DNA from: Candidatus Undinarchaeota archaeon | GTDB taxonomy: Archaea; SpSt-1190; JASMDC01 | Assembly: GCA_964519305.1 (NCBI GenBank) | Contig: CAZFHY010000001.1 | Span: 282,132-346,131 of the forward strand | Direction: 5' to 3' | DNA: 64,000 bases | Part shown: positions 1 to 64,000 of the stretch, one piece after another | Layout: every line of letters begins with the position of its first letter | Numbering within the stretch: the first letter of the stretch is position 1 | The notes under the pieces: generated by a model | Databases searched by the model: none | What the model saw: the letters and a program-made list of their open reading frames with translations, nothing else | What the model was told of the DNA's origin: nothing | Translations under genes and position numbers: made by a program

Positions 1-1638
1 GGCAGCAGTGCGCGGCGTCTCAGTGTACAACCGCTCATAGAAGTACACGCATCGTCCATCCGCTAATAGACCTACGATGTCATCCCGATGTCGTGCCACG
101 GCACCCGGGACGGCAGTGTTGCCCTCACCCACAACCCCCTTCGAATCGACCACCACTCTCCTATCCCAGAAGTACCCGGTCTCGATGGATGTCTCGTACA
201 TGATGAAGCACTCACGGCCCACCAAAGGCTTCCACTGGTCGATGATGCTCACTTCCATGGCGTAGGTTTCCCGCAAGGGGCTGGGGATACCGTCTGCCGT
301 GATGACCGCGGGGTAGAGGACGGTCACGAGAACTGCACCCGCCATGCCCGCCACCACCGTATGACGTCGTTCAGTTCCGTTCCCACGCCATACGGTCCAC
401 GCTAGAAGAGCAAGCGGTAGAGCAAGATGGATGACCGTGAATGTAGATCGGACTCCTGACTCCAGCTCCAGTCCGTAGAAAGGCGCGTAGGCGAAAGGCA
501 GGTGGGCAAGGCCCGAGAGCACTATGGCCGTGCCCGTGACAGTGAACGATGAGGAGAGAAAAGGTGCACCAGCCCCGCAGAGCAGGGCGAAAGGCACGGA
601 TGCAGGGAGCATGTAGCGGGGTACGAAACCACCGAAGGTATGGACCAAATGAAGGCCCACGCGCGAGGCGAACCATAGCGCTGCCAGCGCACCGAGCGGA
701 CCAGTGCCGCGGACCAGTGCCACGATGCCCAACAGCGCCAGGGCCGTGAAGAAGTAGGACTGGTGGAAACCGTCGAGCCAATAGGTGACGTAGCGGACGT
801 TGCGCGGGATGGCGGTGGGTGAGATACGTGCGGTGAGCGGGACTCCAGCGTACGTGAACTCACCATAATCGATGAAATGGGGGATAAGAAGCGCTGCGAC
901 GACCAGCCACGGGAGGGGAGAAGGGTACACACCATATCTCCGAATGCCCCATACATACACTACGGCCAGAGGGATCACCGCCAATGGATTCTCCACCCTA
1001 AGAGTTACATGGAGCGCAAATGCAGCTGCAGCCAGCCATGCCCCTGAACGGCGACCGGTACGTACATGTAGGATTGCACCAGTCACGGCCAGGCACTCCG
1101 TAAGGACGGACAACACCTCGGACATCGTGACCGTTGCATACCGCACGTGCATCGGAAGAAGGGCGAGCACAAGCGCAGCCGTCAAGGCCTCGATGTGACC
1201 ACGGTCCAGCATTCGCATGATAAGGTAGACGCAGCCCACGGTCGCGATAGCGGCCACTGTACCCAAGAGGATTGTGGCATGAGCAGTGAAGCCCGCGATG
1301 ACAGACATCAGGGCGAGGAGGATAGGGTAGCCGATGGACTTGAACCCTCCGAACCGTTGACAGTCACCCAGCTCGCCAAGCGAGCAGAGCACGTTTAGTT
1401 TGTGGTGGACCAGTCCCGCTGCCTGGAGACGGAAGTAGGTGTCGTCCATGCTGGGGACTTGTCGGTACGGACTTAGGGCACGCGTGCCTAGAGCGAGCAG
1501 GAGAACGAGAAGAAGAGCGCGCCGTTCCCGCCTGTCACGGGGAAAGAAAGATGCCAGCCCGCGTCGCGAGGCAACTATAGCTACTGCGAGGAGCAGCAGG
1601 TTCGCCAGGGCGACGGGCAGCGCCAGGGGCGACGGCAT
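1..1638 (-). CDS. GT-C fold (PMT/ArnT-like, family 39/83) membrane glycosyltransferase, paralog 1; 3' end runs off the window
   Basis: Missing from the ORF track because it has no stop in the window. Manual translation from ATG 1638 gives MPSPLALPVALANLLLLAVAIVASRR...PYRQVPSMDDTYF...LNVLCSLGELGDCQRF...IGYP, and near position 60 GRCVYFYE. This is collinear with the paralogs at 1685, 3494 and 8951. Confidence 0.85.
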   Translation of the reverse strand, partial: MPSPLALPVALANLLLLAVAIVASRRGLASFFPRDRRERRALLLVLLLALGTRALSPYRQVPSMDDTYFRLQAAGLVHHKLNVLCSLGELGDCQRFGGFKSIGYPILLALMSVIAGFTAHATILLGTVAAIATVGCVYLIMRMLDRGHIEALTAALVLALLPMHVRYATVTMSEVLSVLTECLAVTGAILHVRTGRRSGAWLAAAAFALHVTLRVENPLAVIPLAVVYVWGIRRYGVYPSPLPWLVVAALLIPHFIDYGEFTYAGVPLTARISPTAIPRNVRYVTYWLDGFHQSYFFTALALLGIVALVRGTGPLGALAALWFASRVGLHLVHTFGGFVPRYMLPASVPFALLCGAGAPFLSSSFTVTGTAIVLSGLAHLPFAYAPFYGLELESGVRSTFTVIHLALPLALLAWTVWRGNGTERRHTVVAGMAGAVLVTVLYPAVITADGIPSPLRETYAMEVSIIDQWKPLVGRECFIMYETSIETGYFWDRRVVVDSKGVVGEGNTAVPGAVARHRDDIVGLLADGRCVYFYERLYTETPRTAA

Positions 1639-1655
1639 AGCACGCTGTGCGGGTC

Positions 1656-1673
1656 GAACCTTTAAAGAGGTTC
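1656..1673 (-). promoter_or_regulatory. TATA box embedded in palindrome GAACCT-N6-AGGTTC (promoter of GT-C paralog 1)
   Basis: gaacct ttaaag aggttc; TTTAAA lies about 23 nt upstream of ATG 1638. The same element precedes three other paralogs. Confidence 0.7.
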
Positions 1674-1684
1674 CGCGCGCGGGA

Positions 1685-3445
1685 TCATGTTGCGGCGTCC
1701 GTCACGTGATACAGCGCCAGCTCACGATACACTTCTGTAGATTCTGCGACATCCTTGGGCACGATGATCCGCTCGATGACCTCCAGCTCGAACTCTCGGT
1801 GTAGCATCTCGAATGTTACGTCCTGCTCGGGCTGCGTTTCGTAGATGTAAACGCACGCACCGTTCTCCAGGAGCGTACGCACGTCATCACGGAGTATGGC
1901 CACAGTCCCCGACATGGGAAGGTGTGAGCTGAGCATGAGGACTGGGCGTTGCCAGAGGACGCGGTATGGCATTGGACGTGGGACTACTACGACACAGTCC
2001 GGTTTGACGAAGGCCTTCCAGCCATCGATTGTCTCCCGCTCAAGCTCGAAGGCGGTCGAGTAGGTCCGCGGCAGACCGTCCGTCGTCATGTTCGTAGTGT
2101 AGAACGTCATATTAAGGACGAGGCACGTGACCAGCGCCATACCGGCCAGTAATCGCTGACCCCCCCTCGTCCGGATCGCTATCCAGAGGAGGGTGACCGC
2201 AGGGATACCCAGGTGGAGCGGCGTGAGCACCGACATGGTGGATCCCGGTAGCTCGAATCCGTACAATGGGGAGTAGGCGAACGGAAGGTGTAGCAGACCG
2301 GAAAGAACGAGCGCTGCCACAAGCGGTCCGGTGGGCAGAGATAGCGCTGCGGCACCTGCCCCCGCCGCTAAGGCGAAGGGAATGGTTAGCGTGATCATGT
2401 ACCGTGGGATGAACACCGTGTATGAATGGAACAGGTAGATCGTCAGCCGTGTGGTGAACCACCCAAGTGTCAACGCTGCAAATCCCCGGGGTAGACGTCG
2501 CCAGGACGCCCACCCAATCAGTGCCAATGCGGTGAAAAGGAAGGGCAGGAAGTACCCGTCGAGCCAGTAGGTCATGTATCCAACGTTATCGACCACATAG
2601 CGTGGGTGTACTCTGTGTAGGATGCTCTCGTGCTCGCTGACGGACTCGTTGTGCATCTGGTTCCAGTTGTACTCGTCCCAATCCCCGAAATGAGGTGCGG
2701 TCAGCAAGAGGGCGAGCATCCAAGGCAGAATTGTCGGGCGTGCTCGGTACCTCGTGACGATGTACATGAGCGCCATCGGGATCAATGCGAGGGGTGCCTC
2801 CCGGCGAACGGTGACTGCAAAGGCCAGGGATATCGCTCCCAACCATCCCGGTGCTGCCCGCCCGGTGCGTGCGTGGAGGAGCGCTCCGAGCACGGCCAGC
2901 CCCTCGAACAGCACTGACACGACCTCTGGATGGGACACCATGGAGTACCGCACGTGCATCGGGATAAGAGCGGCCACGATGGCGGCATACAGCGCCGTCC
3001 GGTGGTCGCCCGATAGGAGCCGTGCGATTAGATAAACGATTCCGACCGACAGTGTACCGGCCATGGTCCCTAAGGCAAGGGTCGCTGCTCTCGTAAACCC
3101 GAAGAGCATCGAAGACAGGGACAGCATCACCGGGTATCCGACAGGATAGAACATGGCGAAGCGCTGGCAGTCGTCCAGCTGGCCGAATATGCAGAAAACG
3201 TTGAGCCGGTTGACAGCGAGATTGAGCGACTGGTCCTGGTAATACCACTCGTCGTTCCAGTTCAGCGGTTGGTACGGATTGATGACCCTTACCGCGAACG
3301 CCAAGAGAAGCACGAGGAGCAGTTCACGCCGCATGGAGCGAGAGCTGGGAATAGCTCGTGACATCTCCCGACGCGAGGCCGCCAGCGCTACAGCGATGAG
3401 CAGGAGGTTCGCCAGGGCGACGGGCAGCGCCAAGGGCGACGGCAT
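1685..3445 (-). CDS. GT-C fold membrane glycosyltransferase, paralog 2
   Basis: 586 aa, many TM segments, WNDEW acidic motif in the first outer loop, FC..G...C, YPVGYP, LIPMHVRY, C-terminal soluble domain with GACVYIYE. Confidence 0.85.
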   Translation of the reverse strand: MPSPLALPVALANLLLIAVALAASRREMSRAIPSSRSMRRELLLVLLLAFAVRVINPYQPLNWNDEWYYQDQSLNLAVNRLNVFCIFGQLDDCQRFAMFYPVGYPVMLSLSSMLFGFTRAATLALGTMAGTLSVGIVYLIARLLSGDHRTALYAAIVAALIPMHVRYSMVSHPEVVSVLFEGLAVLGALLHARTGRAAPGWLGAISLAFAVTVRREAPLALIPMALMYIVTRYRARPTILPWMLALLLTAPHFGDWDEYNWNQMHNESVSEHESILHRVHPRYVVDNVGYMTYWLDGYFLPFLFTALALIGWASWRRLPRGFAALTLGWFTTRLTIYLFHSYTVFIPRYMITLTIPFALAAGAGAAALSLPTGPLVAALVLSGLLHLPFAYSPLYGFELPGSTMSVLTPLHLGIPAVTLLWIAIRTRGGQRLLAGMALVTCLVLNMTFYTTNMTTDGLPRTYSTAFELERETIDGWKAFVKPDCVVVVPRPMPYRVLWQRPVLMLSSHLPMSGTVAILRDDVRTLLENGACVYIYETQPEQDVTFEMLHREFELEVIERIIVPKDVAESTEVYRELALYHVTDAAT

Positions 3446-3462
3446 GGCACGCTGTGTGGGTC

Positions 3463-3480
3463 GAACCTTTATAGAGGTTC
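3463..3480 (-). promoter_or_regulatory. TATA box embedded in palindrome GAACCT-N6-AGGTTC (promoter of GT-C paralog 2)
   Basis: gaacct ttatag aggttc, at the same spacing from ATG 3445 as in paralog 1. Confidence 0.7.
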
Positions 3481-3493
3481 CGCGCTCGGCGGC

Positions 3494-5257
3494 TCAGCCC
3501 GCTATGGCCGTCACGCGGTATAGCGAGAGCTCCTGGAGCATCCCGGTGGCCTTTGCATCGTTCGTGGGTACGATTACGAGACCTTGGTGCTCAAGGACAA
3601 AGGAGTCGTGCATCATCCGCCCGTCGATATCAGGCACCCGCTGTGTTTCATAGAGGTATACGCAAGCGCCTTCGGCCAGAAGGCCGGCCACGTCGTCATG
3701 CAATCCGGCAACGGTGTCAGGAAGAGCCAAGTGCGAGGTGCGCATCACCAGTGGGCGCTGCCACAGTGCCCGATAGGGCACAGGACTGGGCACCACAACG
3801 AAGCAGTCCTCCCCCACGAGGACTTGCCATCCCTCGATAGTTGACGACTCCAAGTAGAAGGTCCGGTGGAACGGGGGGATGAGCCCGTCCGCCTGTTCGA
3901 CATTGGGATAGAGCATGGGCAGGAGCACCAGGCCCACCAATAGCGCCACTGCTGTCGCACGCCTTTCTCGACCGATAGCGTGCCGTGCACCCCACACCAG
4001 GAGTGCAAGCGGGACGAGCCCATGGACTATCCCCAGAGGACCGCGCACTCCATAGGGGAGCTCCAGTCCGAACATGCGACTATAAGCGAATGGCAGGTGG
4101 AGCAGGCCGGAAACGAGCAACCCGGTCTTCAGGACACCGGTCGGCCAGGACAAGACGGTCACGGCCGCTCCCGCCATCAGAGCGTAGGGGACCGATAGCG
4201 CGAGCATGTAACGGGGGATGAACACCGTGTAGGAGTGGAAGAGGTACGGGGCGATCCGTGTGACGAACCACAGCACTGTGAGCGAGCCAATTGGTGCGGG
4301 CAGACGCGACAGAGCAGCAATCCCAATGAAAGCGAGGGCCGTGAACAGGTAGGGCTGGAAGTAACCGTTGACCCAGTAGGTGATGTAGTGCAGGTTCTCA
4401 AGGACGTAGCGTGGATGCACTCGCCGGGCCACGCCATCGTATTCCGCTACGGACTCGGTGTACATCTGGTTCCAGAAACGCTCCGGTGTCTCGGCGATGT
4501 GGGGGATGAGGAGCACAAAGGCCAGCGCCCATGGGAACAACGAGGGTCGCACTCCATGCCGGCTTCCCCAATGATATACCACAGCGACAGGGACCAGCAC
4601 AAGGAGCGCCTCGCGGCGCACCATTGCGGCGAAGGCGAAGGACAAGGCCGCAAGCCACCCAGGGGCGTCACGCCCACTGCGTACATGAAGGACCGCGGCC
4701 AGTACGGCCAGACCTTCGGCGAGCGCGCCAAGGACATCGGGGCGCACTTCGACCGCATAGCGTACATGCATGGGCAGGAGCGCGATTATCAGTGCGGCGG
4801 TAAGGGCGGCACATTCGTCACGGAGCAGGAGGCGGGCCAGGAGATATGCGACAGCGACAGTGGCGGTCCCCGCGAGCACCCCCAACAGACGGGCGGCCGT
4901 GTCTGCGGACCCGGTCACGGCCATTCCGAGGGAGAGGACGAGCGGGTAGCCGATAGGATAGAACATGGCGGTATCTCTGCAGGCGCCGGGCTCACCGAAG
5001 GTGCAGAACGTGTTGAGTCGGTCGATCATGAGCGACTCCGCCTGGTCGTGGTAGAACCACTCGTCGTTCCACATGAGAGGCTCGTAGGGATTGGCGACAC
5101 GTACTCCGAACGCTAGAATGAGCACCAAGAGAAGGATCCGACGTCCGCTTGGATAACCCGGGAGTGCGGCGGCCAGCTGCCGACGTGAAGCAATGAGCGC
5201 AACGGCCGCGAGCAGGAGGTTGAGGAGAGCCGCGGGCAGCGCCAGGGGCGACGGCAT
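3494..5257 (-). CDS. GT-C fold membrane glycosyltransferase, paralog 3
   Basis: Start moved to ATG 5257 (MPSPLALP, as in the paralogs). WNDEWFY, YPIGYP, LLPMHVRY, GACVYLYE. Confidence 0.85.
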   Translation of the reverse strand: MPSPLALPAALLNLLLAAVALIASRRQLAAALPGYPSGRRILLLVLILAFGVRVANPYEPLMWNDEWFYHDQAESLMIDRLNTFCTFGEPGACRDTAMFYPIGYPLVLSLGMAVTGSADTAARLLGVLAGTATVAVAYLLARLLLRDECAALTAALIIALLPMHVRYAVEVRPDVLGALAEGLAVLAAVLHVRSGRDAPGWLAALSFAFAAMVRREALLVLVPVAVVYHWGSRHGVRPSLFPWALAFVLLIPHIAETPERFWNQMYTESVAEYDGVARRVHPRYVLENLHYITYWVNGYFQPYLFTALAFIGIAALSRLPAPIGSLTVLWFVTRIAPYLFHSYTVFIPRYMLALSVPYALMAGAAVTVLSWPTGVLKTGLLVSGLLHLPFAYSRMFGLELPYGVRGPLGIVHGLVPLALLVWGARHAIGRERRATAVALLVGLVLLPMLYPNVEQADGLIPPFHRTFYLESSTIEGWQVLVGEDCFVVVPSPVPYRALWQRPLVMRTSHLALPDTVAGLHDDVAGLLAEGACVYLYETQRVPDIDGRMMHDSFVLEHQGLVIVPTNDAKATGMLQELSLYRVTAIAG

Positions 5258-5267
5258 GGCGATGGGA

Positions 5268-5293
5268 GAAGCCTGAACCTTCAAATAGGCTTC
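5268..5293 (-). promoter_or_regulatory. Degenerate copy of the GT-C promoter palindrome
   Basis: gaagcct gaacct tcaaat aggcttc; GAACCT is at the same offset from ATG 5257, and there is a 7-bp IR GAAGCCT/AGGCTTC. Confidence 0.5.
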
Positions 5294-5300
5294 GGCGACA

Positions 5301-5864
5301 TCATGTCCTGTCCTCGTCCCCGCGGGGGGAGAACCGCATCATGATGACGTCCGGGCCAACCCGACGCTCCTCAAGCACATATCCGTGGTCCTGAAGCACA
5401 CCCGTTATGTATCCAGCGAGGAAATTGGCGAACACGGGCTCTTCCACTGCGTTCTGCGCGGTGATTTCCAGAAAGCCCTCCTCGCGCTTCCAAGAGAGGA
5501 GCGGGAACCATCCGGCGAACTTGTAGGCGTCCCGGAACACCTCCAAACAGTGCTTGACGTTATGTACGTCAGGGAACACCGTCTTGTAGAAGGATAGGAA
5601 GTTCGAGCTCTTTCGGGTACCCAGCTTGAAGGCCCCATCCTCATCGATCCCCTCGCGGTATGCCTCCAGGATATCACGTACGTCCGAGGCGCGTAGCGTG
5701 ACGCCGTGCTGAAGCTTCATCCACTGCTGGTAGCATACTGTATCCCCGAGCGATGTGGTCAGGGCCCTGTGCCGGTTGGAGAGGTTGAAGGCCTCGATGA
5801 GCACGTCGAGGATGTCAACCGCTCGCTTGTCGGCCGAGAAATTGAGTTGTATGCGTGCCGCCAC
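5301..5864 (-). CDS. Hypothetical protein, possible transcription regulator (RHH-like N-terminus, V4R-like C-terminus)
   Basis: 187 aa, GTG start. N-terminal beta-alpha-alpha-like pattern (RIQLNFS...AVDILDVLIEAF.LSNRHRAL). C-terminal FLEITAQN...FANFLAGYITGVL...VIMMRF resembles V4R-type small-molecule-binding domains. Fold call is inference. Confidence 0.5.
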   Translation of the reverse strand: MAARIQLNFSADKRAVDILDVLIEAFNLSNRHRALTTSLGDTVCYQQWMKLQHGVTLRASDVRDILEAYREGIDEDGAFKLGTRKSSNFLSFYKTVFPDVHNVKHCLEVFRDAYKFAGWFPLLSWKREEGFLEITAQNAVEEPVFANFLAGYITGVLQDHGYVLEERRVGPDVIMMRFSPRGDEDRT

Positions 5865-6060
5865 CAGTATACGAAAAGTCCGCCTAGGCTTTAATATTTT
5901 TCTATCTTCGTCGGAGGCCGTAACGCCCTTATAATTTGTTATAACCGTCGTTACGTGGAGTATAGTGCTTATTACATATTTAATGCTAAGTACTACTCAT
6001 AAATTTAGATTAATAGCTTATTAAGACGCACTAATGCACTATTCTCGCTTTAGAGAATCC
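5865..6060. promoter_or_regulatory. AT-rich intergenic region with nested inverted repeats
   Basis: Visibly AT-rich versus the flanks. CGTAACG-ccc-TTATAA-tttg-TTATAA-ccgt-CGTTACG at 5919-5955, TTAATA-gct-TATTAA near 6010-6024, ATTCTC/GAGAAT hairpin at 6041-6058. Confidence 0.55.
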
Positions 6061-6891
6061 TTAATTCTCAATACCTTTAGGGAAGGCTTTCCGTCCCTCG
6101 GATGTGGAGCTGCACGGAGGCGGGGCCGGCTGGACGACCATCCGGTCGAAACCGCGGTCTTCAAGGTCACGAGGAAGCACCTTATTGCGGTAGAATACCG
6201 TGTTCCCGCGGAGCAGGAGAGGGAGAGGCATGCTCTTGTGGGTGAGGGTGAAGGCCAGGTCCCGGCACTCGCGCTCGCAGGGCAGGATCCCGAGCTCGTC
6301 ACGGGCCTCAGGCTTGGTACAGGCACGGGATAGGCACAGACGTGTTGTTGTGACGTACACCCAAGGAGTATAGATACTACCTTTCATGGGAACCTCGTCC
6401 TCCGCCAAGGAGAAACCGATCCCTTGGAGGGGATTGTCGAACTCCGCACGAGTTACCCCCCGCTCGTGCAGGAACTGTCGATAGCTCTCCTGAGAGAGCG
6501 GTGAATCGCGAAGATATGCCTGCGCCTCCTCGGGAAGTCGTTCGATCACGTTTATCAGGCGCGGGCCACGCCGCTGGTAGGTGAGGATCCGGCCCATGAT
6601 GGGAACGTGGTCCTTCAGGGATGCCAACAGCCCCCAGTCGTTGAAGACTACCTCGGAGCCGGAGGGAAGGACGTCCAGAAGCTTCCGCACCTTCGACAGT
6701 CCCGTGTCCGTGAGATAAGGAGTGACCAGTGTGAGGGGGATACTTGCGTCCTTTGCCGCCTCCAGTCCGCGTGATAGCTCCTCCGGTGTGGGGAGGTTGC
6801 GCTCGCAGAACTCATTTCCGAGGTACACACGTTCATAGCCCTCGGGGATCCCTCCGACGGGGACCGTTGAGAGCAGCACGGCGCGCTCCAT
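6061..6891 (-). CDS. U32-family partner subunit (UbiV/TrhP-like small subunit), copy 1
   Basis: Start MERAVLL at ATG 6891, TGATG overlap with the upstream U32 gene. YLGNEFCERNLP, LTLVTP, EVVFNDWG, TTRLC, PCEREC, LRGNTVF. Confidence 0.75.
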   Translation of the reverse strand: MERAVLLSTVPVGGIPEGYERVYLGNEFCERNLPTPEELSRGLEAAKDASIPLTLVTPYLTDTGLSKVRKLLDVLPSGSEVVFNDWGLLASLKDHVPIMGRILTYQRRGPRLINVIERLPEEAQAYLRDSPLSQESYRQFLHERGVTRAEFDNPLQGIGFSLAEDEVPMKGSIYTPWVYVTTTRLCLSRACTKPEARDELGILPCERECRDLAFTLTHKSMPLPLLLRGNTVFYRNKVLPRDLEDRGFDRMVVQPAPPPCSSTSEGRKAFPKGIEN

Positions 6892-8027
6892 CAGCATTCC
6901 ACCTCTTTGCACCAGTCAACCTCAGGATAATAGCAGGAATCAATGTCGCATGGCATACCAAAACGCCTCCGATAATCTTTCTTGACGCGGGTGAAGAACG
7001 TATCCCGGTCAGGTTCCTCCTCAATTAAGTATTTAATCAGTTCGGCGACGAACCGCGTATCCGCCACCTTCCGGGCCGTGGGGAACACACGGCCGACGAT
7101 CTTGAAGCTGTCCACGCCGGCCTGCCATAGGTCATAGAGCGCACAGGCACCACAATTCGCTTGCACCTTGCGACCGAGGATCGACCGCACCCGGTCTGAA
7201 GCGGAGCCGGCCACAGGACCCTTACCGGTAACGGAATAGGTGTACCGACATGGATTGTAGACATGAGAAATAGCGCGCTCGATCGGGCCAGTCTCCGTGG
7301 CCTTTCGGGGGAGCCGGGCACCAATGGCGAGAGCGTGGGGATGGAAAAGCACACGGACTAGCAACCGGCCAAGGTAGGGATGGATCGGGTGAAGGACGTC
7401 CTCGTGGCCATGTTGGAATGTACAGTAACCCTCGATATTGCGGCAGCGGCCGTTTAGCACGAACGCTTCCAGCTCGATATCAGGTACTTTCTGACGGATG
7501 TGTCTTATCTCGTCCGTGGTTAGCTGGCGCTCAAGTATGATACGCGAAAGGCCGAGCTCCTTGAGGAAGCTAACACTCTCGCTGTTGAAGGTTGACAGAC
7601 CTGTGCTAGCGCAGATCCGGGCATCCGGATAGGCCTCCCGTGCCGCGAGTATGAGCCCGATATCGGAGATGATCACCGAGTCGATGTCACACGCTAGAGC
7701 ATCACCGAGCCATTCGAGGACACGCTCGTGCTCACCGTCCACGTACACGTGGGCGTTAAGGGCGAGGTACGCCTTCACGTCCCGGTCATGAGCTTCCCGG
7801 ACCACCTGACGGAGCTCGTCTAGCCCGTTGAGGGAAGCGAAATCCATATACCGGCGGTTGAATGCGATAACAGTGGAAAAATCACGTTTCCATGTACGAG
7901 GGAGCACACCGCAGTATATCTCGGTCGCACCTGCGTCGACCAGAGGCCCTACCTCAGATGGATCGCTCAGGGGAGCGGCGAGGGCGGGTCCTTGTGAACG
8001 CGCACCCCTTCCGTGCCCCGGTGGCAT
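6891..8027 (-). CDS. U32-family Fe-S protein (UbiU/TrhP/RlhA-like large subunit), copy 1
   Basis: LAAP..AGATEIYCG, DSVIISDIG, STFNSE, RIILERQL, ELEAFV, CRNIEGYC, CGACAL, SFKIVGR, terminal C...CYY. Start ATG 8027 chosen by TATA spacing. Confidence 0.85.
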   Translation of the reverse strand: MPPGHGRGARSQGPALAAPLSDPSEVGPLVDAGATEIYCGVLPRTWKRDFSTVIAFNRRYMDFASLNGLDELRQVVREAHDRDVKAYLALNAHVYVDGEHERVLEWLGDALACDIDSVIISDIGLILAAREAYPDARICASTGLSTFNSESVSFLKELGLSRIILERQLTTDEIRHIRQKVPDIELEAFVLNGRCRNIEGYCTFQHGHEDVLHPIHPYLGRLLVRVLFHPHALAIGARLPRKATETGPIERAISHVYNPCRYTYSVTGKGPVAGSASDRVRSILGRKVQANCGACALYDLWQAGVDSFKIVGRVFPTARKVADTRFVAELIKYLIEEEPDRDTFFTRVKKDYRRRFGMPCDIDSCYYPEVDWCKEVEC

Positions 8028-8046
8028 GCGCTGGCATCGTAGTAGC

Positions 8047-8062
8047 AATTATTTAAATCAAG
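8047..8062. promoter_or_regulatory. Shared bidirectional TATA box (U32 copy 1 / methyltransferase)
   Basis: attatttaaatc lies about 23-24 nt from both ATG 8027 (-) and ATG 8081 (+). Confidence 0.55.
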
Positions 8063-8080
8063 CTTATGGCGGTTGAAGCG

Positions 8081-8944
8081 ATGTCCTCGTCCTGGAGGAT
8101 GCTCCGTTGCCCACGCGACAGCTCACCCCTCGAGGAGGTGGACGAAGGGTTGCGGTGTCCCTCATGTTCATGCACCTTTCCCGTGGTGGACGGCGTGCCC
8201 GACCTCCTTGTGGACGAACCAGGTAACGAACTTGATAACTACTTCCGCCGTTGGCGTACCAAGAGCATAGAGGACCCTAACACCAACGACTACGCCCGAG
8301 CGCAGCGAGGGACCTTTCTTGAACGTACCTTCCACAACCGTCGCCTGGCCAGCTATCGGCGCCTTATGACGAAGGCCACTCAGGGACGCGAGCTGGGACT
8401 AGTGGTTGATCTGGGTTTCGGCACCGGTTATACGATTGATATCCATCCCCCGTGCGAGCGCCTCATCGGCCTGGAAATCAGCCGAGACAACATCGCCACC
8501 TGTCGCAAGAACATGGGAGAGCGATGCCCATCGCTTGTGCGAGGTGACGTGTACTCGCTACCCTTCGACGACGGTTCAGTGGACATGCTCTCAATGTTCT
8601 ACGTGTTCCATCGCCTCCAGCAGGACATGCTGATGAGAGAAGTCAAGCGGGTGCTACGCCCCGGTGGCGTCTTCGTGTTCACCGCCCCCTGGCACTATGC
8701 CTACCTATGGAACCAAGGTATACGGCGGTTGTTCCACCGCATAGGCATCTTCTCGGACTCGCCCGAGATGCGTATCTCCTTCGACGTCCCCATCCTGCGG
8801 TTCAGGACGTCTGATGTGCGTTTCCTTGCCTACGAGGTCCCGGGTATCCGGTGCAAGGAGGCCTACGTGGTCCCATCGCTCATGGAGATCCATGTAGTGT
8901 TCGTCAGGGAGGACAAACCCGAGACGTGCAAGTGCCCCGGTTGA
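8081..8944 (+). CDS. Class I SAM-dependent methyltransferase with N-terminal Trm112-like zinc ribbon
   Basis: LRCPRD...LRCPSC...FPVVDGVPDLL; VVDLGFGTG; GDVYSLPFDDGSVD; EVKRVLRPGG. Confidence 0.85.
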   Translation: MSSSWRMLRCPRDSSPLEEVDEGLRCPSCSCTFPVVDGVPDLLVDEPGNELDNYFRRWRTKSIEDPNTNDYARAQRGTFLERTFHNRRLASYRRLMTKATQGRELGLVVDLGFGTGYTIDIHPPCERLIGLEISRDNIATCRKNMGERCPSLVRGDVYSLPFDDGSVDMLSMFYVFHRLQQDMLMREVKRVLRPGGVFVFTAPWHYAYLWNQGIRRLFHRIGIFSDSPEMRISFDVPILRFRTSDVRFLAYEVPGIRCKEAYVVPSLMEIHVVFVREDKPETCKCPG

Positions 8945-8950
8945 AATCCA

Positions 8951-10687
8951 TCATTCTCCAGCAGGCCCCACTCGATAAAGAGCCAGCTCGGTGGAAGCAC
9001 CGAAGGCCTCGACCCATTTCAGCGAGATGGGGACCGTATCAATTCGCTCCAGACTTAGACTGCTGCCGGCCAAGGCGTCGCGTGCGTTCGCGGTCCCCTG
9101 GGAGTCGTAGAGGTAGACGCACTCGCCCCGGTCCACCAGAGCGATCACGTCCCGGACAAGCTCTTCGCCGGTCGTAGGCAGAAGGAAGAACGACTCGACA
9201 TGCACCATCCGACGCCCCCAAAGGTGCTCGGCGCGCACGGGGACCGAGGCGACCACGTGGCACGACGGCTCCACACCGTTCCGCCACCTAGCCACAGTAC
9301 GCTCCTCGAGAGCGAGATAATCACGTACGTCGGGGGGGATGCCATCCCCCACAGCCACACGTGGGTAAAGGAGGACTATGAGAATCGCACCTATGGTGGC
9401 CAGTGCCGCCAGCAACCGTCGTTCCCGACCCCCTGCCCGTCCTGCCGCCCAGAGAAGGAAGGCAACGGGGAGGAGCAGATGGATAGCGTATAGGATTGCC
9501 CTCGCTCCAGCGTCCAGCTGGAGCCCGAACATATCACCATAGGCGAACGGTAAGTAAGCGAGTCCCGAGAGGAGGATGGCTGTGGCGATTGACCGCTGTG
9601 AACAGGTAAGGGTGCGTGCGCCCAGGCCACAGGCGATGGCGAAGGGGACCGAGAGGCCGATCATGTACCTTGGCACGAAGAACATGAAGTCGTGAAGGAG
9701 GAACACTACAAGACGGGCCGACCACCAGAACGTCACCAAGAGCGTCAGTGTGCTTGAGCGACCGGCGAGAGCGACCATCCCGAGCGCCGCAAGGGCAGTG
9801 AACAGGAACGGAGTGAAGTATCCATTGAACCAGTAGAGGACATAGTCCAGATTGCGTGCCAGAGAGGACGTCCCGAGACGATCAGTAACATCATTATACC
9901 CCATGCTCATCTCGAACCATCCTGCCACGTACGGCGTCAGGAGCACTAGCGCTACGATCCAAGGGACCGGAGAATACCTGACACCCTTGCGCCGGCCCCA
10001 CCAGTACACCATCATGAGCGGGACAAGGACGAGAGGATTCTCCTTGCGGACTGTCATGTGGAAGGCCAAGGATGCTGCGGTCAGCCATGCTGCGGAGGAG
10101 CGCCCCGTTCGGACGTGAAGGGCCGCACCCAGAACGGTCAGGCACTCGGTGAGCACTGAGAGCACAACGAGCCGCGTAGTGGCGCCGTACCGCAGGTGCA
10201 TCGGGAGAAGGGCAAGTATGAGAGCCGCCCAGAGCGCCGACTGATGGTCCCGGAACAGGATTCGCACGAGCAAGTAGACCAGAGCTATGGTGAGCGTACC
10301 ACCAAGCACACCCACCGTCCTTGCAGCCAGTTCGGTGAATCCGAGGATCGACGAGGTCAGGCCCAGCACAAGTGGGTAACCGATGCCGTCGAAGGTCGCG
10401 AACTGTTGACAATCGCCCATCCGGCCACGGACGCAGAAAGCGTTGAGGCGGTGGTGCACAAGGCCTTCGGCCTGTCCCACGGGGTACCATTCGTCAAGCC
10501 AGAGCAGGTGATGGTAAGGGTTCACCGCCCGCAGCACCAGACCCAGGAAGAGCACCGTGAGCAGGGCACGACGGCCCGAGACAGTGTTTGGTAGATAGGC
10601 CGACAACTCTCGGCGCGAGGCGACCAGCGCACCAGCGATGACCAGAAGGTTCACCAGGGCGAAAGGCAGCGCCAGAGGCGACGGCAT
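8951..10687 (-). CDS. GT-C fold membrane glycosyltransferase, paralog 4
   Basis: 578 aa; MPSPLALP, WLDEWY, FCVRGRMGDC, IGYP, LLPMHLRY, GECVYLY. Confidence 0.85.
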   Translation of the reverse strand: MPSPLALPFALVNLLVIAGALVASRRELSAYLPNTVSGRRALLTVLFLGLVLRAVNPYHHLLWLDEWYPVGQAEGLVHHRLNAFCVRGRMGDCQQFATFDGIGYPLVLGLTSSILGFTELAARTVGVLGGTLTIALVYLLVRILFRDHQSALWAALILALLPMHLRYGATTRLVVLSVLTECLTVLGAALHVRTGRSSAAWLTAASLAFHMTVRKENPLVLVPLMMVYWWGRRKGVRYSPVPWIVALVLLTPYVAGWFEMSMGYNDVTDRLGTSSLARNLDYVLYWFNGYFTPFLFTALAALGMVALAGRSSTLTLLVTFWWSARLVVFLLHDFMFFVPRYMIGLSVPFAIACGLGARTLTCSQRSIATAILLSGLAYLPFAYGDMFGLQLDAGARAILYAIHLLLPVAFLLWAAGRAGGRERRLLAALATIGAILIVLLYPRVAVGDGIPPDVRDYLALEERTVARWRNGVEPSCHVVASVPVRAEHLWGRRMVHVESFFLLPTTGEELVRDVIALVDRGECVYLYDSQGTANARDALAGSSLSLERIDTVPISLKWVEAFGASTELALYRVGPAGE

Positions 10688-10704
10688 GAAGCGTTGAGGG
10701 AGTT

Positions 10705-10722
10705 GAACCTTTATAGAGCTTC
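10705..10722 (-). promoter_or_regulatory. TATA box in near-palindrome GAACCT-N6-AGCTTC (promoter of GT-C paralog 4)
   Basis: gaacct ttatag agcttc at the same offset from ATG 10687. Confidence 0.65.
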
Positions 10723-10772
10723 CGCGCGGCGACCCGCGAACCCTTATAACGCTTTACGACCGAGTAACCGAC

Positions 10773-12437
10773 GTGTGCGGCATCGCCGGGATCGCAGGAT
10801 TCCAGGACGACGGTCTCCTCGATAAGATGGTGACGTCGCTCACGCACCGCGGTCCAGATGACGTGGGTACGTTCCACTCAAATGATCTCTCATTGGGAGC
10901 ACGTCGACTGGCGGTCATCGACCCGGCCGGGGGACACCAGCCCATGGTGGGCGAGGATGGTGATACTGCCGTGGTGCTCAATGGTGAGATCTACAACCAC
11001 GTACAGCTGCGTGCATGGTTGGAGGGGCGAGGCCACGAGTTCTCCTCAGCATGTGACACCGAGGTAGTCCTCCACGGCATCGAGGAGGAGGGGACGGCCT
11101 TCCTCTCGCGCATGGAGGGGATGTTCGCCCTGGCAATGTGGGACGGGCCACGGTTGGTGCTTGCTCGCGACCGGCTTGGGATCAAGCCAATGGTGTACAC
11201 CCAACGCGGCAGTGACCTTCTCTTCGCCTCCGAGGTCAAGGCTCTGTTCAAGGATCCCGAGCTTACACGGGAGGTCGACCGCGAGGCGCTGGCACAGCGG
11301 TTCGTGCTCGGATACCCGCTTGATGGGCGCACGTTGTTCGCCGGCGTCCGCTCGCTCGCCCCGGGCACGGCACTGGTGTGGGACGCACGCTCAGGATCAG
11401 TCGTGGATAAGACACCTTTCTGGGAACTGCCTAAAAGGACTGTGGAGTTAGTTGACCCCGCCACTGCAGCAGATGAACTGGCAACTGCCCTGGAGGATGC
11501 CGTGCGCTCACAGCTAGTAGCGGACGTTCCCCTGGGCGCCTTCCTCTCCGGTGGCGTTGACTCGGCCCTCATCGCTGCCTTGGCCAACGAGCATATGGAC
11601 ACGCCATTGCGCACCTTTACACTGGGCGAGAGCCACAATGATCCGGATGTCATCGCTGCGCGTGCTGTGGCCGAGACCGTGGGCTCCGACCACACCGAAC
11701 TGGTCGTCGCTCCCGAGGACGTAGCGGCCCTCGTCCCGCGGTTCGTGCTCCACATGGAGCAACCCAACTACGAGTCCGTGTTCTTCCTAGCGCTCGCCGA
11801 GGTCGTGCGCCGACGCATGACGGTTGCACTGTGCGGCCAGGGCGCTGATGAGCTATTCGGTGGCTACCCGCGATACTCCTCCCCCCGACGCTACGGTGCC
11901 GAGGTGCGATGCACACTTCGCCGGATCGCCTCTAGCGCGTCATGGGTGGACGGTCTCCACACCAAGATGTCGCTCATACGCACATCCGGTGACCTGATGG
12001 ACCACGAGCTCGGGCCCCAGCTCGCTGCGTTCCAGCTCAGTGTCGTGGACCGTGCGTCCATGGCAGCAGGGCTCGAGGTCCGTGTCCCTTACCTCGCCAC
12101 TCCCGTCGTGGAACTCTCACGACGGATGGACACGCGACTTATGTTCGAGAGCGGTGCGGCGAAAGCAGTGCTACGACGTGTGGCACGGAAGAAGCTCCCC
12201 CCCAAGATCGCGGACCGGCCGAAGCGTGGTGCAGGACCGTTCACCACGCCCAGGGGCGCCCTCATCTTCGAGCAGGAGGCATGCGATCTCATGGATGACA
12301 AGCGCGTGGCCCGCCACCCCTATCGCAAATTCTTCCGGAGGCGGAGCGAGCTTGTTTGCATGGACATCCTCGCCCACTCGTTGATCGAAGGCGACGGTCA
12401 GCTCCCTGATAAGTTCACACCGGGAGACTTGTACTGA
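10773..12437 (+). CDS. asnB: Asparagine synthase (glutamine-hydrolysing)-type amidotransferase
   Basis: N-terminal MCGIAG, HRGPD, RLAVID, NGEIYNH, DTEV, ARDRLGIKP, FASEVKAL, LSGGVDS, GQGADELFGGY, DRASMAAGLEVRVPYL. Confidence 0.92.
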   Translation: MCGIAGIAGFQDDGLLDKMVTSLTHRGPDDVGTFHSNDLSLGARRLAVIDPAGGHQPMVGEDGDTAVVLNGEIYNHVQLRAWLEGRGHEFSSACDTEVVLHGIEEEGTAFLSRMEGMFALAMWDGPRLVLARDRLGIKPMVYTQRGSDLLFASEVKALFKDPELTREVDREALAQRFVLGYPLDGRTLFAGVRSLAPGTALVWDARSGSVVDKTPFWELPKRTVELVDPATAADELATALEDAVRSQLVADVPLGAFLSGGVDSALIAALANEHMDTPLRTFTLGESHNDPDVIAARAVAETVGSDHTELVVAPEDVAALVPRFVLHMEQPNYESVFFLALAEVVRRRMTVALCGQGADELFGGYPRYSSPRRYGAEVRCTLRRIASSASWVDGLHTKMSLIRTSGDLMDHELGPQLAAFQLSVVDRASMAAGLEVRVPYLATPVVELSRRMDTRLMFESGAAKAVLRRVARKKLPPKIADRPKRGAGPFTTPRGALIFEQEACDLMDDKRVARHPYRKFFRRRSELVCMDILAHSLIEGDGQLPDKFTPGDLY

Positions 12438-12478
12438 CCGGTCTGTACGGTCGGTGTTCTAGGGACATCGTGGTCCCG

Positions 12479-12955
12479 TTACATAAGGTAGCCGCTGTTC
12501 GCTGCGAGGAAGGGTGCTTCGTACTGGAGGAAGTAGTCGTGGACCTCGTTCCCCATGCCCATGACGTGGTAGCCCTCATGCATGAGCACTTCTGCTATGG
12601 CCGACGCACCATATCCGAGCATGACGGGTGACACGACGACCTCGCCGGGCGTTGCCGTCGTGGTCTGGCCCCCAACGTAGGTGTGGGCGAGACCGCCAGA
12701 TGCGCCAAGACTGGGATTGTACGTAGGCAGCCCTTTCTGGCTGGCCATCTCTCTGTACATCTCACAGGCCTTCTCCCAGGTCCTGAGCGGCTCGAGCGCC
12801 CTGTCATGGAAGAACGCCGCCGTGACGTCTTCGTACGCGGTCGAGGTGGCGTAACGATCGTTGAGATCGAAGGATTCGCCGTCAGTGTAGGAAAGGACCT
12901 TCTCAAGGTCGTCACCGTCCCGATAGCTGGATCTCTCGAAATCGTCGTTATGCAT
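12479..12955 (-). CDS. Acidic hypothetical protein with HEXXH zincin motif
   Basis: Start ATG 12955 downstream of GGGGAAAGGTTTTTATA (BRE/TATA, about 12984-13000). EVLMHEGYH..GMGNE. Confidence 0.65.
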   Translation of the reverse strand: MHNDDFERSSYRDGDDLEKVLSYTDGESFDLNDRYATSTAYEDVTAAFFHDRALEPLRTWEKACEMYREMASQKGLPTYNPSLGASGGLAHTYVGGQTTTATPGEVVVSPVMLGYGASAIAEVLMHEGYHVMGMGNEVHDYFLQYEAPFLAANSGYLM

Positions 12956-13109
12956 GCTCGTGCCGGATTTTGTGCCATTCCCCCTATAAAAACCTTTCCC
13001 CGGGAACCGTCGTGCGTACCGGCAACTAACGCAGAACAAGGAGCAGGCAGGAACGCATTATTGAAGAGCTCAAGTAGTTCTATATAGCTATCCCCTATAG
13101 GAATGTCCG

Positions 13110-14207
13110 ATGGATATCCTTGCCCCTGTCAACAGGGCGGATGAGGTCGAGCAGCTCATCCGTTCGGGGGCTGCGGAGATCTATTGCTCGGTGCTCTCAC
13201 CCCAATGGCGGGAGCGCTATAGCAATGTAGGGAGCATCAGCAGGGAGGAGTTCACCCTCTCGTCCCTTCGCTCCTACGAGGAGCTTGAGCAGGTCACGTC
13301 CATCGCCCACGACAACGGTGCCCGTGTTTCCGTAGCGTTCAACCAGGATTTCTACTCATCCAAGCAGCTACCCCTCGTGCTCAAGGAGGTCGACCAGGCC
13401 GTCGGCGCAGGGATAGATAACCTCATCATAGCCGACGTGGCGCTCATGGCAACGCTCCGGGACCGTGAGGTGGAGTGCGATGTGCACGCAAGCTCCATCG
13501 CAGCTGTTTTCAACGCTCGTGCGGCCCGGTTCCTCCAGCGCCTGGGTGTATCCCGACTCATCCTCCCGCACCATCTCACCCTGAACGAGGTGCGAACGCT
13601 CGCCGAGCGGGTGCCCGATATACCCCTTGAGGCCTTCGTGCTAAACGCCCGGTGCCCCAACGTCGAGGGATTCTGTGGTTATCTCCACGGCCTCCTCGAG
13701 ATCGCCTACCCGCGCCGGGCAGGAGCCCTATTCAGCGTCCTCGGGAGCAGATGGGGGGCCGCCCGGAGCACTATCGTAGGCGCTCTCCTCCGGCTCCCCC
13801 GATGGTCACAGCGTCTCGGTCCGCTGGCACATCACGCATCGCTCTATCTCTGTCCCAACGCCGCCGCTGTGCGCGTATCCTGCCTCGAGGGGGACCATGC
13901 TCTCGCCCCCGCTATCGAGGAACGATTCGGGATGGACTGGTGCCCCAACGTGGGCGGCATCGGTTGCGGCGTATGCGCTCTGGGGATGCTGCGCGATGCG
14001 GGTGTCAGCGTGGTCAAGGTACAAGGGCGTAACTACCCGACAGCAAAGAAGCTGGCGGACGTCCGGTTCTTGCGCTCAGCGCTCGATGCTCTCGAGAATC
14101 TTAAGGGTGGGGACACTTTCCATGAGCGGTGTCGCGCCCTGTACTCCGACAGTTATGACCGGCCATGCTCACTTGCTGAGTGCTACTGGCCTGAGGAGGT
14201 GCGGTGA
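13110..14207 (+). CDS. U32-family Fe-S protein large subunit, copy 2
   Basis: MDILAP, SGAAEIYC, DNLIIAD, AVFN, RLILP, LEAFVLNARCPNVEGFC, CGVCAL, VVKVQGR, C...CYW. Confidence 0.85.
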   Translation: MDILAPVNRADEVEQLIRSGAAEIYCSVLSPQWRERYSNVGSISREEFTLSSLRSYEELEQVTSIAHDNGARVSVAFNQDFYSSKQLPLVLKEVDQAVGAGIDNLIIADVALMATLRDREVECDVHASSIAAVFNARAARFLQRLGVSRLILPHHLTLNEVRTLAERVPDIPLEAFVLNARCPNVEGFCGYLHGLLEIAYPRRAGALFSVLGSRWGAARSTIVGALLRLPRWSQRLGPLAHHASLYLCPNAAAVRVSCLEGDHALAPAIEERFGMDWCPNVGGIGCGVCALGMLRDAGVSVVKVQGRNYPTAKKLADVRFLRSALDALENLKGGDTFHERCRALYSDSYDRPCSLAECYWPEEVR

Positions 14208-15007
14208 TGGAACGGGCAGTGCTAGTTTCCCGCGCACCGCTCCTCGACACGCTCGACTGGACCGGGTACGACCGGCTCTACCTGGGCAACGGATACTGCC
14301 AACGGCTCATCCCCACGCCCGACCAGCTCAGGTCCGCCCTGGACCGGGCGGACGACGCACATATCCCGCTCACCCTTGTCACTCCGCCCGTAACCGATAA
14401 TGGGCTCGACGATCTTGGCCCCGTCCTTGATCTCCTACCAAAAGGTGCAGAGGTTGTGGCCAACGACTGGGGTGTCATCGACCTTGTCGCCGAGGCTGGA
14501 CGGCTCCAGCCGGTTGTCGGCGGCCTTCTTCACAAGCAGAAGCGCGGACCGCGCATCATGATGGCGAAGGACCTTCTCCCTCCAGAGGCATGGGATCGAT
14601 TTCGCACGTCGAACATGGACGTGGTCGCTATGCGCGAGATCCTGGCCTTGTACGGGATCAAACGGGTCGAGGTCGAGAATCCCTTCCAAGGCGTGTCGCT
14701 TGACCTTGCCGGGGGCGAAAAACCACTCTTTGGCTCGCTCCACCATCCCTATGTCTGCGTCACTATGTCGAGATACTGCCTATTAGCACTGGCCTCGACC
14801 AGGCAAGGCCTGCCAGAATGGGGCATCTACCCCTGCTCCCGTATGTGTACAAATTCCAGTTTCCAGCTCGACCATCCGACCATGGGCGTCCCACTCTACC
14901 TCAAGGGATGTGCCGTATTCGTAAAGAACGATGCACTCCCCGGTGATAAGGAGCTGAAGGACATGGGCATCGACCGGACAGTGGTATCGCAGATACCACC
15001 TGCATGA
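14207..15007 (+). CDS. U32-family partner subunit, copy 2
   Basis: TGATG overlap with the upstream gene. MERAVLV, YLGNGYCQRLIP, LTLVTP, EVVANDWG, SRYC, PCSRMC; clear paralog of 6061-6891. Confidence 0.75.
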   Translation: MERAVLVSRAPLLDTLDWTGYDRLYLGNGYCQRLIPTPDQLRSALDRADDAHIPLTLVTPPVTDNGLDDLGPVLDLLPKGAEVVANDWGVIDLVAEAGRLQPVVGGLLHKQKRGPRIMMAKDLLPPEAWDRFRTSNMDVVAMREILALYGIKRVEVENPFQGVSLDLAGGEKPLFGSLHHPYVCVTMSRYCLLALASTRQGLPEWGIYPCSRMCTNSSFQLDHPTMGVPLYLKGCAVFVKNDALPGDKELKDMGIDRTVVSQIPPA

Positions 15008-15013
15008 GTCCGC

Positions 15014-17176
15014 TCAAGTGGCCTGTGAGACCGCTAGTCGTCGGTCACCGTCGTTCGTGCGAAGAACGAGCGTTCTTACGTCCTCGCCCGGGAGAACGCG
15101 GAGAGCGCCCGTCGATGTTGCCTGGAGCGATGCACCGCAGTGAACATGGCAGCTGGTACCCGATGCAGGGTGTACTTCGATAACTAGCTCGTCGCCGATC
15201 CGCGATGCGTCCAGATGCAGTAGCGTGCACTCTCCGGGTGCACTCGTTCCGAATCTGATGATCGGTGAGCTGGCGACAGGACCCGGGATGACGAGTGGCT
15301 TCCCGGCCCATCTCGTCGTAAGGAGGGAGAACCTCCAAGGACCCTCACCTCCGCTTCGCAGGTCCAGAACAATATCACTGGCGTCCACGTTGAACCGTGG
15401 CCGATAGCAGTCGAGTTCCTCGATCCTGCGAGAAGGCCCGGCCGCTCCCAGTTCTGTGATGATCGCGGCAGGATCGTACTCCAGGTCGGCCGGCTGAAGG
15501 GGTAGGATCTTGGGCGATATCAGAGCTAGCTTGTGGTACGTGAGCTCATCCGGGTCCGGGGGAGTGATGATGCGGTTGACCTTGTTCCATCTTGGATCGG
15601 GCGGGACGTCATACACTTGGACCAGCGCAGCGAATGTGGTGATGGCCACAATACCAACAACGACCAGCTCAGGCCACTGGCCAGCCCGACGCAGACCACC
15701 CAGCGCGAGCACCGACAGTGCTGGCATGACCAGCAACAACAGCCCCATCCGCGGCTCGTTCCAGTTCTCCTGGACACTGAGGAATATCCAGAGCGGGAGA
15801 ATCCATAGGATCAACACATTCAATGCCCGACGGTCCGAACCGACCAGCTCCTTTAGACCCGGTAGGACCATGGCCAGCAGCGGCCAGCCCAAGGTCGCGG
15901 CCACCACCAGCGGGAGGAGGACGAACACCGGGAAGGGGTAGAGCGGGGTCCTGACAACACTGCCATGTAGGGGCCAGTTCATGAGCACCGGGAGCCGGAA
16001 GTCCACACCGAGCACACTGTAATCGAAAGGTTCGACATAGGTATGCTTCGCAATTGCCTCGGTAGTGAAGGGGGCGTTGTAAGCGTACTGGTGCCAGAAG
16101 AGCCAAGGGAAGGCCGAGAGCAACGCTCCGATGACGAGGGCGATGACCGCTGCGCGCCACCTTCGTTGGCCGGTTAGTGCGTAGAGAACGGCAGGCACTA
16201 GGAGCACGGACACGTCTCGCACTCCCACCAGCATCCCTAGAAGGAGACCAGCTACGAGGGCGGGTCGTATCCCCCTCTCGAAGAGCACGACATGGAGCAC
16301 TGCGGCCGAGAGCACGAAGGCGAAGAGCGGATCCGTGAGCAGGTACACGAAGGAGATGTCCAGGAGACCGAGACCGAGCACGGGGAACGCGAGAAGGGGT
16401 GTGAGGGTCCCGCCGAAGAGACGGCGGGTGATTATGTACCCCCAAGAGCATATGAGGGCCCCGAAAAGTGAGAAAGCAAACCGGACCCCGAAGATGCCAA
16501 GGAAGGAAACGAAAAGAGCGAATATCGCGGTATTACCGAGTCGCTGGTCCTTGGTGGCCACACGGCCATAGGCAATGAGGTTGTCAGGCAGCGTCCGTGG
16601 TGGGACCGTCAGATAATATGTGTTCTCCACTCCAGGAGAGCGGGTTCCCGTTGGTAACGGCTCCGGAGCGCGGGGGTAGTAGAACACGGATCCCGGATTC
16701 TCGATCACGGAGGACGCGAGCCATGTGACGCGTCCGAGCCCCATGGCATGGTACATCGCCTCCTGTGTACATGTCTGCCAGTAGCTCTCTGCCAGCGGAG
16801 TGGGGATGTCGCGGACCACGCTCAGATAGAGCAGGAACATCCCGGCGGCTAGAGCAAGGGCCACCAATCCCAAGTGACCGGGGGGTGGTACATGACCTAG
16901 TCCGTGGTGTGCCGGGCCGTGCCGGGAGACTTGAAGCAAATGCGGTAAAAGGAAGATAACGAGTGCCGCTGCGAGGAACGTGACCGGACCTATTAGAACG
17001 CCAACCATAAGGGCGATGGCCATGGCGAGAGCTGGGACCACAGTGACCGATATCGTGAAAGCGAGGACGACCTCCTCGGCATCCCTGCCGGGACCGAGGG
17101 TCCAACGTGCCATCGGACGACCTGTGAACCACAAGGCCAGGGTGAACACCACCACGGCCGCTAGCTCAAGCAGCAT
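15014..17176 (-). CDS. Large polytopic membrane protein, GT-C-like glycosyltransferase
   Basis: 720 aa; multiple TM helices, GLLLGMLVGVRD...LLVP, PWLFWHQYAYNAPF pattern typical of GT-C proteins, C-terminal soluble domain. Confidence 0.65.
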   Translation of the reverse strand: MLLELAAVVVFTLALWFTGRPMARWTLGPGRDAEEVVLAFTISVTVVPALAMAIALMVGVLIGPVTFLAAALVIFLLPHLLQVSRHGPAHHGLGHVPPPGHLGLVALALAAGMFLLYLSVVRDIPTPLAESYWQTCTQEAMYHAMGLGRVTWLASSVIENPGSVFYYPRAPEPLPTGTRSPGVENTYYLTVPPRTLPDNLIAYGRVATKDQRLGNTAIFALFVSFLGIFGVRFAFSLFGALICSWGYIITRRLFGGTLTPLLAFPVLGLGLLDISFVYLLTDPLFAFVLSAAVLHVVLFERGIRPALVAGLLLGMLVGVRDVSVLLVPAVLYALTGQRRWRAAVIALVIGALLSAFPWLFWHQYAYNAPFTTEAIAKHTYVEPFDYSVLGVDFRLPVLMNWPLHGSVVRTPLYPFPVFVLLPLVVAATLGWPLLAMVLPGLKELVGSDRRALNVLILWILPLWIFLSVQENWNEPRMGLLLLVMPALSVLALGGLRRAGQWPELVVVGIVAITTFAALVQVYDVPPDPRWNKVNRIITPPDPDELTYHKLALISPKILPLQPADLEYDPAAIITELGAAGPSRRIEELDCYRPRFNVDASDIVLDLRSGGEGPWRFSLLTTRWAGKPLVIPGPVASSPIIRFGTSAPGECTLLHLDASRIGDELVIEVHPASGTSCHVHCGASLQATSTGALRVLPGEDVRTLVLRTNDGDRRLAVSQAT

Positions 17177-17299
17177 ATGGCCCCGGTCTCGCGGTGCAAC
17201 AATAAAACGTTATGCCACCCGGGCACATGGCCGGGATCGAGGCAAACGTTTTTCAAGTGAAGTGACCGACCATTCCCCATGGTTGAGACCGGTAACGGG

Positions 17300-18436
17300 A
17301 TGAGCACCGTTGCCCTTGTCAAGTGCGATGACTACGACGAAGAGAACGTGCTCTCGACGGTCCGACGTTCAGTGGACCTTCTGGGAGGGATGAAGACCTT
17401 CGTAGGGAACGGCCAGCGAGTGCTCCTCAAGGTCAACCTCCTTCGCGGGGACCGACCCGAGCGGGCGGTCACCACACATCCCGCCGTTGTCCGTGCCGTG
17501 ACGCTCCTTGTCCAGGAGGCTGGTGGCGAGGTAGTTATCGGTGACAGCCCCGGAGGCCCCAACAGCGTCATGCTCCTGCGACGAGCCTACAAGCACAGCG
17601 GGTACGAGCAGGTCGCAAAGGAAACGGGAGCCTCCCTGAACGAAGACCTATCCTCCGCGCTGATACCTTGTCGTGGCGGACAATTGATCAAAGAGCTGGA
17701 CATCCTCAATGCAGTAGAGAGCGCTGATGTGGTCATCCCCCTCCCCAAGCTCAAGACCCATGTGCTCACGGGATTCACCGGCGCCACCAAGATCCTCTTC
17801 GGAGTGATCCCCGGCCTCACAAAGGCAGCATACCATGTCAAGCTCCCGGACGTGGACCAGTTCTCCCATATGCTATTGGACATCGTGGCCCATGTACGGG
17901 CTCCCCTGTACATCATGGACGGTGTTGTGGCCATGCATGGGGACGGCCCCGGCGCAGGTGATCCGTTCCCCGTAGGAGGGATGCTCGCAGCTACCGATGC
18001 CGTGGCCATGGACCGGACGGCCGCCGCTCTTGTGGGGCTGGCACCGGATGGTATCTCGACCCTGTCCGCTGCCGCTGAACGCGGGATGGGCCCCGCTTCA
18101 CTGGATGATATCGATATTGTGGGCGACGGGCTGGACGCGTTCTCAATCACTGGATTCCGCACCGCCTCAGCGCCCTCGAAAATCGGCCGCAGGCTCCCGA
18201 ATATCGTTCGCCGGATCACCCTTGGACAGACCGTTTCATCGCCCTACGCCGGCCCCAAGTGCATCGGATGCGGTGTGTGCGCAGCAGCTTGCCCCGTCAA
18301 GGCCATCACCATCACCGACAAGCGCGCCCACATGGACCTGTCGACTTGCATCCGATGCTACTGTTGCCACGAGACCTGTCCCGAGCAGGCGGTGGAGCTG
18401 CAAAGGCCATTGCTGTCGCGCATATTTGGGTCGTAG
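17300..18436 (+). CDS. DUF362 domain protein with C-terminal 2x[4Fe-4S] ferredoxin domain
   Basis: VLLKVNL, TTHPAVV, GDSPG, LPKLKTH, TGATK..FG, DGVVAM.GDGP; CIGCGVCAAACP and CIRCYCCHETCP. Confidence 0.88.
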   Translation: MSTVALVKCDDYDEENVLSTVRRSVDLLGGMKTFVGNGQRVLLKVNLLRGDRPERAVTTHPAVVRAVTLLVQEAGGEVVIGDSPGGPNSVMLLRRAYKHSGYEQVAKETGASLNEDLSSALIPCRGGQLIKELDILNAVESADVVIPLPKLKTHVLTGFTGATKILFGVIPGLTKAAYHVKLPDVDQFSHMLLDIVAHVRAPLYIMDGVVAMHGDGPGAGDPFPVGGMLAATDAVAMDRTAAALVGLAPDGISTLSAAAERGMGPASLDDIDIVGDGLDAFSITGFRTASAPSKIGRRLPNIVRRITLGQTVSSPYAGPKCIGCGVCAAACPVKAITITDKRAHMDLSTCIRCYCCHETCPEQAVELQRPLLSRIFGS

Positions 18437-18439
18437 GGC

Positions 18440-18898
18440 TCACGGGGCGCGGTCCCGGGCAACAGCGACCGCCGCGGCGATGATGAGGACCCACTCGATC
18501 GTAGCCATTGAATCGGCAAGGGGGATACCTACGGTCCGCCACGAGAAGGGCCAGAGGAGTATGAAGTGGTGAGGCCTGGCCCACGGGTATAGGAGCGAGT
18601 CGATGAGGATGTTGGACATGGCCCCTACGTACAGAAGCCCGTAAGCCTTCCACAGGTCCCGGTCTATGAAGGACGCTGCCACCAGACAGAGGAACAGTGC
18701 ACCGACGGGCGTGTGGAGGAAGAACGATACGGCCATCGCTACCGTGGCGCCACGTGCGACGAGGGCCGCTAATGCGATGAAGAGCTGCAGGTCAGGCAGG
18801 AGCGCGCCGAACATGAGCACCCAGCGGTCACGGCGTTCAATCCCCAGGAGACGGGTCAGGATTATGGCCAGTGACATATGGACTATGAGATCAGGCAT
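18440..18898 (-). CDS. Membrane-bound metal-dependent hydrolase (YdjM/DUF457-like)
   Basis: Start MPDLIVH at ATG 18898; GALLPD, FLHT, SNILIDSL, LLWPF. Confidence 0.7.
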   Translation of the reverse strand: MPDLIVHMSLAIILTRLLGIERRDRWVLMFGALLPDLQLFIALAALVARGATVAMAVSFFLHTPVGALFLCLVAASFIDRDLWKAYGLLYVGAMSNILIDSLLYPWARPHHFILLWPFSWRTVGIPLADSMATIEWVLIIAAAVAVARDRAP

Positions 18899-19355
18899 TG
18901 TCCTCACCCCCCAGCGGCACCAGACCCGAGGGCGCAGCAGCGGCGACGGAGCGGCGGGCAGCATCGCGCCAGGCCCAGAGGAGGAGGAGCACGCCCAATG
19001 TGTTCCAGATAAGGAACATGAACCGGCGGCCGAGCACGTGGAGACCGGTGGCCTCGATGCGCCCTTGGGCATACACCCCGTTCACTGTGACTGCATCGCC
19101 TGACCTGAGCTGAGTGAAGTTGCCGTACACGTCCACCCGCCAGTTGTCCATGATGTCGGTTATGAGCACGAAGTGCCCGGGGACCACCTCTTGTGCGAGC
19201 CCGAAGAAGTAGCCCTGACGACGCTCGGCATCGAAGAAAGGGAAGTTCTGAGGCCAACGTTCCTCGATGACCAGAGCATTGTGGTACATAGAGGCCAGGA
19301 TGACGATGAGCCCTAAGATGAGTGGCAGCGGTCTCGGGTCGCGGACACCGTACAT
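18891..19355 (-). CDS. Hypothetical membrane protein with a small extracytoplasmic beta (OB-like) domain
   Basis: 154 aa; TM segments at both ends, LRSGDAVTVNGVY; stop overlaps the start of the hydrolase gene. Confidence 0.65.
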   Translation of the reverse strand: MYGVRDPRPLPLILGLIVILASMYHNALVIEERWPQNFPFFDAERRQGYFFGLAQEVVPGHFVLITDIMDNWRVDVYGNFTQLRSGDAVTVNGVYAQGRIEATGLHVLGRRFMFLIWNTLGVLLLLWAWRDAARRSVAAAAPSGLVPLGGEDNA

Positions 19356-19400
19356 GCAAGTTGACCTACGGGTGATAACTAGATAAATGCAAGGGTCGGG

Positions 19401-20555
19401 TCAAGGCAGAGCGCCCGCGTCACGAAGTATCGCATCCTCTCGCTCGAACACCGCCTCGCGCCCATAAGGAGATGCCGCTTCGCGGTTCACCGCGCCCATC
19501 CTGGCTGCGAGCTCAGGATTATCGGCCACACGGGCCAAAGCGCTCCGCAGCTTTCGAGGTGACCGCGGTTGCACAAGGAAGCCCCCTTCATGAGGGAGCA
19601 CGTTCGCGATGCCCTCGACGTCGGTGGCCACCACAGGCAGCCCCGCGCCCATTGCCTCGATGAGGGCGAAGGGCATCCCCTCCTCCTCGGAGGCCATAGC
19701 GAACACGTCGGCCGCGGCGAGCACATCAGGCACTTCACCGGATGGGACCGCGCCGAGAAAAGTGGCGTCCGCGCCTTCTTTTTCAGCTAGGGAAACGAGG
19801 GCTTCGCGCTCCGGACCGTCGCCGCACGCGACCAGACGTATGCCCGAAAGCCCGGCCACGGCGCGGACCAGATCGTCCACCCGCTTGATCTCGGCCAACC
19901 GGCCAACGAACACGACCAGACGACCGTCCTCGGGAATACCGTGGCGCTCTGCCAGCCGTTTCCGCGCTGCTGCCCGGTCCGGTGCTTTTTTAGGGAGGTC
20001 GACCCAGTTGGGGAGCACCTCGACCTGGTCCGGGCGGGCGCCCTGGGCTTCGAGCCGCTGACGCATCAGGTCTGTGCTTGTGATTATCCGGTCCGAGTGC
20101 CGTACGACCATCCTGTACACCTGTGAGACGAACGGGCCAAGGAGAGGGGACCGGTGACGGCGCATCTGACCCATCCAATCGTACTCCAGGGAAAGTACAA
20201 CCGGGGGGTGTGAGCTGACACTGGAGAGACCCAGCGCTACGGGGACGATGCCCACGGGCCCGTACACACGGACAGCGGTGAGGGTGGACGCAAGACGACG
20301 CACGGCCGCTGCTCCGCTGAGCACGAAACCAGGGTGCGAACGGCCCACGGGCAGGTGGATAACACCTTCCCCGAGCTCGTCGCTCATGTCCCGCTCGTCC
20401 GCGCTGAGTAGGATCACGCGGTCGTACAGCTTCCGGTAATGGTCGACCCGCGCGCGTACAAGCTTGTCGAACACGCCACGCTCGCATCCCTCCTCGAGAC
20501 GACAGTCGGTGGAGTACACCAGGAGCAGTGTCGAAGTCGACTCCATACCGGCCAT
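19401..20555 (-). CDS. GT4 (GT-B fold) glycosyltransferase
   Basis: LPNWVD, VFVGRL..IKRVD, CGDGPER, ADVFAMASEEEGMPFALIEAMGAGLPVVAT. Confidence 0.92.
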   Translation of the reverse strand: MAGMESTSTLLLVYSTDCRLEEGCERGVFDKLVRARVDHYRKLYDRVILLSADERDMSDELGEGVIHLPVGRSHPGFVLSGAAAVRRLASTLTAVRVYGPVGIVPVALGLSSVSSHPPVVLSLEYDWMGQMRRHRSPLLGPFVSQVYRMVVRHSDRIITSTDLMRQRLEAQGARPDQVEVLPNWVDLPKKAPDRAAARKRLAERHGIPEDGRLVVFVGRLAEIKRVDDLVRAVAGLSGIRLVACGDGPEREALVSLAEKEGADATFLGAVPSGEVPDVLAAADVFAMASEEEGMPFALIEAMGAGLPVVATDVEGIANVLPHEGGFLVQPRSPRKLRSALARVADNPELAARMGAVNREAASPYGREAVFEREDAILRDAGALP

Positions 20556-20608
20556 CACGGTCACCTGTCCCACGAAGATTTATATTGCCTTCGCGGTCAG
20601 TTGGTTGC

Positions 20609-21709
20609 ATGGCCAAGCCCGCCAGTGGTGTCGACCGGCTCGGTACCCTCGAGAAGGCCCGCTTCCTTGCTGGCGGCCTTGTCGAGTCCTCGCGGGTAGG
20701 CCTTGACCGTCTGAAAGGATGGGAGCGCCCACGGTTCCTGATGAACGTGGTCACTTGGCGGTGCAACGCCCGTTGCGTGATGTGCAACATACCTCGCCGT
20801 CACGATCCGAAGGAGGAGCTCGGGCTGGACGACTACCGCCTAATCCTAAAAGACCGACGGTTCTGGCGTGGTCTGCGGGCCATGAACGTCACCGGTGGCG
20901 AACCGTTCCTGCGCGAGGACCTGCCCGATCTGGTGGCGATGTTCGACGAGGCCTGTCCCGGGCTCGAACGTATCGCCTTCTCCACTAATGGCATGCTCAC
21001 CGACCGTGTAACCTCCGCCATGAAGGAGGTGCTCGAGCGTGTGCGCGTGCCCATCGACGTCACCGTGAGCCTCGACGGTGTGGGTGAGGTCCACGACCGG
21101 ATCCGCGGCGTGGATGGGGCTTTCGAAAAAGTCATGGCCACCGTGGACGCGCTCCTCCCTATGGACGAGCCAGGACGGTTCCATCTCTACGGCCAGTGCA
21201 CGCTCTCCCAGGCCAATATCGCAGGCTGGCGCGAACTGGAGGCTTACGCTGCCGAGCGGGGATTCCATGTTTCCCCAGGCATCTCGGCATTCCTGGACTC
21301 CTACTTCGACAACGCCGATAAGGAGGACGAACTGGCGCTCACGTCCGAGCAGGTGCTCGATGTGTTCGACCGACCAACGGCACGCGAGCACTTCATCCGC
21401 CGGCAGGTGCGCGAGCACGAGCGGTCACTTCCCTGTGGTTGTGGCACCGGGTCCTTCGAGCTCTACCCCAACGGCGATGTCTACCTCTGCTACCAGACGA
21501 AGCCGGTGGGGAACGCCCTCGAGCTTGGTATCACGGGGGCGTGGACATCCCCCGAGGCGGCGAAGGTGCGCAAGGCCATCGGCACCAAGAAGATGTGCGG
21601 TGATTGCTTCTGGGCGTGCGACCTGGCCACGGCGGTGAAAGGGGACCTCGGTTCTCTTGTACGCATGGGTGCTGCCCACGTCCGGATGAAGCTCGGTCCC
21701 AAGGCGTGA
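20609..21709 (+). CDS. Radical SAM protein with SPASM/twitch domain
   Basis: CNARCVMC, TGGEPFLR, STNG, VSLDG...HDRIRG, C-terminal CGCG...GDVYLC...CGDC...C. Start ATG 20609 shares a TATA (about 20578-20586) with the divergent GT4. Confidence 0.9.
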   Translation: MAKPASGVDRLGTLEKARFLAGGLVESSRVGLDRLKGWERPRFLMNVVTWRCNARCVMCNIPRRHDPKEELGLDDYRLILKDRRFWRGLRAMNVTGGEPFLREDLPDLVAMFDEACPGLERIAFSTNGMLTDRVTSAMKEVLERVRVPIDVTVSLDGVGEVHDRIRGVDGAFEKVMATVDALLPMDEPGRFHLYGQCTLSQANIAGWRELEAYAAERGFHVSPGISAFLDSYFDNADKEDELALTSEQVLDVFDRPTAREHFIRRQVREHERSLPCGCGTGSFELYPNGDVYLCYQTKPVGNALELGITGAWTSPEAAKVRKAIGTKKMCGDCFWACDLATAVKGDLGSLVRMGAAHVRMKLGPKA

Positions 21710-21757
21710 GGTTTTTATTTTCATGGGGATAATAGCTCTCTCGGAAGGTGTATCCAC

Positions 21758-22492
21758 ATGAAGATAGCGTTCGACGAGTTCCATAAGGACAAGAAGTACT
21801 TCTCCATCGACGATGATGACCAGAACGGGTATGAACAGCTGGGCGATTTCCTTAAAGGCAAGGGTATCGAGTGCGTCCAGTCCACGAATCCGCTTACGTC
21901 CATCCCCGCTGATGTGGACGTGCTCGTCATCCCATTCCCCAAGCGAAGGTTCGACGGGTCCGAGGTCAACGAGATCACCGCCTTCGTTAAAGATCGGGGC
22001 AAGGGACTGCTGATGCTCTCCGAGTGGGGCGGTATCTTCGACAACGTCGAGAACCTCAACCAGCTGGCAATAAACTTCGAGATCAAGTTCAATCCCGACC
22101 GCGTGTGCGACTGGGAGAACCGGATCCAGATCCCGTTCAAGTCCAAGGCCCACGCATTCTACATCAAGGGTTTCTCGCAGCACTACCCGTTCACCAAGGA
22201 CCTCAAGGAGCTTGTGTGCATATCGGGCAGTTCCCTCAAACCAGCTAATCAGGGCATGATCGCGGCCTGGGCGGGCGAGCGCTCATGGAGCGACGAGGAC
22301 GGCGACTCTTCCTATGACGAGGGGGAAGCGTTCGGGTACGTGCCTATTGTCACTGCTAACGTTTGCGGTAACGCCCAGGGACGTGTGGTCTGCTGTGGTG
22401 ATGCCTCTCTCCTGGCCAACGCCCAGTTTAAGGAGTCCGAGCACCAGAAGTTCGCCCACTCCCTCTTCCAGTGGCTTGGCAAGGAGCTTTGA
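21758..22492 (+). CDS. DUF4350/GIFT-like class I glutamine-amidotransferase-fold protein
   Basis: MKIAFDEFH, GYEQLGDFL, DVLVIP.P...F...E...I..FV...GKGLL, GRVVCCGD. Confidence 0.65.
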   Translation: MKIAFDEFHKDKKYFSIDDDDQNGYEQLGDFLKGKGIECVQSTNPLTSIPADVDVLVIPFPKRRFDGSEVNEITAFVKDRGKGLLMLSEWGGIFDNVENLNQLAINFEIKFNPDRVCDWENRIQIPFKSKAHAFYIKGFSQHYPFTKDLKELVCISGSSLKPANQGMIAAWAGERSWSDEDGDSSYDEGEAFGYVPIVTANVCGNAQGRVVCCGDASLLANAQFKESEHQKFAHSLFQWLGKEL

Positions 22493-22503
22493 GCGCACTA
22501 TCC

Positions 22504-23034
22504 ATGGGAACTGGCCGTGATGCTGAGCGGCGAACACTGCTAAAGCTGTCGCCCGAGCAACTCGTCGACCTGCTACTAGCTCAGACACGTAACCTCTGGG
22601 CTGTGGACGGACTGTATTTTCTGGGCATCGAGGAACGGTACGGTACTGAGGCCGCGGCCGATGTGGACCGCCATGTGTGGGAGACCATGGGACGCATCGA
22701 GGCATCACGGCTCCGGAAGACGCTCGGTGTCGAGGGCAATGACCTGACGACCATGCTTACAGTGCTCCGGCACACCAGCTGGATGATGGACCTCGAGAAC
22801 AAGGAGCTCGATGTCGATGGAGAGCGCGCTGTGCTCCGGATCACATCCTGTCGCACCCAGTTCACGCGACGGGAGAAAGGCCTTGGAGAGTTCCCGTGCA
22901 GGCCTGTCCGTCAGGGGTTCCTTGCGGCCTTCGCTGCCGTGTTCTCTCCGGACATCGAGGTAAGATGCCTCCAGTGCCCTCCTGACGAGCACGGGGACGA
23001 CCTATGGTGTGCCTGGGAGTTCGTGCAACGATAG
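22504..23034 (+). CDS. DUF6125-like protein
   Basis: NLWAVDGLYFLGIEERYG, CRTQ..R..KGL.EFPC, CLQCPPD.H....WCAWEF. Confidence 0.75.
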   Translation: MGTGRDAERRTLLKLSPEQLVDLLLAQTRNLWAVDGLYFLGIEERYGTEAAADVDRHVWETMGRIEASRLRKTLGVEGNDLTTMLTVLRHTSWMMDLENKELDVDGERAVLRITSCRTQFTRREKGLGEFPCRPVRQGFLAAFAAVFSPDIEVRCLQCPPDEHGDDLWCAWEFVQR

Positions 23035-23080
23035 AGGTCCGATAGGATCCTTTTGAAGGAACCATGAGAAGAAGAGAGCA

Positions 23081-23103
23081 CGGGTCCCCAAGAAGGGGAC
23101 CCG
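23081..23103 (-). terminator. GC-rich hairpin between convergent genes
   Basis: cgggtcccc-aagaa-ggggacccg, perfect 9-bp stem, followed on the minus strand by a pyrimidine run. Confidence 0.55.
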
Positions 23104-23124
23104 GTACGATATCGTCGATCCCGC

Positions 23125-23376
23125 TCAGGGAGAGAGGACCGCGTGAGCCACGAGGCCGAGAGTGAGGACCACGGAACCGAGCACGATGGCGACAGCCATG
23201 TTACCCTTCTCCAGCTCCTTCATCTCCTCGAGACCCGGTGTAGCGGCGTCGAATATCTTGAACGTTGCTGGGATGCAAAGGCCGAGAGCGATACCGCCCA
23301 CGAGCACCCATGCGATCGCCAGGACCATCTGCGTGACGGTCTGTACTATGTCAATATTTCCCACAACCATAATCAT
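23125..23376 (-). CDS. DUF350 domain small membrane protein
   Basis: FKIFDAATPG....ELEKGNMAVAIVLG. Confidence 0.8.
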   Translation of the reverse strand: MIMVVGNIDIVQTVTQMVLAIAWVLVGGIALGLCIPATFKIFDAATPGLEEMKELEKGNMAVAIVLGSVVLTLGLVAHAVLSP

Positions 23377-23504
23377 GACCTCTTGGGCTTGAGGGATAGA
23401 TATCCTTTAAAGCCTTTTGCTATCCGACCGAGAACCGGTTCTATTCAACATATAACGTTTGGGTGACCTCTGCACCTAGCGACACCGACGCAGATGGTGA
23501 CCTC

Positions 23505-25043
23505 ATGGGACTTCCATTCCTCGTACCCCGTGTCCTTTCCCTCGCGCTCGTTCTCTTAGTCGCACTCCTCGTCCACCTGCGCCGGGATATCAAGACCTCC
23601 CTGCCCCGCACGACCAAGGACCATCGCCTCCTCTTGGCAGTGGTGCTCGTGCTCGGCCTCGTGGTCCGGCTCAACGGCCCCTTCGCCCACGCGGTGTATA
23701 TGGATGAGTGGAGCTATCTCGAGGGCGCCCGCACCCTCCTATTCACGGGGCGACATGAGCTCTGTCGGGACGGCATCGTGCTCCAATGCACTGCGACCGG
23801 GGGAACGCCCAATCCAACTGGCTACCCCTTGGCGGCCGCTATGACGTTCGCCCTGGCGGGAGTGGGAGCGGGCCAGGCGATGGCGCTCAATCTGGGTGCA
23901 GGCATCGTTACCATCATTGCGGTCTACCTCCTCGCCCTTGTCCTCCTTCGTCGTCCTTGGGCCGCATTGGCCGCCGCCATGCTCATGGCGACGCTCCCCC
24001 TCCACGTGCGCCACTCGTCCACCGCCGGGACCGAGGCTGTCTCCCTCCTCATGGTAACTGTGGCGCTTTTTTGTGCCGCTCTCGTCCCCATGATCCCGCG
24101 CAGGAAAACCCTTGGAGCGGCCATCCTCGCAGCCACCCTCGCGGTGTCCGTACGACCCGAGAACCTCCTCGTCCTCCCTCTGGCCGCTCTCTTCGCAGCG
24201 CAAGGGCCGGGCCGTCGCGTGGTCCGCAGCCCGATACCCGTGTTGGCGACAATGGTCCTCGTGCTGCCCTTGGTCAGCAGACGAGCGGGGGCCGCTGAAG
24301 CATGGTCGTTCTCCCTGGCGTACGTGACGGGAAAGATCAATTACCTTTACTTCTGGGCAGGGCTCACCACCCACCTCACCCCGCTCTTCCACACACCCGT
24401 GCTCGCCCTCCTGGCTTTAGGTGGTGTATGGGAGCTCCGACGCAGGGACCGTACGACCCTGGGACTACTTGCAGTGTGGTTCGGATCGTTCTTCGTCGTG
24501 TATCTGGCATACGTGCTCTCCGCTTCCTATCGCTTCATGTTAACATGCTATCCCCCCGTTCTCCTCCTGGCCGGTCTGGGTGCGGAGGGGATCGCTAATC
24601 GAGCAGGTGGATCAAGAGGTGGCGTCCTCGCTTTGGCCGCCCTCCTCGTGGCGGTCGTGCCCGCCTTACCCACAGGCCTCGATCCGGGGGACCAGCATCG
24701 TGTGTTCCAGCCTGAGGTGGACTTCCTCGTAGCCGCGTCACGGGCCCTCCCCGCGGGATGCACCATCGTAACGTTCAATCCCTTCCTGGCGACATTCGCT
24801 ACGGACCGTCCGGCCTTGGATATAGGTCAGGGAGAGGTCGCCCTTGACCGGTCCAGCCGGGGAGAATGCTTGGCGCTCTTCGAGGACTCATTCTGCACCT
24901 GGCGGCCCAATGAGAATTCCGATCCCGGACGCTGCGATTTCTACCATCTGAACTTCGAGCTGGAGGAAGTGCGTAGTGCAATCAACTCACGAACGAAGAC
25001 AACGGTCGGCCTTTCCCTCCTGAACACGAGGAAGGAAAGCTAG
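23505..25043 (+). CDS. GT-C fold membrane glycosyltransferase, distant paralog 5
   Basis: YMDEWSY, LC......C, PTGYP, LPLHVRHS, VRPEN, GCTIVT, GECLALFE. Same architecture as paralogs 1-4. Confidence 0.8.
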   Translation: MGLPFLVPRVLSLALVLLVALLVHLRRDIKTSLPRTTKDHRLLLAVVLVLGLVVRLNGPFAHAVYMDEWSYLEGARTLLFTGRHELCRDGIVLQCTATGGTPNPTGYPLAAAMTFALAGVGAGQAMALNLGAGIVTIIAVYLLALVLLRRPWAALAAAMLMATLPLHVRHSSTAGTEAVSLLMVTVALFCAALVPMIPRRKTLGAAILAATLAVSVRPENLLVLPLAALFAAQGPGRRVVRSPIPVLATMVLVLPLVSRRAGAAEAWSFSLAYVTGKINYLYFWAGLTTHLTPLFHTPVLALLALGGVWELRRRDRTTLGLLAVWFGSFFVVYLAYVLSASYRFMLTCYPPVLLLAGLGAEGIANRAGGSRGGVLALAALLVAVVPALPTGLDPGDQHRVFQPEVDFLVAASRALPAGCTIVTFNPFLATFATDRPALDIGQGEVALDRSSRGECLALFEDSFCTWRPNENSDPGRCDFYHLNFELEEVRSAINSRTKTTVGLSLLNTRKES

Positions 25044-25711
25044 TACTGGCCCTGTTGCTGCTGGTAGTAGTTGTAGTAGGATTGGCCTCCGTACCCGCTC
25101 CCGTAGTAGTACGGCATTGACTGGGATTGGGCCGCGGCCGCGGCCTTCTCCTCCTTCTGTTGCTTGATGAGTAGGACGACAGAGCCTATGAACACGACAG
25201 CTGCGATGCCACCGACGACCATGAGCAGGTTCTCGTTCGGCCCGGTTTCCTCGGGGATCGGGAGCTCGATCGGTAAGGGTGTGGGTGTCGGGGTGAGTGT
25301 TATGCCTGCGGTAGCGGGCGTATCGGCCATGCAGTCCTTGACCGTGACATCGACGGTCTTGGTGGCCTTGTATCCGGGTGCCGTCGATGTAGTGGCCGTG
25401 ATCGTGAGCTCGTGCGAACCTGCGGACACCGTTGGCGGAATGACGAACTGGATGCGGTTGACGGCGGCCACCCCCATACCGAGGTTGAACTCCCATGCCT
25501 TGCGGACACAGAAGTCGGACGCCGCTCCATCGAGCTTGATAGTGAATAGGGCGTTGCCGTCGAGCTTGTTGGTGAGCGTCACGTCCATGGACTTGTCCTC
25601 GCCACGACAGGCACCCCAGCCCTCGTTGGCGACATCGATCTCCATTATCTTGAGAGCTGTCGAACTGGTGAATAGCAGGAGCACCAGAAACGCCACATAC
25701 CTCGCTCTCAT
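25040..25711 (-). CDS. Exported Ig-like protein with PT linker, C-terminal TM anchor and Y/Q-rich tail
   Basis: Signal peptide MRARYVAFLVLLLFTSSTA, beta-rich domain, TPTPTP, TM, then SMPYYYGSGYGGQSYYNYYQQQQGQY. Confidence 0.75.
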   Translation of the reverse strand: MRARYVAFLVLLLFTSSTALKIMEIDVANEGWGACRGEDKSMDVTLTNKLDGNALFTIKLDGAASDFCVRKAWEFNLGMGVAAVNRIQFVIPPTVSAGSHELTITATTSTAPGYKATKTVDVTVKDCMADTPATAGITLTPTPTPLPIELPIPEETGPNENLLMVVGGIAAVVFIGSVVLLIKQQKEEKAAAAAQSQSMPYYYGSGYGGQSYYNYYQQQQGQY

Positions 25712-25790
25712 AGCCGTATTACCAAAGGTGCTACTTGTTTTTAAATATTGACAGGTGTTATATAATACGCAGTACATAGAGGAGAGTATC

Positions 25791-28700
25791 ATGCGCGCAG
25801 CTACAGCATTGCTCATATTTTTCATACTGCTCGCGCCCTCCGCCCTTGCTGAAAACAACCATGTCTGGTTCGACACCAAGGACGGTCCCGAGGCGAAGAG
25901 CGTGACGGTGTACTGGGGTGAGACCGAGCGCATCCCCATCTACATCCGTCATAATTACACCTTCATCAAGAAGCTTGATGTGGTGTTCGCCATCGACATC
26001 TCAGGGTCCATGGTGGACGACCTCCAGCAGCTACGCACTCAGTGGAACAGCATCCTTTCCATGTTCTCCCGGTTCTCCCAGAACGATTACCGCATCGCGT
26101 TCATACCCTACTCGGGGAAGCAGACATTGCGCGTGGACGAGAGCCTCGTCACCGCCTTCCTATCGAGTCAGACACAGGTCAACGAGATCACACAGTACGT
26201 GGACCAGCTACCCTCCTCCTCGAGCGTGGGAGGGGGCGGCGGGTGCCGCGAGTACACTTATGACGCCCTCTACTTCATCGCCAACCGCGGGTGGACCGGC
26301 ATCCCTCGGCTGAACTGCTACCCTGTCGGCGAGGCGTGCGAGTGGCGCGAGGACGCCCTTAAGGTCGTGTACGTCATCACGGACGCAGGGGTCGAGGCGG
26401 ACCAGTACGATATGCTCAAACGCCTTGTCACCAACGCCTACGTTAACGCGGGCATCTACCTGTTCGGCATCACGCCCGGCGATAAGTCGGCATGCCCCCC
26501 CACTTGCGAGTGCAAGAGCGGCGGATCCCTGTGCTCGGTCAACGAGGACTGCTGTTCCGATGAATGCAACGGTGGTTCGTGCTCTTCGCCCATGGACCCG
26601 TGCTACGACCTCAGCCATGCGGCACCGGCCACAGGAGGACAGTACTACAGCGGGTTCCATCTCTCATTCCTTGAGCAGCAGCTGGCAAAGGCGTTCGAGG
26701 ACATCGATTACAACACCTTCAAAGTGACCCTTGGCCACGCAGGCGCGCTCACGACCGTTGTCGACGGTCTGGAGAACTGCCCCAGCGGCGAAGGAAAGTG
26801 CATCGACCTCGAGGTGGGTGAGTGCAAGACCCCGGAGGCACACCCGTGCGGTAAGCTCTTCTATCTCGATGTCACTGCTCCCGATAACACAGATCCCCAG
26901 AGCTACAGCCAGTCGGTCACTACCGAGATCCAAGGCACAAGCATCACGGAGTCCATCGAGCTCACCGTCGATGTCAAGGTCCCGGCCGACCTGACAACGG
27001 ATATGCGAGCAGTCTACGACGAGGGAAAGACCTACGTGTTCTTCAACGTAAAGAACACGGGAAAGAGCCGGGTTACGCCCCGGTTCAGTCAGTTCGAGCT
27101 CACCTGCCAGAGCGTGGAAGCGCGCCTGTCATTCCCCATGCAGCTCACGGACCTTGATCCGGGAGAATCGTTCCTGGGCATCGGTGTGTGCACCGATGTG
27201 ATCGGAGTGGACGAGGACGTGAACGTCGAGCTCACCATGAGCTTCGGCGATGCCGAGCAGGACAACGTGCTCGAGGAGAAGTTGCTGAAGGTCACGGCCA
27301 ATCCCGACATCTTCTCGGGCCAGGCCACCTATTATCCCGTGTCGCAACGGGTCGATATCCAGGTATCGGGCAGCGGCCTAGAGTACGCCTTGGTCCGTGT
27401 CGCCGACAAGAATACCGATAATGACGAGGTGACACCAAAGAAGCGGACGACTATGCTCCAGAACATCTCCCTCCCGGGCATCTCGCCGGAGGTCATGGAT
27501 CGCAGCGATATCATCGTGTACGCCAAGGCAGGTGGCGCGATCTCCCGACGACGCATCTCGCCCGGCCATGCTTACTTCGACGTGGACGCCCCGGGGACGG
27601 CCCTGGGCGACCTGGCCGGTTGGGACCAGGGTACGTTCTGGATCACCAGTCCGTACGAGCATACCATGTACACCAACGCCAGTCTCCCGATCGTCATAAA
27701 CACGGTCATGGGCGACACATTCACACTCACAGTGAACAACGTGACGGCCTCTGCCCCCATCAAGGCCACGGACGAGACCAAGAAGTTCACTATGAAGGGC
27801 GCCAAGGTCCATGCTGGCCGACAGAACGGTACCTACGACCGACGTATAGAAGTAGATCTGCTCCTCGAGGACGTCAAGGGGACCGCCGAGATCAGCCTTC
27901 TGGGTACCAAGAGCTCGGGACTCAAGGTCACTATCAAGTACGAGATCAAGTTCCCTTATATCGTCGATGTTCTCCCCGCGCTCGCTATCATCCCCCGACG
28001 CTCAGCATCATTCGCCGCAGCGATCACCAACAACCAGGAGGCCGACGCGCCCATGGAACTGTGCGCTTGGGGAGAGAAACTGACCGTGACGATCGACGGC
28101 CAGGCGGTGTCGGACAAGACCTGCATCACGGTGCCTTCCATGGTACCAGGAACTCCCAAGAACGTCAACGTCACAGTGACGCTGGACGGCGAGGAGGCGA
28201 CCACCCTCACGATGGTGGCACGTCATCCCTCGGAGATCTCGAACAAGCGGACCATGACGGTGGCGATCAATCCCGCCTCCTTCACCGAGTCCACCATGTC
28301 GGCCTCGTGCAAGCGGAGCGAGTCACAGATCAAGTGCACCATGCAGTTCACGAACTCGGGCAACCTACCGACCTCGTACTATTACGGGTTCGTCGCCGAC
28401 GGTTTCACCACGGAAATACCCTTCGCAGAGGTCACTGGCGTCAAGCCCCGCGACACCCAGGTCAAGACCGTGTCCACCGAGTTCCTCCCCTACGAGATCA
28501 CCGCTCCTCAGCGGGACATCATCAAAGGGCTTGGCAAGATGGTATTCCTGGCAAACCTCGTGGTCAAGAACGATAACTTTACGAAAACTGACATCTTCGG
28601 GGACTCGCTGGACGTATCCTCACTGGTAGGGGCCCTGGAGAGCATGGGTGAGATGGGGCTCGCCACAAAGGTCAAGGCCCTCAAGGATACGCCAGGACAG

Positions 28701-30146
28701 GCGGTCGCCACAGCGGTAATCGAAGAGACCAAGGCCTACATCGACGCCCTCAAGGAGAGCGCTGCCGCCTCCATGAAGCTCACAACGCGATCGTCCATCA
28801 CCGTCCTTCCGTTCATAGCGGACAAGCCCGTGATGGTGGAGGGGAAGACCAACGTGACATTCCGGGAGGACCGGACGAACGTCCCCTTCTCGCTCCAGCT
28901 GGATACCGAACTGGAAGTGCCCGAACGTATCCCCGCCATGGAAGGCGAGGAGGTGACCTTCACCGCATCGGTCACGAGCCTGGCCCCCTTCGCGGCCTCG
29001 TTCGACATCCTTCTCACCAGCTCCGACCCCGACCACCCCACGGTCAAGCTGCTAGAGAACCAGCGTATAGAGCCGCGTGGGACGCTTCCCGTGAGCATCC
29101 CCCTACCCACAGGCCTGGCCTCGGGCGATTACAAGCTCTATTTCAAGACCAGACCCCACGGCACCCAGAGCTATACCAAGAGCGCCAGCTCGGTGCTCGA
29201 GATCTCCCAAGTGCGGCTCGTCGACATGGACGTCACGGCCGTGAACACCAGCGTCAAGGGCCTGGCGGGCTCATTGCCACCCTTTGTGTTCACCATCACA
29301 AATACGGGGAACAGCGAGGAGACGTTCACAGTGAAGGCCACTACCGCTACGGACAAGGTGACCATCGATCCGGACAAGCCCCTGATAAAGACGGGTGAGG
29401 CCAAGGACGTTACAGTGACGCTTGTAGTACCGCCCGAGCAGACCGAGGACTTCCAGGTTGCGCTCGAGATCGCACCACGCTCAGACACATCGAAGGCGAA
29501 GGAGCTCATGTTCGACGTTTTCGTGGTCTCGCCCGACATCCGTGTTCTGGACTTCCCTACCAACATCACTGAAGAGGGGACCATCACCTTCGTCAACGAG
29601 GGTGACGGGGAGGGTACAGTCTCCGTCCAACTGGAGGGTCTCAACGCCGAATGCGTGACCTTGGATAACGCTACGATCAAACTCGCTCCTGGTGAGCGTG
29701 GAACGGTTAAGCTGACGAACACGTGCCCCGAGGTAGGGGACATCAAGGTCCGGGCCGAAGCACCGGGATTGTCCGACAGCCGTGACCTCTCCCTCAAGCC
29801 CAAACCCACCCCCACACCCGAGCCCACACCGACACCCATTCCCGAGCCGAAGTCCTTGTCCAAGGCACCGATCATCGTCCTTGTGCTCCTGGCCCTTGGT
29901 TCGGTAGGTCTGGTCATGTCGAAGAAGAAGAAGAAGATGAAGCCAGGGGCTAAGGGAGCCGCCGCAGCTGGCGCTGCCGCCAAGGGTACGCCGTCGGCCT
30001 ACGCGCAGCAGTACCCCTACAAGTCATCGTACATGAACAGCAAGTACGCCGCCTACTACCGCCAGCAGCAGGCCAGGGGCCAGCAGCCAGGTCAGGTCCA
30101 GCAACAGCAGGCCATGGCCCGGCAGCAGCAGATGCAGCGACGGTAG
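25791..30146 (+). CDS. Large surface protein: VWA domain, Cys-rich insert, multiple Ig/CARDB-like domains, TM anchor, Q/Y-rich tail
   Basis: Signal peptide from ATG 25791; LDVVFAIDISGSM (MIDAS DxSxS), VITDA; CKSGGSLCSVNEDCCSDECNGGSC; TITNTGNSEETF; PTPTPEPTP; TM plus KKKKK. Confidence 0.88.
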   Translation: MRAATALLIFFILLAPSALAENNHVWFDTKDGPEAKSVTVYWGETERIPIYIRHNYTFIKKLDVVFAIDISGSMVDDLQQLRTQWNSILSMFSRFSQNDYRIAFIPYSGKQTLRVDESLVTAFLSSQTQVNEITQYVDQLPSSSSVGGGGGCREYTYDALYFIANRGWTGIPRLNCYPVGEACEWREDALKVVYVITDAGVEADQYDMLKRLVTNAYVNAGIYLFGITPGDKSACPPTCECKSGGSLCSVNEDCCSDECNGGSCSSPMDPCYDLSHAAPATGGQYYSGFHLSFLEQQLAKAFEDIDYNTFKVTLGHAGALTTVVDGLENCPSGEGKCIDLEVGECKTPEAHPCGKLFYLDVTAPDNTDPQSYSQSVTTEIQGTSITESIELTVDVKVPADLTTDMRAVYDEGKTYVFFNVKNTGKSRVTPRFSQFELTCQSVEARLSFPMQLTDLDPGESFLGIGVCTDVIGVDEDVNVELTMSFGDAEQDNVLEEKLLKVTANPDIFSGQATYYPVSQRVDIQVSGSGLEYALVRVADKNTDNDEVTPKKRTTMLQNISLPGISPEVMDRSDIIVYAKAGGAISRRRISPGHAYFDVDAPGTALGDLAGWDQGTFWITSPYEHTMYTNASLPIVINTVMGDTFTLTVNNVTASAPIKATDETKKFTMKGAKVHAGRQNGTYDRRIEVDLLLEDVKGTAEISLLGTKSSGLKVTIKYEIKFPYIVDVLPALAIIPRRSASFAAAITNNQEADAPMELCAWGEKLTVTIDGQAVSDKTCITVPSMVPGTPKNVNVTVTLDGEEATTLTMVARHPSEISNKRTMTVAINPASFTESTMSASCKRSESQIKCTMQFTNSGNLPTSYYYGFVADGFTTEIPFAEVTGVKPRDTQVKTVSTEFLPYEITAPQRDIIKGLGKMVFLANLVVKNDNFTKTDIFGDSLDVSSLVGALESMGEMGLATKVKALKDTPGQAVATAVIEETKAYIDALKESAAASMKLTTRSSITVLPFIADKPVMVEGKTNVTFREDRTNVPFSLQLDTELEVPERIPAMEGEEVTFTASVTSLAPFAASFDILLTSSDPDHPTVKLLENQRIEPRGTLPVSIPLPTGLASGDYKLYFKTRPHGTQSYTKSASSVLEISQVRLVDMDVTAVNTSVKGLAGSLPPFVFTITNTGNSEETFTVKATTATDKVTIDPDKPLIKTGEAKDVTVTLVVPPEQTEDFQVALEIAPRSDTSKAKELMFDVFVVSPDIRVLDFPTNITEEGTITFVNEGDGEGTVSVQLEGLNAECVTLDNATIKLAPGERGTVKLTNTCPEVGDIKVRAEAPGLSDSRDLSLKPKPTPTPEPTPTPIPEPKSLSKAPIIVLVLLALGSVGLVMSKKKKKMKPGAKGAAAAGAAAKGTPSAYAQQYPYKSSYMNSKYAAYYRQQQARGQQPGQVQQQQAMARQQQMQRR

Positions 30147-30151
30147 TGCGT

Positions 30152-30361
30152 ATGGACGACCGGGCACTCCTCTACCTAGTGCTCGTGGTCTCGATACTAT
30201 CGCTCGTTGTCAGTCTGATGGTCCTCACTGAGGTCCGGACCAAGGCAGAGATCCCTCCCGATAACGCCATCTCCACGTCGGTCAATGGCCAGATCACCGA
30301 TAGCGTCACCCAATCAGCCCCGACCACGGTGAATGGCCAGATCACTGACTCTGTGACCTAG
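30152..30361 (+). CDS. Small membrane-anchored protein with duplicated VNGQITDSVT motif
   Basis: N-terminal TM; two copies of VNGQITDSVT at 30281-30310 and 30329-30358 with only synonymous differences. Confidence 0.7.
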   Translation: MDDRALLYLVLVVSILSLVVSLMVLTEVRTKAEIPPDNAISTSVNGQITDSVTQSAPTTVNGQITDSVT

Positions 30362-30464
30362 AGGCCTGTCTTTCCGTCCGGTACTGGTTGACGCACTACC
30401 TCCAGCACGGTGTCGTCCCGGGGCCCGATCAAGGGGCGATGATGTGGTCGCCCGGCTAGCTCCG

Positions 30465-32066
30465 CTAGATCGCGTACATGACGAAGAGCCCCGTCATGAG
30501 CCCGATAAGGGTGGTGAGCACGATCACGAGAGCGAAGTGCTTGCCCATGACCTCTGCCTCCATCTCGGAGCTCTCCCCGAGCACCATCACCGCGTTGTTG
30601 ATCTTTGCAGGCGTGATTGCACTGGCGACACCGCCCGCCGCGGCATGGCTGCCGAAAACTGTCATGAAGCTTTCGTCCAGGCCTAGGCTGGAGCACGCGT
30701 TCCGTTGGATGCCCATGAACATCACGTTGGACCCGGTCTCCGAGCCACCCACCAGGGCGCCGAAGAGCCCGAGGAATGCCGCTGCGAGCACGTACCACGA
30801 ACCGAAGAACCCGGCAAGCGTGTCCGCCACCACCAGGTTCATGTTCTGTGCGGCGAAGTTCGGTCCCGCGACCAGGGCCCCGTCAGCGGCAATGACCTTG
30901 GCCGAGTTGGCCATGACGAACGCGATGGCGAAGTACACGGAATAGGCGATGAGCGGCTGGAGCACGCGGTTCTTCCAGTTGGTGACCGCCGTGGACAGTT
31001 GCTCCCTCGTAGGCCTCAGGAAGGGGAGCGAGAGGAGCGTGGCGACGAATATCCACGTATAGATCTCCCTGAGCGCGTTGAGGTCCACACGCTGGTCGGC
31101 GAACACGGTGAACCGCTCCATGTCCCCTGGGAGGTCGGTCAGCCATCCGTCGACAGAGGGATGGCTTATGATCATGGCCAGAGCCACTAAAATGATCCAA
31201 GGAGAGAGGGCCCTTGCGAGCTCGCCCATGTCGAGCGGTCCCGGCGCTTCTTTGGTATCCTCATCCTCGTCTTCCGGCTCCTTGTCATCCGCACCCCCGG
31301 ACACGAACCGCTGGTAACCGTACAGTACGAGCATGCAGATCAGCCCAGCGACTATACCGATTATCCTGACGGGGATGAGTCGGTACTTTGAGAAGAGGAT
31401 GCAAGGTACGGCGATGCTCAGGCCACACAGGACCGCGGGGACCCACCCCTTTCGTACCGACTTCTTCCCGCCGACGACCCATAGGATGGCCAGGGCCAGA
31501 CCTACCGAAACAACGGGTAGGAAGAGCGATATCTTGTAGGAGAACGCGAACGGATCGATCTTACCGATATCAGCGGGCAATGTTATGGGTATGGCGAGCA
31601 GGGCGTATGAGGTTGTGGCGTTGTAGCCGAGCACCGAGATCACTACCGCTGAGACGGCGCTGAATCCCATGGCCACGAGCAGTGGCGGGAAGAGGGCGGG
31701 AGTGACGACACCGAGGGACGTGAGGAAGGAACCGAGCCCGACGCCGATGAAGAGCGACTGTTCCTCGGGTGTGGCGGAGATCCGGTTGATAGCGCTGGAT
31801 ATGGTGGTCAACGCCCCCGCCTCCTTCATGATTAGCACCATCATCATTGTGCAGAGCACTGCTATGGTGATGCCGAACGACTTGATCAGCCCGTAAGCAG
31901 AGGAGCCCAGGGCCACGTTGAGCGGAGTATCAAAGAACACCATCGAGATGATGATTACCAGGGCCAGACCTACCACGGCCATCTTGGCGCCGCTCTGTTT
32001 CAGATACATTATCCCGACCAGCACAGCGATCAGGGGGAGCAGGGCGAGGAAAAAGTGCAATGCCAT
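30465..32066 (-). CDS. lctP: L-lactate permease family transporter
   Basis: Polytopic; LLVAMGFS, IPIT, LGLFGALVGGSETGSNVMF...Q, GGVASAITPAKI. Confidence 0.8.
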   Translation of the reverse strand: MALHFFLALLPLIAVLVGIMYLKQSGAKMAVVGLALVIIISMVFFDTPLNVALGSSAYGLIKSFGITIAVLCTMMMVLIMKEAGALTTISSAINRISATPEEQSLFIGVGLGSFLTSLGVVTPALFPPLLVAMGFSAVSAVVISVLGYNATTSYALLAIPITLPADIGKIDPFAFSYKISLFLPVVSVGLALAILWVVGGKKSVRKGWVPAVLCGLSIAVPCILFSKYRLIPVRIIGIVAGLICMLVLYGYQRFVSGGADDKEPEDEDEDTKEAPGPLDMGELARALSPWIILVALAMIISHPSVDGWLTDLPGDMERFTVFADQRVDLNALREIYTWIFVATLLSLPFLRPTREQLSTAVTNWKNRVLQPLIAYSVYFAIAFVMANSAKVIAADGALVAGPNFAAQNMNLVVADTLAGFFGSWYVLAAAFLGLFGALVGGSETGSNVMFMGIQRNACSSLGLDESFMTVFGSHAAAGGVASAITPAKINNAVMVLGESSEMEAEVMGKHFALVIVLTTLIGLMTGLFVMYAI

Positions 32067-32149
32067 GTCAGGGCGCACTCACTGAATAGTATTTAAACAT
32101 GTTTTCAAGGGCCACCTGCTGAACTACACGATCATTAGAGGTTTTTACA

Positions 32150-33451
32150 ATGGTCTCTACAGATGCTATCTGGAACCCGAAGGTCGAGACGATGCCCGTC
32201 AAGGAGCTAAAGGAGCTCCAGCTCAAGCGCTTGAGGTGGGTGGTCGACCACGCATACAAGAACAACAGGGTCTACCATGACAATTTCAAGTCCGCGGGGC
32301 TCAAGCCCGGCGACATAAAGACACTGGACGACCTGGCCAAGATACCCTTCCTCACCAAGGACGATCTGCGCAATTCCTACCCGTTCGGGATGGTGTGTGT
32401 CCCCATGGACAAGGTCATCGAGATCCACGCTTCCAGCGGTACCACGGGAAAGCCCGTGGTCGGGACTTACACCAAAGGCGACCTGGGCGTCTGGTCGGAG
32501 GTCATGGCACGGGCCATCCGCGCAAACAACCTGAAGGCGGGCGACAGGATGCACAACGCCTACGGCTACGGCCTGTTCACCGGCGCGCACGGATTCGAAC
32601 GGGGAGCCCAGACCGCGGGTGTCACCGTGTTCCCCCTCAGCTCCGGCAATACCAAACGTCAGATCAACATGATGAAGGACCTTGGTTCCACCGGTCTTGC
32701 TTGCACTCCGAGCTACTCGCTGTACCTCGCCGAGGCAGCTCAGGAGATGGGACTCGACCCTCAGACGGACCTCTCGATCAAGTCCGGTCTTTTCGGAGCG
32801 GAGAGCTGGGGCGAAGAGCTGCGCAAGACCATCAACAAGGTCTGGGACATGGAGGCGTTCGACCACTACGGCCTCACCGAGGTCATCGGTCCCGGCGTGT
32901 CAGTTGAGTGCGGCCAGCACGACGGGCTCCACATCAACGCGGACCACTTCCTTCCCGAGATCATCGATCCCAAGACCGGTGAGCGCCTCGAGCCCGGGGA
33001 GAAGGGCGAACTGGTGTTCACCAGCCTTACAAAGGAAGCCTTCCCCTCAATCCGATTCAGGACCAAGGACATCTCTATCCTCTACGAGGACGTGTGCGAG
33101 TGCGGCCGGACCTCCCCCCGACATGCCCGGCTAATGGGACGGAGCGACGACATGATGAAGGTCAAGGGCGTCATCGTGTTCCCCAAGCAGATCGAGGAAG
33201 CGGTCATGAGCGTCAGTGGCGTGAGCGAGAACTACCAGATCGTGAAGTTCAAGAAGGGAGTCATCACTAACCTGGCGGTAAGGGTCGAGCCCACATCGTC
33301 AAGGCACAAGGAAGGCGGGCTGGACGCTCTCAAGAAGCAGATCGAGGACGAGATCTTCGCAATTCTGAACCTGCGCATCCCGGCCACCATCGTCGCACCC
33401 GGCTCTATCCCACGGAGCGAGGGCAAGGCCAAGCGCGTGGTCGAGGAGTAG
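32150..33451 (+). CDS. paaK: Phenylacetate--CoA ligase family protein
   Basis: PFLTKDDLR, HASSGTTGKP, AYGYGLFTG, CTPSY, YGLTEVIGPGV, GRSDDM.KVKGV.VFP, IPRSEGKAKRV. Confidence 0.92.
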   Translation: MVSTDAIWNPKVETMPVKELKELQLKRLRWVVDHAYKNNRVYHDNFKSAGLKPGDIKTLDDLAKIPFLTKDDLRNSYPFGMVCVPMDKVIEIHASSGTTGKPVVGTYTKGDLGVWSEVMARAIRANNLKAGDRMHNAYGYGLFTGAHGFERGAQTAGVTVFPLSSGNTKRQINMMKDLGSTGLACTPSYSLYLAEAAQEMGLDPQTDLSIKSGLFGAESWGEELRKTINKVWDMEAFDHYGLTEVIGPGVSVECGQHDGLHINADHFLPEIIDPKTGERLEPGEKGELVFTSLTKEAFPSIRFRTKDISILYEDVCECGRTSPRHARLMGRSDDMMKVKGVIVFPKQIEEAVMSVSGVSENYQIVKFKKGVITNLAVRVEPTSSRHKEGGLDALKKQIEDEIFAILNLRIPATIVAPGSIPRSEGKAKRVVEE

Positions 33452-33513
33452 GTAAGGCAGAAGGCATTATCAGGATCCCTGGGGGCTCATCTGCCCCCGG
33501 GGGTGCCCCTCGT

Positions 33514-35064
33514 CTATCGGATTATCGGTTGTCGCACCACGTCCAGCACCGTCCCGTCCCGGTTCTCCACCACGGCGATGATGCGGTCAGTGGTCTCTAG
33601 GGGCGGTAATCTGGACGCGTCCTTCTGCGCCATATCGTACAGCTCGTTAATGGTGACGATGGGCAGCTCTGTATCCCTGTAATGGTCGATGAGGTCGCGG
33701 CGTCGGGGATTGATAGCGATACCCCTATCGGTGACGACGACGTCCACGGTCTCGCCGGGAGTGGTCACGGTGGTCACCGTGTCCACGATGGGAGTGATGC
33801 GCCGGCGGCCGCGGACCAATGGCACTGTGATGATGGTGGTGTTCGCCCCTGACGCCACATCCTGGTGACCTCCGATGCCGTGGAGGAGCATACCGTCCGA
33901 GTGGGTAACGACGTTCGCGTTGAACTTCAGGTCCACCTCGGTGGCGCCCAGGATACCGAAGTCCAGCATATCAACCACGTTCCCACGGTTGTGGATGTTG
34001 GCATAGAACTCCACGTTGACCTCAACATGCCGAGGATCGTCGCGTAGCGAGCCGATGGCCACCGGGTCGAACGCCTGACCATCGAGCACCTTGCGGGTGG
34101 TGCCGTCCCGGAGCATTTCGACCACGGGGCGTGTGATGCCGCCGACGATGAAGCCAGCGGTAATCTTCTGCTCCTTCATGGCGGTGTTGACGTGGCCCAT
34201 GGTGGCCAGCGACATCCCACCGACGCCCGCTTGGAAGGATACGCCGTCCCGGAAGAGAGGATGGCTTTGGATGAAGTCGGCCGCCAGCCTGGCGATGGAG
34301 AGCTTGACCGGGTCGCTCGTGGGGCTCGTGGTCCCCGATACGATCTTCTCCGGATACCCTATATTATCGACCTTGACCACGTAATCCACGAGGGTCTGTG
34401 CTATACTGATGGGCGTTGCCGGGTAGGGGACGAGGTTGTCGGTGACCGCGACGACCTGGTCTGCGAACAACGCGTCACTTATAGCGCTCCCCAGTGCGCC
34501 GAAGGCAGAGGGGCCGTTCACACCGTTCAGGTTCCCGTAAGGATCGCACTCGGAGGCCGCGATGAACGCCACATCGATGCGTAGCTCACCGTCGTACATG
34601 GCACGAGCACGACCACCGTGCGAGCGCAGGATGACCGGGCCGGGGAGGAGGCCTCTGGACACGCCAGCGCCCACGGGGCCGTTGCAGCTCCCTTCCATCC
34701 GTACGACCACGCCGCTGCGGACATGGTCGAGGACCGGCTCGTGCACGGGGAAGAAGGCGGTAGGGGCCACGGTTATCCCCTTGATGCCCTTCTTTGCGAT
34801 GCGGTCGAGCACCATGTTGAGGAGGACATCACCATCCCGGTAGTAGTGCTGGAAGGACACGGTCATCCCATCGGAGAGCCCGGTCCGATCGATGGCCTCG
34901 TCAATGGAGGCGAGCACCTTGTCCCGCCTTGGGTGGCACACCTTGAGCGGAGGACCGTGCCGACGGCCGGTCACCGGTTCTGTATGCTGACCACTGTAAG
35001 GCCTGACGGACCCGTACCCCTCGATCTCGTCCGGGAGCTCCCTACCGAGCGCATTGACCGGCAT
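33514..35064 (-). CDS. citF: Citrate lyase alpha subunit / citrate CoA-transferase
   Basis: NALGRELP, GLSDGMTVSF.H..RDGD, RSHGGRARA, FQAGVGG, LGATEVD..FN.NV.T.SDG, GGHQD, TTPGETVDVVVTDRGIAINPRR, RDGTVLDVV. Confidence 0.9.
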   Translation of the reverse strand: MPVNALGRELPDEIEGYGSVRPYSGQHTEPVTGRRHGPPLKVCHPRRDKVLASIDEAIDRTGLSDGMTVSFQHYYRDGDVLLNMVLDRIAKKGIKGITVAPTAFFPVHEPVLDHVRSGVVVRMEGSCNGPVGAGVSRGLLPGPVILRSHGGRARAMYDGELRIDVAFIAASECDPYGNLNGVNGPSAFGALGSAISDALFADQVVAVTDNLVPYPATPISIAQTLVDYVVKVDNIGYPEKIVSGTTSPTSDPVKLSIARLAADFIQSHPLFRDGVSFQAGVGGMSLATMGHVNTAMKEQKITAGFIVGGITRPVVEMLRDGTTRKVLDGQAFDPVAIGSLRDDPRHVEVNVEFYANIHNRGNVVDMLDFGILGATEVDLKFNANVVTHSDGMLLHGIGGHQDVASGANTTIITVPLVRGRRRITPIVDTVTTVTTPGETVDVVVTDRGIAINPRRRDLIDHYRDTELPIVTINELYDMAQKDASRLPPLETTDRIIAVVENRDGTVLDVVRQPIIR

Positions 35065-35070
35065 GAGCTG

Positions 35071-37224
35071 TCACTCGAGATGCCGATCTGCCGGCCCCTT
35101 GTACTTAGCGTCGGAGAAGTTTATCCGGCGCATCTTGTTCTGGCTTAGGACCTCCTCGAAGTAGTGGGCCGAAAGACCCGCCACCCGTCCATAGATGAAC
35201 ACGGCCTTGGCCAGGGCAGGGTCAAGCCCCATGTCCGCGATGACGGCACCGATGACACCATCCACGTTGATGGGCAGGTTCAATCCACGCACCTGGGACA
35301 ATACTTCGGTGATGAGCTTCGAAGCGGCCACGTGGTCGCCGGCCACACCGGCGTCCCCTGACATTGTCCACAAGGCATCACGCCGCGGGTCCTTGGTATG
35401 GACACGGTGGCCCATGCCTTCGATACGACGCCCTGCGTTGATGGCTTCCTTGGTCCGACGCCGGAGCGCCTCGGTGAGGTCGATGCTCTCTTCGGCAGCG
35501 AGCTCCACCGACGAGCGGAAGAACGCGGCCGCCTTGGCCCCGGCCCCCCCGTGCACATCAGTGATAGCGCCCACGCCATGGGCTACAGAGACCTCGTAGG
35601 CGGCCCGTGTCGAGGCAGCGATTAGGGTGGCCTGCGCCGAGGGCGGGGTCACACCGTGATCAACACTGGCCACGACCATGGCCTCGACCAGTTCGGCCCG
35701 GGCGGGATCTATCTCGTTTTGTCCGCTCACCGCACGCCAGATGAGTTCCCGGGGCGATGCTTTGGGATCCGCGTCATCCAACGCATCTCCGGTCCCTAGG
35801 ATGACCGCCAGATAACGGGACATGCGACCCAGCGCGAACACGGTCTTCTCGACCTGGGCATTAGCTCCCTTCTCGGGGAGAGCGGCAAGGCCGTCATCGA
35901 GCAGCAGGCACTTGGCCAGCGTCTTTGAGATGTCCTCGTCCTTGGAACGCTTGACTGCAGGGCCGGGGCTGGCCGCGGCCTCGCGGAACACCTGCTCAAG
36001 GAACGTCCGCTCCTCGTCAGTGGGGAAGCGCTGCCTGACCAGCAGCGAGGCCATCTCGACGATGCCCTTCTTCCCGATGAGCTCTTGGAGCGGGTAGCCT
36101 GCTATGACCAGATTATTGGGCTCGACCTTGGTGATGAGCGTGCCCCATGACGCCTTGTCTGGAGGCTCCTCCCAGGTAGTGCGCATCCGCTCGTAATAAC
36201 GGTCGACGTCGAAGTACGTCTTTCCGCCGAGGTTCTCCTTTACCGCCTTGATGAGGTCATGCTGGCTGTTCACCACAGTGACACCAGCGGCTTCCAGCGC
36301 TTCCTTCTTGGATGCGAAGGTACCGTAGGCGGTCCCGGGCGAGACGATGGCCCCAGCATGACCCATGGTCTTGCCCTCCGGTGCGTTGGCACCGGAGATG
36401 AGGGCTACGATGGGCTTGGGGTAGCGCTCGGGATGCTTGGTTATGTCCTCGGCCAGGAGCTCCTCCTGACACCCGCCGATCTCGCCAGCCACGACCACTA
36501 GGTCCGTGTTGGAGTACGACTGGGCCAGCGGTACAAGAATGGGGAACGGTGCGCCGATAGCGCCGTCGCCGCCCACACCGAGCACCGCGTTCTGAGCGAT
36601 GCCTGCTGACGCAAGACCGTCCGACATATGGTACAGGATGGCCCCACTGCGTGAGATGATCGTGACCCCATGGGCACCTGCCTTCCCTGGCGCGGGTTCT
36701 GCGGGATGGAACACATCGGGTAGCATCCCGGCCTTGATCCCTTCGGGAGGAAAGATGACGCCCGGAGTGTTCCCGCCGATGAGCAGTGTGTTGTTCTTGC
36801 GGGCCGCAACGAGTATATCGCGGACATCACGCAGGGGGATGCCCTCACTGATGAGCACGACCACGGGGACGCCCGCCTCGATGACCTCAAGGGCCGCGTC
36901 CTTGGCGGTAGCGTAGTGTCTCCAGATGCTGGCAACGGCCACGTCCGGATGCTCGGACAGGCACTCGGCGACGGTATCGTACACGGGAACGGTCTCGTGG
37001 ACCCGCGTCCCGCCACGTCCGGGAGCGATGCCTGCGACTATGTCCGTGCCGTAGTCCATCATGAGCCCAGCGTGCCTGGTCCCCTGGCGACCGAGGCCGA
37101 GGATTATCGACTCGATGCGCTTAGATCCCTTGATCCGCTCGGCCAGTTCGGGCCGTCGTTCATTGATTATATGGAACAGGAAACCCTGGTCGGCGGGCAG
37201 CCGTTCGAGGGGCATGACGCTCAT
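35071..37224 (-). CDS. SucD-like CoA-binding/ligase subunit fused to a citryl-CoA lyase (citrate synthase-fold) domain; AclA-like
   Basis: N-terminal: ISEGIP, GGNTPG, SRSG, GVGGD, GEIGG, GKTMGHAGA (phospho-His). C-terminal: WGTLITKVEPN, DHGVTPPS, VHGGA, GMGHRVH, INVDG. Confidence 0.85.
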   Translation of the reverse strand: MSVMPLERLPADQGFLFHIINERRPELAERIKGSKRIESIILGLGRQGTRHAGLMMDYGTDIVAGIAPGRGGTRVHETVPVYDTVAECLSEHPDVAVASIWRHYATAKDAALEVIEAGVPVVVLISEGIPLRDVRDILVAARKNNTLLIGGNTPGVIFPPEGIKAGMLPDVFHPAEPAPGKAGAHGVTIISRSGAILYHMSDGLASAGIAQNAVLGVGGDGAIGAPFPILVPLAQSYSNTDLVVVAGEIGGCQEELLAEDITKHPERYPKPIVALISGANAPEGKTMGHAGAIVSPGTAYGTFASKKEALEAAGVTVVNSQHDLIKAVKENLGGKTYFDVDRYYERMRTTWEEPPDKASWGTLITKVEPNNLVIAGYPLQELIGKKGIVEMASLLVRQRFPTDEERTFLEQVFREAAASPGPAVKRSKDEDISKTLAKCLLLDDGLAALPEKGANAQVEKTVFALGRMSRYLAVILGTGDALDDADPKASPRELIWRAVSGQNEIDPARAELVEAMVVASVDHGVTPPSAQATLIAASTRAAYEVSVAHGVGAITDVHGGAGAKAAAFFRSSVELAAEESIDLTEALRRRTKEAINAGRRIEGMGHRVHTKDPRRDALWTMSGDAGVAGDHVAASKLITEVLSQVRGLNLPINVDGVIGAVIADMGLDPALAKAVFIYGRVAGLSAHYFEEVLSQNKMRRINFSDAKYKGPADRHLE

Positions 37225-38498
37225 GCCTTCACCCCCTTGGTATCCAGCGCCTCTTTTAGACCGAACCGGATGACGTCGGCCATGATGCGCTCGTTGCCCA
37301 CTACCAGATGAAGCTCGCGCAGCTCGTCCGGCGTCTCGATGATCGCTTTCTCGAGGAATGTGCGAGCGGAGGGCAGGTCGGTCCCCACCATTCTTCCATA
37401 GACCGGCACGAGGCGTTTGTTGTCGCTGTGCCGTTCTCGCAGGGCCTGAACAAGCCCGCGGATGAACACGTCACAAGATGATATCCCACCGAACCGCGAT
37501 GTGACGACCACGTCCACACGGGGATCGTCCATGAGCAGGTGGAACATCTCGGCGACCTTGTTCTGACTGGGGCCTCCGCCGCTGTCCATGAAGTTCACGG
37601 GGACGGCTCGATCGTCCAGGTACCTCTTGCTGACGTTCACGACCTCGTCGATCGAGAAAATACCGTACCCGGCGCCACCAGGTACCAGACCAACGTAGAC
37701 CTTCTCAGGGTCCTTCTTCAGGTCCAGGGGTAAAAGGTCGACGTAGGGGAATCCAGCGTCACGGGCCCGGCGCTCATTGGCGGTGGGTTCGGCGACGTCG
37801 TGGCGCACGCTCCCGATGCCGAGCTGGGCGAGGAGCGCCTTCTGGCGATAGAGAGCATTATCGTCGATCACGAGCTTCGCGTCCACTGCCAACGGGCCCT
37901 CCGGTGTTATGAGGAGGGGATTGATCTCGCATACCTTGGCATCGACGTCCTGATAGAGGGCGTACACCCTGGCCACGACATCGGCCAGTTGCTCGACATC
38001 GGCGCCGGGTAGGTCCTTGGCGAGGAACTCGGCCAGTTTCCGGACAGTCTCTACGGGTAGTTCGGAACCATTGGACGTGATGGGCACTTTCATGATCGCC
38101 TCAGGCCGTGTGCGCGCCACCTCTTCGATGTCGACGCCACCGGAGGCGCTCACCATCATCACGTTGGTGTAGGTCGCAGGTTCCATGGTGGCGCCTACGT
38201 AGCAGGCGCCCTTTTCCTCGGCCATGGCCTCCACGGCGACCGTCTCTACAGGGTAGCCTTTGATGGACAGCGAAAATAGCTCGGCGACCGCGGACTTGGC
38301 CTCTTCAGGGGTCTTTGCCCGTTTGATACCACCGGCCTTACCCCTGCCACCCACAAGCACCATCGACTTGAGCATGACCGGGTACTTCACATCCAGCGAC
38401 CCGAACTCCTCGGGTTTGTGGATGACACCATAGAGAGCGGGTACCTTGATACCCTTGCTCACGAACACCTTCTTTGCCTCGTGCTCATAAAGACGCAT
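37221..38498 (-). CDS. ATP-grasp acyl-CoA synthetase beta subunit (SucC/AclB-like)
   Basis: MRLYEHEAK, KSMVLVGGRGKAGGI, SASGGVDIEE, EINPL, DAKL..DDNALYRQ, GAG, NFMDSGGG; ATGA overlap with the downstream gene. Confidence 0.88.
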   Translation of the reverse strand: MRLYEHEAKKVFVSKGIKVPALYGVIHKPEEFGSLDVKYPVMLKSMVLVGGRGKAGGIKRAKTPEEAKSAVAELFSLSIKGYPVETVAVEAMAEEKGACYVGATMEPATYTNVMMVSASGGVDIEEVARTRPEAIMKVPITSNGSELPVETVRKLAEFLAKDLPGADVEQLADVVARVYALYQDVDAKVCEINPLLITPEGPLAVDAKLVIDDNALYRQKALLAQLGIGSVRHDVAEPTANERRARDAGFPYVDLLPLDLKKDPEKVYVGLVPGGAGYGIFSIDEVVNVSKRYLDDRAVPVNFMDSGGGPSQNKVAEMFHLLMDDPRVDVVVTSRFGGISSCDVFIRGLVQALRERHSDNKRLVPVYGRMVGTDLPSARTFLEKAIIETPDELRELHLVVGNERIMADVIRFGLKEALDTKGVKA

Positions 38499-38610
38499 GA
38501 TCTGTAACCTCCATTATCAGGCGTGCACGCCCACTGGCCACATAGAAGGAGGAAATAAAAAGGTTGGTAAGGAACGCTGGCCCACACCACTACGGGACCG
38601 GGATGGCACC

Positions 38611-38871
38611 ATGATACGTCTGCGCACCGCCTTCAAGGTCGAGGAGCTGATTCCTTACGAGGTGGACTGCGCCGACCATTATTTCCTCCCCGGCCCGGAC
38701 CGACGCGTGCGGCACCCTGATCCCTTCTGGGTGTACGAGGTACCGGCAGAGGTGCTCCTAGGCAGCGCTTTGGACGATGACGTGGACCTTGGGAGCATCC
38801 CGGACAAGAAGGCTTTCTTCGAGGCGGTCAAGCAGCTCAAGGAACGCTTAACTGGAGGCGAAAGAGCATGA
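38611..38871 (+). CDS. Hypothetical protein
   Basis: 86 aa from ATG 38611; ATGA overlap with the next gene. Confidence 0.5.
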   Translation: MIRLRTAFKVEELIPYEVDCADHYFLPGPDRRVRHPDPFWVYEVPAEVLLGSALDDDVDLGSIPDKKAFFEAVKQLKERLTGGERA

Positions 38872-39797
38872 AGGACATGATCCTGACATATCTTGAACAG
38901 CACGGCCCGAGCCTGCCTGTCGAGGTGAGCTCGGACATGGAAGAGGATTCTCTCATCGTCGCCGCAATGCTCTCGGACCTGTCGCATCAGAAGCAGCTCA
39001 TCCACTCCAGGATGCGTGTCGGCTCGGTCTCTTTGTACGCGCTCCCGTCGCAGGCGGACGCTCTCCGAGAAAGACTGCGGAGAGATTTCATACAGGAGCC
39101 GGCCCAAGGCGCGATAACCCGCTTGGAGCGCGAGCATCTCATCATGGAGGAGGAGGCCCGGGGTCCTGAGCGGAAGGCGTTCGACATGGCAGCGGACTTC
39201 GCTGAACCATTGCGCATCCGTGTCGAGGGACGTGAGGTCCGATGCTGGGCGTGGCACGGGCTCACCGATGAAGAGGTCCGTACGCTGGTGGAGCGCAAGC
39301 TCATGCCCGCGGTGGAAAAGCCCGATGTGCCTGAACCACAGCCGACGGCACCCCCCGCGGCGCCCGCCCAGACTACCCTCCCTGTCCAGCAGCCCGCGCC
39401 AAGACCGGAACCGGCACCCGCGCCGGTCCCCGAACCCGCACCACCGCCAGTGAATGAAGCGGGCCTTGGCGAGGTCCCGCCGTCCGCAGCACCACTGCTA
39501 TCCCTGCTCAAGGGCTGGGGGCTGGACGTGCTCTCCCTGGAGGAGGAACGTAAGGGGACCGCGTACGGCGGACTGGTCGGTGCCGCTACGCCAGCGGGCG
39601 TCCAGACGTATATCCTGCGTTACCGTAACCTGAAGAAACAGGTGGGCCCCACTGACCTCATGGAGGCCTATGTCCAGGGTGTCGAGTCCAAGACACCGGT
39701 GCTCTACATCTCGGCTTCCGGCTTCTCCGACAAGGCACGAAAGTACCACCAGGAGAACTTCCCCAACTTCATCCTCCTCGTCGAGGGAGGGACCTGA
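38868..39797 (+). CDS. Conserved hypothetical protein: wHTH-like N-terminus, Pro-rich linker, restriction-endonuclease-like C-terminal fold
   Basis: ILTYL..HGPSLPVEV......SLIVAAMLSDL......SRMRVGS..LY.LP.Q is a pattern I recall from DPANN proteins. C-terminal KKQVGPTDL...PVLYISASGFSDKA. Confidence 0.7.
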   Translation: MKDMILTYLEQHGPSLPVEVSSDMEEDSLIVAAMLSDLSHQKQLIHSRMRVGSVSLYALPSQADALRERLRRDFIQEPAQGAITRLEREHLIMEEEARGPERKAFDMAADFAEPLRIRVEGREVRCWAWHGLTDEEVRTLVERKLMPAVEKPDVPEPQPTAPPAAPAQTTLPVQQPAPRPEPAPAPVPEPAPPPVNEAGLGEVPPSAAPLLSLLKGWGLDVLSLEEERKGTAYGGLVGAATPAGVQTYILRYRNLKKQVGPTDLMEAYVQGVESKTPVLYISASGFSDKARKYHQENFPNFILLVEGGT

Positions 39798-39799
39798 CC

Positions 39800-40075
39800 A
39801 TGGCACGGTTCCGCTGGTCCGAAAGCGTGGTGTCAGGTAAGGACGACCACGGTATGTACCTCCTCAACGAGAAGAGCGGGGAGACCAGCCGTTTGGACGA
39901 GGCCATGTTCTTCGTGTGGGCCCTCTGCGACGGTACCAGGAGCATCGAGGAGATGGCGCATCAACTGGCCGACGAGACAGGGGACCCGTACGAGGAGATG
40001 CTGTCGCTGGTGGCCAACATGCTCCGTTCGCTGGTGAACCTCCGTCTCGTGGTGCAGGTGGAAGAGACTCCTTGA
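39800..40075 (+). CDS. PqqD-family (RRE-like) protein
   Basis: YLLNE.SG...RLDE...FVWALCDGTRSIEEM...LA......EE....V..ML.SL....LV. Confidence 0.8.
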   Translation: MARFRWSESVVSGKDDHGMYLLNEKSGETSRLDEAMFFVWALCDGTRSIEEMAHQLADETGDPYEEMLSLVANMLRSLVNLRLVVQVEETP

Positions 40076-40121
40076 ACCCCGAGTGATGGTTCTTTAAAGC
40101 TGACCCGCCCCACGAGGAAAC

Positions 40122-40652
40122 ATGGCGCTCTACCAGTTCGAGGACATCGCACCTACTGTCGGCGAGTCCTCCTTCGTACATTCCCACGCTGATGTCGTGG
40201 GTGACGTGATCATCGGCGAGAATTGCTGGATTGGTCCCGGGGTCCGCATCCGTGGCGATTGCGAGCAGATCGTCATCGGTGACGGGACAAGCATTCAGGA
40301 CAACTGCGTGATCCACACCCGTGACGGGATGGTAACGACCATCGGCTCCGATGTCACGATCGGACACTGTGCCATCCTCCACTCCTGCACGATCGAGGAC
40401 AAGGCCATCGTCGGTATGGGCGCTATCATCACCGACGGCGCCGTGGTGGGCACAGGTGCCATCGTAGCGGAGGGGGCCGTGGTCAAGGCACGCCTGGACG
40501 TCCCTGCGAACTCCATCGTCGCCGGTGTACCCGCCAAGATCGTCGGCGAGGTTAAGCCCGAACAACGTGAACGAGTGCTATTCGGAGTAACGCACTACAT
40601 CGACATGTGCACACGCTACAAGGAGAGCATGCACCGGATCGATGAGGGCTGA
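40122..40652 (+). CDS. Gamma carbonic anhydrase family (PaaY/YrdA-like) protein
   Basis: Hexapeptide repeats; IRGD, IQDNCVIH, TIGH..ILH, GVPAK. Confidence 0.9.
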   Translation: MALYQFEDIAPTVGESSFVHSHADVVGDVIIGENCWIGPGVRIRGDCEQIVIGDGTSIQDNCVIHTRDGMVTTIGSDVTIGHCAILHSCTIEDKAIVGMGAIITDGAVVGTGAIVAEGAVVKARLDVPANSIVAGVPAKIVGEVKPEQRERVLFGVTHYIDMCTRYKESMHRIDEG

Positions 40653-40697
40653 GCGGTCGCGGACAGATTATTAAGACTTGACCCGCTCGTTCTGGCC

Positions 40698-41585
40698 ATG
40701 ACGTCCTCCGTCGCGCTCGCGCCCGAGGAGGTGGCCCGACTGAAAGCCGCCCTCAAGGAGGCGGGCATCGCTACACAGGACGGAAGCTCGCAGTACGAGG
40801 AGCTGCGGGTGAAGGATGGCGCCATATTCCTGGTCCTGTACACGTCCGGGAAGGTGGTGTTCAACGACAATGATGCCACACGCGAGCTCCTGGACCGGGC
40901 GGTCGCCCGCGACACCGATGACCGGCGCATGGTGGCCGGTTCTGACGAAGCGGGAAAGGGCGAATGGTACGGTAGCCTGGTCGTCGCTGCAGTGGCAATC
41001 TCACCAGACACAGCCCAGGAGATGCGGCTCGCGGGAGTGCGCGACTCCAAGACCCTGGACCCCCGGCGCAGGGAGGTCCTGGCCGGCCGTGTGCGGGAGA
41101 TGGCTTCGGCCTATGAAGTGCTCGCCATCGATGTGGCCGACTACAACAACCGGTACGCGGCTCTCCGGATCGAGGGCGGTTCGCTCAACCACCTGCTCGC
41201 CTGGGCCCATGCCAAGGTACTGCGTGCAGTGCTTTCCACAGCACCCGAGGAACCGTGGCGTGTCGTCGTCGACCGCTTCGACGAACGCAAGACGGAACAG
41301 GCCCTTTCCTGGATCGACCGGTCCCGCGTGGAGGTCTTCCAGCTCGAGGGAGCGGAAGCTCGGGAACCCGCGGTGGCGGCGGCCAGCATCCTGGCAAAGG
41401 ACACCTTCGACCGTTCGGTCGCATCGCTGGAGGAACGCTACGGTGTGAGCCTGCGCGGCAGTCAGCCCAAGGACGTCCCGCCACAGGTAGTGCGCAAGGT
41501 GGGTAAGCACCACTTCGCCAACGTGGCAGCGCGCCTGAAACCACCCTCTGCACCATCCCAGGCCTCGCTGTCAAGGTGGTCCTGA
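40698..41585 (+). CDS. rnhC: Ribonuclease HIII-type RNase H (N-terminal TBP-like domain plus type 2 RNase H)
   Basis: LVLYTSGKVVF in the N-domain; GSDEAGKGEWYG, GVRDSK.L, YN..Y, LNHLLAWAH, VDRF, VAAASILAK, KHHFANV. Confidence 0.8.
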   Translation: MTSSVALAPEEVARLKAALKEAGIATQDGSSQYEELRVKDGAIFLVLYTSGKVVFNDNDATRELLDRAVARDTDDRRMVAGSDEAGKGEWYGSLVVAAVAISPDTAQEMRLAGVRDSKTLDPRRREVLAGRVREMASAYEVLAIDVADYNNRYAALRIEGGSLNHLLAWAHAKVLRAVLSTAPEEPWRVVVDRFDERKTEQALSWIDRSRVEVFQLEGAEAREPAVAAASILAKDTFDRSVASLEERYGVSLRGSQPKDVPPQVVRKVGKHHFANVAARLKPPSAPSQASLSRWS

Positions 41586-42724
41586 TGGAGCCCGAAGTGC
41601 TCGTTGTGGGTGCCGGCCCCGGCGGATGCGCTACCGGCCGTGCTCTGGCGGAGGCGGGATTGCGCGTCACCGTCGTCGAGGAACATCCGCGTGGTCACCA
41701 CAAGGCTTGCGGCGAGGGCGTGCTGGCCACCACCTTCAGGTCCCAGGGTTTCGAGCCGGGAGCACCTTATGTCATGGGCGCGGTCGACCGGTTCTCGGTG
41801 ACCGTGCACGGCTCCCGCGTCTATGATAGAAGGTACCCGGACGCCCTGGGCTATACGGTGGACCGCTCTATGTTCGATGCCCACATGGCGGACGAGGCCG
41901 AGGATGCAGGGGCGAAGGTCGAGTTCGGTACATCGGCCGGCGGATTCGACGCTACCAACGGCGTTATCGACCGCATCGCCCTCCGCAGCTCATCAGGGAA
42001 CACGCGCACGGTCCGGCCGAAGATAGTGGTAGGTGCCGACGGCGTTGCTTCCCGCGTAGGCCGTGCTGTCGGGCTCGCCAGCCCGTTGCCGCCCAGCGAT
42101 CTGGCCCCGTGCGTCCAGACCGTGGTGCACGGACCGGTCGACGAAGGCCACTCGCGCATCGTGCTCGGCGACTTCGCTCCAGGAGGGTATGCCTGGTCGT
42201 TCGCCCGCGGTCCCCAATGTGCCAATGTGGGCGTGGGCGTCGATACCGAGTACGCCCACAATCTCAGCGGATACCTCGATTCGTTCCTCGCATCGCAGGA
42301 CGACCTTTCGGCGTGCACGAAGGGCGAGCTACGCTTCCTACCCGTGCCCTGCGGCGGGCTCGTCCCACGTCTTGCGGGCGGGAACACGGTGCTGGTGGGC
42401 GATGCAGCTCGTCAGAACGATCCCGTGAGCGCCGGAGGGATCCTCCAGGCCGTGGACGCAGGACGAATGGCTGCAGGGACCATCGCGGACGCCGTGTCCG
42501 CAGAGGACCTCGGGCTGCTTGAGCTCTACGACCGTGCATGGCGCAAGGTGCACGGTGGCAGATACTCATTCTCCCTACGCTTGAAGGAGGCCGCTCGCCG
42601 CCTACCACTGCGCCTGCTCGCCCCTGCGGCGAAGGCGGCCTTCACGCTGGTGAAAGGCGACGTGTTCTCGATCGGACGCGATGATGAGGAACGTATGAGC
42701 AAGGCCCTGGGCCGGTTCGGGTAG
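41585..42724 (+). CDS. Geranylgeranyl reductase family (digeranylgeranylglycerophospholipid reductase-like)
   Basis: VVGAGPGG, KACGEG, DRSMFD, GADG, APGGYAWSF, ANVGVG, VGDAA...DP...GGI; TGATG overlap. Confidence 0.88.
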   Translation: MEPEVLVVGAGPGGCATGRALAEAGLRVTVVEEHPRGHHKACGEGVLATTFRSQGFEPGAPYVMGAVDRFSVTVHGSRVYDRRYPDALGYTVDRSMFDAHMADEAEDAGAKVEFGTSAGGFDATNGVIDRIALRSSSGNTRTVRPKIVVGADGVASRVGRAVGLASPLPPSDLAPCVQTVVHGPVDEGHSRIVLGDFAPGGYAWSFARGPQCANVGVGVDTEYAHNLSGYLDSFLASQDDLSACTKGELRFLPVPCGGLVPRLAGGNTVLVGDAARQNDPVSAGGILQAVDAGRMAAGTIADAVSAEDLGLLELYDRAWRKVHGGRYSFSLRLKEAARRLPLRLLAPAAKAAFTLVKGDVFSIGRDDEERMSKALGRFG

Positions 42725-42727
42725 CAC

Positions 42728-43114
42728 CTAGAATGATCCTTGGTCCCAGCCCTTCTCCTCGATGCGGGCCGATATGAAATCTGCCAGACGCTCGAGGAAC
42801 GGTCGGTCGACCACCAGCGACGTCTTGATCCTGTCCCCGTGGAAGCTGAGCACCGGACCTCCTAGCTCAGGATCGTCGAACAGTTCCAGCAGGGGTCGCG
42901 TGTGCATCGAGGCCTGTATGCTCCCCGTGTCCAGGAACGCACGCACCTTGGTCACCAGATCACAGGCCAGGTCCCGATCCAGTTCCACTCTGATTGCTGC
43001 CAGCCCGGGCGGTGATATGACCAGCCCGATCAGGTCCGGACGTGCCCTGGACGATACCCTTGATACGGCAAGCGATATCCCTGACACAGGACCATCGTCG
43101 GGTGTGCCTGTCAT
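42728..43114 (-). CDS. Hypothetical protein
   Basis: 128 aa from ATG 43114; fills the gap between GGR and larC; no recognised motif. Confidence 0.5.
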   Translation of the reverse strand: MTGTPDDGPVSGISLAVSRVSSRARPDLIGLVISPPGLAAIRVELDRDLACDLVTKVRAFLDTGSIQASMHTRPLLELFDDPELGGPVLSFHGDRIKTSLVVDRPFLERLADFISARIEEKGWDQGSF

Positions 43115-43145
43115 GAGCGGATGATGACCGGTAATCCGTATAAGG

Positions 43146-43898
43146 CTATCGGGAGACGGGACGTCCAAGCTCGAGGCGCACCACGTTCGGCCATGGGAGC
43201 TCACGTGAGCCTATACCGATACCTGTCGTATCCACAGTCAGCTCCGGGTGGGAGAATGTCGCGATCTCGGCGAGCAAGGCTGCACCTGTCGGTGTGAGAA
43301 GCTCGGTGTCAGCATCCGGACGACGTCGGTACGACAGTCCGGCCTCCTCCAGCACGTTCCTTGTAGCGGGAGCTGGCACGGGAAGCACACCGTGAGCGCA
43401 GCGGACGGTCCCCGAACCCACGACGAGCGGGGAAGCAAAGAGACGGTCCACTCCAAGTAGCTCGAGCCCCAGCACGAACCCGACGGTGTCCACGATGGAG
43501 TCGACGGCCCCGATCTCATGGAACCTGACCTCAGATATGTCCGTGCCATGTGCCCTCGCTTCGGCACGCGCAAGCCTCCTGAACACCGCGATGCTCCGTG
43601 CCTTGACCTTGACCGACAGATCGCTCGCTCCTATGAGGTCCTCGATATCGTCCAGACATCGGTGCGGGGGATCATGCAGGTCCACCACCACGTCCAGAAA
43701 GGTGCCCTCGACACCCCGGCTCCTCCGTCTCTCTACAGTGATCTTCCAGCCGTCCACACCGAGCGTGGCCATGCCATCGTTCCAACTGACAAGATCGAGC
43801 CCGGCATCGGCGAGTGCGCCCAGGAGCATGTTGCCGCTAGCTCCGGAGGATATGTTCACATAGGCGACACGGTCCGATGACGTATGCGAAGAGGCCAT
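43146..43898 (-). CDS. larC: LarC-family nickel insertion protein, N-terminal domain only
   Basis: SGASGNMLLGAL, LARAEARAHG, FHEIGAVDSIVD, CAHGVLPVPAPAT, ELLTPTGAA, GIGIG.REL..PNVVR; ends without the C-terminal LarC domain. Confidence 0.85.
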   Translation of the reverse strand: MASSHTSSDRVAYVNISSGASGNMLLGALADAGLDLVSWNDGMATLGVDGWKITVERRRSRGVEGTFLDVVVDLHDPPHRCLDDIEDLIGASDLSVKVKARSIAVFRRLARAEARAHGTDISEVRFHEIGAVDSIVDTVGFVLGLELLGVDRLFASPLVVGSGTVRCAHGVLPVPAPATRNVLEEAGLSYRRRPDADTELLTPTGAALLAEIATFSHPELTVDTTGIGIGSRELPWPNVVRLELGRPVSR

Positions 43899-44009
43899 CA
43901 ACGTCGGTCCCTTTCCGGCTGTTGTATAAAAATGTATCAGTGGGGCTACTGCGACCATAAACCGGTACGCAATAATACCAGTAGATTAGCTGGTCACTAC
44001 GCCTGTCAA

Positions 44010-44690
44010 TCACCCGGCCATCAGAGCCGGCACGATCCGGTTCAGGCCATGGGCGGCCCAAGGTCCTGCGAGGTTACCGGTCCGGTGGGCGATGAGCGCC
44101 AAGAGCACACCCTGTACCGCCGTCACCAGGAGGAACGGCTGGCCGAAGTGCTGGGGGTGGGCCGCGATGAAGGTGGCCGTGGACACCAGGAAGGCGCGAC
44201 GCCACGAGGTCCTTCCAGCGAGCCATACCATGAGAACGCCCCGGAAGTAGAACTCCTCGGTGAACGCCTCGAGGAACATGAGCACGTGCCACAGAGCGTC
44301 GGGCGCGGGACGGGGTGTCGACGTCAGATGCACAAGCACTAGCGTGACCAGAGCGGCTATACATCCGAACACGAGGCTCTCTCGCAATCCTGCGCGTCCG
44401 ACACCGGTGGTCTTTGCGAGCTCACGCACGCCAACGCCCTCGATTATGTACAGCGCTCCTGCGGGAAGGAGCACGAACACGAGCATCTTTCCCAGGACGT
44501 ACCCGGCCGTGCCGTAACCGGCCGACAGGCCGCCCACAACGGGGTAGGCCAGCATCATAGCGGCACCGCACAGCAGAAGCCAGGCGGCAGTCCTCATCTC
44601 GCGCTCGTCACGAAGGACGTTGTAGAGGAGCAGAAGGACGAGAGGTCCCGGAAGAAAGGCCAGTGGATTGTCAGGCAGTAGCAGGGCCAT
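44010..44690 (-). CDS. CPBP (CAAX/Abi) intramembrane glutamic endopeptidase
   Basis: EEFYFRG, FIAAH, AHGLN motifs in a polytopic protein. Confidence 0.88.
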   Translation of the reverse strand: MALLLPDNPLAFLPGPLVLLLLYNVLRDEREMRTAAWLLLCGAAMMLAYPVVGGLSAGYGTAGYVLGKMLVFVLLPAGALYIIEGVGVRELAKTTGVGRAGLRESLVFGCIAALVTLVLVHLTSTPRPAPDALWHVLMFLEAFTEEFYFRGVLMVWLAGRTSWRRAFLVSTATFIAAHPQHFGQPFLLVTAVQGVLLALIAHRTGNLAGPWAAHGLNRIVPALMAG

Positions 44691-44702
44691 GTGACGGCAC
44701 CG

Positions 44703-45776
44703 TTACGACCGGGCGCCGATCGCGTCCCGATAGAGCTGGTGAACGTTCCTGGCGACCTCGGCCGCCTCCGTGTCGTCCAGACCATCGACTGTGATGCTCA
44801 TGGTGCCGTTCTTGACGGAAACGCCCGCCTCCCAGCTGTCGGTCGAGAAGCCCATGGTGAGGCTGGCCATCCGGCCCTGGGCGTCGAGGAGGTAGCTCTG
44901 ACTGATGTCGAGCTCGAGGGCGGATGCTTCGGCCACCCGCGTATCCTTCGCGTGCTGCTCGGCCTTCACGAACCCATCGCTGTAGGCTGCCATCTTGGCG
45001 GCCGTGGCCTTCTGCTCGACAATATCTGAGTGACCCCCGGCAGCGAGTATGGCCGCGGCCATGGGATCGAGTGTGTTGTAATCAGCAGGATCGACTGTGA
45101 TGCCCTGAGCTGAGAGCTCTGCTGCGAGAAGGGACTCGACGTCGTCGTAACCGTCCTTGGGAAGGTAGAGACCACCCTCGGTGGTCGTCCCCGCGGCAGG
45201 CCCGTAGGTGATATCCGTGGTCGTACCCTCCAGGTCATCGCCACGCCACCCTGTGTAGGTGGGAGCGCTCTCCCAGATGTTCACCTCGGTAGCGGCGGTC
45301 GTCTTGCGGTCGACCTTCTCCATTGCGGCTGCGAGCATCCGGGACCTTGCCGCCTCCCGGCGGTCCTGGACATAGTCGCCGTTGCCCTCCTTGGTCCACT
45401 GGTCGGCGAGGAGCGGGTTGATGTCACCGTAGTCCTGGAGGTTCGTGCTCACTCCGCTCTCCTTCACTATGTCCTTGAGGTATGCGTCGACGTCGCCGTC
45501 ATAGGTGAGGATGCCGCCCTCAGTAGTCCCGATCTTCGGGTCCTCGGCGGTCTGTGCGGGAAGGTCGAGGAGGTAACCCGTGGAGGCGCGCTCCTTGGCC
45601 TTCTCAGCGAGGGTATCGAGGTCGGTCTCGTACCCGGTGGGGAGGATGAGCCCTGACGAGGTCTCGGTGAACGCCTGCGGCTCGGAGCCATACGCGAGCT
45701 TGAGCTCGCGAGTCAGCCCAGTGTAGCCGTCCTCGGTGAGGAGGCCGTCCACAGGAAGATCGATCGTGTAGGTCAC
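44703..45776 (-). CDS. Acidic hypothetical protein with an internal duplication of about 65 aa
   Basis: 357 aa; GTG start overlapping the upstream stop (GTGA); GTTEGG...DY..(I/L)(N/D)P...G..D.V occurs twice. Confidence 0.75.
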   Translation of the reverse strand: MTYTIDLPVDGLLTEDGYTGLTRELKLAYGSEPQAFTETSSGLILPTGYETDLDTLAEKAKERASTGYLLDLPAQTAEDPKIGTTEGGILTYDGDVDAYLKDIVKESGVSTNLQDYGDINPLLADQWTKEGNGDYVQDRREAARSRMLAAAMEKVDRKTTAATEVNIWESAPTYTGWRGDDLEGTTTDITYGPAAGTTTEGGLYLPKDGYDDVESLLAAELSAQGITVDPADYNTLDPMAAAILAAGGHSDIVEQKATAAKMAAYSDGFVKAEQHAKDTRVAEASALELDISQSYLLDAQGRMASLTMGFSTDSWEAGVSVKNGTMSITVDGLDDTEAAEVARNVHQLYRDAIGARS

Positions 45777-46543
45777 TGGACCTCACCCCCGAGGCCTTTC
45801 TCGGCCACGTCGCGTAGGGTCCGGCCCTTGTCAGAAAGCTCGCGGCACACGTCCACGAAGCCCTCGGAGTAGTAGCCCTGCTTGGAGAGCACCTCGCGGT
45901 TGCGCTCACCGATCACCGAACTGAACTGCTTTGCCCAGTCGAGCTGGCTCTGGATGAACTCCCGGTTGTGGTCGGGGAGGTCGAATGGGAGCGAGACCTC
46001 GTCCAGTGAGTAGGAAGAGAGCTTACCGGTGAGGTTGGCGGCCACCAGATGATGGGCCACCCAGTTGCTGACGTAGTTGAACGTCTCCTGTTCGGGCTGT
46101 GACTTGAGGAGGGCCTGGTACGCCCCCACTTCCGCCACTCCCTCGACCATCGCCTCTTTCGCGGATGCGAGGTCGGAGTGGAGCTGGTCGTGGAGCGCGT
46201 GGATGGACTCGTGGATGATTAGCTCGTCGGCCCGCAGGTGACCGGGTGAGTCCATGATGCAGTACTGCCTGCCCCTGAACCGTGACCCTGCCTTGTAGAG
46301 CGCCAGGTCGGTGCGTGCGATGTTGAGGTGCGAGCAGTCCTCGCCGTCCTCGTAATGGGCCTTCTGGTAGACCGTATGATCGGATTGTGTGTCGAGGGAC
46401 AGGTCGATCTGCTCGCCCTTGTACCCAAGGGCGTCCTCTGCCAGCGCCCAGGCCTGGTCGTAGGCCGTGGTTAGGGCTGCACGCTCTTGTCCCTCAGGGA
46501 GGTCCTCCCTGAAGTCCAGGAACACATCATACCCGTCCATCAT
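45773..46543 (-). CDS. Gluzincin-type zinc metallopeptidase-like protein
   Basis: IIHESIHALH followed by AMVEGVAE (HEXXH plus downstream Glu ligand). Confidence 0.7.
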   Translation of the reverse strand: MMDGYDVFLDFREDLPEGQERAALTTAYDQAWALAEDALGYKGEQIDLSLDTQSDHTVYQKAHYEDGEDCSHLNIARTDLALYKAGSRFRGRQYCIMDSPGHLRADELIIHESIHALHDQLHSDLASAKEAMVEGVAEVGAYQALLKSQPEQETFNYVSNWVAHHLVAANLTGKLSSYSLDEVSLPFDLPDHNREFIQSQLDWAKQFSSVIGERNREVLSKQGYYSEGFVDVCRELSDKGRTLRDVAEKGLGGEVQ

Positions 46544-46629
46544 GCCTGTCGGCCCCCCCAGCCACTTATTAAGGTTGTCATTGGGGGGTAGTGAATGCCC
46601 CCCGTAAGAAGACGATCTTGGCCCCCGTG

Positions 46630-47577
46630 CTAGGTGAAATCGATTATCACGCCGTTATACCGGTCGGCCTTGGGAAGTGTGCCCACCAGACGGTCACGAT
46701 CGAACACCTTGACCCGATGGTCGTCCACGGTGACCTTGTTGCCCTTGGTGAAGATCCTGTGCTCTTTTCGGGGAGAGAGCACCTCGCACTGCTCGTACAG
46801 GACCGTTCCCCCCTTCACGGTGCCGTGAAGACGTATCCCCTTCCCGACACCGAAATACAGCACAGGGACCCGGAGGTTCTTCTCGATGGCACGGGCGTAC
46901 CCCTCATCCTCATTTCTAATGACAGCGAGAAGCCTGTCGGCGAACGCCACGGACCGGGCGCAGCTGAACGAGCAGGGATAGTGAGAGATCAGGGCGAATG
47001 GGACCGGCATCGAGAGGTCCAGGTACTGGGTGAGGAAGGAGGGCTTGCCCGGTGTGTTGCCATACGCAACTCGAGCGTAATCGCATTGAGCGTCCCGGCG
47101 TGCCTTCTGGAATGTCCTTATGCAACACGACGGGTACCCCAGAGCCCTGCCGAAATCGGCACACATCTCGTCGTTCAGTCCGCCCCCGAACCTGTTCATC
47201 ATGGGTGTATGGACCTCGTGGTCGATGTCCCGGGTCCTCTTTGAGATGTCCTCGTCCCGCGATACGTAAAAGTAGACCTCTTCCAAAGGTTGCCTTCGAA
47301 GGAGGCTGACCGCGTAGTCGAATGGATTGTCAGGATTGCGCACCCGGGCGAACTTCGAGTGATGGACCGAACAGTCCATCGAGCCGGCAAGCTCCCGCAT
47401 CTGTCCGAGCATCCTGAAGGGCCCCTGTATCCGAGTACACGGTTTTAGCCCGTGGGTGGCCGCGATGAACTCGTTTAGGCTGTTGTCATGTACGTAGCGG
47501 GGCTCGGTGAAGAACAGACCGTACCTTCTGATGAACTCCGGTGACAGGTGTTCTGTCTCGATCCTCATCGGCAGCAT
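46630..47577 (-). CDS. DUF483 domain-containing protein
   Basis: GLKP, FGRALGYPSCCIRTF, LISHYPCSFSCARS; start ATG 47577 downstream of TTTTTATA. Confidence 0.75.
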   Translation of the reverse strand: MLPMRIETEHLSPEFIRRYGLFFTEPRYVHDNSLNEFIAATHGLKPCTRIQGPFRMLGQMRELAGSMDCSVHHSKFARVRNPDNPFDYAVSLLRRQPLEEVYFYVSRDEDISKRTRDIDHEVHTPMMNRFGGGLNDEMCADFGRALGYPSCCIRTFQKARRDAQCDYARVAYGNTPGKPSFLTQYLDLSMPVPFALISHYPCSFSCARSVAFADRLLAVIRNEDEGYARAIEKNLRVPVLYFGVGKGIRLHGTVKGGTVLYEQCEVLSPRKEHRIFTKGNKVTVDDHRVKVFDRDRLVGTLPKADRYNGVIIDFT

Positions 47578-47674
47578 ATGGATGCCCTCCGGTCTATAAA
47601 AAGATACATATCCGGGGCGGGAATACCATCCCAAGGGAAAAGACTATATACGCAGGTTCACGGCCCGAGGGGCC

Positions 47675-48640
47675 GTGGCCATCGAGACCGTCGTGGACCC
47701 GGGCATTGAGCATGGCACCTATCAGGACATGCTCGACCGTATCGATGGTTACGACGACGACGCGGTCCACGTGCGCACTATCGATAGTTACCTCGATGAC
47801 CGGTCCCTGGTGAGCAGCGCCGGTAATCCAATCTCGTACGTCGACCTCACCTATGCCGAGGATCCTGACAGCACAATCGTCATCACCGCTGGCCGACACT
47901 CGGACGAGCACGGTGGCCCTGAAGCCGCTGTAGAGCTCGTAGGACGCATCCTCGCCTCTCCCGGGATGCGGGAGTATCTAGAGCACGGGGAGATCACGAT
48001 CGTCCCTGCAGTCCACGTGGACGAGTACGCCAAGCCGGCGAATGACCGCACTTACAAGCTCGATCTGTACGGTCACTACGCTGTACCTATCCCCCCCTTG
48101 AGCCTTAGGGGTTGTGACGGGTGCCGCAACACAGGTCATGATTCCTATCGCGAGAAGGGTCTGGTTCCCGATTATGAAGGCAAGTTCTCCACCTTCGACC
48201 AGCGATTCGTCCTCGATGATGAGGCTGAACACGGGTATGTCCGACTTGATGACGAGATGATATCCAAGGAGGCGTACGCTGTCGCGCGGCTCCTGGAAGA
48301 GAAGAAGTCCTCACGCGACAAGGTGCTCTTCACCGCCGACCTCCACGAGACCGACCACAAAGGGTTCAACAACTGCACGATCTACTATAACGAGGATAAC
48401 GAGCATGTGGTCCGGGCCATCAGTGACCGTATACGCAAACGGTTCAACTGGAACGGTGTCAACGTCCTCAAGGACAAGTCCACCACGTTCTCCGGATTCT
48501 CCCATGCCCTCGGCATCGATGCCTACACCACCGAGGGCGCGCCCTATAAGTTCGATCGACGCCGGCCATTTTCTGCGCGCGTGGAGCAGCAGCTCATCGC
48601 TCTGGACGAGCTTCTGGACCACTACGTCGTGAAGGGATAA
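47675..48640 (+). CDS. M14-like zinc carboxypeptidase / AstE-AspA family, paralog 1
   Basis: ITAGRHSDE (HxxE), IVPAVH, RN, ADLHE, TTEG; upstream GGGAAAAGACTATATA. Confidence 0.78.
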   Translation: MAIETVVDPGIEHGTYQDMLDRIDGYDDDAVHVRTIDSYLDDRSLVSSAGNPISYVDLTYAEDPDSTIVITAGRHSDEHGGPEAAVELVGRILASPGMREYLEHGEITIVPAVHVDEYAKPANDRTYKLDLYGHYAVPIPPLSLRGCDGCRNTGHDSYREKGLVPDYEGKFSTFDQRFVLDDEAEHGYVRLDDEMISKEAYAVARLLEEKKSSRDKVLFTADLHETDHKGFNNCTIYYNEDNEHVVRAISDRIRKRFNWNGVNVLKDKSTTFSGFSHALGIDAYTTEGAPYKFDRRRPFSARVEQQLIALDELLDHYVVKG

Positions 48641-48727
48641 GGGTATTCTTTCGAATCGAATAGCTGCTATCAGATGTCAGTTCAAGATTATCTCTTCACC
48701 CGCGTTGATTCACGAAAAAGGAATTAG

Positions 48728-48758
48728 TGAGGAGGGCAGCCGGACGCCTCCCTCCTCA
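48728..48758 (-). terminator. Hairpin plus T-tract downstream of the 25-aa ORF
   Basis: TGAGGAGGG-13nt-CCCTCCTCA, 9-bp stem, followed on the minus strand by TTTTT (plus-strand A5 at 48715-48719). Confidence 0.6.
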
Positions 48759-48777
48759 GGTGTAGGTGTATGGTCGG

Positions 48778-48855
48778 TTAAGTATGGGTTGGGTATATGG
48801 GGTATGGGTGCACGTGATGAGCTAGAACGAGTATCTTCGGCTTTTTCACCACCAT
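48778..48855 (-). CDS. Putative 25-aa peptide MVVKKPKILVLAHHVHPYPIYPTHT
   Basis: ATG 48855 to TAA 48778; TTTATA box ends 25 nt upstream; terminator-like hairpin about 20 nt downstream. Confidence 0.5.
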   Translation of the reverse strand: MVVKKPKILVLAHHVHPYPIYPTHT

Positions 48856-48892
48856 GCAGTAGTAATATGGTGTTCCAAGTATAAAGGAAAAT

Positions 48893-48912
48893 AGCACCAC
48901 TGCAGTGGTGCT
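48893..48912. promoter_or_regulatory. Perfect 20-bp palindrome AGCACCACTGCAGTGGTGCT, candidate operator
   Basis: Exact self-complementarity; lies between the divergent TATA boxes at about 48880 (-) and about 48937 (+). Confidence 0.6.
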
Positions 48913-48966
48913 CTTCTGTGACCCAAGGGCAAACCATATTAACGGACGACCCTGCCGCCCAGCACC

Positions 48967-49926
48967 GTGGCCATCGAGACGGGGGTGGACCGTGAGCTTG
49001 AGCATACGACCTACACCGATATGCTCGACCGGCTCCAGGGGTACGACGACCCCGCCGTCCACGTCCAGACCATCGACGGCTATCTCAATGACCCATCCCT
49101 TGTCAGTGACCAGGGGAAGCCCATCTCTTACGTGAACCTATCGTACACGGACTCACCCGATAGCACTATCGTAATCACAGCTGGTCGCCACTCCCCCGAG
49201 TACGGCGGTGCGGAAGCCGCCATGGAAGTGGTCGACCGGGTCCTCGCCTCTCCCGAGATGCAGGCCTACATGCAGCATGGTGAGGTCACCATCGTGCCCG
49301 TGGTCCATGTCGACGAGTATAGCAAGGCCGCGGACCAGCGGATGCCCGGGTTCAAGATGGTGGGCTACCACATCCCGCCCCCCGAGTCGTACAAGCGGTT
49401 CGACGCGTGCCGGAACTCCGGCCACGACTCCTACATCCGAGGGGACAGTCCCCCGGGCTGTAAGGACCGGATGACCCACTTCGACCAGATATTCGATCCG
49501 GAGAAGGACTCCGGCGGCTGGGGAGGCCCCCCTCATCGTGAGCATACCGCCATCACCCCTGAAGCCTATGCGGTCGCCCGCCTCCTGGAGGGCAAGAAGG
49601 AGCAGGGGAAGGTACTATTCGCCGCTGACCTACACGAGACCGATGCTGACGGGTTCGAGTACTGCACACTCGTTTTCGACAAGGAGCTCGTGCCTATCGC
49701 CGATGTCATGGACGAGCGGGTGAAAGAGCAGTACCCCACGAGCGGGACCCGGTTCATGGACGGCCTCAATACCTTCTCGGCCATGTGCATGGCCTTCGGG
49801 GTTGATGCCTACACCACCGAAGGCTCGCCCCGGGACGGGTGGCAGCGCAGGCCGCTGGCCGAGCGGGTGGAGCAGCAGCTACTGGCACTGGACGCGCTTC
49901 TCGACCATTACGTAGCCGAGAAGTAG
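48967..49926 (+). CDS. M14-like zinc carboxypeptidase, paralog 2
   Basis: ITAGRHSPE, CRNSGHD, ADLHE, TTEGSP; collinear with paralog 1. Confidence 0.78.
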   Translation: MAIETGVDRELEHTTYTDMLDRLQGYDDPAVHVQTIDGYLNDPSLVSDQGKPISYVNLSYTDSPDSTIVITAGRHSPEYGGAEAAMEVVDRVLASPEMQAYMQHGEVTIVPVVHVDEYSKAADQRMPGFKMVGYHIPPPESYKRFDACRNSGHDSYIRGDSPPGCKDRMTHFDQIFDPEKDSGGWGGPPHREHTAITPEAYAVARLLEGKKEQGKVLFAADLHETDADGFEYCTLVFDKELVPIADVMDERVKEQYPTSGTRFMDGLNTFSAMCMAFGVDAYTTEGSPRDGWQRRPLAERVEQQLLALDALLDHYVAEK

Positions 49927-49942
49927 GCGCTCAGGATCACGA

Positions 49943-51685
49943 TCACACCGGGAGCCCTATCCTCAGCTCGCGCCCTTCCTTTCTCACGGGGAGCTCGATG
50001 GTCCTCTTGCCACCGATCCTCAGGACGGCCATGCCCCGGGCCCTGTCGAGGAACAGCGCAGCGGTCTCCTCCCTGTCGTAGAGCTTGCGCACATCGGTGT
50101 AGATGCGTGATGGTCCCTCGCCCGTGCTGGCGAGAAGGTCCCGGGTCAGTCCGACGTTCGTCCTCAGCACCGCCCCTGCCTCGTCGAGCCGGATCTCCAC
50201 CCACTTCTCATCCGAGCTAAGGCGGATGGCCGCGCCGCCGTTGACCTTCTCCGCCTCCACTAGGTCGGCCCAGGCCATGTCCAGCTCCTCCTTGAGGAAG
50301 TCCTGGAGCGCCTCCTCACCACTGCCGGGGACCTGGTCCCAGCCGAACAGGAACCGCTCCGTCCTTAGATGGAACTCGACGGTCTTCCCGTCGCTGGTCC
50401 GGAGGGTGGCCCCGTTCTCGGCCTCGTTGATGGTGATCTGCACCCACTGCCCGTCCCTGACGCAGCGGATGGTCCTTCCGTCATCGCTCCTCTCTACCGG
50501 AGCTTCCTCTGCCCACTCCAGGTCGAGCGTGTCGACGCAGTACCTCTGCAGGGCCTCGCTCCCCACTCCGGGGATGCCCCCCAGGTCCATAACAGGATCA
50601 TTGCGTACCCGGATTACGTCCCCGTCCATGGCCTTCTCGATCTCTGACATCTCCGCCCATTCTATGCCTAGGAAGAGGTGGAGGTAGGTCTCCAGTCGCC
50701 CCTCGTCACCGTACGGAATCTTTTCCCATGTGAGTATGTAGCCCGCTTCGCTGATCTCGCGGTACAGTCTACGCTCCTTGCGCCAGTCGTGGACGGCGGC
50801 GACGCTCAGGAAGAAAGTGATGGCGATGCCGGGGATCCCGATGAACTCGAAGAGGAGGATGCTCCAGTACCACATCTCCTTGGGGATCTCATACGGCTCT
50901 TGCTCTACCTTGAGCCTGACGGTCCCGGGATACTCCTCGGGGAGGGGTTCTTCCACGTCGAGGATCTCGTAGTGGATCACGTAGCGGTTGCCAGAGGGCT
51001 CGATCATGTCGATGCCGCAGTACCGGTACTCCACCGAGAGCACCAAGTTGACTAGCCAGAGGTAGGCGTTCATGAGGGTGGTGGCCACGTAGTTCTGGAT
51101 GATAGGATCGTACTCCACCTCTGCCGATGCCACGGTAATGTTCGTCCCCTCGTCCACCACCTCCACGGCCACTGCAAGCTCGCTGACGTCCTCGCTCATC
51201 ACGAAGGAGCATGCGTACGTAGCTCCCGGTTCCAGTCCCACGGTGATGTTGTTCCCCTGCTGGTGCCCGCCCTCGTACACGACAACGTCGGCGATCGTGC
51301 CTTCAGCGTTCTCATATATGCCCGTCACCGTGAAGAGCCCTACAGTCAGGAGGAGACCTGTGGCGAAGAGAATGATCGCCATGAGCATCAACCAGTTCCA
51401 CTCGAGCCAGCCGGCACCCTCCTGCTCTTCCTCGGAGGCGTCGGGCTCAGCGTCATCCCGAGCGGGTTTGGGCACCACGCTCCCCAGAGCATCGTCCACC
51501 GCATCCTCGTCGTACCCTGTCTGCAGTAGGCGGTCCCGCAGCTCGTCCGCAGTGAAGCCCTGTTCCAGACATTGCCGGACGTACTGGTGGAGAGGTTCCT
51601 GCTCCTGGGAGGGATTCGCGGCGTTCCCGCTCTCCCCTAGCGATGTCGTGGCCTCTGAGCCGGATGGTCCTTCGTCAGATGACAT
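49943..51685 (-). CDS. Two-TM membrane protein with three C-terminal repeats of an uncharacterised W-x-x-(I/V)-P-G domain
   Basis: N-terminal LHQYVRQCLEQGFT.DELRDRLLQTGY.EDAVDDAL; two TM helices; repeats begin YILTWEKIP, DLGGIPG and FLFGWDQVPG, each followed by WA(E/D)..(I/V/A)E(K/R)..(D/G)G..IR. Confidence 0.75.
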   Translation of the reverse strand: MSSDEGPSGSEATTSLGESGNAANPSQEQEPLHQYVRQCLEQGFTADELRDRLLQTGYDEDAVDDALGSVVPKPARDDAEPDASEEEQEGAGWLEWNWLMLMAIILFATGLLLTVGLFTVTGIYENAEGTIADVVVYEGGHQQGNNITVGLEPGATYACSFVMSEDVSELAVAVEVVDEGTNITVASAEVEYDPIIQNYVATTLMNAYLWLVNLVLSVEYRYCGIDMIEPSGNRYVIHYEILDVEEPLPEEYPGTVRLKVEQEPYEIPKEMWYWSILLFEFIGIPGIAITFFLSVAAVHDWRKERRLYREISEAGYILTWEKIPYGDEGRLETYLHLFLGIEWAEMSEIEKAMDGDVIRVRNDPVMDLGGIPGVGSEALQRYCVDTLDLEWAEEAPVERSDDGRTIRCVRDGQWVQITINEAENGATLRTSDGKTVEFHLRTERFLFGWDQVPGSGEEALQDFLKEELDMAWADLVEAEKVNGGAAIRLSSDEKWVEIRLDEAGAVLRTNVGLTRDLLASTGEGPSRIYTDVRKLYDREETAALFLDRARGMAVLRIGGKRTIELPVRKEGRELRIGLPV

Positions 51686-51855
51686 GTTCCATCCTCATAG
51701 TTCCGATCGTGAATCTCCTGACGGCACACTCCCGGCCCCGGGAGGATCCCTTTCCCGCTACTATAAAGGCAGTCTATCCTATAAAAGCCTGACACTTGGG
51801 CACCTCGACACCCGGGGGAAAAGCCTATAAACGGCCGGCCCGGCCGCGGACCACA

Positions 51856-52809
51856 ATGGTCATCGAGACCGCTGTCGACCGGGACCTCGAGCACGGCACC
51901 TACACCGATATGCTCGACCGGCTCGACGGTTATGACGATCCGGCCGTCCACGTCCGCACCATCGACGGCCAGCTCGGGGACAACACTCTCGTGAGCGACC
52001 TGGGAGGTTCCATCTCTTACGTAGACCTCTCCTATGCAGATAATCCTGATTCGACCATCATCATCACCGCAGGCCGGCACTCACCCGAGTACGGTGGCGT
52101 CGAGGCCGCCGTTGAGCTCGTCGAGAAGGTGCTCGCCTCCCCCGGGATGCAGGAATACCTACAGCACGGCGCGGTAACCATCGTCCCAGCGGTCAACGTG
52201 GACCAGTACTCAGTACCGGTGGACGAGCGCAAACCCGTATGGGACCCACAAGGGAACGGGATCATCCGGCGATGGAAGTGCGATGCCGACCGGAACTCCG
52301 GCCACGACACCTACCTGACCGATGGCGAGGCCCCCTCCTACGAGGGTCAGCTGAACTGGTTCGACCAGAGCGCTGTTGTGGCCATGAGCGAGCCGGGCTG
52401 CCTCCGGGAACTGCCATCGAACTTCATCACACGGGAGGCCTACGCTGTCGCCAGGCTCCTGGAGGAGAAGGCAGCGAACGGAAAGATCCTCTTCACTGCT
52501 GACCTCCACGAGACCTGCAAGCCCGGTTTCAGTTACGCCACACTGGTGTTCGATGAGAAGCTCGTCGAGACCGGGGAGGAGGCCACCGCCCGGGTGGGCG
52601 AGGTCTACCCGGTAAAAGAGACGGCTCTTATGGAGGACAGCAAGGGCACCTTCTCCGCGTTCTGCGCGGCGAAGGGGATCGACACCTACACCCTCGAGGG
52701 CTCTCCCTTCGACGGGGAGGAACCACGACCGCTGAGCGAGCGTGTGGAGCAGCAGATGCTGGCACTGGACGCACTGCTCGACAAGTACATTGGAACGGAG
52801 GCGTCCTGA
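51856..52809 (+). CDS. M14-like zinc carboxypeptidase, paralog 3
   Basis: Start ATG 51856 after GGGGGAAAAGCCTATAAA; AGRHSPE, DRNSGHD, ADLHE, TLEGSP. Confidence 0.78.
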   Translation: MVIETAVDRDLEHGTYTDMLDRLDGYDDPAVHVRTIDGQLGDNTLVSDLGGSISYVDLSYADNPDSTIIITAGRHSPEYGGVEAAVELVEKVLASPGMQEYLQHGAVTIVPAVNVDQYSVPVDERKPVWDPQGNGIIRRWKCDADRNSGHDTYLTDGEAPSYEGQLNWFDQSAVVAMSEPGCLRELPSNFITREAYAVARLLEEKAANGKILFTADLHETCKPGFSYATLVFDEKLVETGEEATARVGEVYPVKETALMEDSKGTFSAFCAAKGIDTYTLEGSPFDGEEPRPLSERVEQQMLALDALLDKYIGTEAS

Positions 52810-52812
52810 TTA

Positions 52813-53772
52813 GTGGTCATCGAGACGTCCGTCGATCCGGGGCTCGAGCACAACACCTACGGCCAGGTACTGGAGCGGCTCCACGGGTACACGGACCCGG
52901 CGGTCCACGTCCACACCATGGACGGATACCTCCAGGACCCTGCTCTGGTGAGCGGGTGGGGCTCGCCCATCGCATTCGTGGACCTCTCCCTCACTGAGAA
53001 CCCTGACAGCACCATCATCATCACTGCAGGTCGTCACGCCCCCGAGTACGGTGGCGCCGAGGCCGCAGTAGAGCTCATAGACAAGGTGCTCGCCTCTCCC
53101 GGGATGCGCGAGTACCTCGAGCATGGCGAGATCACCATCGTGCCCGCCGTCCACGTGGACGCGTACGGACTGCCGCCGGACCAGCGGCCGGCCATGTACA
53201 TACCTGAACCCGGTGTGTACCTCGACAAGGAGGACTTCGCCCGGTTCGACGCCGACCGGAACGACAGCCATGACACATACAGGTTCGATCCAGCGACCCC
53301 GACTTACCAGTGCGAGCTCAATTATTACGAGCAGCTCTTCGAGGACCCTGAGCTCGATCCGAACGGGATGGCCTGGCGCAGGACGTTCCCCCTCATGACC
53401 AGGGAAGCGTTCGCCGTGGCGCGACTGGTCGAGGAGAAGAAGGCCAACCGCGAGAGCGTGCTCTTCGCCGCCGACCTACACGAGACACCCCGGGAGGATT
53501 TCACCTACACAACCGTCGTGTACGAACCCGAGCTGGTGCTCGTGGCCGAGGACGCGGCCAAGCGCGTGGGCGAGAAGTACCCCACACAACCCTCGCTCCT
53601 CCACGACGACAGGTGCACGTTCACCGGGTTCTGCAACACACTGGACATCGACGCCTATACCACAGAAGGCTCGCCCTTCGACGGCAGCCGTCACAGGTCC
53701 ATGGCAGAGAGGGTGGAGCAGCAGCTTCTGTTCCTTGATGCGCTGTTCGAGCACTACCTCGAAAAGGAGTAG
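52813..53772 (+). CDS. M14-like zinc carboxypeptidase, paralog 4
   Basis: GTG start 3 nt after the paralog 3 stop; AGRHAPE, DRNDSHD, ADLHE, TTEGSP. Confidence 0.78.
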   Translation: MVIETSVDPGLEHNTYGQVLERLHGYTDPAVHVHTMDGYLQDPALVSGWGSPIAFVDLSLTENPDSTIIITAGRHAPEYGGAEAAVELIDKVLASPGMREYLEHGEITIVPAVHVDAYGLPPDQRPAMYIPEPGVYLDKEDFARFDADRNDSHDTYRFDPATPTYQCELNYYEQLFEDPELDPNGMAWRRTFPLMTREAFAVARLVEEKKANRESVLFAADLHETPREDFTYTTVVYEPELVLVAEDAAKRVGEKYPTQPSLLHDDRCTFTGFCNTLDIDAYTTEGSPFDGSRHRSMAERVEQQLLFLDALFEHYLEKE

Positions 53773-53777
53773 GAACC

Positions 53778-54110
53778 CTAGCGGTTCCAGACGTACACCA
53801 GCACCGACGCCACTGCGGCCCACACCGCAACACCACCAGTCAGCGTCTGGTTGATAGTGGTCCGCGTGTGCAGATGGTACACCGTGGCCAGGTAAGCGAA
53901 GTAGGGCGCCAGCGACCACATCCCGAACACGATGACATCGCGGAACTCCTCCGGTGGGTTCGATGTGCCCACGATGTAGTGGCTCATGAGCCCGAACGTG
54001 GGGAACAGGGGGAGAAGGCCTGCCAGATAGTAGTGCTTGGTACGGGCGAGGAGGGTGATCACCACCACGAAACCGCCGCCGATGACGCCGCGGACGAGGA
54101 GCTCGTTCAT
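53778..54110 (-). CDS. GlpM family small membrane protein
   Basis: YYLAGLLPLFPTFGLMSHYIVG, FGMWSL.PY.AYL. Confidence 0.85.
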   Translation of the reverse strand: MNELLVRGVIGGGFVVVITLLARTKHYYLAGLLPLFPTFGLMSHYIVGTSNPPEEFRDVIVFGMWSLAPYFAYLATVYHLHTRTTINQTLTGGVAVWAAVASVLVYVWNR

Positions 54111-54186
54111 GACGGATGAGAGGAAGGGTGCCGGACATTTAAGGATTGGTGTGGTGGCACGAAAGGCCGTCAGGGACGTGAACATC

Positions 54187-55074
54187 ATGGTCAAGGTATG
54201 TGTCATCGGCGCGATCAACTGGGACATCAACTACTTCGTTGATCACCTGCCCGCACAGGGCGAGGAGGTGCTCGTAGAACGGAAGGACACGTGCCCCGGT
54301 GGCACCGGCGCCAACGTCGCCACCGCCGCTGCCCGGCTGATGGCAACTGGCGAGGTAGCCATGCTCGGTGGGCTGGGCCGTGATGACATCGCGCAGCGCC
54401 AGCGCACCCTCATGTCCGCGGAGGGCATCGACACAGAGGGCGTGCTCACCCTCGACGCGGAGTCGGGCCAGGCCCATATCACCATCGATGCGAACGGCGA
54501 GAACACCATCGTCACCATCATGGGTGCCAACGCGCTGGTCACGCCCGAGACACTGCACACACCTGCAGTCGAGCGGCTTCTGTGGGCTGCGGACGTCGTG
54601 GTCATCACAGATCCACCCCTCGAAGCAATATCGACCATCGTCGAGCTCGCGGGTGACGCCGTCCTCGTGTGGGACCCCGGCGTACGGATTGCCGAGGCAG
54701 GTCCATCCCTTCTGGAACGGATGGACTATCTCGTGCTCAACGAGGTCGAGGCGAAGGGGCTTGCCCCCGAGGTCCTTCAGCGGACCGCCATGATCGAGAA
54801 GCTGGGGAAGGCAGGATGTCGCTTCTCGGGCCCCGAGGGCAGCATCGAGGCCTCGGGCGTCGACCTGGGGGTCCTGGAGCTGGAAGCGGTGAACACCGTG
54901 GGGTGCGGCGATGCGTTCCTGGGAGCGTTCGCGGCGTCTATTGCCAGCGGTCTCGATGTCAATGAATCACTTGCACGAGCGAACCTTGCCGGGGCCATCA
55001 ACGCGTCCCGGGCCGAGACCCGCGGCTCACCGACACTTGCGGAGCTGGAAGAAGCTCTTGAGCGTCTCGGTTGA
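54187..55074 (+). CDS. PfkB family carbohydrate kinase (ribokinase-like)
   Basis: VIGAINWD, PGGTGANVATAAARL, SGQA.I..DANGEN.I, LNEVEA, NTVGCGDAF. Confidence 0.9.
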   Translation: MVKVCVIGAINWDINYFVDHLPAQGEEVLVERKDTCPGGTGANVATAAARLMATGEVAMLGGLGRDDIAQRQRTLMSAEGIDTEGVLTLDAESGQAHITIDANGENTIVTIMGANALVTPETLHTPAVERLLWAADVVVITDPPLEAISTIVELAGDAVLVWDPGVRIAEAGPSLLERMDYLVLNEVEAKGLAPEVLQRTAMIEKLGKAGCRFSGPEGSIEASGVDLGVLELEAVNTVGCGDAFLGAFAASIASGLDVNESLARANLAGAINASRAETRGSPTLAELEEALERLG

Positions 55075-55080
55075 GCCGCT

Positions 55081-55491
55081 CTATACGCCGATGCTGTCCT
55101 CTGTGAGCAGCTTGCGCTGGAACGCCGTCCGCTGTCCCATGAGGATGTACTCGGGCAACAGGTCGGGGTCCGCGCTCGGGCCGGAGACACATCCCAGCTC
55201 GTCGAAGAGCTTGGCCTGTTCGGTGCGCTCCATCCCCGTGAGGTCCTCACGAGTGTATCGCTCCACGCCGGGCACGTCATCGTAGAGGCCCTGAGCAAAG
55301 GCATCGGCCTCCAGCCTGACGATCGAGTAGATCAGGTCCCCGTTGGACAGGTCACTGGTCGGGGCGTGAGGTCCCTCGTCGCGTACCGGTAGGTCGCGGT
55401 AGACGTCCTGCAGCTCGGTGAAGGACATGGGCTCAAGCTCTGCGACGGTGTATACGTGGATACCGGGATCGGCTGCCTCGTAGGGGATCAT
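55081..55491 (-). CDS. Small acidic protein with two tandem Rho-N/HeH-like helical repeats
   Basis: PGIHVYTVAELEPMSFTELQDVYRDL...DLIYSIV versus PGVERYTREDLTGMERTEQAKLFDEL...LLPEYIL; BRE/TATA GGGGAAAGGTATAAATA upstream. Confidence 0.65.
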   Translation of the reverse strand: MIPYEAADPGIHVYTVAELEPMSFTELQDVYRDLPVRDEGPHAPTSDLSNGDLIYSIVRLEADAFAQGLYDDVPGVERYTREDLTGMERTEQAKLFDELGCVSGPSADPDLLPEYILMGQRTAFQRKLLTEDSIGV

Positions 55492-55539
55492 TGACGGCGA
55501 ACGGCCCGGGGGCCGCTATTTATACCTTTCCCCGGGGCG

Positions 55540-56169
55540 CTACCGGCCTTCGAACTCCTCTATCCGCCGGAACGATACCTCGATCCGATCATCGACAACG
55601 TCGTCGCTTCCAACGTACATGGTCATCCGCGCAGACTCCACGTAGGCCTGCGGATCACGTATCAGGGACATCATGATGGCCTCCATCCCCGCATCGTCCC
55701 GTGACGCTAGCGCCTCCTCGATGAGGGGGACGTACACATCTGACACGTCATCGCTCTCGAACTTGAGCTCTACTACGATCGTGTCGTCTCCATCCGTGTC
55801 CTCGAACGTGTAGCCGGTCCAGTTGGGGATGTCCCAGCCCTTGCGGAACTCGCTCTCGATGCACACAGGAGCGTCCATGACGTACCCGTCGCCATCCTCC
55901 ACGAGGTCGGCGCCGTAGATGCGGTGGGTGGTGGTGCCCTCGCCAAGGTACGAGCTCATGTCGCCCAGGGGCAGGGTGAGCGTGCTGTACGCCGGCTCCT
56001 CCACCTCGTGCTCGACAGGCTCGTCGGCACCATCCCCACCCAGAGGGACCGTTGTGATGGGGCCGAAGGAGATCATAGGATGGGTATGATAGGAGATGGC
56101 AGCGCACTCGTCGCCAGAAAGGGTCCGTGAATCGTAAAGATCGTCACCGTCGTAGAGCTCTATTTCCAT
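55540..56169 (-). CDS. Acidic hypothetical protein
   Basis: 209 aa, D/E-rich, codon style like its neighbours; no recognised family. Confidence 0.65.
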   Translation of the reverse strand: MEIELYDGDDLYDSRTLSGDECAAISYHTHPMISFGPITTVPLGGDGADEPVEHEVEEPAYSTLTLPLGDMSSYLGEGTTTHRIYGADLVEDGDGYVMDAPVCIESEFRKGWDIPNWTGYTFEDTDGDDTIVVELKFESDDVSDVYVPLIEEALASRDDAGMEAIMMSLIRDPQAYVESARMTMYVGSDDVVDDRIEVSFRRIEEFEGR

Positions 56170-56300
56170 GGGATTTCACCCGGGGGAGGGCATCGAGCAG
56201 GGGAGCCTGGTTAAATGTGTACGCTTCCCGAGTTGTCACCACTCCGCAGGGACATCTAAAGGAAAGGTTTAAGAACCGGACAGGGGGCCGCACGAGCACC

Positions 56301-57257
56301 GTGACGGAGTATGTCGTATCCAGCATAGATCACACCGTCCCCCAGTACATGGAGCTGCTGCACAAGCTCGAACTGGTGAACGACCAGGACTCCGTCCATA
56401 CCATCAAACCCTCTAACGCGGAAGCGTACGAGCTCGACCACGCCGAGCCCGATGACCTCGTGGCCATGTACGAGAACGTTCCCCGGGAGGACGGGCCGGT
56501 CATCATGCTGAACGGCTCGGGCACCTACCATCACCTCACCTACGGTATGTGCCGTGGGGCCATCGACAAGCAGGAGGTACCGTACACCGTTTTCCACTTC
56601 GACAAGCACGGTGACTCGCGCCCCAGCGATGGCACGATCGACTGTGGTAATTATCTTTCCAGGCTCACAAAGGACTCCCCGTACGCCACCAAGCAGGTGG
56701 TCATCGGAGCAGACTGCATGGTCGACAACGCCAAGTGGATGGACACCGAGGTGCTCGACAAGGACGCTGGTATCTACCCCTACTCGGTTGCGGAGGCACG
56801 GTACACCAAGATGGACCACGAGCCCGATGTGGACTGCGTTTCGAAGCAGTACGATCCGGCCAAGCACTGGGTTGACGTGGAATGGCATACCGTGGAGAAG
56901 GAGGGCATCGAGGGCATAGTCAACCGTGCTCTTGACAGGACCGGGACGGACGCCGTGTACATCACCGTCGACCTGGACGTCCTAAGTCCAGAGTACGCGT
57001 CCACCGACTGGTCCAACGGCAAGATGTCGCTGGACGAGCTGCTGGACGCCATCAAGCTCATCCGCGAGGAGAAGCAGGTGCTGGGTATCGATATCACCGG
57101 CACCGACCGGGGTCTCGAGGAGTCCTGCTGCCACACCTACTACTCCATCGCCGCCATCGTCAACGAGGTCACCGACGGTCCGCACGACCGCGAGTTCTTC
57201 AAGGACAATATCAGGACAGAGCGCGGGATCCTGCGCACCCTCGGGATGCTGGATTAA
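56301..57257 (+). CDS. Arginase/ureohydrolase family protein (GSGxYHH subgroup)
   Basis: GTG 56301 after GGAAAGGTTTAAG; GSGTYHHLT, FDKHGD, YITVDLDVL, TDWSNG, GIDITG. Confidence 0.8.
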   Translation: MTEYVVSSIDHTVPQYMELLHKLELVNDQDSVHTIKPSNAEAYELDHAEPDDLVAMYENVPREDGPVIMLNGSGTYHHLTYGMCRGAIDKQEVPYTVFHFDKHGDSRPSDGTIDCGNYLSRLTKDSPYATKQVVIGADCMVDNAKWMDTEVLDKDAGIYPYSVAEARYTKMDHEPDVDCVSKQYDPAKHWVDVEWHTVEKEGIEGIVNRALDRTGTDAVYITVDLDVLSPEYASTDWSNGKMSLDELLDAIKLIREEKQVLGIDITGTDRGLEESCCHTYYSIAAIVNEVTDGPHDREFFKDNIRTERGILRTLGMLD

Positions 57258-58141
57258 TGGCTTACGTCGATCTTGAACGGACCGACTGGGACGCCTATCT
57301 CACTCCGCTCCTCGACGGTGCCACGGACCTGGGCGACGCCATCACCGGGGAGGTCCGGGACGGTGAGACAGATGCGCTCGGGGCCTATGAGCACGTGCGC
57401 AACGAGCGGCAGGAGGCCGTCAAGGACATGCTCGAAGCGCATGGGCTCACGTACGAGGTGGAGCAGTTCTACCACGAGACGTGCGGTCCTGCTTCCAACA
57501 TCGTGGCAACGCTCCCGGGCGGGGATGCGGGCACCGTCTACATCAACGCACATTCCGACTACATCGCCGGCACGGGCGCCGAGGACAACGCCTCCGGCAT
57601 CGCCGTCGCACTGGCAGCCGTAGACCGATTGCACGGTCGCGACCTGCCCTTCACTGTCAAGCTCGCCATTTTCGACTGCGAGGAGGTGGACGCCGGCGGT
57701 TCGCGGTACCATGCGGGATCGCTGTCCAGTGGAGATCGTGAGGATATCCTTGCAGTGATCAACCTGGACTGCGTAGGCGCGGGACCTGACCTTGTCATCC
57801 CACGGGCCACTCTGGACATCGCCAACTGGGGCGGGTACACAGAGGTGGACCCCGGGCTTCACACCCGCCTAGTGGATGCAGCTCATGAAGGTGGGTACGA
57901 ACCGGTCACTGCCCGGTTCTCGACGTTCTACGCCGACCACGGCCCCTTCTGCGAGGAGGGGATGCCGGCGGCAACCATCGGTTCCGCTGTGATGCTCGAC
58001 GAGGATGATGTCGACCCCGACTTCGCGAGCGTCGTGCACTCACAGAAGGACATCGGCCCATCCCTGAACACCTCGTACCTGGACCGAGCTCTGAATGTGG
58101 TGCTGGGCACGGTAGAGGACATCGCTGCGGACGTGCAATAA
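57257..58141 (+). CDS. M28 family metallopeptidase
   Basis: TAATG overlap; NIVA, NAHSD, GAEDNASG, DCEE, GSR, NLDCVG, ADH.PF, VHS..D. Confidence 0.88.
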   Translation: MAYVDLERTDWDAYLTPLLDGATDLGDAITGEVRDGETDALGAYEHVRNERQEAVKDMLEAHGLTYEVEQFYHETCGPASNIVATLPGGDAGTVYINAHSDYIAGTGAEDNASGIAVALAAVDRLHGRDLPFTVKLAIFDCEEVDAGGSRYHAGSLSSGDREDILAVINLDCVGAGPDLVIPRATLDIANWGGYTEVDPGLHTRLVDAAHEGGYEPVTARFSTFYADHGPFCEEGMPAATIGSAVMLDEDDVDPDFASVVHSQKDIGPSLNTSYLDRALNVVLGTVEDIAADVQ

Positions 58142-58205
58142 TCACGCTTCTCAGTGCACATCTCCGAAAAGCAATTAATAGTCTTCAGCCTATTCAATTA
58201 CTAGG

Positions 58206-58442
58206 ATGGCCGACGAGGTGCCCGAGGAGAAGGATGTCACGTCCGAGGCAGCGGATGACGAACCGCTGGAGAACGGCAACTTCGAGCTCGCCATGGGCAC
58301 CGGGCTCGGAGCGCTTGCAGCTGGAGAGATCGCGGTCCTCGGCCTCGCCTGCCCGGCCTGCATCGTCGGTGCTCCTTTCCTTATCGGCGCCGGTGCGCTC
58401 AAGAAGATGCGACGCTGGCGGTGCGGAACCCCTACCGAGTGA
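58206..58442 (+). CDS. Small membrane protein with CPAC motif
   Basis: 78 aa; acidic N-terminus, Gly-rich hydrophobic hairpin containing CPAC, basic tail. Confidence 0.55.
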   Translation: MADEVPEEKDVTSEAADDEPLENGNFELAMGTGLGALAAGEIAVLGLACPACIVGAPFLIGAGALKKMRRWRCGTPTE

Positions 58443-58499
58443 TACAGATAGCCCCACGGAAAGGTATAAAACGCGGTCAGCTGGCCGTGCGACTCACTT

Positions 58500-59300
58500 A
58501 TGTACGACCTTGTCAACGAGGAGCGGCCGTCCACCATCCGTGTGGGACTCATCAGGACCTCCACCGACACCGACCGGTTCTACGTGAGGGACGACCAGCC
58601 CTACGACACGGAGCTGGTGCGGGAGTCGGAGGAGCTGATCGAGAAGTACCTGGACGCCGACGTGGACATCCTGGTGGCCCCTGAGTACACCTTCCTCGCG
58701 GACCGGCCTTTCACCACGAAGGAGAAGGACGAGCTGATGACCTCCATGGCCGAGCGCACCAAGGACCGGGACCTCCTGCTCCTGCCTGGCACCTACGTGT
58801 GGGCCGACGGCACGGACCTCCACAACACGCTGCCCATCATCTACGGCGGCGAGGTCGTCCGGGCTTACGACAAGAAGGTCGACGGGGGCGACTCGAAGAT
58901 CGCCGACAGGTACTGGCGTGAGTTCACACCGGGAACGGAGAGCGGCGTGATCCCCTACAAGGATCTGGAGCTGGGCGTCGAGGTCTGTGCCGACCACCAC
59001 CAGCGCAACGGGCGCGGTGGCGTGTCGAACCCGGGCCGCCTGCTCACCGAGGAAGGTCCCGACTCCCTGGACCTCCAGCTTATCGTCTCCTGCGGGATGT
59101 CGATCCATGATAAAGCGCTGGCCGTGCGGGAGAACGGGTACGCCCTGTGTTGCGACGGCAACGCCGGTGGTCGGACGGGCCCGTCGACGTCAGTGAATAT
59201 GAGGGTGCTGGGCGCGGACGACGAGTATCACACCCTGCCCATCGAGCCCACTGAGGTCCACGGTGACCTGTACATCTACGAGCTGCCTCTCAAAACGTGA
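58500..59300 (+). CDS. Carbon-nitrogen hydrolase (nitrilase superfamily), paralog 1
   Basis: E-K-C triad: VAPEY, YDKK, EVCADH; also HNTLPII. Confidence 0.82.
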   Translation: MYDLVNEERPSTIRVGLIRTSTDTDRFYVRDDQPYDTELVRESEELIEKYLDADVDILVAPEYTFLADRPFTTKEKDELMTSMAERTKDRDLLLLPGTYVWADGTDLHNTLPIIYGGEVVRAYDKKVDGGDSKIADRYWREFTPGTESGVIPYKDLELGVEVCADHHQRNGRGGVSNPGRLLTEEGPDSLDLQLIVSCGMSIHDKALAVRENGYALCCDGNAGGRTGPSTSVNMRVLGADDEYHTLPIEPTEVHGDLYIYELPLKT

Positions 59301-59382
59301 GCAATAGCCGTTTTCAGGCGTGCGCAACCCCGTCAGGGTGTACTGAACGTTTATAAGGCGACCCTGAAGCACGGCGTCTCAT

Positions 59383-60177
59383 ATGACATACGACCTTGAC
59401 ATCGATGGATCCGAGGAGCGGCCCCGGACCATCCGCGTCGGACTCATCCAGAAGGAGACATCGCACAAGGACTTCGGTCTCCCTGAGAAGGGGCCGTACG
59501 ACACGCACGGTCTATCCGTCTACGAGGGCATCATCGAGCGCGCCCTCGAGTCCGATGTCGATGTCCTGGTCGCGCCCGAGTACTTCTTCATGCCCGGCCG
59601 GCCACTCCATCCCGAGGAGAAGGACGAGCTTGTGGGCGGGATGGCCGCCCGTACAAAGGGAAAGGACCTCCTGCTCCTTCCGGGCACGTACGTCTGGCAG
59701 GACAAGGAGCACATCCACAACACGCTGCCCATTATCCACGACGGCGAGGTCGTCCGTAACTACGGGAAGCAGTTCGACGGCGGCGAGGCCGAGATCGCCA
59801 TGGCCTACGATCGCGAGTTCAAGAGCGGGAGCGAGGACGGTGCGTTCACCTACAAGGGTCTCGACATGGGCGTGGAGGTATGTGCTGACCACTACCAGAA
59901 GCACGAGTGGGGCGCGGTCCGCAATCCCGGATGTCTCCAGGGCGAGGTGGACGAGGGTCTAGACCTCCAGCTCGTGGTCTCCTGTGGCATGACCATCCAC
60001 GACCAGGCACTGGCCGTACGCGAAGGCGGGTACGCCGTGCTCTGCGACGGGTACATCCCCATGGTGCAGGTCTACCGATACGCGCCTGACGACGACGGCC
60101 TCCTTACAACCCATCGACTAGATCCGGTGGAGGTCCGCGGCCAGCTGCACATCTACGAGCTCGAGATCGACAGGTAG
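59383..60177 (+). CDS. Carbon-nitrogen hydrolase (nitrilase superfamily), paralog 2
   Basis: VAPEY, YGKQ, EVCADH; collinear with paralog 1. Confidence 0.82.
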   Translation: MTYDLDIDGSEERPRTIRVGLIQKETSHKDFGLPEKGPYDTHGLSVYEGIIERALESDVDVLVAPEYFFMPGRPLHPEEKDELVGGMAARTKGKDLLLLPGTYVWQDKEHIHNTLPIIHDGEVVRNYGKQFDGGEAEIAMAYDREFKSGSEDGAFTYKGLDMGVEVCADHYQKHEWGAVRNPGCLQGEVDEGLDLQLVVSCGMTIHDQALAVREGGYAVLCDGYIPMVQVYRYAPDDDGLLTTHRLDPVEVRGQLHIYELEIDR

Positions 60178-60192
60178 GTCTGTCGGGAAGGT

Positions 60193-60507
60193 TCACATAC
60201 CTAGTTCCTGCAGGTCCTCCTCCGTGAGTAGGATATCACGGATATTGCTATGTGCGTCATACTCGTGAAGAAAAGCGAGCACCCGGCCCACGTCCTCGTT
60301 ACGGATGATGAGCACGGACTTCTCCGGCCTGATAAAAGGCACGTCCTCGAGAAATCCTGCCCTGCTGTAGGTGTACTTGCCGCCATCGGGCCGGTCGGTC
60401 CATCCATAGAACTTACGGCAGAACCGGTTACGGTCCTTGGGGGGGAGGTGACCGAGCTCGTAAACCACCAGCTTTCCGGTGACCATTGATGATGAAGTGT
60501 ACGACAT
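60193..60507 (-). CDS. Small conserved archaeal protein, possible Cas2/VapD-like ferredoxin fold
   Basis: LVVYEL......RNRFCRKFYG.......KY.Y.R.GFL...P......SVLII; fold call is inference. Confidence 0.6.
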   Translation of the reverse strand: MSYTSSSMVTGKLVVYELGHLPPKDRNRFCRKFYGWTDRPDGGKYTYSRAGFLEDVPFIRPEKSVLIIRNEDVGRVLAFLHEYDAHSNIRDILLTEEDLQELGM

Positions 60508-60664
60508 AGTATATGCTCTTCTGTTACGACCGATAGTAGTACCTGCCCCGCACCATTACGTTATGGTTTAGTATATAGGTGTATGACTGTTATGTTTATC
60601 ATATACTTTAAATTCCCCGGCCGCTTGGGAAGGTTCTTATATCTATGGTTCTCCCTCTGCCCCA

Positions 60665-60928
60665 ATGGTCTATGAGGGCCTGAACCAGTGGGAAAAACAG
60701 AAAGCATTGGAGAGAACCTACCGGAAGCAGGTGAGTGAGCGGATCCAGACCCAGAGCGGCGAGTCCGAGTATGTTATCAAGCGGCTCAAGACTGGGATCC
60801 AACTAATCTACTACACCCGGGAAGGCGGCAGATGGCGACCCGAAGATCGTGTTTTTATCCCCGACGAGCTCAAGGAGGAGCTGTTGGAGATGCTCTCACG
60901 CATCTGGAACGCTGATGCGAACCAGTAA
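60665..60928 (+). CDS. Hypothetical protein
   Basis: 87 aa; upstream GAAGGTTCTTATAT box at leaderless spacing. Confidence 0.55.
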   Translation: MVYEGLNQWEKQKALERTYRKQVSERIQTQSGESEYVIKRLKTGIQLIYYTREGGRWRPEDRVFIPDELKEELLEMLSRIWNADANQ

Positions 60929-61000
60929 TCAAACAAGAAACCGCACGCCGAACGCCACTCCGAGAACTCATAGGAGTGGGAGCATTTCTTCGCTGGCCCT

Positions 61001-61663
61001 CTACCCTACCAGTTTCCCGATCCGCGGCACATCCTCCGCCGTGGCGACCACGACAACGTCGTCGCCTGCCTGGATCTTCGTCTTGCCATGGGTGATGATG
61101 ACCTTCCCCTCGCGGATGACCGCCACGAACAGGAAGCCCTCGGGGAAATCCTCCTGGGCGGCCAGCTCGGACACGTTCTTCCCCGTGATGGACGAGCCCT
61201 CGGGCACCTTGACTATCAAAAGCTCCGCCGCACCTCTGGCCAGGCTGGCAACCCGGCGGACGGTGGGCTCCTCGATCTCCAGCATCATCTCGTTGTAGAG
61301 GATGTCGGCCCATCCCTCGACGTGGTGGGCGCCCGCCAGACGGAAAACCTCGTCGTAGTCGGGGTCCACGATCTTGGCGACTATCTTGGGGACCTTGTAG
61401 CGTTTGCCGATGACGCATACGGCCACGTTCTCCAGGTCTTTGGGCAGAACGGCCACAAGAGTGTCGGCACGGTCGATCCCGGCCTCCTCAAGCACGGCAG
61501 GCCGCTCGGGCGAGCCGTTGATCACCAGGGCGCCCGACTCAGCGCGCACGTCCTCGCATCGCTGGCGGTCCTCCTCGACCACGACGACGTCGTGCCCGTT
61601 CTCGGCGAGACCTTTGGCCAGCTTGCGGCCCAGAAGCCCCGCCCCGACGATGATCACGTGCAT
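61001..61663 (-). CDS. trkA: Trk potassium uptake NAD-binding subunit
   Basis: IIVGAGLLG, LEEAGIDRAD, RCK_N plus RCK_C (AVIREG....G.T.IQAGD). Confidence 0.92.
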   Translation of the reverse strand: MHVIIVGAGLLGRKLAKGLAENGHDVVVVEEDRQRCEDVRAESGALVINGSPERPAVLEEAGIDRADTLVAVLPKDLENVAVCVIGKRYKVPKIVAKIVDPDYDEVFRLAGAHHVEGWADILYNEMMLEIEEPTVRRVASLARGAAELLIVKVPEGSSITGKNVSELAAQEDFPEGFLFVAVIREGKVIITHGKTKIQAGDDVVVVATAEDVPRIGKLVG

Positions 61664-61671
61664 GGTTCAGT

Positions 61672-63108
61672 TCACCTTGGGAAGCCTTTCCAGGTCTTGG
61701 GATCGGCCAGGACCAGGAGCGGCAGGATCTCAAGTCTACCTGCGAGCATACCAAATATATAGGTTAGCTTGACGGCGGCGTGGAGCTGCGTGCCCGCGGG
61801 CACGTACCAAGGTCCGATGTTGCCCAGAGCGGAGAACATCCCGCTAGCAGCCTCGAAGGGCCCCATGTCCCCGTGAAACACCAGGGTGACCAGCGTACCG
61901 GCGAGCAACAGCGCAAGGTAGAGCACGAACATCCCGGCTATGCGGGTGAGCGCGGACTCAGGTACGGGCTTATTGGCCACGACCACGGGCGCTACCGCCC
62001 GTCGGGGGATGCGCAGACGGTAGAGCTCGCGCCGGGCGAGCTTGAGCAGGAGGACGAACCGGGCCACCTTGAGCCCGCCGCCGGTGGAGCCGACGCAACC
62101 GCCGATGACCATGAGCACGAGGAACACCACCCGCGACACGGCCGGGAACGCCCCGATGTCCCGGGTGCCGAACCCCGTCGTAGTGAGAACCGACACGACC
62201 TGGAAGGCAGCGTCAGAGGCCTCTGTACCGGTGGGCGCTGTATGCCAGCGCAGGTCGCTCCATACAAGGAGCGTGGTGAGCACGATGATGAGGGCATAGG
62301 CCTTCAGCTCGTAATTGCTCAGGGCCCTGCGCAGGTCCTTGGTGAGCGCCAGGTGGACAAGGGCGAAGTTCACACCGCCCAGTGCCATGAAGAGGATGAC
62401 GGCCGGCGCCACGGCGGCCGGGTATGCGGCGATGCTCGCTGCCCGGGTCGAGTAGCCGCCGGTGGAGAGGCAAGTCAGCGCGTGGGCCAGGGCGTCGAAG
62501 GGGTCCATCCCCAGCGCTATGAAGGTGACCGCTGCTGCCACAGTGAGCCCCACATACACCCGCCAGAGCCCCTGGATCGACGAGATAAGTCCGGGGCGCA
62601 GACGTCCGGCCTCCACCTTGTGCGTCTCGGCTGCAAAGAGCTGGAACGCCGCCGATGAACCCGGGACCACCACCGCCAGGAAGAAGGTAAGGATCCCAAG
62701 CCCACCCAGCCACTGGGTGAGCGCCCGCCACAGCAGGAGACTTTCGGGAAGGGTGGCGGGATCGGAGACCATGGTGATGCCCGTGGTCGTGAATCCCGAG
62801 ACTGCCTCGAAGTACGCGTCCAGAGGGGCCATGTGCCCGACCAGGTAGAACGGGAGCGCGCCAATACCGGACACCACCACCCACGACAGGGTGCACACGG
62901 CCATGGCCTCCTGGACCGTGGGGGCCTTGATCCCCAGGGGCCGGGAGGCGGTCCAGCACAGCAGTGCCAGGACGGCCGCTACGAGGTGCGCCGAGACGGT
63001 GTACCAGGGCTCGCCCGCCGCCGCCCCCATCAGGGCTGGGATGAGGAGCGTGGCCCCGACGATGCGCAGCACGGCACCCAGATAGGCCGCGATGACGCGC
63101 GCACGCAT
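61672..63108 (-). CDS. trkH: Trk potassium uptake membrane subunit
   Basis: FEAVSGFTTTG, WRALTQWLGGLG, STGG, TTTGF, GGCVGSTGGGLK, SALGNIGP, GRLEI; start ATG 63108. Confidence 0.93.
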   Translation of the reverse strand: MRARVIAAYLGAVLRIVGATLLIPALMGAAAGEPWYTVSAHLVAAVLALLCWTASRPLGIKAPTVQEAMAVCTLSWVVVSGIGALPFYLVGHMAPLDAYFEAVSGFTTTGITMVSDPATLPESLLLWRALTQWLGGLGILTFFLAVVVPGSSAAFQLFAAETHKVEAGRLRPGLISSIQGLWRVYVGLTVAAAVTFIALGMDPFDALAHALTCLSTGGYSTRAASIAAYPAAVAPAVILFMALGGVNFALVHLALTKDLRRALSNYELKAYALIIVLTTLLVWSDLRWHTAPTGTEASDAAFQVVSVLTTTGFGTRDIGAFPAVSRVVFLVLMVIGGCVGSTGGGLKVARFVLLLKLARRELYRLRIPRRAVAPVVVANKPVPESALTRIAGMFVLYLALLLAGTLVTLVFHGDMGPFEAASGMFSALGNIGPWYVPAGTQLHAAVKLTYIFGMLAGRLEILPLLVLADPKTWKGFPR

Positions 63109-63177
63109 GGCACCCACCACGAGCGTTTCCTTTATATCAATTGCCAGCGACAAGAGGATACAGCGGGGAGGGTTTCG

Positions 63178-63885
63178 TTGAACTTCAAGGTCATGGGAGG
63201 GTTCATCCCCATACTCGAGGCTACCCTCGAGGTCGGGGAATCCGTCTACTGCGAGGGCGGGGCCATGATCTACAAGGACCACGACATGGAGTTCGAGGCC
63301 AGCATGAAGGGCCTGTTCGGCCGCGCCGCCTCGGGCGAGACCGCGTCCCTCAACCTCTACACGGGCCCCGGTACCTTGGGGATGTCCAAGTCATCGCCCG
63401 GTGATGTGCGTTACGTCACCCTCGAGGGCGGTCAGAAGCTGGACGTGAGCAAGGCCGCCTTCCTCGCGGCCGAGAACACCGTCAACCTCTCCATCGAGTT
63501 CGTCACCGAGCTCCTGGGCGGCGGGCTCATCAACAAGATACTGATCGGGCTGTCAGGCACGGGGCTGATACTCGAGAAGGTCATCGGCCCCGGTAACGTG
63601 TTCATCCACGTCCCCGGCGACTGTGTCATCAAGTACCTCCAACCAGGCGAGAAGCTCAAGCTTGACGAGAAGCACTTCCTGTTCAAGGACAGCTCTGTGG
63701 CCGTTAACCTGCGCAAGATAGGTGACGGGATATTCGACACCCTGAAGAAGGGCATTTTCGGCGGAGAGGGCTTCTTCCTCTTCGAGCTGGAGGGGCCCGG
63801 CTACGTGGGCATCCACTCCATCCAGAGCGTGTTCATCATGGGCCGGCCCATCCCCTATTCGCGGGCCAGGAGGCTGAGGCTGTGA
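63178..63885 (+). CDS. AIM24 family protein
   Basis: TTG start after GGGGAGG; GESVYCEGGAM, SGET, AFLAA, GPGNVFIH..G, FGGEGFF...LEGPG.V.I.S. Confidence 0.85.
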   Translation: MNFKVMGGFIPILEATLEVGESVYCEGGAMIYKDHDMEFEASMKGLFGRAASGETASLNLYTGPGTLGMSKSSPGDVRYVTLEGGQKLDVSKAAFLAAENTVNLSIEFVTELLGGGLINKILIGLSGTGLILEKVIGPGNVFIHVPGDCVIKYLQPGEKLKLDEKHFLFKDSSVAVNLRKIGDGIFDTLKKGIFGGEGFFLFELEGPGYVGIHSIQSVFIMGRPIPYSRARRLRL

Positions 63886-64000
63886 ACATCCGAAAGATCG
63901 GCGGGTACACGCCCATCCTCGAGGTCCAGCTCAACGAAGGCGAGTCCATCATGTGCGAGGCGGGGGCCATGATCTATGCGTCGTCCTCCACTCACATGGA
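63882..64000 (+). CDS. AIM24 family protein, second tandem copy (5' part, runs off the window)
   Basis: GTG 63882 overlaps the previous stop; MNIRKIGGYTPILEVQLNEGESIMCEAGAMIY. Confidence 0.75.
   Translation, partial: MNIRKIGGYTPILEVQLNEGESIMCEAGAMIYASSSTHM

Follow-up and report, generated by a model that had tools for sequence, protein, structure and literature searches.

Two paralogous gene pairs resembling UbiU/UbiV in a glycosyltransferase island of an archaeon

UbiU and UbiV (YhbU and YhbV of E. coli) form a heterodimer for the O2-independent hydroxylation of ubiquinone, TrhP (YegQ) is needed for ho5U34 in tRNA, and RlhA (YdcP) for ho5C2501 in 23S rRNA. To our knowledge, Mk0906 of Methanopyrus kandleri (PDB 5d88) is the only solved U32 structure; the protein has a single domain and no function has been assigned to it. 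The cysteine arrangement is given as CX6CX16CX38C for UbiU and as CXnCX12CX3C for UbiV in portions of a preprint (10.1101/587956). According to excerpts of two articles, direct hydroxylase activity of UbiU/V, RlhA and TrhP has not been demonstrated in vitro (PMC10990095; PMC11574389). The sites modified in known U32 substrates are without exception aromatic or pyrimidine carbons; the mechanism that has been proposed is an aromatic-ring oxidation that requires an electron acceptor, described in the same excerpts as still unidentified (PMC10990095).

We examined two gene pairs in the window (the whole 64 kb stretch of archaeal DNA analyzed here). Pair 1 occupies 8027..6061 of the minus strand and pair 2 occupies 13110..15007 of the plus strand (Table 1). 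The junction DNA reads cggTGATGgaacgg in pair 2 (14204-14209) and tgcTGATGgagcgc in pair 1 (6893-6889), so that one base is common to the stop codon and the ATG in both pairs (TGATG). Both small proteins have MERAVL at the N-terminus (the ATG of small subunit 1 is 6891-6889), and GGAGG and GAGGTGG sit just 5' of the two small-subunit start codons. The ORFs and the DNA at both junctions thereby confirmed the two overlapping pairs reported in the first-pass annotation. The ORF of large subunit 1 is open from TTG 8048 and ends at 6891; ATG 8027 is the likely start, and TTTAAATA is found at 8057-8050, ∼23 nt 5' of this ATG. The two large subunits are paralogues with 35% identity (E 1e-65), as are the two small subunits with 44% identity (E 5e-74). 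HMMs of both families matched exactly the two pairs in the window, with no further large or small family member.

Pair 1 heads a same-strand run in the order large subunit, small subunit, 187-aa ORF and three GT-C genes, with gaps of 196, 17, 49, and 47 bp after the overlapping pair. The three tandem GT-C paralogues (1..5284) are co-directional with pair 1 and share 45-53% identity. A homologue of the 187-aa ORF was detected in only one of 80 related loci (L002); comparison with the 186-aa ORF at 12479-13039 rejected the two as paralogues. The methyltransferase gene is divergent from pair 1, and its product is not close kin of the methyltransferase domains that occur in fusions with small subunits elsewhere. 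In the syntenic relative L002 the fourth GT-C gene is missing: no gene lies between the methyltransferase and AsnB genes, and the two large-subunit genes are ∼1.7 kb nearer each other than in the window. The membrane protein P0193 is probably another GT-C; as a lead only, its features match ESM Atlas clusters that bear the name RgtA/B/C/D-like glycosyltransferase or contain PMT_2 (score 0.95). Homologues of P0193 adjoin pairs in L002 and L042. Domain searches recovered every neighbor listed beforehand, i.e., GT-C, AsnB, methyltransferase, radical SAM/SPASM and DUF362-ferredoxin.

Table 1. Positions, strands and supporting matches of the two gene pairs and their neighbors in the window.
Feature	Position	Strand	Evidence or remark
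GT-C (PMT_2), runs past window edge	1-1638	-	PF13231 E 2.5e-6
GT-C (PMT_2)	1685-3445	-	PF13231 E 7e-9
GT-C (PMT_2)	3494-5284	-	PF13231 E 7e-13
187-aa ORF between small subunit 1 and GT-C run	5301..5864	-	No Pfam/NCBIfam match
Small subunit 1, cryptic U32-like, UbiV-like 4-Cys arrangement	6061..6891	-	Small-family HMM (A1) 6.2e-93
Large subunit 1, U32 TIM-barrel protein, putative Fe-S	6891..8027	-	PF01136 E 1.3e-31; large-family HMM (A2) 1.8e-108
Class I SAM methyltransferase, N-terminal Trm112-like zinc ribbon	8066..8944	+	Methyltransf_11 1.5e-16; Trm112p 3.5e-5
Fourth GT-C (PMT_2)	8951..10687	-	PF13231 3.4e-10
AsnB-type amidotransferase, glutamine-dependent	10773..12437	+	Asn_synthase 3.3e-64; TIGR01536 403.8 bits vs. 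cut-off 267
Large subunit 2 (P0003), U32 TIM-barrel protein, putative Fe-S	13110..14207	+	PF01136 E 1.7e-28
Small subunit 2 (P0004)	14207..15007	+	TGATG overlap; AF2 fold; complex model
P0193, 720-aa polytopic membrane protein	15014..17176	-	No Pfam match; convergent with pair 2
DUF362 protein with 2x[4Fe-4S] ferredoxin domain	17279..18436	+	DUF362 5.4e-54; Fer4 models
GT4 (Glycos_transf_1)	19401..20573	-	PF00534 9.1e-34
Radical SAM/SPASM enzyme	20528..21709	+	Radical_SAM 6.6e-15; SPASM 2.5e-7
GT-C (PMT_2)	23463-25043		

The large subunits are true U32 proteins by Pfam (PF01136 matches both) and by fold. The best PDB fold match of the P0003 AF2 model (overall pLDDT 79.7) was 5d88, with E 2.8e-8 and an rmsd of 3.5 over 185 columns; a PDB sequence search with the large subunit did not retrieve 5d88. 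All eight large-family cysteines (C26, C182, C189, C248, C286, C289, C353, C358) are kept in both window copies, and in the alignment of 48 sequences seven are invariant and one is nearly invariant. In most large relatives the first four follow a UbiU-like CX6C-X15-18-C-X37-C arrangement, with four more conserved cysteines besides. Among 59 aligned full-length rows (57 locus homologues and the two window copies), the spacer between the second and third cysteines is 15–18 aa in 39 and 47–58 aa in 12; it measures 57 aa in large subunit 1 and 58 aa in large subunit 2. The window proteins thus carry here an insert of ∼40 residues with a conserved RLP motif, modeled at low confidence in P0003 (pLDDT ∼50). 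The insert peptides quoted earlier are present in P0001 and P0003; the insert, described there as amphipathic, is no clear amphipathic anchor, since its hydrophobic moment does not exceed that of ordinary barrel helices.

The family to which the small subunits belong is unannotated and comprises 1125 representative clusters. Searches with the subunits gave no match to Pfam and NCBIfam even at E 10 and E 1, and none to PDB sequences at E 10. We call them U32 because of remote homology and fold rather than a family model, which qualifies the earlier assignment of both subunits to U32. Hhalign of the small against the large family gave a probability of 88% (E 3e-6, 92 columns), the top PDB TM-score of the P0004 model (pLDDT 95.5) was to 5d88 (0.47/0.50), and, as a lead only, the closest cluster in the ESM Atlas to which a Pfam family is assigned (score 0.81) has PF01136 on 37% of its members. 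These comparisons suggest strongly diverged relatives of the U32 barrel. Four cysteines are kept in both window copies, C32, C192 and C215 being invariant and C211 at least 90% conserved among 66 aligned sequences; with the large-subunit set, the cysteines noted as intact in the first reading are complete (4/4 and 8/8). Their spacing, C-Xn-C-X18-C-X3-C, is UbiV-like, and C32 pairs with UbiV C39 when the family is aligned to E. coli UbiV by hhalign (P 0.0084).

A heterodimer of large and small subunits is supported by the complex model, gene adjacency and one fusion. The P0003–P0004 model scored 0.94 and the best of three controls scored 0.00; 116 of 157 solved complexes attained this level, as did 2 of 215 mismatched pairs, counts that hold only roughly here because alignments made for this analysis served as input. 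The PDB is without any sequence relative, so the model did not simply reproduce a known complex structure. Contact agreement between runs was at least 96% and partner pLDDT at least 91. Large and small genes are adjacent in 52 of the 80 related loci (large upstream in 33, downstream in 19), and one protein, P0196 (659 aa), fuses large (residues 1–347) to small (413–655). In 17 of the 80 loci, with flanks of at least 1.2 kb on both sides, the small gene occurs without a large gene; the small protein therefore need not always act in such a dimer. The predicted interface includes the cysteine loops of both chains (residues 181–192, 244–262, and 354–362 of the large chain; 185–198 and 201–227 of the small chain). 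Since these presumed cluster loops meet there, two or three [4Fe-4S] clusters are probably bound per dimer. The cysteine patterns and the model support the earlier proposal of complete Fe-S heterodimer modules, which resemble UbiU/UbiV.

For the 80 related loci, genes at most 7 kb away from the small gene were counted as neighbors. GT-C genes were found in 4 and any glycosyltransferase in 17; AsnB and a methyltransferase of the window type were present in 2 each and DUF483 in none. The link to glycosylation proposed earlier does not extend across the family. It survives in part among long-insert large subunits, where, at the eight loci besides the window, a glycosyltransferase is alongside in four and a B12-/HMPTM-type radical SAM gene in seven. 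These clusters also hold PMT_2, GT2, DegT, carbamoyltransferase, hexapeptide acetyltransferase, and epimerase genes, and P0130 (1220 aa) fuses B12-radical SAM, GT1, small-subunit and methyltransferase domains. Other branches adjoin GlcDEF-like/ETF genes (FAD_binding_4 in 19 of 80 loci) or lipoate genes (LplA and radical SAM, 8 loci), so that context points to no single substrate. A conserved glycosylation linkage, the lack of which had been named beforehand as counting against the earlier proposal, is largely lacking at the family level.

We tentatively favor the reading that each pair is a UbiU/UbiV-like heterodimeric Fe-S enzyme for O2-independent oxidation or hydroxylation, which here would tailor a surface glycoconjugate. 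The clusters would provide an electron path beside an active site that the chains share. All characterized U32 Fe-S proteins suggest, by analogy, that the chemistry is most likely a two-electron oxidation or hydroxylation without O2, for which prephenate may donate the oxygen. Rather than RNA or ubiquinone, the likely target is a small molecule with an electron-rich carbon. Hydroxylation of a sugar would be chemically unmotivated, given the aromatic and pyrimidine carbons of the known substrates. The two paralogous pairs, both old, appear to belong to a surface-glycoconjugate island in this archaeon and would modify a non-sugar part of the product, or of its lipid carrier, before transfer by GT-C enzymes.

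A possible, somewhat doubtful alternative is a non-hydroxylating redox enzyme or electron-transfer module for which the glycan island is one of several settings. A 2-oxo/2-hydroxy acid or an aryl-pyruvate-type metabolite might be the substrate of such a reductase, dehydratase or lyase, and 2-hydroxyacyl-CoA dehydratase genes with their activator do occur in three loci (L016, L025, L059). The dimer could also be a dedicated electron route for the many neighboring radical SAM enzymes, B12-radical SAM genes being present in 17 of 80 loci. Twelve conserved cysteines per dimer make an electron wire plausible, and the DUF362-ferredoxin, 2.3 kb away from pair 2, may carry electrons for the pairs. Both subunits, however, keep the full TIM-barrel catalytic scaffold with no ferredoxin fold, and their cysteine spacings copy those of UbiU and UbiV, known only from hydroxylation steps. 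Flavoprotein and Fe-S dehydrogenase modules are the commonest neighbors family-wide (FAD_binding_4 in 19, CCG/Fer4_8 in 16, and ETF in 11 of 80 loci), but because the published mechanism, as far as excerpts of the article describe it, needs an electron acceptor (PMC10990095), a flavoprotein/ETF context fits it equally well and does not separate the two readings.

A housekeeping role for the pairs in hydroxylating tRNA, rRNA or a respiratory quinone, as archaeal counterparts of TrhP, RlhA or UbiUV placed in the glycosyltransferase island by chance, is improbable. The characterized U32 Fe-S proteins all act on RNA pyrimidines or ubiquinone precursors, the adjoining methyltransferase has a Trm112-like domain, and TrhP and UbiU are the top NCBIfam similarities of the large subunits. 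The scores are nevertheless far under the equivalog cut-offs (67–91 bits vs. 534 for TrhP, 80–84 vs. 440 for UbiU), and the UbiV model did not match the small subunits. In a tree with four U32 references, the 48 large subunits group in a single clade (support 100/99, stem 3.6), with E. coli UbiU, UbiV, TrhP, and RlhA all outside it. A scan of 49 window ORFs revealed neither a DUF3656 or SCP2/UbiT-like domain nor a quinone gene. Two further pairs are present on other contigs of the closest related genome record (L004, L042), which together with the two old pairs here is unlike single-copy housekeeping genes, and the neighborhoods differ widely between lineages. These comparisons support the earlier view that the pairs are not orthologues of the known U32 enzymes; they appear to represent a separate, widespread branch.

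That the large subunit is a collagenase-like U32 peptidase with an unrelated small protein is very improbable: the source names of homologues ("putative protease", "collagenase-like PrtC family protease") are automatic, the eight conserved cysteines have Fe-S-type spacing, translation of the small gene is coupled to that of the large gene, next to which it lies in most loci, and a review, in the part available, classes U32 proteins with the cysteine motif as Fe-S oxidases (PMC11574389).

Returning to the favored Fe-S oxidase or hydroxylase, the pairs can be set against the described proteins. PrtC-type "collagenases" share the Pfam family and the automatic names, but the Fe-S-type cysteine set and the partner gene argue against a peptidase. 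Mk0906 is the best structural match of the large subunit and gives the top TM-score of the small one, at sequence identities of only 18 and 10%; sequence searches did not retrieve it. TrhP and RlhA have a U32 barrel with CX6C and are the top NCBIfam similarity for large subunit 1; they differ as single-chain proteins without a UbiV-like partner that fall outside the large-subunit clade, and RlhA has the DUF3656 that the window pairs lack. UbiU and UbiV come from Proteobacteria, whereas the relatives here are hosted by anaerobic uncultured bacteria and archaea. The window subunits fall below the equivalog models, PF01136 misses the small subunit, no UbiT/SCP2 or other quinone gene is near, and the large family has four extra conserved cysteines, to which the window copies add the ∼40-aa insert. 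Like UbiU/UbiV, the pairs consist of two adjacent genes for a larger and a smaller U32-type subunit, predicted here to form a heterodimer. The insert-free large relatives nearly reproduce the UbiU spacing, and the small subunit, with its far-upstream first cysteine followed by C-X18-C-X3-C, resembles UbiV; the pairs of this branch are a good lead.

Two gene pairs, with no additional copy, were found in the whole 64-kb window, each made up of a large U32-type gene and a small partner gene. As the first-pass annotation had reported, the genes of both pairs are translationally coupled through a TGATG overlap, in which the large-gene TGA and the small-gene ATG have one base in common, and small1 and small2 alike start with MERAVL. 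The sequence is cggTGATGgaa in one overlap and tgcTGATGgag in the other, and a GGAGG-like motif lies directly 5' of both. Identity between the window paralogues is 35% for the large subunits and 44% for the small ones. The large1 start proposed earlier, ATG 8027, is backed by a TTTAAATA box ∼23 nt 5' of it, which fits an archaeal promoter. The ORF of a divergent methyltransferase opens only 9 nt from this box and 38 nt from the large1 ATG; either translation of the methyltransferase truly begins farther downstream, or a single bidirectional promoter of unusual compactness serves both genes.

Features of the window discussed in the text (window coordinates)
Feature	Position	Strand	Remark
large1 gene	8027/8048..6891	minus	pair 1
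small1 gene	6891..6061	minus	pair 1
large2 gene	13110..14207	plus	pair 2
small2 gene	14207..15007	plus	pair 2
unk187	5301..5864	minus	
unk186	12479-13039		186-aa ORF
TTTAAATA box	8057-8050		5' of large1
Methyltransferase ORF	ATG 8066		divergent from large1
Fourth GT-C gene	8951-10687		missing in L002
1463-aa protein	25755-30146		VWA, CARDB, Ig-like domains
CitF (citrate lyase alpha) and two-gene ATP-citrate-lyase-like set	33514-38498		unrelated to pairs

Pair 1 leads a same-strand run of large1, small1, a 187-aa protein of no assigned family, unk187, and three tandem GT-C (PMT_2 glycosyltransferase) genes, with gaps of 196, 17, 49, and 47 bp. Pair 2 is a two-gene unit flanked by AsnB and a 720-aa membrane protein, probably another GT-C, which we treat as a lead only. 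The possibility that unk187 and unk186 represent a third paralogous gene of the module was rejected, as the two are mutually unrelated. The window is archaeal in appearance, encoding a DUF483 protein as well as RNase HII and geranylgeranyl reductase. Scanning it for tRNAs and Rfam families gave no match. The 1463-aa protein is probably a surface protein and is unrelated to the pairs. The nearest related record, locus L002 from an entry labeled Candidatus Undinarchaeales archaeon MAG, showed 85-87% identity and identical gene order. The fourth GT-C gene is absent from this otherwise syntenic locus, where the large genes lie ∼1.7 kb closer together, and the GT-C genes closest to pair 1 are tandem paralogues (45-53% identical), which indicates fast turnover of GT-C copy number in the island.

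The large subunits are members of the Peptidase U32 superfamily, as shown by a PF01136 match and a 5d88-like TIM barrel. Large1 and large2 scored 110.1 bits (E 1.3e-31) and 99.9 bits (E 1.7e-28) against a cut-off of 22.4 bits, the best stretch covering only profile positions 6-106 of 233. The AlphaFold model, built from an input alignment of 48 sequences, had a pLDDT of 79.7; its top Foldseek match in the PDB was the U32 structure 5d88 (E 2.8e-8, TMt 0.55), and a search of PDB sequences with the large subunit gave no match. Seven Cys are invariant and one is nearly invariant in the large-family alignment. In most relatives Cys 1-4 are arranged as CX6C-X15-18-C-X37-C. The canonical U32 motif, CX6CX15CX3/4C, is not found in the window copies: CX6C is kept, the third Cys is displaced by a longer spacer, and the Cys after the third conserved one comes 37 residues on, vs. 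3-4 in the canonical motif.

For the small subunits, no match was obtained in NCBIfam (E up to 1), in Pfam (E up to 10) or among PDB sequences. Their family is nevertheless large: when 1.84 billion representatives (clusters at 50% identity) were scanned in full with HMMER, 1125 members were recovered at E up to 1e-3 and 630 at E up to 1e-10. The model of the small subunit is barrel-like, with a pLDDT of 95.5; its best PDB TM-score was with 5d88 (0.47/0.50), and GH18 (chitinase-type) barrels were ahead by E-value. Profile alignment of the small and large families by hhalign gave a probability of 88% (E 3e-6) limited to 92 N-terminal columns, and alignment of the small family to single E. coli sequences gave matches to UbiV (P 0.0084) and UbiU (P 0.035) that are too weak to serve as proof. 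Direct BLAST of small against large subunits gave no match. PF01136 was obtained as a lead for the small subunit in the ESM Atlas (score 0.81). The small family has three invariant cysteines (C32, C192 and C215) and a fourth, C211, with a conservation of at least 90%.

We examined how constantly the two genes occur together in related loci of species-representative genomes, taking the 80 best (319 genome matches in all). The large gene adjoins the small gene in 52 loci (upstream in 33, downstream in 19) and lies elsewhere in the locus in three. It is absent from 17 loci whose flanks extend for at least 1.2 kb in both directions, and the other eight end too near the small gene for its presence to be scored. 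A single chain of 659 aa (protein P0196) joins a large domain (1-347) to a small domain (413-655), although this lone record on a 3.9-kb contig could be an assembly or frameshift artefact. Its large domain carries an RLP-containing insert, as do the window large subunits. The predicted complex of large2 and small2 scored 0.94, vs. 0.00 for the best of three controls; scores at least this high were obtained for 116 of 157 solved complexes and for 2 of 215 mismatched pairs, a calibration that is rough here because our own alignments were used. Contact agreement between runs was at least 96% and partner pLDDT at least 91. The pair has no solved relative by sequence, so the score does not come from reproducing a known complex. 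The predicted interface takes in Cys-bearing loops from each chain, which suggests that the putative Fe-S clusters would face each other across the dimer. Coupling, adjacency, the fusion protein and the complex model all point to pairing, and each pair is very probably a heterodimeric Fe-S U32-like enzyme.

The loci with the small gene only fall into two syntenic settings (among them L005, L027, L038, L066, L075, L077; L026, L037, L039, L046, L049, L052, L071). One contains an epimerase, LPG_synthase_TM, GT2, a cupin and a 244-aa protein of no assigned family; the other contains DAHP synthase, TPR, HlyD, AcrB and Ham1. The small protein in such loci may have another partner or work alone.

The hydrophobic/basic stretches that the first-pass annotation had quoted are present in both window large subunits, in the spacer between Cys2 and Cys3. 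Across 59 aligned full-length rows (57 locus homologues and the two window copies), this spacer was short (15-18 aa) in 39 rows and long (47-58 aa) in another 12, the window copies having 57-58 aa. A conserved RLP core was found in the insert of 9 of the 12 long-spacer rows. The insert therefore characterizes a subgroup and is not noise, and in the tree the insert-bearing subgroup forms the basal branch of the large clade. The further idea that it is an amphipathic membrane anchor was not supported: 11-residue hydrophobic moments were unexceptional beside those of barrel helices (one large2 stretch ranked in the top six, large1 had none), and the insert is of low confidence in the model and mostly outside the predicted dimer interface. 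It could equally be a lid over the substrate or partner.

We next turned to gene context, counting neighbors within 7 kb of the small gene in the 80 related loci. Conserved linkage to the glycosylation neighbors of the window, and to DUF483, which the first-pass annotation had proposed to check, does not extend to the family: any GT was found in 17 loci, GT-C in four, GT4 in three, AsnB and the window-type methyltransferase in two each, and DUF483 in none. Besides the small-only settings, three others recurred. B12-radical-SAM-rich clusters account for 17 loci, and LplA with a small radical SAM gene for eight. In the third, GlcDEF-like setting, known here from many bacteria and archaea, the pair follows two FAD_binding_4 genes and CCG/Fer4_8, often with ETF (FAD_binding_4 in 19 loci, including L016, L025 and L059; CCG/Fer4_8 in 16; ETF in 11); hosts include Bathyarchaeia, Dehalococcoidia, Hadarchaeota and Thermodesulfobacteriota. 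L016, L025 and L059 also carry two HGD-D dehydratase genes, together with BcrAD-type activators, methylmalonyl-CoA mutase and MeaB. The loci with HGD-D genes resemble aryl-lactate or 2-hydroxyacid metabolism; a link to phenylpyruvate, which should form as a by-product when hydroxylation depends on prephenate, is speculation.

Insert-bearing large subunits sit in the B12-radical-SAM-rich setting, with a B12- or HMPTM-type radical SAM gene in seven of eight loci and a GT in four of eight. PMT_2, GT2, DegT aminotransferase, carbamoyltransferase, hexapeptide acetyltransferase, NDP-sugar epimerase and GNAT genes also occur in these clusters. Domain fusions point the same way. Among 14 longer representatives scanned, 11 have the small domain fused to a class I methyltransferase, and one of these, P0130 (1220 aa), combines B12-radical SAM, GT1, the small domain and the methyltransferase. 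The fused methyltransferases are TPMT/TehB-like and occur in both orders (proteins P0067, P0070, P0072, P0086, P0089, P0093, P0105, P0112, P0115, P0140 and P0130). Such fusions suggest a hydroxylate-then-methylate logic in some lineages. The window methyltransferase is not of this type; that it and GT4 are the domains fused in P0067 and P0130 was rejected, as the similarity is generic and at fold level only, and the fusions therefore do not map onto the window's own neighbors. The nearest bacterial parallel to the window layout is locus L073, labeled as an uncultured Gemmatimonadota bacterium, with two complete pairs in opposite orientation, a more distant third U32 (4999-6285), a 985-aa PMT_2 protein and two B12-radical SAM genes.

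The characterized U32 Fe-S proteins are all tied, in the accounts cited, to hydroxylation of an aromatic or pyrimidine carbon (PMC10990095; PMC5727448; PMC11574389). Prephenate is reported as the oxygen donor, shown for ubiquinone solely by genetics and 18O labeling for UbiUV, and the mechanism proposed there proceeds through an aromatic cation and requires an electron acceptor (PMC10990095). By analogy, the best-supported reading of the window pairs is a UbiU/UbiV-like Fe-S heterodimer that would carry out O2-independent oxidation or hydroxylation. Hydroxylation itself is a tentative assignment, falling a little short of an even chance; no feature of the sequence is known to us that would mark use of prephenate. 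The main competing reading gives the dimer a redox role without hydroxylation. The dehydrogenase and ETF neighbors of its relatives favor this, though the same genes might just as well provide the electron acceptor that the hydroxylation mechanism lacks. Under the UbiU/UbiV-like reading, the substrate in this archaeon would belong to a pathway for surface glycoconjugates; an envelope-glycoconjugate substrate, predicted from gene context, is less likely than not. A non-sugar moiety or carrier lipid would be more plausible than a sugar, because the proposed mechanism runs through an aromatic cation (PMC10990095).

In a broader and rather improbable reading, the clade would be a general two-subunit platform for O2-independent oxygen insertion or oxidation in anaerobic bacteria and archaea, tailoring specialized metabolites and surface glycoconjugates as an anoxic equivalent of the P450 or 2-oxoglutarate oxygenases that serve biosynthetic clusters. 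The insert branch, with both window pairs, would be specialized for products of B12-radical-SAM/GT clusters, and the small family (at least 1125 clusters at 50% identity) would mark such systems.

U32 Fe-S proteins are described as the sole known enzymes linked to hydroxylation by an organic oxygen donor, with three functions known and most subfamilies uncharacterized (PMC10990095). Our analysis adds a separate clade, predicted to be heterodimeric. Its partner family is invisible to current domain libraries, so half of the enzyme is missed by genome annotation. The B12-radical-SAM/sugar-tailoring clusters and GlcDEF-like/ETF modules suggest substrates other than RNA and quinones, and offer candidate electron-acceptor partners for a mechanism lacking a named oxidant. 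If the chemistry is true, the family would give a handle on O2-independent tailoring in natural products and cell envelopes of anaerobes. Our full-text literature search, with subscription journals and ∼1.7 million PMC articles outside it, returned no paper that deals with the large clade or assigns U32 proteins a role in clusters for glycans, lipids or natural products.

The large subunits fall short of the equivalog cut-offs of the known enzymes, scoring 80.4 and 84.2 bits for UbiU (NF047963, cut-off 440 bits) and 90.6 and 67.3 bits for TrhP (NF011996, cut-off 534 bits). Against UbiV (NF047965, cut-off 275 bits) they scored 12.7-15.7 bits, and the small subunits had no match. RlhA combines U32 with DUF3656, which the window large subunits lack. 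The UbiU/UbiV accessory SCP2 protein (UbiT) and ubiquinone pathway proteins of the UbiA, UbiD, UbiX and UbiG types had no match in the 49 window ORFs scanned. In a maximum likelihood tree (LG+C20+F+G4, careful search) of 48 large subunits and four E. coli references, the large subunits came out as a single clade of 48 with 100/99 support, and its stem measures 3.6 changes per site. UbiU, TrhP and RlhA lie outside the clade, UbiV sits on a very long branch, and the long branches meet at the base. With these four references, the tree shows the large clade apart from the E. coli enzymes; its position among the 12 published subfamilies is outside the reach of the tree. The window large subunits are old paralogues: large2 groups solely with its L002 orthologue, and large1 clusters (support 99/97) with its counterpart from a third pair, L004, which lies on a different contig of the record that contains L002.

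In architecture, UbiU/UbiV consist of two U32-type subunits with four Cys per [4Fe-4S] cluster each, and the window pairs have conserved Cys and a predicted dimer. According to a preprint (10.1101/587956), the UbiU motif is CX6CX16CX38C, near the arrangement in insert-free large relatives, and UbiV shows an unusual order, C39 followed by C180-X12-C193-X3-C197; the small family likewise has an early Cys followed by C-X18-C-X3-C. We concluded that the architecture is already known from UbiU/UbiV, and that the clade, its unannotated partner family and its genomic settings are new.

Follow-up and report, generated by a model that had tools for sequence, protein, structure and literature searches.

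In archaeal regulation of the TrmB, Phr and MDR1 types, repressors act on operators located between the TATA box and the start point. Precursors of RiPPs such as PqqA and lasso peptides are recognised through RRE/PqqD domains. According to Ribo-seq studies, model archaea have hundreds of unannotated small ORFs, and some small RNAs are occupied by ribosomes and yet untranslated (PMC11456600, PMC10117724, PMC12482152, bioRxiv 10.1101/2025.10.28.685009, PMC6560208). Leaderless translation has been documented in Haloferax (PMC7261190).

The locus described here is a 326-bp spacer of an uncultured marine archaeon, found at positions 48641-48966 of the window (the whole stretch of 64,000 nucleotides that was analysed). 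The spacer separates the genes of two carboxypeptidase-like M14 paralogues: M14-1, on the plus strand, has its stop codon at 48640, and M14-2 starts with GTG at 48967 and is apparently leaderless. The TATA box of M14-2 (48935-48942, plus strand) scores 8.8 bits in a BRE/TATA matrix trained on this genome, with a predicted +1 at 48966/7, and the promoter ranks among the leaderless-type promoters of the genome. The divergent promoter previously assigned to this gene is thus a real one by the standards of the matrix. On the minus strand, the spacer contains a 25-codon ORF that runs from ATG 48855 to TAA 48778, convergent to M14-1 and divergent from M14-2; four M14-like paralogues and one DUF483 protein adjoin it. 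A sequence-only reading had drawn attention to this ORF, together with a TATA-like hexamer, a hairpin, a T5 tract, a perfect palindrome and the M14-2 promoter, and had interpreted it as a hidden, separately controlled gene, possibly for a RiPP precursor, a signalling peptide or a metal-binding micropeptide. All these features are present. Singly, they are within chance expectation; the conservation of the spacer exceeds chance.

In our interpretation, the spacer probably harbors a conserved, switch-controlled mini-gene. Its product may be either a small RNA or a 25-residue peptide, and we judge a product that acts as RNA somewhat more likely. One part of the previous interpretation, a small unit on the minus strand with its own control, is supported by inference; the RiPP precursor is not supported. 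Such a unit is suggested by a TATA box at -30, by the retention of both promoter and hairpin in a congeneric genome, and by the recurrence elsewhere of the operator type that the palindrome represents.

Conservation was assessed by comparing two genomes, that of the host (G000) and G001, the only congeneric one. Alignment of the spacer revealed 34 differences in 326 bases (89.6% identity) and no indel. This divergence, 10.4%, lies below the 27.4% (1346/4918) found at third codon positions of 17 nearby genes (binomial P = 5e-14), indicating conservation above the neutral level, and three short neighbouring spacers are only 67-80% identical to those of G001. Two blocks stand out: positions 48841-48900, with no difference in 60, coincide with the promoter and the operators, and positions 48713-48789, with 3 differences in 77, coincide with the 3' tract and the hairpin. 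A third lineage, about 91% identical (runs X9, X12 and X13), bridges the spacer; among the rows listed, its indels are confined to 48643-48679 and none affects the ORF. When metagenomes were scanned with a 24-nt invariant stretch, two contigs were retrieved, each matching G001 at 100% identity across 3326 bases. The M14-2 family was detected in only 2 of 17 genomes of the phylum (G000 and G001), and a protein search yielded only 12 relatives at E <= 1e-10. A search of genome contigs with M14-2 gave no confirmed related locus, and a PDB sequence search gave nothing at E < 0.9.

Two candidate promoters precede the ORF on the minus strand. P1 is the hexamer TTTATA at 48885-48880, which the sequence bears out as originally read; it scores 5.8 bits and is invariant in G001. 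P1 begins at position -30 relative to the ATG, the modal spacing among leaderless genes in this genome: TATA-like hexamers peak at -31, -30 and -29, with 59, 62 and 65 matches in 1186 upstream regions. The hexamer is therefore found within the interval of 28-32 nt before a start codon, and its score is moderate. Matches of at least 5.8 bits occupy 0.8% of positions outside long ORFs, so that a TATA box of this strength is unremarkable. The +1 predicted by P1 is 48856, which would place the 5' end at or beside A48855 and produce a leaderless AUG; the context of the ATG, with C at -1 and G at +4, agrees with the leaderless-gene consensus of the genome. A reservation made on first inspection, that this TATA box lacks a purine-rich BRE, was well founded: positions -36 to -33 read TTTT, and the leaderless promoters of this genome prefer A.

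The alternative promoter, P2, is GGAACACCATATTAC at 48862-48876 (minus strand; 5.3 bits), also invariant in G001. Its predicted start, near 48838, lies downstream of the ATG. P2 mirrors the BRE/TATA of M14-2, GGCAAACCATATTAAC, about the palindrome centre at 48902.5, with a shift of 1 nt. On the plus strand, the matrix detects no promoter-like site in the spacer besides that of M14-2. A scan for bacterial-type promoters and terminators, whose model is unsuited to an archaeon, flagged only the palindrome and ATTTTCC (minus strand). Judged from sequence only, the minus strand carries its own promoter and end signal, as P1, P2 and the hairpin with its T5 tract are all located on it and are all conserved.

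The palindrome at 48893-48912 is confirmed as a perfect one of 20 bp, AGCACCACTGCAGTGGTGCT. It can be read as CACCAC-N4-GTGGTG, and we consider it a candidate binding site for a transcription factor; its centre is 17.5 nt upstream of the TATA box on the minus strand. G001 retains both 8-nt arms and differs solely in the middle, where CACA replaces TGCA. A genome scan, which had been proposed as a check, yielded eight exact N4 matches, of which two are outside long ORFs: the focal site and C9:123954, where the N4 type recurs at one other promoter. At C9:123954 this repeat is succeeded by GCTATTT and by a TATA box at a distance of 8 nt; orientation and spacing equal those of the focal site, and the module precedes a 178-aa ORF. 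Neither this promoter nor its 178-aa gene has a counterpart in G001.

A second inverted repeat, TACTAC-TGCATG-GTGGTG, occupies 48847-48864 (48864-48847 in the minus-strand reading) and matches YACYAC-N6-GTRGTR exactly; the ATG of the 25-codon ORF sits within its central spacer. The site is identical in G001 (C95:117596-117613). In G000 there are 17 N6 sites, and 13 of them lie in sequence outside long ORFs, which covers 11% of the genome. Control spacings from 0 to 12 other than N6 give 0-2 sites outside long ORFs, and direct-repeat controls give 0-3. All 13 sites outside long ORFs are preceded by a TATA-like hexamer on just one of the two strands. The focal site has minus-strand hexamers at -21 and -4 and lacks any on the plus strand; for most other sites the hexamer falls between -9 and -13, and those of C9:128572 and C1:558876 are also found around -22 or at -4 to -6. 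At a dozen further promoters, the N6 form occupies the interval that separates the TATA box from the start point. In G001 the N6 pattern occurs 12 times, the focal site among them, barely above the 9 of a backwards-read control; several of these sites resemble G000 counterparts, with differences that are limited to the central spacer or preserve R/Y.

Pfam matches were obtained for 3 of 11 scanned ORFs downstream of N6 sites, and correspond to GATase/Peptidase_C26, Arginase family and Peptidase_M14. Because the N6 form is common to the M14, C26/GATase and arginase-family promoters, the minus-strand unit would be switched together with a peptide/amide hydrolase gene set. We propose YACYAC-N6-GTRGTR as a putative operator family, first defined here; no mention of its 18-mer, TACTACTATATAGTAGTA, was found in the papers searched. 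The minus-strand promoter would lie between two members of a single inverted-repeat family, the N4 form upstream of the TATA box and the N6 form over the start.

Downstream of the ORF, a candidate terminator on the minus strand (48715-48758) consists of a 9-bp GC-rich hairpin (48758-48728), 8 nt and a T5 tract (48719-48715). Both elements had been noted before and are as described: the hairpin arms (48728-48736 and 48750-48758) are 100% complementary and enclose a 13-nt loop, and the T5 tract is on the minus strand. G001 shows one difference in this block, in the loop. The order of hairpin and T5 fits the minus strand only, because on the plus strand an A5 precedes the hairpin and no T run follows it. 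As a general end signal, T5 is weak in this genome, occurring within 100 nt downstream of 75 of 772 genes compared with 51 of 772 for A5. The strand assignment rests on this order, on the TATA-like hexamers that precede the N6 site on the minus strand only, and on the arrangement of N4, 8 nt and TATA box shared with C9:123954.

Upstream of the hairpin lies a G-poor, C/A-rich tract (48759-48812, minus strand) made of CCCAUA, CCAUA and CACCUA repeats, which comprises the last 11 codons, the stop codon and a 19-nt 3' UTR. Only 2 of its 54 nt are G, and windows that contain one G or none amount to 0.03% of the genome. The tract holds direct repeats D1 and D3, and is predicted to be single-stranded, as it is unpaired in both MFE and centroid folds. 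On the opposite strand, positions 48786-48808 contain GGGTTGGGTATATGGGGTATGGG, which has four G runs of at least 3 and loops of 1-7 and is therefore a candidate G-quadruplex motif. The genome has 211 such motifs, 42 of them outside long ORFs, and G001 keeps the four G-runs after three substitutions.

Altogether, these observations lead us to favour, tentatively and with a confidence a little short of even, a transcription-factor-controlled unit of ~125-140 nt on the minus strand, independently transcribed, whose product would act as RNA. The transcript would start at 48855 (from P1) and/or near 48838 (from P2) and end at the hairpin and T5 (48758-48715). Its predicted architecture is a 5' stem-loop followed by the unpaired G-poor C/A-rich tract of ~50 nt and by the terminator hairpin. 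Constraint on both the promoter/operator block and the 3' tract/hairpin block counts in favour of an RNA unit. Further signs that may point to the RNA level are the repeat tract that runs through the stop codon, the near invariance in G001 of the last four codons and the 3' UTR, third positions included, the atypical codons of the ORF, and a P2 start past the ATG.

Several results count against this reading. Of the 13 sequencing runs in which this DNA was detected, none is listed as an RNA run. Rfam (E <= 10) contains no family that matches the spacer, with two irrelevant weak matches outside it, and no tRNA was found in the region. The minus-strand fold is not better than that of shuffled sequences (z = -1.09). 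Comparison of the two sequences reveals a single compensatory pair, outside the predicted unit; inside it there are none, and one pair changes from G-U to G-C. Against 2470 start regions, the C-rich tract shows no target excess over shuffled versions: its lowest energy is -30.9 kcal/mol, and those of five shuffles range from -29.6 to -37.5. The neighbouring M14 genes rank mid-list in the same scan. The weakness of T5 and the G001 count of 12 N6 sites versus 9 in the control also argue against the RNA and operator reading, and the position of the ATG at the 5' end predicted by P1, the intact ORF and its pN/pS of 0.32 favour a peptide over an RNA. A simple way for the RNA to act can be proposed. 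The first plus-strand T5 after the M14-1 stop is at 48842-48846, and read-through from M14-1 is likely because no T run longer than 3 occurs from 48641 to 48841. Such read-through would overlap the entire minus-strand unit, and an RNA from this unit would be fully complementary to any M14-1 transcript extending towards M14-2. The simplest mechanism would be cis-antisense pairing or transcriptional interference at the M14-1/M14-2 junction. Dual function is conceivable, with the 25-codon ORF being translated as well.

The main rival, which we consider somewhat doubtful, is a leaderless small-protein gene: P1 would start the mRNA at A48855, and the functional product would be a basic, His/Pro/Tyr-rich peptide of 25 aa, co-regulated with the hydrolase set via the shared operator. 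It might, for instance, be a metal-binding micropeptide, or serve the adjacent M14-like enzymes as their modulator or substrate. Translation of 48855-48778 gives exactly the peptide previously read, MVVKKPKILVLAHHVHPYPIYPTHT, with a basic/hydrophobic N-terminal part and a His/Pro/Tyr-rich tail. An ORF of this length is unremarkable by chance. The hexamer at -30 and the ATG context are those of leaderless genes, and another N6-operator promoter, C9:128572, also has a TATA box ~20 nt before the site. The claim of a peptide gene depended on the frame being conserved in close relatives, and it is intact in G001 (MVVKKSKILVLDHHGHPYPLYPTHT; same start, stop and length) and free of indels in the third lineage among the rows listed. 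The ORF body is where differences concentrate (8 in 51); over codons 2-25, the synonymous rate of 0.23 is near the third-position background of 0.27. Of the eight differences between G000 and G001, four are synonymous and four non-synonymous (pN/pS 0.32, the best of six frames), and all His, all Tyr and 3 of 4 Pro are kept. The synonymous excess, however, has P = 0.10 before correction for six frames in this comparison of two genomes, and radical replacements account for three of the four (P6S, A12D and V15G). Codon usage is atypical: GC3 is 56% vs 74%, and log-likelihood ratios of 2.4 and -2.1 bits, vs 9.2 and 7.4 for real gene windows, place the ORF at the 13th and 5th percentiles of real 24-codon windows and in the top 19% and 32% of 1863 intergenic small ORFs. 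In addition, the AUG is inside a predicted stem, a start from P2 would exclude it, and the composition that generates the tail runs on beyond the stop codon. Homologues, paralogues and annotation are absent from the collections searched: tblastn against the own genome gives E = 1.1 for the best other match, and a collection of 15 billion proteins contains no exact copy of the spacer ORFs of 25, 59, 75 or 94 aa. The 75-aa ORF, on the minus strand, was rejected as a gene since it lacks codon periodicity (93/93/89% identity by codon position) and a Pfam match. An elaborate version of the peptide reading, in which the leaderless micropeptide would be co-switched with the lineage-specific M14-like, C26-like and arginase-family hydrolases and act on them, be it as their partner in metal handling, as their inhibitor or as a signal trimmed by a carboxypeptidase, seems to us improbable. 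More so is the RiPP or signalling-peptide precursor first envisaged, to be matured by neighbouring DUF483 or M14 enzymes and a PqqD-like RRE, which we regard as extremely unlikely. It can appeal to the bipartite peptide with its conserved residues and to the four M14-like paralogues and the DUF483 protein nearby; against it, the 'orphan PqqD' invoked as its partner could not be traced, as none of the 62 window ORFs of at least 50 aa matches a PqqD/RRE family (Pfam, E <= 0.01). Radical-SAM, YcaO, lanthionine, lasso-type and cyclase families are absent within ~8 kb, the only rSAM/SPASM gene (20528-21709) is 27 kb off among glycosyltransferase and mannosyltransferase genes, and NCBIfam gives only weak arginase-family matches for 12 neighbours. 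The supposed x-x-P-x-L leader motif loses its Pro6, since KKPKIL in G000 is KKSKIL in G001 (two sequences); the ORF shares no operon with any enzyme; and the His/Pro/Tyr tail is the translation of a CCCAUA-type repeat tract that passes 19 nt beyond the stop codon to reach the hairpin.

Two other rivals dispense with a minus-strand product. One, which we deem unlikely, gives the spacer a regulatory role only: its operators, a bidirectional promoter and perhaps a G-quadruplex would set M14-2 expression and M14-1 3'-end formation. The palindrome is 55-74 nt upstream of the M14-2 start in a region of dyad symmetry about it, TATA boxes and two operator sites would fully account for the invariant 60-nt block, and the rare plus-strand G-quadruplex motif keeps its G-runs. 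This explanation does not account, however, for the hairpin/T5 block, which is nearly invariant, strand-specific in its layout and 130 nt away from any promoter; furthermore, N6 operators elsewhere lie downstream of TATA boxes that drive transcripts. The other, a structured RNA or M14-1 3' UTR on the plus strand, is very improbable in our view. The likely read-through from M14-1 would provide such an RNA, which would contain the G-quadruplex motif. Yet its fold is unexceptional (z = +0.22), Rfam matches and a plus-strand promoter other than that of M14-2 are missing from the spacer, and the 59-aa plus-strand ORF, rejected as a gene, has 1 synonymous versus 7 non-synonymous differences and no Pfam match.

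If real, the favoured unit would be a regulated small RNA gene, or else a micropeptide gene, in a barely studied archaeal lineage; were the micropeptide reading true, a peptide-level feedback loop would exist in a large-genome relative of the tiny-genome Undinarchaeota. The operator family is the more useful result: the dozen promoters that it marks, with peptide/amide hydrolases and many proteins of unknown function, make up a candidate regulon that is directly testable. The operator also offers a concrete reason for the invariance of the "start codon" region without invoking a peptide. A lesson for annotation is that tidy promoter and terminator signals around a short ORF may equally mark an operator-embedded small RNA.

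Compared with RRE-dependent RiPP precursors, the focal peptide is similarly short, basic/hydrophobic towards its N-terminus and rich in His/Tyr towards its C-terminus, but the locus differs in having no nearby RRE or maturase gene, no conserved motif Pro and no operon link. The TATA hexamer 30 nt before the AUG is shared with archaeal leaderless mRNAs, as in many genes of this genome; unlike typical leaderless mRNAs, however, the focal ORF has only 25 codons, atypical codon usage, an AUG inside an operator and a second candidate TATA that places the start past it. The unit resembles the intergenic sRNAs and 'spRNAs' of Methanosarcina mazei and Haloferax volcanii in being a short intergenic unit with its own predicted promoter and a short ORF of uncertain translation. 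It differs from them in that it has no sequence or Rfam relationship, comes from an uncultured organism and lies between two operator sites of a local regulon. With respect to operators of the TrmB, Phr and MDR1 types, the focal N6 site lies over the start point, a second, N4 form is found upstream of the TATA box, and the motif is defined here from sequence. The likeness is that an N6 inverted repeat immediately downstream of the TATA box is found at many promoters, in front of functionally related genes.

The 326-bp spacer between the first two M14-like genes (M14-1, stop at 48640; M14-2, GTG start at 48967) is best read as a small minus-strand unit under the control of a putative transcription factor and as a member of a candidate hydrolase regulon, with either an RNA or a peptide as its product. 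The features listed by a sequence-only reading, which proposed a hidden peptide gene, are confirmed. The minus strand carries TTTATA at 48885-48880 and an ATG at 48855 that opens a 25-codon frame (translation MVVKKPKILVLAHHVHPYPIYPTHT, stop TAA at 48778). The frame is followed by a hairpin with perfectly paired 9-bp arms (48728-36 and 48750-58) and a 13-nt loop, and by a T5 run (48719-48715, minus strand) 8 nt beyond it; the 20-bp palindrome at 48893-48912 is perfect. No other spacer of the M14 array is long: just 3 nt separate M14-3 from M14-4, and the interval between M14-2 and M14-3 holds a 580-aa ORF on the minus strand (49943-51685).

The genes flanking the spacer give weak but consistent Peptidase_M14 matches. 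The window contains four such paralogues (47675-53772; 52-59% mutual identity) adjoining a DUF483 protein; their Pfam M14 matches are marginal, over about 75 residues, and neither an NCBIfam match nor a PDB sequence relative was found.

The genome holding the window (G000) is archaeal, 3.63 Mb in size, with 59.7% G+C, and was assembled from marine metagenomes. Comparisons involved the 17 species genomes of the phylum in the collection, of which one (G001) is congeneric. The two measure 3.6-3.8 Mb and the other 15 measure 0.6-1.2 Mb; contamination is estimated at 4.3% for G000 and 6% for G001, and the NCBI label on the G001 orthologue of M14-2 is 'Candidatus Undinarchaeales archaeon'. Either the two represent a branch with large genomes and a probably free-living habit within a lineage of small genomes, or their placement needs checking. 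Comparative power is limited because the M14-like family occurs in these two of the 17 genomes only, has 12 relatives at E ≤ 1e-10 among 5.8 billion proteins, and a metagenome scan with an invariant 24-mer retrieved two contigs, both identical to G001. Contigs of runs X9, X12 and X13, about 91% identical to window 47000-51000, bridge the spacer; the five indels listed there all fall within 48643-48679, none of them in the ORF. These contigs, closer to the window than G001, show that other samples from marine and estuary sites contain an as yet unassembled third member of the genus. No RNA run was among the 13 runs found to contain this DNA.

Between G000 and G001 the spacer differs at 34 of 326 positions, without indels (89.6% identity), compared with 82.3% and 79.1% identity for the flanking M14 genes and 67-80% for three short neighbouring spacers. 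Third codon positions of 17 aligned genes differ at 27.4% (1346/4918), a rate at which 34 differences in 326 would have P = 5e-14. Two other long "spacers" are 87-88% identical; one of them contains a 136-aa gene that had not been listed (55081-55491, minus strand). This gene fills an apparent 465-nt spacer, has a normal coding signature (93/96/75% identity by codon position) and matches neither Pfam nor NCBIfam. The 580-aa ORF could not be aligned to G001, where the matching interval spans about 1 kb rather than 1.9 kb; this segment is therefore variable within an otherwise collinear locus. Differences in the M14 spacer are unevenly distributed: 13/72 in the region 3' of the M14-1 stop (48641-48712), 3/77 across the T5 run, hairpin, 3' UTR and last four codons (48713-48789), 8/51 in the ORF body (48790-48840), 0/60 across the first five codons, both TATA candidates and half of the palindrome (48841-48900), and 10/66 up to the M14-2 start (48901-48966).

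A survey of 1186 long ORFs with a free upstream region revealed a sharp peak of TATA-like hexamers at -31/-30/-29 from the start codon (59/62/65 hits), which indicates that leaderless genes are common in G000. Their consensus is an A-rich stretch at -36 to -33, then TTTAWA, and a C at -1. The first base of the minus-strand TTTATA (P1) lies exactly at -30 relative to the ATG, whose context, GC-ATG-G, agrees with this consensus. With a position matrix trained on the leaderless promoters, the M14-2 promoter scored 8.8 bits (predicted +1 at 48966/7), P1 scored 5.8 bits (48856), and an alternative minus-strand candidate, P2 (48862-48876, GGAACACCATATTAC), scored 5.3 bits. The predicted P2 start, 48838, would yield an RNA without the ATG. 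Scores like those of P1 and P2 are reached at 0.8-0.9% of positions outside long ORFs, so the scores alone are no evidence. P2 mirrors the M14-2 BRE/TATA about the palindrome centre, with a 1-nt shift.

Is the ORF translated? Its ATG lies at the 5' end predicted from P1, and G001 has the same frame, start and stop. Four of the eight differences are synonymous and four are not (P6S, A12D, V15G, I20L), giving a pN/pS of 0.32, the best of six frames (the others have 1-2 synonymous changes of 7-8). Synonymous sites have diverged at nearly the rate of the neutral proxy. However, P is 0.10 for the synonymous excess, uncorrected; GC3 is 56% compared with 74% for genes; and codon usage scores 2.4 / -2.1 bits (9.2 ± 6.5 / 7.4 ± 5.5 in windows of real genes, -3.9 ± 8.3 / -5.1 ± 7.5 in intergenic small ORFs). 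The His/Pro/Tyr tail of the peptide is the in-frame reading of a G-poor CCCAUA-type repeat tract (2 G in 54 nt) that runs on past the stop codon to the hairpin. The 3' UTR hardly differs from that of G001, and neither do the last four codons, even at their third positions. The AUG lies in a predicted stem, one G-U pair of which is G-C in G001. The TATA boxes and operators already account for the invariance of the start region. Translation of the ORF appears rather unlikely. Other spacer ORFs (59, 75 and 94 aa) showed no coding signature against G001 and were absent from a 15-billion-protein collection.

In the predicted minus-strand RNA, a small stem-loop at the 5' end would be followed by about 50 nt of unpaired, C/A-rich sequence and then by the terminator hairpin. 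The fold of this RNA is no more stable than shuffles (z = -1.09), no Rfam family matched, no compensatory change separates G000 and G001 within the predicted unit, and a trans-target scan of 2470 start regions gave nothing exceeding shuffles. Between the M14-1 stop and 48842, T runs on the plus strand do not exceed 3 nt, so M14-1 read-through would be fully complementary to the minus-strand RNA; the simplest mechanism would then be transcriptional interference or cis-antisense action. On the plus strand, GGGTTGGGTATATGGGGTATGGG (48786-48808) is a canonical G-quadruplex motif that lies antisense to codons 16-24; such motifs are rare in G000 (42 outside long ORFs), and its four G-runs are kept in G001 despite three substitutions.

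The proposal that the peptide is a RiPP precursor, possibly matured with the help of an orphan PqqD, found no support. None of the 62 window ORFs of at least 50 aa matched PqqD at E ≤ 0.01, and no RRE was found. No radical-SAM or other maturase family was detected within about 8 kb of the spacer; the only rSAM/SPASM gene of the window (20528-21709) lies among glycosyltransferase and mannosyltransferase genes. NCBIfam gave the spacer neighbours no names apart from weak arginase-family matches, the ORF has no operon link to any enzyme gene, and the proline of the supposed leader motif is lost in G001 (P6S). Short of the detection of a modified peptide, the natural-product reading should be abandoned.

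Control of the minus-strand unit by a transcription factor is suggested by a family of inverted repeats. Because ATATTACTACT recurs in several leaderless promoters of G000, we counted YACYAC-Nx-GTRGTR for x = 0 to 12, with direct-repeat controls. A spacing of x = 6 yields 17 sites, of which 13 lie outside long ORFs, in sequence that makes up 11% of the genome; other spacings give 0-2 sites there, and the controls 0-3. The core is TACTACT-N4-AGTAGTA, an 18-mer consensus of which no mention was found in the literature searched. The focal site, TACTAC-TGCATG-GTGGTG (48864-48847), holds the ATG of the ORF in its central spacer; the others outside long ORFs are C1:153326, C1:403996, C1:558876, C8:22999, C9:128572, C11:80982, C13:114452, C13:115557, C13:116476, C14:48739, C16:49236 and C29:1593. 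Four further sites fall inside the long-ORF mask, and at least one (C4:79846) is also 3' of a TATA-like stretch. At C1:153326-153400, the promoter is followed by an ATGGTG that opens a 5-codon ORF only and recalls the focal ATGGTG start; a membrane-protein-like ORF begins about 60 nt beyond. On C13 (114452-117114) three sites lie within 2 kb. Two of these promoters are identical, as are the N-terminal 50 residues of the ORFs that they precede (260 and 202 aa, neither with a Pfam match), a pattern that points to a recent tandem duplication within the candidate regulon.

Three of the 11 scanned downstream ORFs matched Pfam (GATase class I/Peptidase_C26, Arginase family, Peptidase_M14) and eight did not. 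The N6 sites look like the operator of a regulon that would comprise M14, C26/GATase and arginase-family genes plus the eight Pfam-less ORFs. G001 has 12 N6 sites, hardly above the backwards-read control (9); the focal one is included and identical, and several putative counterparts depart from the G000 sequence solely in the central spacer or through substitutions that preserve purine/pyrimidine identity. The 20-bp palindrome is the form with a 4-nt centre, CACCAC-TGCA-GTGGTG, and its sole change in G001 is TGCA to CACA. Outside ORFs this form occurs at one other place in G000, C9:123954-123985, as CACCAC-CGTA-GTGGTG followed by GCTATTT and the same 8-nt gap to a TATA box, so that the distance from palindrome centre to TATA start is 17.5 nt both there and at P1. 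This recurrence ties the palindrome to P1 rather than only to M14-2. The C9 promoter, which has no counterpart in G001, is further followed by an N6-like site and, next to an amidohydrolase gene, by a 178-aa ORF that belongs to no known family.

The operator family is the new and most reusable result. All 13 N6 sites outside long ORFs have a TATA-like hexamer upstream, on exactly one strand; in most cases the hexamer begins 9-13 nt ahead of the site, in some at -4 to -7 or about -20. A position between the TATA box and the start point is the classical place for a repressor.
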